A stretch of 64,000 nt of DNA, taken from the NCBI GenBank assembly GCA_002269645.1, contig NIVC01003892.1, forward strand, positions 7,186-71,185, given 5' to 3'. Origin of the DNA: Macrostomum lignano (lineage: Eukaryota). The notes beneath the pieces are model-generated. The model was not told where the DNA came from. It worked only from the letters and a program-made list of their open reading frames with translations, and made no database searches. A program made the translations under genes and the position numbers. This document shows positions 1-64,000 of this stretch, piece after piece (within the stretch, counting starts at the first letter, position 1; every line of letters begins with the position of its first letter).

Positions 1-13703: not shown

Positions 13704-15379
13704 GGGTCCACCCCAACTGCCGGCCGGAAAACTGCCAGCCGACAACTGCCAGCCGGAAAACTGCCAGCCGACAACTGCCAGCCGGAAAACTGCCAGCCGA
13801 CAACTGCCAGCCGGAAAACTGCCAGCCGACAATTGCCAGTCGACAACTGCCAGCCGACAACTGCCAGCCGACAACTGCCAGTCGACAACTGCCAGCCGAC
13901 AACTGCCAGTCGACAACTGCCAGTCGACAACTGCCAGCCGTCTGCCAGCCGACAATTGCCAGCCGGAAAACTGCCAGCCGACAACTGCCAGCCGGAAAAC
14001 TGCCAGCCGACAATTGCCAGTCGACAACTGCCAGCCGACAACTGCCAGCCGACAACTGCCAGTCGACAACTGCCAGCCGACAACTGCCAGCCGACAACTG
14101 CCAGTCGACAATTGCCAGCCGAGAAAACTGCCAGCCGGACAATTGCCAGCCGACAACTGCCAGTCGACAATTGCCAGCCGAGAAAACTGCCAGCCGGAAA
14201 ACTGCCAGCCGAGAACTGCCAGCCGACAACTGCCAGTCGACAATTGCCAGTCGACAATTGCCAGCCGAGAAAACTGCCAGCCGGACAACTGCCAGCTGGA
14301 AAACTGCCAGCCGACAACTGGCAGCCGGAACACTGCCAGCCGACAACTGGCAGCCGGAACACTGCCAGCCGACAATTGCCAGCCGACAACTGCCAGCCGA
14401 CAACTGCCAGTCGACAACTGCCAGCCGACAACTGCCAGCCGGAAAACTGCCAGCCGACAACTGGCAGCCGGAACACTGCCAGCCGACAATTGCCAGCCGA
14501 CAACTGCCAGCCGGAAAACTGCCAGCCGGACAACTGCCAGCCGGAAAACTGCCAGCCGGAAAACTGGCAGCCGACAAGTTCTAGCTAATTGAATCTACTG
14601 TAGCCTACTTATTAGCTAAGTAAAAAGCACGAAACTGTTTGGCTAGCAAAAGGCTTGTGGGGTAGCCTTAAATGTCGCCCTTCCCTTCCCTAATTTTTTC
14701 AGATTTCCATTAGAAGTATGTATGTGAAGAAGGCATTCTGTAATGCCTATTGTAAATATTTCTGTATTGAAAGTTTATTTACTTTATTATTTAATTTGCG
14801 ATTGCTATATGACGCAATCCTAGATAAGTCTATTAAACTACTTTACTTAAATAAAGCTTTCAAAGAAAGAGCAAAGGCTACCTAAAAATACGAAATTTGA
14901 ATGCTTTCTCATTCACATATATACTTCTAATGGAAATCTGAAAAAATTAGGGAAGGGAAGGGCGACATTTAAGGCTACCCCACAAGCCTTTTGCTAGCCA
15001 AACAGTTTCGTGCTTTTTACTTAGCTAATAAGTAGGCTACAGTAGATTCAATTAGCTAGAACTTTTCGGCTGCCAGTTGTCGGCTGGCAGATTTCTCGAC
15101 TGGCAGTTGTCGGCTGGCAATTGTCGACTGGCAGTTGTCGGCTGGCAGTTCTCGGCTGGCAGTTTTCTCGACTGGCAGTTGTCGGCTGGCAATTGTCGAC
15201 TGGCAGTTGTCGGCTGGCAGTTTTCCGGCTGGCAGTTTTCTCGGCTGGCAGTTTTCCGGCTGGCAGTTGTCGGCTGGCAGTTGTCGACTGGCAGTTGTCG
15301 GCTGGCAGTTGTCGGCTGGCAGTGTTCCGGCTGCCAGTTGTCGGCTGGCAGTTTTCCGGCTGGCAGTTGGGGTGCTCCC
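13704..15379. mobile_element. Foldback/Mutator-like non-autonomous element with satellite-bearing inverted arms
   Basis: 9-bp TSD GTTGTATTC (13695-13703, 15380-15388); termini GGGTCCACCCCAACTGCC / GGCAGTTGGGGTGCTCCC. The arms carry 14-15-bp AACTGCCAGCCGAC units plus about 150 bp of near-perfect unique inverted sequence around an AT-rich spacer. Confidence 0.9.
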
Positions 15380-15551
15380 GTTGTATTCAGCTCACGTGAT
15401 GGAGCATATTGCGGTTACTTTTCTAAGATTTTCTTAGGAGTGATTGCCTATATTTTGTGTGTATAATAGGCCTACTAGCAAAATAGCTGTGTAACTACCA
15501 TATTATACAGGATAAAAAATTAATAGTAAATTATTTATATAGTCATTTATT

Positions 15552-17662
<2,111 letters not shown>

Positions 17663-18558
17663 CTAGCCAGCTAGGCAGTGTACATGCTATTCTGTGCTAT
17701 GGGGTTGGCCCTCATGTGAGTAGAATGGCACGACATGCCCTCCAGGCCAGTTTTCATACTCGATTCCCCAGTTATGTTACCATGCAGAGAGCCGCACGTG
17801 GTTGATTTGACGCGAGAGGCATATGCGTTAACCGAAGAGATCAGTCTCTAACCGCCCCCGCTTTCTTTCGGCTCCAGCACGCAGGCCTGGTTTGGTGTGT
17901 AACTAACTATTATACTACTTGAGCAGGGCTGCTTTGCTCCAGCTTCTGTCAGTAGATTTATCTAGCATCTCTCCCAGTCCGTCCACCCTTTTAGTCCCAC
18001 ACGTACTCTCTTCTCCTCTCTTCCTTCCATACCATATTCTCTCCCCATCTCTGCCTTCGTCTCTCCCGACCCTGACGGTCCTCCTATACATTCTTCTTCG
18101 TTTGGTTTCCATGCTCTCAACTCCTTAAGCCCCTCACCAGACAGACAGCTCATAAAGCTACCAACTAAGAGTACTATAGTCCAATTTACTAACCCGTGAA
18201 TATCAAAAAAGTTAATTTAGCTCGTACAGGCATTTACATTCGTGTTTCAACCATAGTTAATTGGAAGTCGCAAGGGTAGAATCGACAGAGTTGGGGGGGA
18301 GGACGGGTGGGGGGTGTGGGGTAGAGCAGGGGGAGAGATTCAGGCAAAAGCAGATGGCCAATGAGCATATGTCGGCAATACAGGGAAATTAACTAACAGT
18401 GCCTCTCGCTGTGAGTGAAGTACAGGCGCATAAAGGACCGGATCTGTTCCATTCAGTACTTCTTAAAGAGCCCGGGCGAAAAGGAGAGCAAGGCAGTAGA
18501 CGAGAATTAAACTGTTTTAATAACGGTTTCATAACTAAAAACATTTGCCAATATAAAA

Positions 18559-21348
18559 ATGCCTACCGATACCATAACGAATCAGTCTGGCATTACTAAA
18601 CAGTCGGATTTACCGATTGATCCGACTGGTGCCTCCTCGACGAATCCACCGGAGGTGGAATACCACCGGGTGTCCCAGATGGACGATTCGCCGTCAGTGG
18701 GAGCCGAGGACGACGCTCGAGTTTTGATTGGCGGTCGCCACGCCACAATGTCGGGCATTCGGTGTCATCAGCAGCGACTGAGCGCCAAGCAGTTTGTCGG
18801 TCGGTGCCCAGCCTGCCATCAGCAGGTGACCTCACGGCTGACGTACAGAATCGGCTCGAGGAGCTGCACCACTGCTGCACTGCTTGTGTGTCCCGGGTGA
18901 GCGGTCTTGCCATTCTTGGTTTAACTTGAGCAGCTTTCACTACAGAGCTCATGGGGTATTGCTCAGGTGTCCATAGACTCGTGGGGCATTCCTCAGGTGC
19001 CTATAGACTCATGGGGCATTCCTCAGGTGCTTAGACTCATGGGGCATTCTTCAGGTGCCTATAGACTCATGGGGCATTCTTCAGGTGCCTATAGACTCAT
19101 GGGGCATTCTTCAGGTGCCTAGACTCATGGGGCATTCCTCAGGTGCCTATAGACTCGTGGTGCATTCCTCAGGTGCCTATAGACTCACGGGGCATTGCTC
19201 AGGTGTCTATAGACTCGTGGTGCATTGCTCAGGTGCCTATAGACTCATGGGGCATTCTTCAGGTGCCAATAGACTCATGGGGCATTCCTCAGGTGCCTAT
19301 AGACTCATGGGGCATTCCTCAGGTGCTTAGACTCATGGGGCATTCTTCAGGTGCCTATAGACTCATGGGGCATTCTTCAGGTGCCTATAGACTCATGGGG
19401 CATTCTTCAGGTGCCTATAGACTCATGGGGCATTCCTCAGGTGCCTATAGACTCGTGGGGCATTGCTCAGGGGCCTATAGACTCATGGGACATTCCTCAG
19501 GTGCTTAGACTCATGGGGCATTCTTCAGGTGCCTATAGACTCATGGGGCATTCTTCAGGTGCCTATAGACTCATGGGGCATTCTTCAGGTGCCTAGACTC
19601 ATGGGGCATTCCTCAGGTACCTATAGACTCGTGGTGCATTCCTCAGGTGCCTATAGACTCACGGGGCATTGCTCAGGTGTCTATAGACTCGTGGTGCATT
19701 CCTCAGGTGCCTATAGACTCATGGGGCATTCCTCAGGTGCCTATAGACTCATGGGGCATTCTTCAGGTGCCTATAGACTCATGGGGCATTCCTCAGGTGC
19801 CTATAGACTCATGGGGCATTCCTCAGGTGCTTAGACTCATGGGGCATTCTTCAGGTGCCTATAGACTCATGGGGCATTCTTCAGGTGCCTATAGACTCAT
19901 GGGGCATTCTTCAGGTGCCTATAGACTCATGGGGCATTCTTCAGGTGCCTATAGACTCGTGGGGCATTGCTCAGGGGCCTATAGACTCATGGGACATTCC
20001 TCAGGTGCCTAGACTCATGGGGCATTCCTCAGGTGCCTATAGACTCATGGGGCATTCCTCAGGTGCTTAGACTCATGGGGCATTCTTCAGGTGCCTATAG
20101 ACTCATGGGGCATTCCTCAGGTGCCTATAGACTCATGGGGCATTCCTCAGGTGCTTAGACTCATGGGGCATTCTTCAGGTGCCTATAGACTCATGGGGCA
20201 TTCCTCAGGTGCCTATAGACTCGTGGGGCATTGCTCAGGGGCCTATAGACTCATGGGACATTCCTCATGTGCCTAGACTCATGGGGCATTCCTCAGGTGC
20301 CTATTGACTCATGGGGCATTCATCAGGTGCCTATAGACTCATGGGGCATTCTTCAGGTGCCTATAGACTCATGGGGCATTCTTCAGGTGCCTATAGACTC
20401 ATGGGGCATTCTTCAGGTGCCTAGACTCATGGGGCATTCCTCAGGTGCCTATAGACTCGTGGGGCATTCCTCAGGTGCCTATAGACTCATGGGGCATTCC
20501 TCAGGTGCCTAGACTCATGGGGCATTCCTCAGGTGCCTATAGACTCATGGGGCATTCCTCAGATGCCTATAGACTCATGGGGCATTCCTCAGGTACCTAT
20601 AGACTCATGGGGCATTCCTCAGGTACCTATAGACTCATGGGGCATTCCTCAGGTACCTATAGACTCATGGGGCATTGCTCAGGTGCCTTAACTTTATTAA
20701 CTTCAAGATAATGTAACTGCTAAGATCTTTATTGCCGTTATGCCGAAACGCTAATTAAGTTCGTTCCTAGGCGGTGCGCACGTTACGTTTGCAACCCTCT
20801 AATTCGGCTAATTAAGTGTATTGTCATATAGTTTGAGAATAATCAAAGGACAGCAACTACCGGTATGTACATGTATCAAGGAGACCAGCGGCCCTGCAGG
20901 CTCGATTCCTAAGTGCAGTCATTATTTTGGGACTATTTTGGAATCTCGGCTTGGCTCTGCTCGTGCAATTAACGCCCTGAAAGTGTACATGCCTAAGGAT
21001 AAATAAAGTTAGGGCCGCTGTACACTCCTGTGTGAGTGTGTGCCTGCGTACGTATCCTTGCGCTTGTCTGCCTGCTCAGGGGAGTCGGCGGAATGGGCAG
21101 AATCGCCTCACTGCTGCACGATTCTGAGACGATGTCAGCTAGGGTGCCCGAGGCCCTCCTTTAGTCGTAATAATAGTAAAATGTACTTTTAGCAACTAAA
21201 GAGCATCAATATATCTTGTTATTTTAGGGGCCTTTTCATTTTGCCGGCAGCATTCTTCTGGCTTCCCCTGCTGCTGGACAACTTCAAGGATGTGGTTCAC
21301 ACCTGCCCACTGTGCAAATGCGAGATTGGCTGCTACAAACGGAGATAA
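18559..21348 (+). CDS. LITAF-domain (SIMPLE-like) protein, 152 aa. Exons 18559-18896, 21228-21348
   Basis: CPAC..VTS..Y..G motif in exon 1, a phase-2 GT-AG intron, then a hydrophobic stretch and LDNFKDVVHTCPLCKCEIGCYKRR*. This is the LITAF signature. Confidence 0.9.
18945..20690. repeat. 28/30-bp minisatellite in the LITAF intron
   Basis: GTGCCTATAGACTCATGGGGCATTC(C/T)TCAG units, roughly 60 copies. Confidence 0.97.
20883..21115 (+). mobile_element. tRNA-derived SINE family B, 5'-truncated copy
   Basis: GGCTCGATTCC box-B-like motif and a body (GGCTCTGCTCGTGCAATTAACG..GGCCGCTGTACACTCCTGTGTGAGTGTGTGCC..GCCTGCTCAGGGGAGTCGG) shared with the minus-strand copy at 34380-35560. Confidence 0.75.
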
Positions 21349-22124
21349 ACTAAAGTACATTTGATAAGAAATCGAAATTGTCTGCACACAATATTTGACC
21401 TTTTCTGTGTTTTCCTTTGCCTGCTTTATTTATTTTCGTTAACCAGTTTAAATCATTTATTCATTACTGTTTGCACATTTAGACTGTTTTGATTTAATCG
21501 ATAACTTATAACTGAAAAATATAAAGAACTAATCATCATCTCGTCATATAGTTGAATTATATTTTATATTTAATGCTTCTAAAAAAAGCACAAAGACTTT
21601 ATTACTTGTTATTACCAAAATTTTATAATTAAAACATACAATATCAGCTACAGAAAAAATATACATTTGTAATTGAATTCAGTAGTGTAATCAAATTAAA
21701 TCAAATAAAAACTTCATTTTCTGGAAAAGTGAAAAAAATCTTTATATGCTTTGTGCGCTACTATAAATAGTTTTAAGCAGTATATTCTACCGACTTTTAG
21801 CTAATCGGAAAGAAAATATAGACGAAATTAATTGGCAGACCGTGAAGAGCTGTGTGAAAATGTAGCCACACATAATTAAAATGGTGATATTTTAGGCACA
21901 CTTTAGCAGCAAAGAAAAGAAATGCATGGTGCACTGAACTGAATCTTCCTTGCATGTTGCAGACAATTATTGTAAAAATAAAAAATATCTGTGATTCTCA
22001 ATCATATATAATTTGCAGGCACTTAATTGGAATTTAAATTAGTCTCATTTAGCAACAGAATCAAAGTTTAGCGATTAACAAAAAATAACGCACAAGGACT
22101 CAGGCAGGTGCAATGACAGACAGA

Positions 22125-22165
22125 CAGACAGACAGACACTAAGACAGACAGAGAGACAGACAAGC

Positions 22166-22206
<41 letters not shown>

Positions 22207-22237
22207 GGCAGGCAGACAGACAGACAGACAGACGGGC

Positions 22238-22310
<73 letters not shown>

Positions 22311-22405
22311 GGCAGGCAGACAGACAGGCAGACAGGCAGACAGGCAGACAGGCAGACAGGCAGACAGACAGACACTAAGACAGACAGACAGACAGACAGA
22401 CACTA

Positions 22406-22438
<33 letters not shown>

Positions 22439-22520
22439 GGCAGACAGGCAGACAGACAGGCAGACAGGCAGACAGACAGGCAGACAGGCAGACAGGCAGA
22501 CAGACAGACAGACAGACAAG
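22125..22520. repeat. (CAGA)n microsatellite
   Basis: GACA units with GGCA variants. Confidence 0.97.
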
Positions 22521-22581
22521 TGTGACTAGCCAGAGGCGAAGATCCGTCAGTCCCGCAGCTCCCGATCAAGCCGCAATCGCA

Positions 22582-25325
22582 TCAGCCATTCACTGGCGGC
22601 AGCCTTTGATTCTGTTCCCGAGATTGTCCGCCGGACCGGCTGCTGGATTCTCTTCTAGGAGATGCTGCAGTTGAAGCAAATTTTGATAGTCGATTACTGC
22701 CAGTCTCCGGCCGGACAATCTGGCGTCTTGAAGCTTCGGGACTTGCGGCAGGCTGCTGCTGCTGTTGCTGCCGTTGCCTCTGCTCTTCGGCTTCAAGGGC
22801 CCACCGACGCAAAAGGGCTGAGCAGCCGGACTCAGCGAGACCCCGTTTGTAACAAAGTCTGATGGAGAAATAGGGAGGACTGAGGCTTAAATGAATAGCT
22901 AAGCGCCAAGCATAAGCCTACGGAATCGCGCCAAACTGAATTTATCTGCACGATGGCGCCAGATTAAACCTGTCTGATGGCGCCAAACTAAGCCTGTCTG
23001 ATGGCGTCAAACTAAGCCTGTCTGATGGAGCCAAACTAAGCCTGTCTGATGGAGCCAAACTAAGCCTGTCTGATGGCGCCAAACTAAGCCTGTCTGATGG
23101 CGCCAAACTAAGCCTGTCTGATGGCGCCAAACTAAGCCTGTCTGATGGCGCCAAACTAAGCCTGTCTGATGGCGCCAAACTAAGCCTGTCTGATGGCGCC
23201 AAACTAAGCCTGTCTGATGGCGCCAAACGAAGCCTGTCTGATGGCGCCAAACTAAGCCTGTCTGATGGCGCCAAACTAAGCCTGTCTGATGGCGCCAAAC
23301 TAAGCCTGTCTGATGGCGCCAAACTAAGCCTGTCTGATGGCGTCAAACTAAGCCTGTCTGATGGCGCCAAACTAAGCCTGTCTGATGGCGCCAAACTAAG
23401 CCTGTCTGATGGCGCCAAACTAAGCCTGTCTGATGGCGCCAAACTAAGCCTGTCTAATGGCGCCAAACTAAGCCTGTCTGATGGCGCCAAACTAAGCCTG
23501 TCTGATGGCGCCAAACTAAGCCTGTCTGATGGCGCCAAACGAAGCCTGTCTGATGGCGCCAAACGAAGCCTGTCTGATGGCGCCAAACTAAGCCTGTCTG
23601 ATGGCGCCAAACTAAGCCTGTCTGATGGCGCCAAACTAAGCCTGTCTGATGGCGCCAAACTAAGCCTGTCTGATGGCGTCAAACTAAGCCTGTCTGATGG
23701 CGCCAAACTAAGCCTGTCTGATGGCGCCAAACGAAGCCTGTCTGATGGCGCCAAACTAAGCCTGTCTAATGGCGCCAAACTAAGCCTGTCTGATGGCGCC
23801 AAACTAAGCCTGTCTGATGGCGCCAAACTAAGCCTGTCTGATGGCGCCAAACTAAGCCTGTCTGATGGCGCCAAACTAAGCCTGTCTGATGGCGCCAAAC
23901 TAAGCCTGTCTGATGGCGCCAAACTAAGCCTGTCTGATGGCGCCAAACTAAGCCTGTCTGATGGCGTCAAACTAAGCCTGTCTGATGGCGCCAAACTAAG
24001 CCTGTCTGATGGCGCCAAACGAAGCCTGTCTGATGGCGCCAAACTAAGCCTGTCTGATGGCGCCAAACTAAGCCTGTCTAATGGCGCCAAACTAAGCCTG
24101 TCTGATGGCGCCAAACTAAGCCTGTCTGGTGGCGCCAAACTAAGCCTGTCTGATGGCGCCAAACTAAGCCTGTCTGATGGCGCCAAACTAAGCCTGTCTG
24201 ATGGCGCCAAACGAAGCCTGTCTGATGGCGCCAAACTAAGCCTGTCTGATGGCGCCAAACTAAGCCTGTCTGATGGCGCCAAACTAAGCCTGTCTGATGG
24301 CGTCAAACTAAGCCTGTCTGATGGCGCCAAACGTAACCTGTTTAATAGCGCTAAATTAGGCCTGTTCTATCTGAATCTTTAATCTTGCCACAAACATAGT
24401 AAGCAATAAAAAACAGCAGTAACTTTCGATCCCTTCTCACCTGGCCTCCAGCTGGTAGTCTCTAGAAATAAGCGACTGTAGTTCGGCCAACTTTTGCACC
24501 ATCTTAATCTGTGTAAATAATAATAAAATTGTTTGGCGTATGTTGATAAACAAACAAGCTACTTATATCAGTAGAGAGTACGCAATCATACACTATTATA
24601 TATACCTGATTGCTGACAGGCGGAATGACTACCGACTTTGATCTTTGCCGGGGCGTCTCGAACGACACGTGGCGCGCTTCGGTTTTTGAATCTTTGCCCG
24701 CCTGAGGCTTTTCTTGCTCCGGTTTCTTTTTAATCGTTGCTTTATCGTCGTTTTTGTTGGCTTTGGTGGCAACGCTTGTCTTTTTGTCGGTTTTGCTTTT
24801 TACGATTGGCTCGGCAGACTTTGAGCGAATCTGCCGAACTGGCGCAGCTTTCGGCTTTGCAGCTTTGCCGATTTTTGTCTTCTTCTTTTTTCGCTGGGTT
24901 TTTGGTTGGGACATTTCCGTTTCTTTCGCTGGGCTGTCAGCTGATTGCTCGGGCAATTGCTGGTCTTTTGCGTCCGCAGTTGTCGATGAAATATCGTTCG
25001 CGTCTGCCTCCGGGTCAACGTCCTCGTGGGCGACTTCGTTTGTTTCTGGTTGATTTTGGTTCTCAGTAGGTTCTGGTTGTTCCTGGTTTTCTGTTGCTTC
25101 CGGATTCTCTGCTGCACAAGCGGTGTCGTTTGTAATGGATTCTTCCTCCTGTTGATCATCGTTGGACGCCAACAACTCTTCCTTCGATTCCTCAAGCTCT
25201 TTAGCGTCACTATTTTCGCCTTCCGTCTGTACTGACGGCGCATTTTCGTCGCTTTCGGCATTGGTTAGAAAAAATGCGCCGGACTCTGCCTGCGGCTGCG
25301 AAGGCTCCGACGATTGGTCGTCCAT
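22582..25325 (-). CDS. Orphan low-complexity protein (acidic N-half, Lys-rich middle, Gln/Arg/Ser tail), 354 aa. Exons (minus) 25325-24606, 24508-24441, 22858-22582
   Basis: A 240-codon open first exon ending CAG|GTATAT. Two further exons with good acceptors keep frame (1065 nt total) and join the 22582-22812 ORF. No recognisable domain. Confidence 0.7.
22940..24335. repeat. 24-bp minisatellite (about 58 units) in intron 2 of the minus-strand orphan
   Basis: CTAAGCCTGTCTGATGGCGCCAAA units; source of the APSDRLSL ORF. Confidence 0.97.
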
Positions 25326-26214
25326 GCGAGACCAGTCATGCAAATTGTTTTGATAGATTTTTTATGAACTTGTTACATGTGATTTACTAAGATAACAGTG
25401 CATGAATGTATCTATGATCTATGTATATGTTGTGCCGATTGAGGCTATATTACGACATAAAAAACAAGCTAATTTTCATTTATGCAAGAATTGGCAAGTA
25501 TTTTTTAGAGCCCTTTTCGTTGGAACATGATCTTTAAGACAGAAATGTAAAAAAATCATTTTAAAGTATATTCAACTGTCCTTACTTTTTAACATGCCTC
25601 AAAACAAAAAGGTTTTCATATATGATCATCAAACCATGTATTACCTATCTAAAACATATCATAAATCCAGAGGAGAAGTCAGATAAGGTAAAGTGTTTAA
25701 GCATCCTGATCCTTAAAACACACAGGATTCTAATTGCTTTAAAGAGCAAAAATAGAATCAGACTAAAATCAGTGACAGTAATCACTATTCACAATGAAAT
25801 GACCTGTGATCTAAATGTGAAACCAATCTTAAAAATAAAATGAATCAAAAACTTTAAAACAAATGAATTATATAGGGCCAGTAATCGCCTTTTACTTCTT
25901 GAATCATACTGTTTCTCTGAGAAATACTCGAGTCTCGCGGCTCGCTTTAAAGGAACTTTAGTAGTCCTGACTCGCCAGTCGCCCTTAAAAAAGTTCACTA
26001 AACATATTAAAAAATCACATAACCTACGCGCAATTAAAATTGTTGTTTCACGGGAAACGATTGGATTCACATAAATAAACAACAGTCTATTTTTAAATGC
26101 ATTTATGAATAAATCCAAAATAAAAATAGTCTATTTCATAAAATTTATGCTTTTATTAACACGTATCGGGGTCGTGAACTTTCCTGCTATTGCAGTTTTC
26201 AATGCTTTTAAATG

Positions 26215-26372
26215 ATTGATCACGAGTTACGAATAGCGCGCGGGCCTGATGCACTAAAAGCACAAAATTTTGATCACGAGTTACGAATAGCGCGCGGGCC
26301 AGGCCTGATGCACTAAAAGCACAAAATTTTGATCACGAGTTACGAATAGCGCGGGCCTGATGCACTAAAAGC
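26215..26372. repeat. 54-59-bp tandem triplication
   Basis: CACGAGTTACGAATAGCGCG..CCTGATGCACTAAAAGC at 26221, 26275 and 26334. Confidence 0.9.
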
Positions 26373-29100
26373 CAATAACTGATCCCTATATAATGGCCAG
26401 CCTACTATAGCAAGCTCAGCCTACTATATTTTAATTTACATGTAATAGGCCTGGGCCCTAGGCCTAGTCTGTCATAAATAACACTAGTGTAAATCAGGGA
26501 GATTGCATATGTATGTATGTTATGTTGTTAAGCCAATATGGTATGGATTCTAATTGGTGAATGTTATTAAAATATTAGGCATTATATATATTAATATAAT
26601 CTAATATTAATATACCAAAAATTTTGGCAAAAGTGAAATGTTTGTTTTATATGATTGATTTTATAAAAAAATTCTACCTTCTACCTGTTATTTAAACTAA
26701 GAGGGCCTAGCTATATGACTTATTACTTTTCTAAAAAAATCAACTTACATTTTTCAATGTCATACAAGAAACCATAAAGAAAAAAAATTAATGCAATTTT
26801 GGATAAACAGCAAGAGTAACTATAAATGTCTTATCAAGGCTAAATGCCTAGTTATCTAATTAGTACTATGTCTACATTTTAGGATGGACATTTGCCATTT
26901 TGGCAATTTATCTTAGTTGGGTCTCTCACTGGGTTTTTTTTAAGGTTGGAAATCCATTTGCCAGCTGGTCCTTGGGGCTCAAAATCTAGTTGCCAATAGC
27001 TGGGCCCTATTTTTGGTTGCCCATTGGCAACTAGCCAAATTCTCAAGGATGGATATTTCTAAGGCTATGTTTGAAAGCAGAAATTTATTCTCTTAACTCT
27101 AAGATTGCTATCTATGCTGCAAAGTGCAAATAATAATAAGCTAACAATTCTATTATATGATCATATTGATTCATTTGGCACTTTTATTACACTTACAAAA
27201 TCATCTCTTGAAATTGGCTACTGGCACAGGGAAAATAAAGTTGCCAGATTGGCCTTTGATGCCAAAAATCCAATTGCTAATGAGATTTTCAAGGGGCCAA
27301 AAAAACCCTGTAGGGCCATTCCATATAATTATGGTTGTAACATGACAGGCTATTTTTACTTATAAAATGAAATCTAATCATACTCGTAGAATATACTAAA
27401 CCAATATTTTCCATGAAAGATTATTTTGTCAAGAAAATCTTTATATAGTTTCATATAGATATCATCAACAGTATAGATGCTATTAAACCTTGAATGGCAC
27501 TTATGGTCGTAACAACAGGATTTTTGACATAGAAACTAAAAGGTAAAAGTCTTATAACATTTATCATTTTTGATATTTTGCAATACATTTTTTAAATTCA
27601 ACTAAGAACATCTTAAGAAATCATACTCTTTTATTAGAATATATAAACTCATAAAGGCAACAAACTACAAAGATACAAAAGAAAAGGCAGCCTTATGGTC
27701 GTAACATTATGGTTGTAACATTTTTTTTCTATCAATTCAGTAACTTTAAGTTACCAATTGTATGGAGATTATATGGTTGCTAATGTTTTTATCTGATTAT
27801 GCAAGTACTATAATTTTATCTATAGTTTGTTTCAACCTTCCAGAGCTTTTCATTTGTTTTCAAGAGGTACACAAAGTTAATGATGTCTTTTGCTTAGAAA
27901 AATGTCCAAATTTTTACAAAAATGGCTTTTTGCTAATTGATAACATACTAATCCAACATTTTACCATTCATTTGTTCTTAGATTGTATAAATTACATATA
28001 AAAAACATTTGGCAAAAAAAATGGCTGATAAGGCAATGGCAAGCAAAAATATTGACTTTTTTCTATTTTCCAAATATGTCTATCTTATCTGGAATGAGCC
28101 TGTATGGCCCAAAAAAACCAAGGTCTCTCACCAGCTAGCTGCATTGGACCAGTTTCCAGTTTCCACACAGGTTTAATCATTGCAATTCATGGCTTTACCA
28201 AAGTGCTCCTCTATATAGCAGTTTTTTTAAAGAAATTGGCAACAACAAAGCAACTTACACCAAATGTTTGAACTTTCTATCTTTGTGAATAAATTTTTTA
28301 TCATTGTTCCTTTGAATATATTCTACAAATGTACTTATAAACAGAAAAATGAAAGTTCACATTTATAATCACTTTGATAGCAGTTTAGGCCGCTATACAA
28401 CAAATTTATTTAACTATCAATTAGCACTACTGGCAAGTGATTGATGAGTAGTGAGGTAGGTATATTATTGACTGAATTATTCATATATTAGTATTGAAAT
28501 CAGTTCTGTTAGAAATTCAAATTAAATCAAATCGGTTAAAAAATATTTTGTCCTATTTCTAAATTGGATACCAATGAAACACCCTTGGGGGAGTTAATAC
28601 AATTTAAGTTTAGTATATAAGAGTAACTTTAAAGTAAACAAATTAAATTATACTTGTTTGGTTCAAGGTATGCATTTGATGTTTTTGAAATATTTGGCTA
28701 TTTATATCTCTTTTTTTCAATCAGTTGTTTTGAATTTTGCTTTATAAGGTAAAAAACATTTTTTGAATGTTATGTAACCATAATTCAATCTAGCCTGCAT
28801 TAGTCTAAAGAATTTTTTAAATGATAAAAAGTAATAAGGGTATATAATATTGATTTTTGGTGTCAAACAGATTTAGGAGTACAAATTTTACTAGGATGCT
28901 TGGATTTTATATTAGAATTTATATTCTTATTCTAATTCAATAAAAATTAGTACTATTAGCAAATAGCAAAACTTAAATCAAAATTAAGAAACCAAATCAA
29001 GTTGCACAAAGAAATCGGTGGTAAGTGGCAAGGCTGGTGTAATTTCAGAGATTGTGCTTATAAGGTGTTACCTGCCTCCTTCAGTGCTCATAAGGACGGG

Positions 29101-32100
29101 ATGCCTCCAATTGCCAAGAGAAAAGCTAAGAAAAGGCGACTTCTGTGTCGCGGCCGACCCAAGGGCCCAATGAAGCGACCGCGGCTTGAAGTTTTCGGAC
29201 TGCCTTTAGCTGGCCAGTCTGGCCGAAACAGCAGCGAAGATTCTAGCGACGAGGAAGACTGCCAAGAAGTTGTGGCCGCTGAGTGGCCAGTTCAGCTGGG
29301 GCAGTGCTTGGGCGGCTTCCAGCTGGAGTCCGAGCTGGACAGGAAGCAGAACTGCTGCATTGCCGGCTGCACAGTTGAGCTGAGCGGGCCTGCGAAGGTG
29401 TGAGGGGTCAAAAGGTCAAATATGCGTGATTTGCTAAAGCTGTTATTGTTAGTTTTGTCGAATTGCTCGTCTAGAGGCTAAGCTTACTATCTTAGTACTG
29501 TGTACTATCCCAGAATCCCAGATCCTCAGTAGCTGGGCCAGCCTCCCAGATCCTCGGTAGCTGGGCCAGCCTCCCAGATCCCCATGCAGTTGCTGGGCCA
29601 GCCTCCCAGATCCCCAGTTGCTGGACCAGCCTCTCAGATCCCCAGTTGCTAGGCCAGCCTCCCAGATCCCCATGCAGTTGCTGGGCCAGCCTCCCAGATC
29701 CCCAGTTGCTAGGCCAGCCTCCCAGATCCCCATGCAGTTGCTGGGTCAGCCTCCCAGATCCCCAGTTGCTAGGCCAGCCTCCCAGATCCTCAGTTGCTGG
29801 TCCAGCCTCCCAGATCCCCAGTTGCTAGGCCAGCCTCCCAGATCCCCATGCAGTTGCTGGGCCAGCCTCCCAGATCCCCAGTTGCTGGACCAGCCTCTCA
29901 GATCCCCAGTTGCTAGGCCAGCCTCCCAGATCCCCAGTTGCTGGACCAGCCTCTCAGATCCTCAGTTGCTAGGCCAGCCTCCCAGATCCCCAGTTGCTAG
30001 GCCAGCCTCCCAGATCCTCAGTTGCTAGGCCAGCCTCTCAGATCCTCAGTTGCTGGTCCAGCCTCTCAGATCCCCAGTTGCTAGACCGGCCTCCAAGATC
30101 CTCAGTTGCTGCTATTGCTGGTCCAGCCTCTCAGATCCTCAGTTGCTGGGCCAGCCTCTCACATCCTCAGTTGCTGAGCCAGCCTCTCAGATCCTCAGTT
30201 GCTGGTCCAGCCTCTCAGATCCCCAGTTGCTAGGCCAGCCTCTCAGATCCTCAGTCGCTGGGCCACCGGCCTCCCAGATCCTCAGTTGCTGGGCCACCCG
30301 CCTCCCAGATCCTCAGTTGCTGGGCCACCCGCCTCCCAGATCCTCAGTTGCTGGGCCACCCGTCTCCCAGATCCTCAGTTGCTGGGCCACCCGCCTCCCA
30401 GATCCTCAGTTGCTGAGCCACCCGCCTCCCAGATCCTCAGTTGCTGGGTCACCCGCCTCTCAGATCCTCAGTTGCTGGTCCAGCCTCTCAGATCCCCAGT
30501 TGCTAGGCCAGCCTCTCAGATCCCCAGTTGCTAGGCCAGCCTCTCAGATCCCCAGTTGCTAGGCCAGCCTCTCAGATCCTCAGTCGCTGGGCCACCCGCC
30601 TCCCAGATCCTCAGTCGCTGGGCCACCCGCCTCCCAGATCCTCAGTTGCTGGGCCACCCGCCTCCCAGATCCTCAGTTGCTGGGCCACCCGCCTCCCAGA
30701 TCCTCAGTTGCTGGGCCACCCGCCTCCCAGATCCTCATTTGCTGGGCCACCCGCCTCCCAGATCCTCAGTTGCTGGGTCACCCGCCTCCCAGATCCTCAG
30801 TTGCTGGGTCACCCGCCTCCCAGATCCTCAGTTGCTGGGCCACCCGCCTCCCAGATCCTCAGTTGCTGGGCCACCCCGCCTCCCAGATCCTCAGTTGCTG
30901 GGTCACCCGCCTCCCAGATCCTCAGTTGCTGGGCCACCCGCATCCCAGATCCTCGGAATGGTTAACAATCTGTCTCAATAACCCCAATAACCGCAGGTGC
31001 CTCTCTGCAAGCTCCGTTGCGGCCTGTACGAGCTCCGGCCGGGCAGCGGCGCCCTGGACTTCGTTTGCACCGGGCACGCAGCCGCCGCAGCCGCGGGTTG
31101 CGAGCTGGCCGCCTTGCACGGGCCGGGCCCCGCGCCCGCCCCAGAGGCCCGCGTCTGCCTGCTGTGCAAGTGCAGCTGCTTAACCTACGGTGTAGCCTGC
31201 ATCAGGCACAGCGTCCCGGCGCCTAGCGACCTGTTTCTCAACGACTGCAGTGGCGCCGGCGGCTCCTCAGTCCGCCTGTGCTCCAGTTGCGCTCACGTCG
31301 ACGCTCTCGAATTGGAATCCGGCAGTGCAACCGGCGCTACAGTCTTTCACTTCGCTTGTCGGCGCTGTCACTCAAATCTGATTGGCGGCGGCAGCTTGGC
31401 CATCGAGCAACAGCTGGCTGGCGAAGCTAAAGACGCTAACGAGAAAGATAATAGCCTACTTATTAGTAGTAAATTGGACGTTGATGACGACGAAGTTGGT
31501 GGCTATTTTGCCGAATTGCCGTCCAGCGGGGTGAGTCGTATGGGTTAAATTGAGTTGCAATGGAGTGATAATAGAGACACAATGGAGTGATAATAGAGAC
31601 ACAATGGAGTGATAATAGAGACACAATGGAGTGATAATAGAGACACAATGGAGTGACAATAGAGACACAATGGAGTGATAATAGAGACACAATGGAGTGA
31701 TAATAGAGACACAATGGAGTGACAATAGAGACACAATGGAGTGACAATAGAGACGCAATGGAGTGACAATGGAGATGCAACAGGGTGACGAGGAGACAAT
31801 GGAGTGACAGACAGGCCTGGCACAATAGGATCAATCGAACCTCAAGTGTCGGCTATTTGCTCAGGCAGCAGTTAATTTAAAAGTATATGCGAACCTCTGT
31901 TCAACCTGCCGCAGGTGCCAGCGCCGCCGCCGCCGCAGCCGTCAGTTTCGCTGTCAGCTGACTCGCTCGAAGCTTCGCTTCTGTCTGAGCAGCGGCGCCG
32001 TCGACGCATCCAGTTGACGCGGAGCTTCTCAGCCGGTCTGCATGCCGCCTCTCGAACCGATTTGGAACGCCGCCTCGCCGACCGGCTACTTGACTTGCCC

Positions 32101-33699
32101 GACAACGTCTGGGATCGGCACTCGACCGACTGCTCAGCGACGTCAACGTCGGGTTTGGCTTTCGGCCCCGGCTGTCGCCTGTTCCTGGATCGGCTGGTCT
32201 CCGCCGATTTCCAAAGTCCGCTGGTCGCCCTAGACGGATCTGTTGCCGAGCTTCAGCCGAGACTGTCCGAGCGCTGTCCGGTTGTCCGGCTGCACCTCGG
32301 CGGGAGCGTGGCCGACTATGTCGAGTTGCGACTGTCGGCCGATTCTGGCTCCGACGCCTCCCTGACGGTGCCGCTGCCGGCAGCCGTCGCCGAGGTTGCC
32401 TGCGTTTATCTGCGATGCCTGCTCGGCGAGCTGCCCGACCTTTCCCTGTGCGGCGGCGTCAGTGGCAGCGGCGGCAGGCGTCGGCACTCGCGTCGCTGCC
32501 AGGTGCTGATGCTTGACCGCGATGCCGCCTGCTGCTTGGCTTGTCGCCAGCAGCAGCGGCAGGTCGCGACGACGGCAGATTCGACAACGGCTACGAAGGA
32601 TGCCGCCGCGCCAAGCTGTTCGTCGGCGCCGTTCCTGGAGCCGCCAGTCGAGCCTTCTCTGCGGCGTCTTCGATGCCTGGTGGATTTGTGCGGCCGCTGC
32701 TCAGCCCTGGAGCCCGGCTCCGATCTCTGCCTGCTGCTGGGACACTCGCTCAAATCCGCTCTGGTTGCGCGACAGGGCGCTCAGGTGAGTGAATGAGTGA
32801 GTGAGTCAGTAAGGGATTGAGCGAGTAAGTGAGTGATTGACTGAGTGAGTGAGTGAGTGAGTGAGTGAGTAAGTGAGTAAGTGAATGACTGGGTGAGTGA
32901 GTCAGGGAGTAAGTGAGTGAATGAATGAGTGAGTCAGTGAGTAATTGAGTGAGTGAGTGAATGAATGAGGGAGTGAGTGAGTGAGTGATTGAGTGAGTGA
33001 GTGAATGAATGAGGGAGTGAGTCAGTGAGGGATTGAGCGAGTGAGTGAGTGAGTGAATAAATGAGGGAGTGAGTCAGTGAGTAATTGAGTGAGTGAGTGA
33101 GTGAATGAATGAGGGAGTGAATCAGTGAGTGATTGAGTGAGTGAGTGAATGATTAAGTGAATGAGTAAATGAATGAGGGAGTGACTGAGGGAGTAAATAA
33201 GTGAGTGAATGAATGAGTGAATGAATGAGATAGTGAGTGAGTGAGTGAATGAGTAACTGAGTGAATGAGTGAGTGAGTGAATGAGGGAGTGCTTGAGTGA
33301 TAATGACTGACAGTTGCACAATCGCATTCTCAACTTGATTGTCGGCCTTCACCCACGCAGCTCGCTGGCGCCCGTCTGCCCCCGCTGACCTGTCACAGTC
33401 GGGTGCTGCAGCTGGCCGCCGGCCTGTTGTGCACCCTGGGCAGTCGGGCCTACTCGCTGGTGACTCTCAACCTGCCTCTTGGCCTGCCATCGGCTGGGGA
33501 GCTGGCCGGCTGTCATCTAAGCGAGGACTTGCTGACTGTTCTGCGGCATCGCGACCAAGAGCTCGAGTCGGCGAAGCGATCCGGCTTCAGAGTTGTCGAC
33601 GCTGGCACTGCTGCCAGCCAAACTGCCGGATCTCGTAACAGCACAACAGTTTCCAATAAGCGAATGTCTGTTAAACGTGTTCAGGTGATCATACCTTGA
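29101..33699 (+). CDS. Uncharacterised Cys-rich, probably nuclear protein, about 679 aa. Exons 29101-29397, 30997-31530, 31915-32784, 33361-33699
   Basis: Four GC-rich open segments joined by three phase-0 GT-AG introns (2040 nt). N-terminal basic KRKAKKRR and RGRPKG; CxxC-x22-CxxC at 31279-31368. The start codon is an inference. Confidence 0.75.
29515..30955. repeat. 28-31-bp minisatellite in intron 1 of the Cys-rich gene
   Basis: CCCAGATCCTCAGTTGCTGGGCCAGCCT units grading into ...GGCCACCCGCCT units. Confidence 0.95.
31553..31810. repeat. 22-bp minisatellite in intron 2 of the Cys-rich gene
   Basis: CAATGGAGTGATAATAGAGACA units (31561, 31583, 31605). Confidence 0.95.
32785..33305. repeat. 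Degenerate (GTGA/GAAT)n microsatellite filling intron 3 of the Cys-rich gene
   Basis: Begins at the GTGAGT donor itself. Confidence 0.9.
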
Positions 33700-34379
33700 C
33701 CTCGATTCAGTAGTGCAACTAAGGACTTCTGAAGGAAAGTACTAAGCATAACGAGGTGAATAATTAGAAATCAAACCTTCATGCGTTTTGACACAAAAAA
33801 GCTTGTCACTTGATTTGTTCGCTTTGCCTGACAATAAAAACAATATGTACTTTATAGAGAAAATACGTTGATCATAATATGTAACGCCGACATATTGCCC
33901 ATCGTTAACTATTGAAAATGCAAATGGAAATATCATTAGTTTTCGATTCATTTTCGTCATTAAGTGCCCGCCAACGAGTTTTCCTATATGTAGGTAGCAT
34001 AGGGAACGAGTACGTTATTATCATATCCTGTTGGCCTTGAACTAATTTTAATTCCGAACACATTCTACAAGCGGCATTTCATCTGCGTTTTACATCGACG
34101 CCTGCTTCTCAAAACCGAAGGAAGTTCGCACAGCTATGCAAGTCGTCTACACGGAAGAACAAAGAAACTGTGCAGCAACTGCTACAAAAGACTTAATCAC
34201 AAAAGGTGGAGAGTGATGGACAGGCCCGGCACGGCAGCACCACACAAGCGGAGAGCGACGAAGATGTTGCCTGACTTTGTACATGTACAATCGTTAATTG
34301 TCTTACTTGAAAAGACACTTGTCATCTCGCAGTGTGGCAAAATGTATTAGAGATATTTTTTATCAAAGCCACACAACCG

Positions 34380-35560
34380 GCGAGAGGCATTACTGCCCAT
34401 TCCACCGACTCCCCTGAGCAGGCACACAAGCGCGCGGATACGTACGCAGTCGTACGCACAGGCACACACTCACACAGGAGTGTACAGCGGCCAAGTGAAT
34501 GTACACTTCACTGTGCCTTAGGGGTTGGGCCTCAATGACGTTAATTGCACGAGCAGAGCCACGCCAGGATTCTGATATAGCCCCAAACTAGTGACTGCAC
34601 TTGTGGGGTGGGTTTCACAACCGCTAAATCACCTACTTTCATAAGCGCTAAGTTTCATAATCGCGAAACTTCACAACCGCTTAATTTTTTCCAGTCACTT
34701 TCACAAACGCGAAACTTCACAACCGCGAAACTTCACAAACGCGAAACTTCACAACCGCGAAACTTCACAAACGCGAAACTTCACAACCGCGAAACTTCAC
34801 AAACGCGAAACTTCACAAACGCGAAACTTCACAACCGCTAAATGTCTCTACTTTCACAAACGCGAGACTTCACAACCGCGAAACTTCACAAACGCGAAAC
34901 TTCACAACCGCTAAATGTCTCTACTTTCACAAACGCGAAACTTCATAACCGCGAAATGTCTCTACTTTCACAAACGCGAAACTTCATAACCGCTAAATGT
35001 CTCTACTTTCACAAACGCGAAACTTCACAACCGCTAAATGTCTCTACTTTCACAAACGCGAAACTTCATAACCGCTAAATGTCTCTACTTTCACAAACGC
35101 GAAACTTCACAACCGCGAAACTTCACAAACGCGAAACTTCACAACCGCTAAATGTCTCTACTTTCACAAACGCGAAACTTCATAACCGCGAAATGTCTCT
35201 ACTTTCACAAACCCGAAACTTCATAACCGCGAAATGTCTCTACTTTCACAAACGCGAAACTTCATAACCGCGAAATGTCTCTACTTTCACAAACGCGAAA
35301 CTTCATAACCGCGAAATGTCTCTACTTTCACAAACGCGAAACTTCATAACCGCGAAACTTCACAACCGCTAAAATTTTTGCACTTACTTTCATATAAAAG
35401 AGTCTTTTTAGCGGTTGTGAAGTTTAGCGCTTATGAAAGTGACTGCAATTTTTTTAGCGGTTGTGAAGTTTCGCGGTTGTGAAAGCACCCTGCACTTGGA
35501 ATCGAGCCTGGGCCGCTGGCACATCAGAGCGCCGCACTAGACCACTGAGCTACGGCGCCT
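34380..35560 (-). mobile_element. tRNA-derived SINE family B, interrupted by a foldback element
   Basis: The minus strand reads GGCGCCGTAGCTCAGTGGTCTAGTGCGGCG (box A) ... GGCTCGATTCC (box B). The body resumes left of 34604 and matches 20883-21115. Confidence 0.8.
34604..35490. mobile_element. Foldback-type non-autonomous element with 16-bp subrepeats
   Basis: Direct repeat (C)TGCACTTG at 34595-34603 and 35490-35498 (8-9-bp TSD). Inverted arms of CGCGAAACTTCACAA units; left arm expanded, right arm about 80 bp. Confidence 0.8.
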
Positions 35561-36139
35561 CTTAGCGAGTTTTCAGTTTTTCAGCACTGAATTCGGAATA
35601 TTCCACCTTCTGCATGGCCTCCAAATTCTCGAGCTACATTTTATCTTCTTTATGAAATGCTACCGAAAGCCGGCAATCGAACAGAGTTGAAGCGAAATTC
35701 AGATTAGTGGGTAAACCTCCGGAAGCTTAATGCATGATTAAATAAGTGTTTGCTATTCATTACTGTGTGCGTGCCTGTCCGGCACGCGGTTTGAAGAATC
35801 GCTTGTTGATGCTGTCGCTGCTAGAGGCAATTGGAAACTTCTTTGACGGGAATTGCGGTCCAGCAGACACTGCCGTTGGGAGCGCTGCATGTAGGTCAAG
35901 GAGTGTAGGACATTTTATTACAGCTAACGACATTTTATTACAGCTAACGGTTAGCGATGACTGCTGAAGACTGCCGGGTCCGCAAGGTCTGTCTATTTCA
36001 ACACAACTTGGCTGCCGAAACTCCGTCTTTGATTGGCTGCCTCTCCGTCTGAGCGAGTCGCATTCGTCCGTAGCCATTAAATATCAATATATGATTTATA
36101 GTTCGATATATAATCGAAAATCATTCATGAAGCTCATCT

Positions 36140-36838
36140 ATGAATGTTTCCAACATCCTATCCATGAATTGTGCTCAACTCCTATCCATGAATGTTGCTC
36201 AACTCATATCCATGAATTGTGCTCAACTCCTATCCATGAATGTTGCTCAACTCATATCCATGAATGTTGCTCAACTCATATCCATGAATGTTGCTCAACC
36301 CCTATCCATGAATGTTGCTCAACTCCTATCCATGAATGTTGCTCAACTCATATCCATGAATGTTGCTCAGCTCCTATCCATGAATGTTGCTCAACTCATA
36401 TCCATGAATGTTGCTCAGCTCCTATCCATGAATGTTGCTCAACCCCTATCCATGAATGTTGCTCAACCCCTATCCATGAAAGTTGCTCAGCTCATATCCA
36501 TGAATGTTGCTCAACTCATATCCATGAATGTTGCTCAGCTCATATCCATGAATGTTGCTCAACTCCTATCCATGAATGTTGCTCAACTCATATCCATGAA
36601 TGTTGCTCAACCCCTATCCATGAATGTTGCTCAGCTCATATCCATGAATGTTGCTCAACTCATATCCATGAATGTTGCTCAACTCATATCCATGAATGTT
36701 GCTCAGCTCATATCCATGAATGTTGCTCAGCTCATATCCATGAATGTTGCTCAGCTCATATCCATGAATGTTGCTCAGCTCATATCCATGAATGTTGCTC
36801 AACTCCTATCCATGAATGTTGCTCAACTCCTATCCATG
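36140..36838. repeat. 24-bp minisatellite
   Basis: TATCCATGAATGTTGCTCA(A/G)CTC(A/C) units. Confidence 0.96.
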
Positions 36839-36841
36839 ACT

Positions 36842-37800
36842 TTCTGTCCGTGGGTTGACCAGAAGAGCGTTCACGACCAGGTTCCAGAGCGTCGGGGTAA
36901 GGACTCTGCCTTCTGGTCCCCCCTAAACAGACTCCGGTGAAAGCAGTTTGCCCAAGGAGTTGGGCAGTGACGTTACGGTTGGAAACCAAGTTCATGATCC
37001 ACCGTATGAGGGTATAGCACGAGCTTTGCTATTTTGAAGGGCCCCCTGAAACGCCTCGAAAATGACGTTGTCGAAGGCGCCTTTGATTTCGAGGAAATGC
37101 ACGCCGCTAGGGTGGCTTCATCCATAGATTTTTTTTCTGATCATGGCTGGTTTGGACATTTTGTCCGTTGTAAGGGCCTTGACAAGCCTAGAAGTACACT
37201 AGGTCTGTCTTGGTCTAACTCATTGCAAAATTGGCGCCATTTACATTACTTGGCTTTGGAGCTGGGAGGTTACCGGTTTTCATTGCACGGCGATGGAGGC
37301 TTTTGGTCTTCGCCTGAGCTTTCCCAGCTCCGGGTTCCACCACGGGATCGAGGTCTTGCCTTTGTAGGCATGGACAGCGCTGGCCGCTTCATAAGCTGCA
37401 ATCCCGTCCGCGTCTCAGGGGTATGGTCAACATCCTCGCAGGTCTCAGTCGGACATAGGCCGTTGAGTTCCTGCAGATGCAGACCAATGATAGCCTTATA
37501 GGCCGTCCAGTCAATGTTGCGGATGTCAAAGACTGGTACTTACTGTCCGTGATGTTGAAGACCATGAAGCAGTGGTCAGACAAGGAGGGTTCCTCTGATC
37601 AGACTCTCCTCTCCTCTCAACTCTATCAACGAGTCTCAGGGGTATCGAGTTTGGCATCGATAACCTCGGTCCATCTGCTGGCCTTCGCGAAGAAAAACAG
37701 CTCCGCCGAATCCAGCATCCAAGGAGACCGCCGGCAGTCGCTGGAGCAGCTGTGCGGAGGCTAATGAGAACGCATCATGTGCTTCGCAGCATCATCCGCT
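36842..37800 (-). mobile_element. Decayed non-LTR retrotransposon ORF2 fragment (APE endonuclease end plus RT), R1/LOA-like
   Basis: Minus-strand motifs in the expected order but across frameshifts: SDH (37572-37580), IDWTAYK, PWWNPEL (about 37340), WRQFCNEL, FLEIKGAFDNV (37064-37096), VLTPTLWNLVVN. Confidence 0.8.
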
Positions 37801-38764
37801 CAATGCCGATGGAGATTCCATCGACAATCAGTTCAATCAGATAGGGGTCAGGTTGGGGTTTAGGGTTTAGGGTCCCCATCCCTAGTTAAAGAGTTTTTAT
37901 TCATAGTCAGCCCAAAGGCCATGATAAAGGTTGGTGGGCTACCCAAGAAGGGGCGCAGTGTACTCACCCGGGGAAGTAGGCCAAAAGAACCCGACACCAG
38001 CAGGGGGACCGCTAGCGACCGGACTACACCCCGGTATCCCAGCCCATCGGCATGCTCAAACACCTTGGGCATTAGAGGTCGACAAATAGCAGTGCCAGCA
38101 GGTATCGCAGTCTAGCTGCGTACCTTCTGTTTTGGTCAAAGGGGTGGCACCTGATATCGCACAGGTAAGCGTATCGTGATAACCCCGTACCCTTAGAGGC
38201 TAAGGCCAGAGGCCAGAGCCCCAGAAGGGTAACCGGCGCTGTTGCCCATCCCTGCGGTCTACCTGGAACACCTGCGGGGCGTGTACGAGCGTACCCCTGG
38301 GTCGGCTGGTGCAACAGCATCGACCTCCAGCCATGCCTGCTCTAAAGAGAGGTTGGTTGAGTAGGTGCGAAGCATATATTGAAAATCTGCATGTTAGTTA
38401 TTAACTACAGTCTTGAAAGACTGAATGAGAGATGCATGGGACCCCAGGTGCGCTTAGTTCTCTTTTATGAGAAAAAATGCCGGTTCAAAGCAACGCAATG
38501 ATTGTAAGAAACTTCTAACGCCTCCAGGTTTCCACAATGTTCTTTGAACCATTCATGCAATCATGCGTGCGGATTCTTCGAAATCGAAACAAACTAAAAG
38601 AGTTTTTTCAATTTTTTTCAACATGCATTTCTCAAAGAATGTTAACTACCACATTGCCTTCGGTTCAGAACGCAAGAGCGTCAGAGCGACTCGGTTCACT
38701 TTTGCAGCAATTTTTTTTAGAAAAAAAATATTTTACAACAGCACACAGGACACACAGGTTAGTG

Positions 38765-41700
38765 CGCCAGCTACAGAGGGGCGCCAGCTACAGAGGGGCG
38801 CCAGCTACAGAGGGGGCGCCAGCTACAGAGGGGGCGCCAGCTACAGAGGGGGCGCCAGCTACAGAGGGGGCGCCTGCCAGCTACAGAGGGGGCTCCAGCT
38901 ACAGAGGGGGCGCCAGCTACAGAGGGGGCTCCAGCTACAGAGGGGGTGCCAGCTACAGAGGGGGCTCCAGCTACAGAGGGGGCGCCAGCTACAGAGGGGG
39001 CGCCAGCTACAGAGGGGGCGCCTGCCAGCTACAGAGGGGGCTCCAGCTACAGAGGGGGCGCCAGCTACAGAGGGGGCTCCAGCTACAGAGGGGGCGCCAG
39101 CTACAGAGGGGGCTCCAGCTACAGAGGGGGCTCCAGCTACAGAGGGGGCGCCAGCTACAGAGGGGGCTCCAGCTACAGAGGGGGCTCCAGCTACAGAGGG
39201 GGCTCCAGCTACAGAGGGGGCGCCAGCTACAGAGGGGGCGCCAGCTACAGAGGGGGCGCCTGCCAGCTACAGAGGGGGCTCCAGCTACAGAGGGGGCGCC
39301 AGCTACAGAGGGGGCGCCAGCTACAGAGGGGGCGCCAGCTACAGAGGGGGCGCCAGCTACAGAGGGGGCTCCAGCTACAGAGGGATCGCCAGCTACAGAG
39401 GGGGCGCCAGCTACAGAGGGGGCTCCAGCTACAGAGGGGGCTCCAGCTACAGAGGGGGCGCCAGCTACAGAGGGGGCGCCAGCTACAGAGGGGCGCCAGC
39501 TACAGAGGGGGCTCCAGCTACAGAGGGGCGCCAGCTACAGAGGGGGCTCCAGCTACAGAGGGGGCTCCAGCTACAGAGGGGGCGCCAGCTACAGAGGGGG
39601 CGCCAGCTACAGAGGGGCGCCAGCTACAGAGGGGGCTCCAGCTACAGAGGGGGCTCCAGCTACAGAGGGATCGCCAGCTACAGAGGGGGCGCCAGCTACA
39701 GAGGGGGCGCCAGCTACAGAGGGGGCGCCAGCTACAGAGGGGGCTCCAGCTACAGAGGGATCGCCAGCTACAGAGGGGGCGCCAGCTACAGAGGGGGCTC
39801 CAGCTACAGAGGGGGCTCCAGCTACAGAGGGGGCGCCAGCTACAGAGGGGGCGCCAGCTACAGAGGGGCGCCAGCTACAGAGGGGGCTCCAGCTACAGAG
39901 GGGCGCCAGCTACAGAGGGGGCTCCAGCTACAGAGGGGGCTCCAGCTACAGAGGGGGCGCCAGCTACAGAGGGGGCGCCAGCTACAGAGGGGCGCCAGCT
40001 ACAGAGGGGGCTCCAGCTACAGAGGGGGCTCCAGCTACAGAGGGATCGCCAGCTACAGAGGGGGCGCCAGCTACAGAGGGGGCGCCAGCTACAGAGGGGG
40101 CGCCAGCTACAGAGGGGGCGCCTGCCAGCTACAGAGGGGGCTCCAGCTACAGAGGGGGCGCCAGCTACAGAGTGGAGGCGCCAGCTACAGAGGGGGCGCC
40201 AGCAACAGGGGGGGTTCCAGCTACAGAGGGGGCGCCAGCTACAGAGGGGGTGCCAGCTACAGAGGGGGTGCCAGCAACAGGGGGGTTCCAGCTACAGAGG
40301 GGGCGCCAGCTACAGAGGGGGCGCCAGCTACAGAGGGGGCTCCAGCTACAGAGGGGGTGCCAGCTACAGAGGGGGTGCCAGCAACAGGGGGGTTCCAGCT
40401 ACAGAGGGGGCGCCAGCTACAGAGGGGGCGCCAGCTACAGAGGGGGCTCCAGCTACAGAGGGGGTGCCAGCTACAGAGGGGTGCCAGCTACAGAGGGGGT
40501 GCCAGCAACAGGGGGGGTTCCAGCTACAGAGGGGGTGCCAGCTACAGAGGGGGCGCCAGCTACAGAGGGGGTGCCAGCAACAGGGGGCGCCCAGCTACAG
40601 AGGGGGCGCCAGCTACAGAGGGGGCGCCAGCTACAGAGGGGGCTCCAGCTACAGAGGGGGCTCCAGCTACAGAGGGGGCGCCAGCTACAGAGGGGGGGCG
40701 CCAGCTACAGAGGGGGTGCCAGCTACAGAGGGGGCGCCAGCTACAGAGGGGGTGCCAGCTACAGAGGGGGCTCCAGCTACAGAGGGGGCTCCAGCTACAG
40801 AGGGATCGCCAGCTACAGAGGGGGCGCCAGCTACAGAGGGGGCGCCAGCTACAGAGGGGGCGCCAGCTACAGAGGGGGCGCCTGCCAGCTACAGAGGGGG
40901 CTCCAGCTACAGAGGGGGCGCCAGCTACAGAGCGGAGGCGCCAGCTACAGAGGGGGCGCCAGCAACAGGGGGGGTTCCAGCTACAGAGGGGGCGCCAGCT
41001 ACAAAGGGGGTGCCAGCTACAGAGGGGGTGCCAGCAACAGGGGGGGTTCCAGCTACAGAGGGGGCGCCAGCTACAGAGGGGGCGCCAGCTACAGAGGGGG
41101 CTCCAGCTACAGAGGGGGTGCCAGCTACAGAGGGGGCGCCAGCTACAGAGGGGGTGCCAGCTACAGAGGGGGTGCCAGCAACAGGGGGGTTCCAGCTACA
41201 GAGGGGGTGCCAGCTACAGAGGGGGCGCCAGCTACAGAGGGGGTGCCAGCTACAGAGGGGGTGCCAGCAACAGGGGGGGTTCCAGCTACAGAGGGGGTGC
41301 CAGCTACAGAGGGGGCGCCAGCTACAGAGGGGGTGCCAGCAACAGGGGGCGCCCAGCTACAGAGGGGGCGCCAGCTACAGAGGGGGCGCCAGCTACAGAG
41401 GGGGCTCCAGCTACAGAGGGGGCTCCAGCTACAGAGGGGGCTCCAGCTACAGAGGGGGCGCCAGCTACAGAGGGGGGGGGCGCCAGCTACAGAGGGGGTG
41501 CCAGCTACAGAGGGGGCGCCAGCTACAGAGGGGTGCCAGCAACAGGGGGCGCCCAGCTACAGAGGGGGTGCCAGCTACAGAGGGGGCGCCAGCTACAGAG
41601 GGGGCGCCAGCTACAGAGGGGGCGCCAGCTACAGAGGGGTGCCAGCTACAGAGGGGGCGCCAGCTACAGAGGGGGCGCCAGCTACAGAGGGGGCGCCAGC

Positions 41701-42325
41701 TACAGAGGGGGCGCCAGCTACAGAGGGGGTGCCAGCTACAGAGGGGACGCCAGCTACAGAGGGGGCGCCAGCTACAGAGGGGGCGCCAGCTACAGAGGGG
41801 GCGCCAGCTACAGAGGGGGTGCCAGCAACAGGGGGCGCCAGCTACAGAGGGGGGGGCGCCAGCTACAGAGGGGGACGCCAGCTACAGAGGGGGCTCCAGC
41901 TACAGAGGGGGCGCCAGCTACAGAGGGGGCTCCAGCTACAGAGGGGGCTCCAGCTACAGAGGGGGCGCCAGCTACAGAGGGGCTCCAGCTACAGAGGGGG
42001 CTCCAGCTACAGAGGGGGCCAGCTACAGAGGGGGGACGCCAGCTACAGAGGGGGCGCCAGCTACAGAGGGGACGCCAGCTACAGAGGGGGCGCCAGCTAC
42101 AGAGGGGACGCCAGCTACAGAGGGGGCGCCAGCTACAGAGGGGACGCCAGCTACAGAGGGGGCGCCAGCTACAGAGGGGGCGCCAGCTACAGAGGGGACG
42201 CCAGCTACAGAGGGGGCGCCAGCTACAGAGGGGGACGCCAGCTACAGAGGGGGCGCCAGCTACAGAGGGGGACGCCAGCTACAGAGGGGGCGCCAGCTAC
42301 AGAGGGGGGCGCCAGCTACAGGGGG
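38765..42325. repeat. 17-18-bp minisatellite, about 3.6 kb
   Basis: CCAGCTACAGAGGGGGCG units. All three plus-strand frames are stop-free, giving the 1200-1300 aa artefact ORFs. A short inverted copy lies at 42712-42736. Confidence 0.97.
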
Positions 42326-42769
42326 TCCCTACATACAGACCGACGCGAAAGCACAGGTGGGCCGCACGTCTCAGTCGAGAGACAGTCAAAGCATTCGGAT
42401 TGCTCAATTATTGCTGCAGACTTGCTGCGTGTCTTTCGAATTGAAGTCATTAAAGACAGACCAAAAACGAAAAAGAAATTGGGTAACTTTTAGCAATTCC
42501 TCATCATCAAATGAGAGTCTGGCTTTTTCTGCTTTGCAGTGTGCGCTTGGCTGCTAGATAGAGATAGATATATTCTGCCGCCAGTTTCATGGGAGGTTGC
42601 AATCAGTGGAGGGTAAATGTGATGAGCGGGTGACACAGTAAATGGTTAATTGAAGGAAAGTTCATGCAATAATTTGTAGACTGGGCTGTTTGTTTAGGAA
42701 GAATATTGAAACCCCTCTGTAGCTGGCGCCCCTCTGGTTGGCAGTGCAGTTCTCGCATGCTTGGGCGCA

Positions 42770-43060
42770 ACCTTGGCGTCAATTATTAAATCCTTGTGGC
42801 GTCAATTATTAAATCCATGTGGCGTCAATTATTAAATCCTTGTGGCGTCAATTATTAAATCCTTGTGGCGTCAATTATTAAATCCTTTGTGGCGTCAATT
42901 ATTAAACCCTTGTGGCGTCAATTATTAAATCCTTGTGGCGTCAATTATTAAATCCTTGTGGCGTCAATTATTAAATCCTTGTGGCGCCAATTATTAAATC
43001 CTTGTGGCGTCAATTATTAAACCCTTGTGGTGCCAATTATTAAATCCTTTGTGGCGCGAA
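42770..43060. repeat. 23-bp minisatellite upstream of the GPCR
   Basis: GTGGCGTCAATTATTAAATCCTT units. Confidence 0.93.
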
Positions 43061-43339
43061 TCATCAAATCTTAATGGCGCCAATCAACAAAACTCAGGGC
43101 ACTCTAAAAAACTTTAATCCAGCATTTTTTCGCCTAATCGTGTCAGTCCAATGTTGGTTGCTCATCAATCTCCAGGACCAATAAGGCTGCCCCGTTGTCC
43201 ACTACAACCAATAGCAACCCAGTCTTTCCCAGCTAGCAAACATAAAAAAGTAATCTTTTTCTTTCTTCAGAAAAGCTTCTCGATTTTAAAATCCTGAAAC
43301 TTAAGAAAGTGAGGAAAACATTCAACCAATTGCGAAAAA

Positions 43340-45887
<2,548 letters not shown>

Positions 45888-45975
45888 TGGCGAGCTAGTA
45901 GACCGGACACTTACTTGTACAGAGTGTCCGAGTGGCCGAAGTTGGACAGAACTGAAGCACATTGAAGTGTTTAGA

Positions 45976-46492
<517 letters not shown>

Positions 46493-47164
46493 CAGCCAGT
46501 CTTACGGCAAGGCGCATGTCCATCATTTTCATTGTAAATATTTACTAAAGCTGTAAAATTTTCAGAAATTGTATCCCTCTTATTCGTCTTGATACTCGTA
46601 TTTTTATAAAATAGTTTTGCTTGGACATAATTGAAGAATGCTGTTTTTCGATAGTTTTGTTAACCCCTATTCATACAAGGTGGTCTTTGCTGTTATATCT
46701 ATATTAGCAGTCATAGGATCCAGAAAATATTTTTTACATTTTTTGCTTTTCACTGTCTAAAAATTTGAGCAAAAGGCTAATTATGCTTCCGTCTTAGTCA
46801 AAATGAATAAATAAGGCTTAAACTGCTTCACACAAGGCCCAATCAGCTTGTTTTATTATCGCATTTTAAATAGGGTTGATCAAGACTGAGTTAATCCACC
46901 GAATTATTTTACTAATAAGTACTTAAACTGCTAACTACTTGCAGTAGCTATTAAGAATGTAAAGGCCGCCTTCGATTTTTTGTTTGATCGATTTTCTGCC
47001 ACTGGATAAACAAAGAAAATTTTAGTTAAAGAAATGCTTTGCGATAAATATATGCTTCTCATCTAGCAGAAATTTGCGTCCTTGTCAATCTTTATTGTCT
47101 TGAAAAATTAGGACCAAGTGGTTCGCTGACTTCATTAAATAGTCAATAAGTTTATATATCATTT

Positions 47165-47600
47165 GAGCGAATGAGTGAGTTCATGAATGAGTTCGTGAGT
47201 GAGTTCATGATTGAGGTCATGAATGAGTTCGTGAGTGAGTTCGTGAGTGAGTTCATGATTGAGGTCATGAGTGAGTTCGTGAGTGAGTTCGTGAGTGAGT
47301 GAGTTCATGATTGAGGTCATGAGTGAGTTCGTGAGTGAGTTCATGAGTGAGTTCGTGAGTGAGTTCATGAGTGAGTTTATGATTGAGGTCATGAGTGAGT
47401 TCGTGAGTGAGTTCATGATTGAGGTCATGAGTGAGTTCGTGAGTGAGTTCATGAGTGAGTTCGTGAGTGAGTTCATGAGTGAGTTTATGATTGAGGTCAT
47501 GAGTGAGTTCGTGAGTGAGTTCGTGAGTGAGTTCGTTCGTGAGGTCATGATTGAGGCCATGAGTTCGTTCGTGAGTGAGGTCATGATTGGTGACTGAGTG
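47165..47600. repeat. Compound GAGTGAGTTC(A/G)T repeat
   Basis: Recurring gagtgagttcgt / gagttcatgattgaggtcat modules. Confidence 0.9.
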
Positions 47601-48109
47601 AGCCAGTGAGAATCGAGTGATTGTGTATCCGATTTAAGACTATCAACCCGAGACTGAAACCGTTCGGAAGTGGGGATTAAAACAATGATGAGATCCCATG
47701 ATAAGCTGATTAAGCAAAATGGGTGCGAGAAGGTGCAGACCCTGCGACTGGTTTTGAGGGAAAAAGTCTTGTAAACAACTTTTTTAAATCGGGCGGATAA
47801 CCTTTACAAAAGAACTTGTTGAGTATTCGGCCCTAGTGGCTACTTTTCTGTCGTCGGAAACTTCAAAAACTCGCCTCGAAAACATGAGAAACAAAATGAT
47901 AAATAGCTTTTGTGTCGCTCAAGGCGCCGAAAAAATCTGTAAGGGAATTTGGGAGTTGCGCCGTCACGCCTGCCGAACGCACCTCGGAACTGCATCGCTA
48001 CTGGCCGGTCACCGACAGCGGTCCATGACGCTTCAAGTCTGTCGGAGAAAATTAGGGTTCTGAAAAAATGCGCAAAAACACATTTTTCTGAGGGAAACTG
48101 GACCCGGAT

Positions 48110-48530
48110 CTGTAGACAATCTAGTGACCCGGATCTATAGACAATCTAGTGACCCGGATCTATAGACAATCTAGTGACCCGGATCTATAGACAATCTAGT
48201 GACCCGGATATATAGGCAATCTAGTGACCCGGATCTATAGGCAATCTAGTGACCCGGATCTATAGACAATCTAGTGACCCGGATCTATAGGCAATCTAGT
48301 GACCCGGATCTATAGGCAGTCTAGTGACCCGGATCTATAGACAATCTAGTGACCCGGATCTATAGGCAATCTAGCTAGTGACCCGGATCTATAGGCAATC
48401 TAGTGACCATGATCTATTGGCAATCTAGTGACCAGGATCTATAGACAATCTAGTGATTCGAATTTATAGGCAGTCTAGTGACCTGAATTATAGGCAATCT
48501 AGTGACCAGGATCTAAAGGCAATCTAGCAT
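48110..48530. repeat. 25-bp minisatellite
   Basis: CTAGTGACCCGGATCTATAG(A/G)CAAT units. Confidence 0.93.
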
Positions 48531-48748
48531 CTATAGGCAATCGGATTTCCCCTATTCCCCAAGGATCTGTCTTTTTCCTATCTTTACTACCCTATTCCTA
48601 TACTTTGTATAATAAATGACCTTTTTGAAATTAAAACATCAGAAATTCATTCTTTTGTTGATGATACCACTTTACTTGCCTCTTTTTAATTTTGTCACCC
48701 ACTATCCTTTCAATTCTTACAAAATAGCAAAATTGATGTTGTAGTCTA

Positions 48749-48940
48749 GGAGGGGTCGTAGCCTGGTGGTCAGAGCGTCGGACTCACGACTTGACTAGGT
48801 CGGGAGTTCGATTCCCGATCCCACTGGAACAATTTGTGTCCTTGAGCAAGACACTTAACTCTGCATTGCTTCAGTTCACCCAGCTTTAAACTGGGTGCCA
48901 GCATTAGCTGGGGTAATTGAGGTTGTGTGGCGACCCCCCC
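48749..48940 (+). mobile_element. tRNA-derived CORE-like SINE (family A), copy with intact head
   Basis: Box A TAGCCTGGTGG (48759-48769), box B GTTCGATTC (48806-48814), then the same CORE-like body as 10565-10725. Confidence 0.85.
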
Positions 48941-50294
48941 TCCAGTTGCTTCCTTTCCCTAATTAACCTTAATACCTTTTAGTTTACAAAATATTTTCTT
49001 ATAAGAGCAATATAATCAATATAATTAAGGAGAGCAGGATGGTGTAAAAAGCTGGAATTTGGAAAAAGCTGGAACATCTATAGGAAAACTCGAATCTATA
49101 GGCTATCTAGGATCTATAGGCAATATAGAGTCTCGATCTATAGTCTATCTACTTACTTGTTCTATGCTCGCGTAAGTTGTCTGATGACTACGAGCTTTAT
49201 CTACAGGCACTCTGCTAACACAAATTGGTCGACTATACGTGGACATGTACTTACTCGCACTTGCACCTGCATTTTAATTGCTTACCCTCTCAAGTCCCAA
49301 TGGAATCAGCAACTATTTAGGGCCGTATAGGCGACTCGCGGTTGCATGGTTTCGTGCAATTCGTTATTTCACTCTGGTGAACATTCACCGATCCCACCGG
49401 CAGCGGGAAGTGAGGCGGGTAGGGTGTGAACAACACTATTTTTAGCCTGCGACTTGAAACTGTGAAATGGGTTCTGCTCGAGGTTCGGCTGTACTTGAAA
49501 CAGCTCGAACTTGACGCTAAGTCTCATCATTGGTAGAAAGTGGATTCAGCTGGAAAGCTCTGGTTATTAAAGGCAGATTAAAATTTGTATCGAACAATAA
49601 AATTTGAAGAGTAATTTATCTATCTTTGCTACAATAACTGTTGTGTACCCAGAAAAAAAATTACGCTTTTAAAACGTATCGGAAAAAGTAGTTTGGAAAC
49701 TGCAGACTCGTGGTCAGATATCTGGTTCAGTTAATTTTTTAGGTCAACTTTGTAGGCCTGCGCGCCTCTTAATAAATTGATAATTTTCTACACAATAACT
49801 TTTCCACGAATTCATTTAGAATTAAAATTTCCAGGTATGCCAAGTTGCTTTTATTGAATCAACATCTTTGATGCACTACTTATGTAGTAGCAAGTTTGAT
49901 TTGCGAAACACGCACGCAGCAGTTCAACGATTTCAAATCCATTCTATTCGAATGAATCAGTTGAAATAGGAAGTATTTACAAGCGTTTAGAATTAGGATA
50001 AAAAGTGTTGAGTTTGATATATGTACATGCAACAATATATAACCACTATTCTACCTGGGCGTTCGTCAATGGAATGCACAGCATATGTTAATTTCTACAA
50101 AAAATCAACCCTTAAGCCATTTCAGCTTAGAAATAGCTTTCCGATCACTGTTATAATTTCATAATTTTTGTCAGTAAATTTAACTAGCTATTGGATAGAT
50201 TAAGAAAAAACTACAACAGGGGAAATAAAATGAAAAGTAAAACAAAATGTACATACTTCCAGAGAGAGACGGTTAGAAGGCTCTGCTTAAAGCC

Positions 50295-50640
50295 AATTGA
50301 AATGAGATTTTGGCTCCAGCCAATCGGATTTCAAGGCGTGGGGTGGGGCAGCTATTTATAAAGGGGGTTGAGGTTAGAAAACTCTGCACCCAAGGCCAAT
50401 AAAGTGACTATTGACACCAGCCAATCCGATTTCAGGGCGTGGGCTGGACAGCCACATAACGGGGGTTCAGGTTAGAAAACTCTGCGCCCAAGGCCAATTA
50501 AAGTGACTATTGACACCAGCCAATCCGATTTCAGGGCGTGGGGTGGGGCAGCCTTTAAAAGGGGGCGGTGGCTGATTTTATAAAACTCTGAGACCAAAGG
50601 CAATTAAAATGAAAACTGGCTCCAATCAAATTTCAGGGCG
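50295..50640. repeat. About 100-bp degenerate tandem repeat, 4 units, each with a CCAAT motif
   Basis: CCAATC(C/G)GATTTCA.GGCGT at 50320, 50421 and 50520, with a more diverged CCAATCAAATTTCAGGGCGT at 50622. Confidence 0.8.
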
Positions 50641-50748
50641 TCGGTTTATTTGGAGCTGCTATTGAGGGAAAGAAAAACTCAAAAAAGAAAGGCGATCAAA
50701 GCCTGATCAGACCAGTACAGTGTCTAAAACGTTGCAACGACAGCCAAG

Positions 50749-51653
<905 letters not shown>

Positions 51654-52354
51654 TGGCTTTCCAGCTGCCTTAATCGTTTCCGGTGATCTTGTGTGCGTGC
51701 TTTCAGCGTGATTGGCTGCGGCAAGCAAGCTCGAAAGAGCTCGCTTCGCTCGCTCTTTCTCGCTATCTACTATCTATCTATCTATCTATCTATCATCTAT
51801 CAATTACGCCAGAGTAGAAGAAAAGGAAGATTTCGGACAGAAAAATTTGAATAATTTATGGTTTTGGATGCTGCATAAAAGCATCGCTAGCTGTCGGTTA
51901 GTTCTCCAATATCTCCTGATATGGTTGTAAAAGACGTTCACCGCCGAAAAGCACTTTATTCCATCTTTTTTCGTTCCCTGCCATCTACGGACTGAATTTT
52001 TTTACTTGGATTTTGAAAATGTCAAAAGCTCTACAAGGAACATTCACAGGGGCTGGGGCTGGTCTGTCCTGGCACTCGACCTGTCCTGGTGAACTGACTG
52101 CATTGCTTGTGCAGAAAATAACATTTAATTCGGGCAGTCATTTTTGTCAGCAACAAACTTTTTGTCGGAAAGCAGCTGCATGGGGACCAAGCTGTGAATA
52201 CTTGGCAGGGCTGTGTTGGACTGGCAAATTTTCTCCTTCGCCTGTTGCCATCTTTGCGGAGCGATCTGCTTGGCTGGACTGGGCAGGATCGCGCGCTTCA
52301 ATCTGACCTTCGTGACACCTCTGTTCCTCTCTTTCCACGCCTGCCTTCCTCCAA

Positions 52355-53105
52355 CTCTCTCCCCCTCAACCCTCTTCTCCCCTCAACCCTCTTCTCCCCT
52401 CTCCCCCTCAACCCTCTTCTCCCCTCTCCCCCTCAACCCTCTTCTCCCCTCTCCCCCTCAACCCTCTTCTCCCCTCTCCCCCTCAACCCTCTCCTCCCTC
52501 TCCCCCTCAACCCTCTTCTCCCCTCTCCCCTCAACCCTCTTCTCCCCTCTCCCCTCAACCCTCTTCTCCCCTCTCCCCCTCAACCCTCTCCTCCCTCTCC
52601 CCCTCAACCCTCTTCTCCCCTCTCCCTCTCAACCCTCTTCTCCCTCCCAACCCTCTTCTCCCTCTCAACCCTCTTCTCCCCTCTCCCTCTCAACCCTTTT
52701 CTCCCCCTCTCCCTCTCAACCCTCTTCTTCCTCTCAACCCTCTTCTCCCTCTCCCTCTCAACCCTCTTCTCCCCTCTCCCTCTCAACCCTCTTCTCCCCT
52801 CTCCCTCTCAACCCTCTTCTCCCCTCTCCCTCTCAACCCTCTTCTCCCCTCTCCCTCTCAACCCTCTTCTCCCCTCTCCCTCTCAACCCTCTTCTTCCTC
52901 TCAACCCTCTTCTCCCCTCTCCCTCTCAACCCTCTTCTCCCCTCTCCCTCTCAACCCTCTTCTCCCCTCTCCCTCTCAACCCTCTTCTCCCCTCTCCCTC
53001 TCAACCCTCTTCTCCCCTCTCCTTCTCAACCCTCTTCTCCCCTCTCCCTCTCAACCCTCTTCTCCCCTCAACCCTCTTCTCCCCTCTCCCTCTCAACCCT
53101 CTCCT
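52355..53105. repeat. Polypyrimidine about 24-bp minisatellite
   Basis: CTCAACCCTCTTCTCCCCTCTCC(C/T) units. Confidence 0.95.
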
Positions 53106-53616
53106 CCTACCTGTGAAGTCTCTCTCAAACCATCATTTGGTCTACGAGCATACCACTCCATTCCAATCCTTACAGTTGTCAAGTGCGCTTCTACAAGCTC
53201 AAATTCCTGACTCAATTTTGACTGTAATGTCAGATGAGTCACAATCCCCATACCCCGGTATTGTAATGAACAGCTAGTGAAATCATTTTCAAATGCATTC
53301 AAATGCTTTACTCAAGCCAGCAACTTCACCTAAAGTGAGCACTGCAATAAAGGATCTCTCTTGAATTTAATTCATTTTTCTGATTCCCTATCAGAATTGT
53401 TGTGCCAGTAGGGGGAAGCGTTTAAAAAGTCTTTCTTTGTGTCGTTAGAAATGAAAGTGCTTTATACTAAACATCAAATTGGGTGGCACTTGCGCTGCAG
53501 CGGTTGGAACAGCTATTATTAATCTTCTGCCATTAAAGAGATTACATTACTCATTAGTGCTTCTTAAGGTTTCATTGCTCTGTTTTGTGCCAGAACGACC
53601 AATTAATTGTTCTATT

Positions 53617-54620
53617 ACCAATTTGGCTACCCTATCACCAATTTGGCTACCCTATCACGAATTTGGTTGTCCTATCACCAATTTGGCTACCCTATCACCA
53701 ATTTGGCTACCCTATCACCAATTTGGTTGCCCTATCACCAATTTGGGTACCCTATCACCAATTTGGCTACCCTATCACCAATTTGGCTACCCTATCACCA
53801 ATTTGGCTACCCTATCACCAATTTGGCTACCCTATCACCAATTTGGCCACCCTATCACCAATTTGGCTACCCTATCACCAATTTGGGTACCCTATCACCG
53901 ATTTGGCTACCCTATCACCAATTTGGGTACCCTATCACCAATTTGGCTGACCTATCACCAATTTGGCTGACCTATCACCAATTTGGCTGACCTATCACCA
54001 ATTTGGCTACCCTATCACCAATTTGGCTACCCTATCACCAATTTGGCCACCCTATCACCAATTTGGCTACCCTATCACCAATTTGGCTACCCTATCACCA
54101 ATTTGGCTACCCTATCACCAATTTGGCTACCCTATCACCAATTTGGCCACCCTATCACCAATTTGGCTACCCTATCACCAATTTGGGTACCCTATCACCG
54201 ATTTGGCTACCCTATCACCAATTTGGGTACCCTATCACCAATTTGGCTGACCTATCACCAATTTGGCTGACCTATCACCAATTTGGCTGACCTATCACCA
54301 ATTTGGCTACCCTATCACCAATTTGGCTACCCTATCACCAATTTGGCCACCCTATCACCGATTTGGCTACCCTATCACCAATTTGGCTACCCTATCACCA
54401 ATTTGGGTACCCTATCACCGATTTGGCTACCCTATCACCAATTTGGCTACCCTATCACCAATTTGGGTACCCTATCACCGATTTGGCTACCCTATCACCA
54501 ATTTGGCTACCCTATCACCAATTTGGGTACCCTATCACCAATTTGGGTACCCTATCACCAATTTGGCTACCCTATCACCGATTTGGCTACCCTATCACCG
54601 ATTTGTCTGCCTTTTCACCA
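53617..54620. repeat. 20-bp minisatellite (about 50 units)
   Basis: CCAATTTGGCTACCCTATCA units. Confidence 0.97.
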
Positions 54621-55184
54621 ATTTGACTGCCCCAGCTTCTACCTGCCTCATCTATCTACAGTTTATTCCGAAGCCCGCAGTGTGGCGGCTTCTCTCTCAT
54701 CTGTATAATTTCCAATCTGCATTGCAGCTTGAAGCAGTCAGTCAGAAAAGCAGGTTTCGTCGCAGCCCGTATCTACCGGCTGTTTTGTAGGAAATATTTG
54801 CTCAGGAATGGAGAGCTCTCAACAAAAAATAACTGCTTTTTCAATAGCGAGGAAGGATGCCAGTTTTTTTGCTTTGTGAACCTGCACAAATCTGAGCGCC
54901 AAAATGCAGGAGCGATTCATAAAAACACAGAAAAGTGAATCTCTGGCAGACTGGGTATTTAAAAAATGCAATAGCTATAGCTAGATATGGCTGCAACGAT
55001 GCGCTTCTAGTCTGTTTGTTTGAGTCATAAACTTCTCTGTGATCCTTCGGGATTGAACTGCATCAGATACAAACCCGTACATTTATTGTCAGGTTTTACG
55101 ATTCGCTGCAAGCTTAAAATGTTGAATTTTAAGCACTCGAGTTCTGTTTCAATCGTATAGGGGTGCCAGTGTGTTTGGGTGCAA

Positions 55185-55515
55185 CTGTGAGGCGCCAATT
55201 CACGATTCTATGAGACGCCGGTTCACGATTCTGTAAGGCGCCAGTTCACGATTCTGTGAGGCGCCAGTTCATTATGTAACTGTGAGGTGCCAGTTCATTA
55301 TGTAACTGTGAGGTGCCAGTTCATTATGTAACTGTGGCGCCATTTCACTATTCTGTGAGGCGCCAGTTCACGATTATGTGAAGCACAAATTCACGATCTT
55401 GTGAGGCGTCATTTCACGATTCTGTGAGGCGCCGTTTCACGATTATGTGAGGCTTCAGTTCACGATTCTGTGAATCGCCAGTTCACGCGTCTGTGATACG
55501 TCATTTCATACTTCT
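55185..55515. repeat. Degenerate 23-bp minisatellite
   Basis: TGTGAGGCGCCAGTTCACGATTC-like units (55201, 55224, 55247). Confidence 0.85.
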
Positions 55516-55606
55516 ATGAGGCGCCATCTTATGCGATGCCACAGCCACAACAACGCAGTCTTAATCCTAAAGGAAATCATCCAAAACAATATTCGTAAAA
55601 AAAGCT

Positions 55607-57416
55607 TTAAAAACTGACCACCGTAATATAATCAGTCGAATCTGCAAAGTCCACTGATCTTTGCTGTTGCCTTGAGCTGGAAAAACTAAATGAGAACACT
55701 GGTGGCGTCGCCGCCTCCGCGGCCGCTGCCGCCGCGCCACTTGACTGACGGCTTAGCGGCACCAAATGATGCTGCGCCAGATGCGATGGTGCCTGTCGCG
55801 ACTTCGTTTTAGTGGCCTCTCTGACTACCGTTTTGCGCTTTCGAAGCTGCTTTCTGAGGCGATTTCTGCCAGTGTAAGGTGTTGTGGTGTTGGGTAGCTG
55901 GGGTGTAGGGGCTGTGGGTGTTTGGGGTGTGAGGTGTTGGGCCTGTGAGGTGTTGGGGCTGTGACGTGTTGGGGCTGTGAGGTGTTGGGGCTGTGAGGTT
56001 CTGGGGCTGTTAGGTCTTGGGGCTGTGGGGTGTTGGATTTGTGGGGTGTTGGGGCTGTGGAGTGTTGGGGTTGTGGCTGTGAGGTGCTGGGGCTGTTAGG
56101 TGTTGGGCTGTGGGGTGTTGGATTTGTGGGTATTGGGCTGTGTGGTATTAGGGCTGTAAGGTGTTAAGGCTGTGGGGTGTTGGGGCTGTGGGGCTGTGGG
56201 GTGTTGGGGCTGTGGGGCTGTGGGGTGTTGGGGCTGTGGGTGTTGGGGCTGTGGGGTGTTGGGGCTATGAGTTGGTGGGGCTGTGGAGTGTTAGAGCAGT
56301 GGGGTGTTAGGGCAGTGGGGTGTTGGGGCTGTGGGGTGTTGGGGCTGTGGGCTGTGGGGTGTTGGGGCTGTGGGGTGTTGGGGCTGTGGGCTGTGGGGTG
56401 TTAGGGCTGTGGGTGTTGGGGCTGTGGGGTGTTGGGGCTGTGGGGCTGTGGGGGGTGTTGGGCTGTGGGGCTGTGGGGTGTTAGGGCTGTGGGGTGTTAG
56501 GACTGTGGGGGTGTTGGGGCTGTGGAGTGTTCGGGATGTGGGGCTGTGGGGGTGTTGGGGCTGTGGGGTGTTAGGGCTGTGGGGTGTTAGGACTGTGGGG
56601 TGTTGGGGCTGTGGAGTGTTGGGGATGTGGGCTGTGGCGTGTTGGGCTGTGGGGCTGTGGGGCTGTGGGGTGTTAGGGCTGTGGGTGTTGGGGATGTGGG
56701 GCTGTGGTGTGTTGGGGCTGTGGGGCTGTGGGGTGTTTGGGCTGTGGGGTGTTTGGGCTGTGGGGTGTTGGGGCTGTGGGTGCTGGGCTGTGGGGCGTCT
56801 GGGTTTGGAGCAATACAAAACAGCAAGCATTTAATCTCACCTAAGTCTCAAGCCTGCGGCAACGCAGAAGAACCCGGCAATTATGATTCCGCACACGGTG
56901 AACACAATGGACTGCTTCAGTGTTATCGGTACGATGAAGCCACCTTTACAGACGGTTATGTTTAACACGTATCTGTGCATAAATAACAGCATTAAACTTG
57001 TACTGAAAGAGCGTCATTAATCAAATATAAAACTCACCAGGCTCGCTACTTGTATCATTTTTATTAAAGGTGAATGTCGCTAGCCCGTCAATTAAATTAA
57101 CATTCTGATTTGAATCGTTACTATGACAACCAGAAAGCTTCACTCGAGGACGAAACCGAATCATTAACGTCCAACCGGACGTGTTGCTCAGCAATTCACC
57201 ATGGACGGCATCAGCGTTGTAATAGTGTAACTGACAATTGGAAAAGTTTCTGCCCAGTTGCATCAACTCCCGTAGCTGTGTGGAGTTCAGCGTTGGCAGC
57301 AACGCATTCAGTATTGCCGACAGCTGGTAGTGCGCCAGCTGCAAAGCCTGAGCTACCGGTGATGCCAGTGTTAACAGATTCAGAAACAGACAGGGCAGTA
57401 TCCAGGATGAGCTCAT
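55607..57416 (-). CDS. Orphan type-I single-pass membrane glycoprotein, about 246 aa. Exons (minus) 57416-57038, 56943-56841, 55865-55607
   Basis: Signal peptide MSSSWILPCLFLNLLTLASPVAQA; several NxS/T sites; TM SIVFTVCGIIIAGFFCVAAGL; basic stop-transfer RLRRNRLRKQLRKRK. Frame continuous (741 nt). The exon 2 acceptor (AAG) was chosen by phase compatibility. Confidence 0.75.
55870..56800. repeat. G-rich (GGGGCTGT/GGGGTGTT)n repeat filling intron 2 of the membrane-protein gene
   Basis: Direct reading; dense G3-G4 runs. Confidence 0.95.
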
Positions 57417-58542
57417 GCTTGCTGCTACAGAGAAATTCTGTATGGATTTGTCTCACTGACTCTGACACACTCCGTGCACATTTATGCGTTTTGCCCAGCC
57501 AATCCACGGCTTTCTAGGAAAAAAGGTTAACATCCGCATGAAGCCAGCATAGCATATGAACAGATTCCACTTTTATGGCAGCATTGTTCTCCTGTTTGCA
57601 GATTAGAAACTCCAATTTTAAGCTGAGTATATTAAAAAAAAGCACAACGTTATGCAGATACGTGTAGATGTCCCTACATCTACAAACGCGTAAATTGTAG
57701 ATGTCCCTACATCTACAGAATACGAAAATTCAGAGGGGCGGAACCATGAGTCTTACGAGCGTATATTCCCTAGATAGGCCACTTTGTTTTACGGCAATAG
57801 GAAAAGCGCGACCTCAGTTATTCGTCGCTTTTCGTCACATGGGTTGCTTAAATTTTGAGTTCAGTAGCTTAGGGACATAGACGCTATTTTTTTAGAATTT
57901 GATAGAACTTTTCATGAATTAAATAATTGAAGCTACTTTATCAAGCTAAGAATGGTGCATGTGATAAGGATGCACCTTTTTTCAATCTTAAAACCGCACA
58001 TTTAGCTTCGATGCGCTTTTTACCCTACTGTCAGTAGGCTAGCTTAGGAATTTCTCTCTATTCTCTCATCTAGGCTGAGTCCTAAACTATTATATGACAT
58101 TACCATTAATTATGTTAAGGACTTAATGTACTTCCCCTAGGATTCTATTTTTGAGTTGTTTACGCTTGAAGGAAGGTCAGCCTGTCTGGGTCTGAGGCGG
58201 ATTGACCTCTAACAGTCTAGACAGGCGACACAAAGTCTGGGAGGAATGTTTTATCTCATTCTGACCCCCAGATTTGTGATTTTTTCACTATTTTTAGTGA
58301 TTCATTGCGGTCTAGCTGTCACTTTTGGCTCCAGCCTGTCGAAGAGGTCTTTCCAGTTTCCTTCCCACTCGCTCTGTTACCTTCTCCTTTGAGTTATGGG
58401 CTTTTTGCAGTCACTTCCGGCGCCAGGATGTCTAGACAAGTGACTTTTATTCGGTTTTTGTTTTGATTTATGACCTCACCTGTCAACTTCCCTGAGTTCT
58501 GGAGCCCACCTGGTGGGGTGAGTTTTGGGGTCTTGATCTTAG

Positions 58543-58674
58543 CCAATCAGAGTCGACCTGACCGCCCCCGGCTCGACCAATCAGAAAATTCGGCGCCGAT
58601 TTTAACAAAGGCCCACAGCCAATAGGAAAATTCGGCGCTCGCTATAACAAATCGGCCGCGTGAGATCTATAAAA
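58543..58674 (+). promoter_or_regulatory. Promoter-like cluster: three CCAAT boxes, a GC box and TATAAAA
   Basis: CCAAT at 58543, 58577 and 58619; CCGCCCC at 58562; duplicated AAAATTCGGCGC; TATAAAA at 58668-58674. Confidence 0.5.
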
Positions 58675-60919
58675 GGCGGCACGTCGGCTCGCGCTCGAAA
58701 AGGCCGTGCTCTTCCCCCCTGCGCCTCGAAAGGGTTTCCGGACCTTCGGCCTCGTTCCTCCTACCTTCGGCCGAGGTCACTCGTGATCCTTCCTCCACCG
58801 GCCTTCGCCCCCTGCCTGGTCAACTTCCTGACGTTCCGTCCCCCAAGCTTGGGTCATCGTCACCCATCAGCTTCCGCTTCACCAGTTAAGTCCCCCTGAA
58901 CAGCATCGCCCGTGACTTCCCGGTCGTAATCTAAGAGCAGCGACAGCAACCGGCCAGTGGAGAACAACTGCGGTGCTCATCAACTAAGATCAGCAGCAGC
59001 ATCCCATCCGAGCGCTTCGGTCTCTGTGGAATCCTTGGCAACCGGCGGTTAGGTCCTCTGATTGGTAGGGTGAGAGACTTTCTTGACCTGCTTAACTGGG
59101 TGCGCCCCTTGTCTGGCCCCTTCCTAGGTAGTCTGATAGGATTTGCACTTTTGCTTATTTGTTTTCGTGTGCCAAAATCGAGGCAGAAGTTCCGTATAAT
59201 ACTAAAAGTAGCCATTTGCTCTGACTCGATCTAAGGTGTTTAGGATTGCGGATTAAGTGAGAAAGTTAAATCTGGAAGTTAAAGACTTGGCGCTTTCTTT
59301 CTTTTTCACAATGCCTGCTGAGATAAGCGCGCTAGATCTAGGGGCAGAGGTCACAGTGGACCGGAAGCGGCACAGTTCCCAGTCAATCAGTCGATCTAAG
59401 CAATCAATATAAACATGCAAACTAAGGGCCAGGCTGGTACTTTCGTGCAGTCTCAGGCAGCTAAGCGGCTAAAACGAGATAAATGTTAGTCTAAAGATCT
59501 CCAAAGGCGGCAATGCATCTACATCATCGCTATCTGTCGACCTGCTAACACATTTAGTGCCAAAAGCGTGCAGTTACGTGTACTTGTACATGTAAACTTC
59601 TGGGAATTTGGTAGTACATTGGCGGTGCTTGAAAGCTCGCCAGCGCAAGAACCCCTGCAGAAGTCCTCTCTGTCCCTGCATGACCAATGCGATCTGAGTC
59701 CCAGCAGTGTCCTTCTATTCGGCTATTACTTCGGATAGACAGCTAAAAGACACTAGATGGCAGGTAAGTGCAGTACCCCTCTAGTCGGAAGTCCGATTTC
59801 GACAGCTCCGGTTTGGTGAGCCGGGGCGCACGCACTGGTGGCAGCGGGTTAGTTAGTCTGCGGATTAGCTAATTTCTACCTTTCAAATTCCCCCTGCTTG
59901 TCTCTCGCTGTCTTCTCTTAGCTATAGGACCTAGCTGCTCGCCCACAATCTAGCTACCACGGGGCTGACCATCTGACAGGAGTGAGAGGCCAGAGTTCTC
60001 TCACTACAGGCTTTTAAGCTACAGGCTTAAAAGGCCGAACCCATCACAAGCACTGCAGAGACTACTAAGTTCAGTAGTTTATTTCGCACTGTCACGAAAC
60101 GCAAACTATTTTACATTGGCTTCTATGGCCACATAAGTGGTTAATGAGTGATATCCATCTTTTGCATATATGATCTTTAGGCGGAACCGCTCCTCTGAAG
60201 CGGTTGACGCGTCCAAAGAAGGTAGTAACCGTGGCCTATGGCCAGTATGTCTATGGCCACAAGACTATTGATTCAGTGTAAAATCAGCGGGATGGGCACG
60301 AAACTTCGAGACGACTGTCTATGGTAAATCCATACTTGACATACTGGACACGCGCCCTGGTCTGCTGCAGCGCCCATCTGTAAAACTGAAGAAAGTTTCT
60401 TAGAAACAGAAATGAAGGTGACAAGTGCTACTAACAGTAGTGCGGCACGGGTGCTTCTATTAGTATTTTAACTATTTTACACGCAACGTATATCGCCGAG
60501 ACGGATTAGGAGTAAGTGCAGCCGCGATGAAGTGCTGCCCGGTGATTGGATCTCTAGAGTCTTCCTCTGTCCATTCTCCTACTTCACTGCAATGGATCCC
60601 TGAGCTTCTGAAGGGGTGGCTGCTTAGACCGTCTTATCTAAGAATCCATTGGTAGCTAGAGGCCCAAGCTTCGTCCTAGCACTACCGTCCTGACCTGATT
60701 AGAGGGAGTTGCATCGTCCAAACCGAGATTTAGCTACAGACAACTACTATTTTTTCTTTAAGAAAAAGTTAGCCATAACTAAAACTCGCGGTGATGCCAG
60801 AGCCTCCGCTGCTGGCATCCAAATGATGCTTGCCTGCCGGATAGCGAAAGCAAACAGCTTCAGTGTCACTGGCAACAAATCTATCAACCCTCGTTGGTTG
60901 CGGCCACGCCAACAGAATA

Positions 60920-61053
60920 ATGTCTAGCGAAATTGAAGTGGAAGTGCAAGCCGAAGAGGAGATCCCTTATCCGGGATTCTATCCTATCGCGTTGCGCTAC
61001 TTTCATCAGCGTCATCCGGTCAGGAACTGGTGCCTGAGAGCCGTCACTTGGCC
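60920..61053 (+). CDS. First coding exon of a voltage-gated calcium channel alpha-1 subunit, T-type (Cav3)-like; the rest of the gene lies outside the window
   Basis: MSSEIEVEVQAEEEIPYPGFYPIALRYFHQRHPVRNWCLRAVTWP matches the Cav3 pre-IS1 motif (PYP..APV.F..L.Q...PR.WCLR.V.NPWFE) and ends at a U12-type donor. Confidence 0.85.
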
Positions 61054-61062
61054 ATATCCTTT
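61054..61062 (+). other. U12-type (AT-AC) 5' splice site ATATCCTTT
   Basis: Exact minor-intron donor consensus, phase 2 in the Pro codon. Read-through hits a stop after 4 codons. Confidence 0.85.
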
Positions 61063-62289
61063 TTTCTAATTCCGGTATGCATTCTAGAATTGTCTATATC
61101 AGCACCGATTCATGGACCACTGAGCTCTGTAGGCTGGACTGGATCCAGCAGTATTGTCCGTGTCAGAGAAACTTATCTCTGTTTTAGTTTTGTAGTTAGC
61201 ACAGCAGTGAGGATTTACCATAGACAGTCGTCTCGGGGTTTGTGCCCTCCCGCTGATTTTACAATGAATCAAAGGTCTTTTGGCCATAGACCATACCACA
61301 GATAACGACTAAAGTACTTGAGTTAGACTAATGAATCAATCATAGATTGCGCCTATGGTTTTGTGAATTGGACCATGATGAACTCACTAAACCACGATAA
61401 ACCATGATAGATTTATATCTTTTCAACTTCGAATTCCATTTACCATTTTATTTAAGAATTTTAAGAATATTTAAAACACTGATAATCATAGTCAAACAAT
61501 GTTTCCACTTTCGTCTATGGTCAAAACACCGTCTATAGTCTATGGCACAGCAGACAGAGCATCGAATTTAAGACACAGTGCGAATCTTCGAAGCTTGAGT
61601 TGAATATGGTTGGCCCCGTATCTCAAATTGAAGGCTCGGCTTCTTTTAATGGAACTAAAAATGTTATATTCATTCATTTTAAACTTTAAAGCAACATTCG
61701 AAGTTCATTAGGAAGGCCATTAAGACATAAAGCGCTTAACTAGGCCTAAATATCTGAAAGCATTGATGTATTAGCGTTCTCAGAGGAGCCGCACTACAAG
61801 AATAGCACTGAGCACACACACACTAATGCGAGACGAATAAAGAACTCGCTCTAAAACGACTCGAAAAAGGAATTGAGCGGGAGGTCGTTGGGGGGGGGGC
61901 ACTCCTTTAGCATTGCTTCTCTCTGCCCTAAGTACGATCGTAGTACATAAGACTTATTCGCGAGAAAAAAAGGCCTCAAAAATCTGCCAAATTAACTTTT
62001 ACTGGCCCAGGACCTAAGAGAGTAGTGAGAGGGTAGTGAGTAGTTAAACGAAATAGAGCGGAGCAGAGACGCTAATCGTGACCCCCCGCGGGGCTCAGTT
62101 TTAATTGACTGGCCTAAGAGTTGATGGAGCTGAGTGGAGAGAGAGAAGGAAAGCCAAGGGAAGATAAAAAAGGGGAGGGGGATAAATGTAATTTTCATCG
62201 CCCTTAGGGACGTCAAATTAGTCTATATACACGTATACATGTAGAGGATTCTGGCCACGTTCATGCTAAATGACTTCTCAAACCACATA

Positions 62290-62464
62290 TTCTATAGATG
62301 TGTCAGTCCAGCATTTGTTAGTGTGTTATCGCCAACCTAAGAGATTCTATATTACATAGATGTGTCAGTCCAGCATTTGTTAGTGTGTTATCGCCAACCT
62401 AAGAGATTCTATATTACATAGATGTGTCAGTCCAGCATTTGTTAGTGTGTTATCGCCAACCTAA
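62290..62464. repeat. 62-bp tandem repeat, about 3 units
   Basis: TAGATGTGTCAGTCCAGCATTTG at 62295, 62357 and 62419. Confidence 0.93.
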
Positions 62465-63924
62465 GGGCCACAGGCGCTCACATGCTGCTGCTAATGCTTG
62501 AGCGCAGCTGAAGCTACAGTCTATGGTCTTAACTCCCGGGGTTTCCTGGCCCCAAACAAAGAATCCATTACTCATAGACCTTAGCATTGAATGTTAAACT
62601 GATTAAATTTTCAAACTTTTACAACGAAAAATGTCATGTTAATATTATGAGTAAATAAATATTCACGAAACTTATTCGCGACAGAATATTCAAAATCAAA
62701 ATCGGGAATCTTAAAAACACTTTTTATTACGAGTGTATCAGCTTCAGCTGGCGCAGAATTGAATTAATGCTTCGGGGCAGCCCTTTCGCCAGCTGGGTAG
62801 GGTCTCTCCGCATGACTGGCTGCTCAGGGAACAGGCAGGAGGCGGGATGCAAGGAAAATTAGCATAACTACATTCCACGCCAGCTAACGGTATCTCGGTG
62901 TTGCAGACAAAAAAACTAAAGAAATTAAATCAGAATCTCCGCCCCAGAATAACCAGAAGCGAACAACAACATGCAGAAATCTTCTCTCCTGGGCATTCAT
63001 TTAATCTTGGCCATGAGCATAATTTTCGGCAAGACTCCCAATTGTCAGAGAATTTTGACACGCAATATTTTTAACAACTGAAAAAAGATCATCTTGTCCT
63101 GAAGAACGCCATAAATCTAAATGAGTTCTCTAACTCCTCTCTCACTGGAACACTGTAGCGTATAAAAGAGCCATGTGTTAGGTGGCTTGTTGAGCTAAGA
63201 ATAGTGTATGTTATTTCGTTTTTCTGCTCGGTAGGAGCGCAAATCAATAGTTAACCTGTTTTTAGGACAGCACAGTACACTATTGCGGTAGCCAGTCAGT
63301 CAGTCATTCCCGTTTCATTAATAAGAATTCGCTGACTTCCCTTTCCTTTATACAGCGATAGGGCGATTCAAAGCATTAAAATATCGTGCCAACACGGTAT
63401 CCCATCGCCCCTCAATTGCATTAGCCAAGCTCATATGAAATAGGAAGCCGAAGGCATTGCCCACATCCGCCTGGGCTGCAGTGCACGCATTCAGTGTAAT
63501 GCACTACTCTCTCCTCTCCGACACACACGCGCAAAAATGCTCTTCCGTTTTAGACACACACAGACACCACACACCACACAGACTCACTCCGATTTTTTTC
63601 TCCTTCTCTGGCTCTGCATCAGTCGTCGATTAGATTTCAGACTCGAACAGAACTTTTCAGCCGTAGGCCGCATGCAGGAAACGGAGGAGTTGCTTGCTTG
63701 CTCAAATTCAATACGGCAGTTGGGGGGGGGACCATGGCGAGGCGGGTATTGGGAGAAGATGAATTGTGTGCCAGAACCAGTTAAACTTGTGTTTGCACTG
63801 TGACACAACTCTCTCTCTCTCTCTCTCTCTCTCTCTGCTCACTGTTGAGCTTGCAGTCTGTAGTCGTTAGTCCTGGAAGAGCATCTGAAGGCTGCGTACG
63901 GCTGTTCAGTCCAAGGACTGGGGG

Positions 63925-64000
63925 GGGAGGTCGCCACACACACCCTCAATTACCCCAGCTAATGCTGGTTACCCATTTTACAGCTGGGTGAACTGAAGCA
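63925..64000 (-). mobile_element. 3' part of CORE-like SINE family A, cut by the window end
   Basis: The reverse complement reads TGCTTCAGTTCACCCAGCTGTAAAATGGGTAACCAGCATTAGCTGGGGTAATTGAGGGTGTG. Confidence 0.85.

What the first reader, a model, noticed from the sequence alone, without database searches (positions are those of the whole stretch)
61040..61070. Minor-spliceosome AT-AC intron at the conserved first-intron position of a T-type calcium channel
Seen: the coding exon stops at TGG CC|ATATCCTTT, the exact U12 donor consensus. No usable GT donor preserves the frame, and read-through ends at YPFF*. Established: voltage-gated Ca and Na channel alpha genes carry U12-type introns, and the minor spliceosome has been lost in several lineages (for example Caenorhabditis). 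Inference: this genome retains a functional U12 system. That is phylogenetically informative if it is a flatworm, and the intron (over 2.9 kb, no branch site plus WFE exon seen in the window) is long for a minor intron.
Basis: partly seen in the sequence, partly recalled or inferred. Interest (0 to 1): 0.7.

Follow-up and report, generated by a model that had tools for sequence, protein, structure and literature searches.

The report
Conserved minor-spliceosome intron in flatworm calcium-channel gene
The first coding exon of a T-type calcium-channel gene in the flatworm Macrostomum lignano ends at a textbook minor-spliceosome (AT-AC) splice donor, but this intron is already known at the same spot in channel genes across animals, so the finding is correct and ordinary.

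Summary
An ORF starts at ATG 60920 and its homology to Cav3 (T-type) N-termini ends at 61053 (…TGG CC). The next bases are ATATCCTTT, the only ATATCCTT on either strand of the 64 kb. Read-through stops at TAA 61068-61070.

The window is from Macrostomum lignano: a GPCR gene at 43.3-45.9 kb matches a UniRef M. lignano protein at every aligned residue.

An exhaustive search with the 45-aa exon peptide found 50 short ORFs or gene models from other animals with the same N-terminal motif. They include a bivalve, ticks, a fish and the monogenean flatworm Protopolystoma. In 49 of 50 the motif is followed by P-Y-P-x, the translation of CC|ATATCC in phase 2. Five fetched loci show …CC|ATATCCTTT in DNA. 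One shows the whole 1,410-nt intron: TTCCTTAAC branch site, terminal AC, then exon 2 (P)WFERLSM…, which matches human Cav3.1 from W82.

The 3' end of the M. lignano intron lies beyond the window, and there is no RNA evidence.

The literature already describes this U12 intron in Cav and Nav genes, and minor snRNAs in schistosomes and planarians. The phylogenetic signal is therefore weak. A length over 2.9 kb is not unusual, since two comparators exceed 10 kb. Interest is low.

The parts
60920..61053 (+). First coding exon of a Cav3 (T-type) calcium-channel alpha-1 gene. It encodes MSSEIEVEVQAEEEIPYPGFYPIALRYFHQRHPVRNWCLRAVTW plus CC of a Pro codon (134 nt, ends in phase 2).
   Evidence: Searches give the ORF, frame and upstream stop at 60842; profile HMM of 50 homologues, 66.7 bits, E 1e-19; the best PDB hits are Cav3.1 residues 48-79 and Cav3.3.
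61054..61062 (+). U12-type AT-AC 5' splice site ATATCCTTT (9/9 to the consensus), followed by a T run to 61065.
   Evidence: it is the only ATATCCTT in the window. Searches show the same position and phase in orthologues.
61054..64000 (+). The 5' portion (at least 2,947 nt) of the minor intron. The branch site, terminal AC and exon 2 lie beyond the window end. It contains a 62-nt x 2.9 tandem repeat at 62287-62465.
   Evidence: no exon 2 and no TCCTTRAY; the tandem repeat.
61068..61070 (+). TAA stop reached if the intron is read through (...TWPYPFF*).

Best explanation
Positions 60920-61053 are the first coding exon of a Macrostomum lignano Cav3 (T-type) calcium-channel alpha-1 gene. The exon ends two bases into the Pro codon that precedes the WFE start of segment IS1. 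Position 61054 is the 5' splice site of the ancient U12-dependent AT-AC intron shared by Cav and Nav channel genes.

Shown here:
- exon homology to Cav3 N-termini;
- a perfect ATATCCTTT donor;
- identity of position and phase with orthologous introns in other animals.

Inferred from established knowledge of minor splicing: U11 snRNP pairs with ATATCCTTT. U12 pairs with a TTCCTTRAC branch site 10-15 nt upstream of a terminal AC that lies beyond the window. U4atac/U6atac.U5 then catalyse removal, joining CC to A TGG TTY GAR to read P-W-F-E. Minor introns are removed slowly, so this step may limit channel mRNA output.
For: Organism: the GPCR at 43262-45884 matches a UniRef M. lignano protein at every aligned residue. 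The only difference is a 2-residue gap at my guessed exon border.

Exon identity: HMM E 1e-19, the only hit in the window. The top three PDB hits out of 177,635 sequences are Cav3.1 (two constructs) and Cav3.3 N-termini, ending just before W82.

Donor: ATATCCTTT occurs once in the window, exactly at the end of the homology.

Comparative evidence:
- 50 of 54 significant hits are Cav3 exon-1 ORFs, and 49 of those 50 read ...[WN]P-Y-P-x.
- DNA of Protopolystoma, Dreissena and three unnamed assemblies shows CC|ATATCCTTT in phase 2.
- L004 shows donor 2045, TTCCTTAAC at 3436-3444, AC ending at 3454, and exon 2 WFERLSM... Its best PDB hit is Cav3.1 (E 5e-155), aligned from W82 of 6kzo_A.

Literature:
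- The IS1 U12 AT-AC site is conserved in Nav1, Nav2, Cav1, Cav2 and Cav3 (PMC6259924).
- Drosophila Ca-alphaT has an AT-AC U12 intron with a U12 orthologue in human (PMC2831892).
- The mouse Cacna1h exon 2-3 intron is U12-dependent (PMC9643518).
- M. lignano is included among the Cav3-bearing flatworms analysed in PMC7382465.
Against: - The branch site, 3' AC and exon 2 are not in the window, so the intron is only half seen.
- There is no transcript evidence.
- No minor snRNA lies in the 64 kb. That is expected and uninformative. M. lignano's minor spliceosome was not tested.
- No protein in the 5.8-billion-sequence collection shares even three 5-mers with this exon, so no public gene model includes it.
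- An 85-nt inverted repeat brackets the exon, which leaves a small chance that it is a rearranged fragment.
- The 50 comparators were retrieved with the M. lignano peptide as query, so the HMM score is partly circular.
Confidence: 0.9

Rival explanations
1. The exon is an orphan copy that is not joined to a working Cav3 gene. It could be a duplicated, rearranged or transposon-associated fragment of Cav3 exon 1 with its donor. The intact motif would then be young rather than maintained by selection.
For: - The rest of the gene is not in the window.
- An 85-nt inverted repeat (60249-60331 and 61211-61291, about 90% identical) brackets the exon and donor.
- About 40% of the window is tandem repeat.
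- No public protein model contains the exon.
Against: - The ORF is intact, has a start codon, and carries every conserved family residue (66.7 bits).
- The donor matches the consensus 9/9.
- The repeat arms have no other copy in the window, and no target-site duplication is evident.
- Missing gene models are expected, because the same exon is cut off from the rest of the gene in other species' annotations.
Confidence: 0.06
2. The intron is removed by the major spliceosome, either from a GT donor within the exon or as a U2-type AT-AC intron. The ATATCCTTT would then be incidental.
For: GT dinucleotides exist at 61019, 61030 and 61043, and the one at 61030 has the same phase. A U2-dependent AT-AC subclass is known in channel genes (Wu and Krainer 1997, cited in PMC2831892).
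Against: These GT sites read GTCAGG, GTGCCT and GTCACT, and using them would delete the conserved WCLRxxT[WN]P. From established knowledge, U2-type AT-AC donors lack the ATATCC box. 49 of 50 orthologues keep ATATCC at this exact position, and L004 has the matching U12 branch site 11-12 nt from AC.
Confidence: 0.02
3. A chance ORF happens to end next to a chance ATATCCTT.
For: A single ATATCCTT per 64 kb is within the chance expectation (mean 2.39).
Against: The chance of the motif at one specified position is about 2e-5. The ORF matches the Cav3 N-terminal profile at E 1e-19, and orthologues share the junction.
Confidence: 0.005

Closest known systems
The domain I S1 (D1S1) U12-type AT-AC intron of four-domain voltage-gated Ca and Na channel genes (Spafford 1999; Wu and Krainer 1999; Fux et al. 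2018, PMC6259924)
   Same: The donor ATATCCTTT is the same. The location is the same, immediately before the WFE start of IS1, and the gene class is the same (Cav3).
   Different: Nothing in the part that is visible. The branch site and 3' AC are outside the window, so they were not compared.
Drosophila Ca-alphaT AT-AC U12 intron and the mouse Cacna1h exon 2-3 U12 intron (PMC2831892, PMC9643518)
   Same: Both are AT-AC or U12-dependent introns of a T-type channel gene. The fly intron is reported to have a U12 orthologue in human.
   Different: The exon number differs in mouse (exons 2-3). The M. lignano N-terminus is very short, with 14 residues before the IPYPGF motif compared with 23-234 in the other sequences.
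Orthologous Cav3 exon 1 and intron in the Logan contig SRR23372229_379463 (L004) and in the monogenean flatworm Protopolystoma xenopodis (L001)
   Same: The junctions read ...ACCTGGCC|ATATCCTTT and ...ACTTGGCC|ATATCCTTT in phase 2. L004 shows the full intron, with TTCCTTAAC, a terminal AC and exon 2 WFERLSM.
   Different: The L004 intron is 1,410 nt, whereas the M. lignano intron exceeds 2,947 nt. The Protopolystoma contig ends 97 nt after the donor.

Membership tests
U12-type (minor-spliceosome) AT-AC intron | 5' splice site |ATATCCTTT at the exon end | tested here: met
   9/9 match at 61054-61062, and the only ATATCCTT in the window.
U12-type (minor-spliceosome) AT-AC intron | Branch site TTCCTTRAC 10-15 nt upstream of the 3' end, without a long polypyrimidine tract | tested here: inconclusive
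   No TCCTTRAY in 61054-64000, so the 3' end lies beyond the window. It is present in the orthologous intron of L004.
U12-type (minor-spliceosome) AT-AC intron | Terminal AC dinucleotide followed by the next exon in the correct phase | not testable with these tools
   Exon 2 is not in the window, and M. lignano genomic DNA is not in the contig collections that can be searched.
U12-type (minor-spliceosome) AT-AC intron | Same position and phase as established U12 introns in orthologous genes | tested here: met
   49 of 50 homologues read CC|ATATCC in phase 2. Five DNA loci confirm it. The literature agrees.
U12-type (minor-spliceosome) AT-AC intron | The genome encodes U11, U12, U4atac and U6atac snRNAs and minor-specific proteins | not testable with these tools
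   Only 64 kb are available, and no snRNA hit appears at the gathering or relaxed threshold. These components are known in other flatworms.
U12-type (minor-spliceosome) AT-AC intron | A spliced transcript uses the junction | not testable with these tools
   No RNA data are available. No protein in the database spans exon 1 to exon 2 for this gene.
Cav3 (T-type) voltage-gated calcium channel alpha-1 gene | Conserved cytoplasmic N-terminal motif LPYPGF...R.WCLR..T[WN]P immediately before IS1 | tested here: met
   HMM at 66.7 bits, E 1e-19. phmmer against PDB gives Cav3.1 and Cav3.3 as the top three hits. tblastn gives E 1.5e-5.
Cav3 (T-type) voltage-gated calcium channel alpha-1 gene | Four-domain, 24-TM Ion_trans body with the Cav3-type pore | not testable with these tools
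   This part lies downstream of the window. In L004 the same exon-1 type is followed by a domain I whose best PDB match is Cav3.1 (E 5e-155).

The most novel reading that the evidence does not exclude
The 85-nt inverted repeat (60249-60331 and 61211-61291, about 90% complementary) encloses exon 1 and the U12 donor in an approximately 880-nt loop. If transcription starts upstream of the left arm, the repeat could form a long RNA duplex. That duplex might hide the U11 target or present it, adding a lineage-specific structural switch on minor-intron removal of the channel gene.
Probability: 0.04. Interest if true: 0.4.

Novelty: already known. Interest (0 to 1): 0.13.

Why it matters
It adds one more species, from an early-branching flatworm lineage (my own knowledge of flatworm phylogeny), to the list of animals that keep the ancient U12 intron of Cav and Nav genes. 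That implies M. lignano still has minor splicing.

The practical value is for annotation. No public M. lignano protein model contains this exon. In several other animals the same exon is deposited as a stand-alone 'hypothetical protein' ending in ...PYPF, because gene-calling did not join the exons across the AT-AC intron. Searching for that tail is a quick way to find and repair truncated Cav3 models.

Tried and rejected
- A word-indexed homologue search with the 45-aa exon found nothing. The exhaustive HMMER search was needed.
I also used a WF[ED] scan and a branch-site scan. None found it.
- Rfam scans for minor snRNAs in the window gave 0 hits at gathering threshold. The relaxed scan gave only sub-threshold miRNA-like and sRNA-like matches, several of them within tandem-repeat arrays.
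- Literature searches for Macrostomum with 'minor spliceosome' or 'AT-AC', and for flatworm with 'minor intron', returned nothing. The supplements held for Larue and Roy 2023 do not list Macrostomum. Bartschat and Samuelsson 2010 does not mention flatworms.
- The bacterial promoter and terminator scan is irrelevant to a eukaryotic gene and found nothing.
- Any available Cav3 or minor-spliceosome query would be non-flatworm, and M. lignano proteins would not reach the 120 hits listed.
- I considered the inverted repeat as the ends of a transposon. I found no other copy in the window and no clear target-site duplication.

Full report
**Observation.** The + strand reads …CGT CAT CCG GTC AGG AAC TGG TGC CTG AGA GCC GTC ACT TGG CC|ATATCCTTTTTTCTAA. 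The ORF opens at ATG 60920, and an in-frame TAG lies upstream at 60842-60844. It encodes MSSEIEVEVQAEEEIPYPGFYPIALRYFHQRHPVRNWCLRAVTW plus two bases of a Pro codon, 134 nt in all, so the exon ends in phase 2. Read-through gives PYPFF and then TAA at 61068-61070. ATATCCTT occurs once on both strands of the 64 kb, at 61054. Shuffled sequence gives 2.39 per window, so one copy is unremarkable in itself. What matters is that it falls at one particular base, with a chance of about 2e-5. GT dinucleotides inside the exon (61019, 61030, 61043) read GTCAGG, GTGCCT and GTCACT, and using them would remove conserved residues. GTATGC at 61075 follows the stop.

**Organism.** A three-exon amine-receptor gene lies at 43262-45884 (+). 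It matches a UniRef protein of Macrostomum lignano at every aligned residue, apart from a 2-residue gap at an exon border that I had guessed. About 40% of the window is tandem repeat.

**Is the exon a Cav3 exon?** Three tests say yes.
- phmmer of the 45-aa peptide against all PDB sequences gave human Cav3.1 (two constructs) and Cav3.3 as the top three hits. The alignment covers residues 48-79 of 6kzo_A, just before W82-F-E of IS1.
- An exhaustive HMMER search of 1.84 billion representatives gave 54 hits at E ≤ 1e-3. Fifty of them carry the motif LPYPGF…R.WCLR..T[WN]P. A profile built from those 50 cores hits only this ORF in the six-frame window (66.7 bits, E 1e-19). That score is partly circular, because the 50 sequences were retrieved with this peptide.

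**Is the junction the conserved U12 junction?** The 50 hits are short ORFs or short gene models that stop soon after the motif.
- In 49 of 50 the motif is followed by P-Y-P-(F/L/W/C/S), the translation of CC|ATATCCTT read in phase 2. This conserved 'peptide' is intronic sequence held constant by the U12 donor consensus.
- The named sources are Dreissena polymorpha, the ticks Dermacentor silvarum and Rhipicephalus microplus, the fish Knipowitschia caucasica and the monogenean flatworm Protopolystoma xenopodis.
- DNA fetched for five hits shows the junction directly:

| Locus | Source | Junction |
|---|---|---|
| L001 | Protopolystoma xenopodis | acttggcc\|ATATCCTTTA |
| L002 | ENA assembly | cctggcc\|ATATCCTTTTT |
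| L004 | Logan contig | cctggcc\|ATATCCTTTTT |
| L005 | JGI contig | aatcc\|ATATCCTTTTC |
| L006 | Dreissena polymorpha | catggcc\|ATATCCTTTTT |

- L004 holds the complete intron. The donor is at 2045, TTCCTTAAC at 3436-3444, and the intron ends in AC at 3454. Exon 2 then begins A TGG TTC GAA…, reading (P)[25 protein letters not shown]. That ORF's best PDB matches are Cav3.1, Cav3.2 and Cav3.3 (E 5e-155 to 1e-145), aligned from W82 of 6kzo_A.

The M. lignano junction is therefore the same intron, in the same codon and the same phase.

**What is missing.** Nothing in 61054-64000 resembles exon 2 or a U12 branch site. The intron is longer than 2,947 nt and its 3' end is outside the window. No RNA data are available. 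No snRNA gene lies in the window at the gathering or relaxed threshold, which is expected for 64 kb and says nothing about the genome. No protein in the 5.8-billion-sequence collection shares even three 5-mers with the exon, although that collection holds M. lignano proteins. Public gene models therefore omit it.

**Mechanism.** The exon identity, the perfect U12 donor and the orthology of position and phase are shown. The rest is inferred from the established minor-splicing pathway. U11 pairs with ATATCCTTT. U12 pairs with a downstream TTCCTTRAC close to a terminal AC. U4atac/U6atac.U5 then catalyse removal, joining CC to A TGG TTY GAR. Slow removal of minor introns may limit channel mRNA levels, as discussed for Cacna1h (PMC9643518). 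I put 0.9 on this reading.

**Rivals.**
- An orphan or rearranged exon copy (0.06). The points in its favour are that the rest of the gene is unseen and that an 85-nt inverted repeat (60249-60331 and 61211-61291, about 90%) brackets the exon. Against it stand the intact ORF and the perfect donor.
- Major-spliceosome use of a GT donor or a U2-type AT-AC intron (0.02). The poor GT sites and the conserved ATATCC box argue against it.
- Chance (under 0.01).

**Comparison with what is known.**
- Fux et al. 2018 state that the D1S1 splice site is a U12 AT-AC site conserved in almost all calcium and sodium channels, including Cav3 (PMC6259924).
- Lin et al. 2010 list an AT-AC U12 intron in the Drosophila T-type channel gene Ca-alphaT, with a U12 orthologue in human (PMC2831892).
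- Minor snRNAs are reported in Schistosoma (PMC2770079) and Schmidtea (PMC6312358). Minor introns are reported in Schistosoma (PMC10639083).
- M. lignano is named among the flatworm Cav3 genes analysed in PMC7382465.

Both the kind of intron and its presence in flatworms are thus already known. I found no paper mentioning it for Macrostomum. The claim that the intron is long for a minor intron fails, because the orthologous intron has no exon 2 within 10 kb in Dreissena or in the ENA assembly.

**Verdict.** The finding is correct and well read, but ordinary. The useful by-product concerns annotation. Cav3 exon 1 is left as a separate truncated ORF or protein record, ending in the tell-tale …PYPF tail, in many public assemblies and annotations, and it is absent from M. 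lignano protein models.

Noticed in passing
window 60249-60331 and 61211-61291: An 85-nt inverted repeat, about 90% complementary, brackets Cav3 exon 1 and the first 157 nt of the intron. There is no other copy in the window. Each arm begins with GTCTATGG, a motif that recurs around the exon and in the 49-nt tandem arrays elsewhere in the window.
   Followed up: partly
proteins P0121-P0174; loci L001-L006: About 50 database entries are Cav3 exon 1 read through into the U12 intron, ending ...[WN]PYPF. They include deposited 'hypothetical proteins' of Dreissena (KAH3871521.1), ticks (KAH7950350.1, KAL3206026.1), Protopolystoma (VEL38741.1) and a goby. This is a recurrent annotation artefact caused by the AT-AC intron.
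   Followed up: yes
window 43262-45884 (+): A three-exon tyramine/octopamine-like amine GPCR gene, with an intron inside the DRY motif (DR|Y) and microsatellite-filled introns. It matches a UniRef M. lignano protein at every aligned residue and identifies the organism.
   Followed up: yes
window about 5599-8470 (+): Exons of a CUB-domain plus trypsin-like serine protease gene (Pfam CUB E 7e-9; Trypsin E 2e-17 and 1e-6), with minisatellites in its introns.
   Followed up: partly
window 4373-4916 and 8568-8853: Two arrays of the same 49-nt tandem repeat lie in opposite orientation about 3.6 kb apart, flanking the protease exons.
   Followed up: no
window 1-2206, 15540-17666, 18940-20688, 22952-24365, 38764-42325 and others: Tandem-repeat load is very high, about 25 kb of 64 kb. 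It includes a 2.2-kb (CTAT)n run at the window start and a 3.5-kb array of an 18-nt G+C-rich unit that creates spurious ORFs of more than 1,200 aa in three frames.
   Followed up: no
window 31915-32796 (+) and 24504-25343 (-): Two long non-repetitive ORFs (293 and 279 aa) have no Pfam match. They may be exons of unannotated genes.
   Followed up: partly
window 60920-60961: The M. lignano Cav3 N-terminus before the IPYPGF motif is only 14 residues, compared with 23-234 in other species. An upstream coding exon is not excluded, but an in-frame stop lies at 60842.
   Followed up: partly
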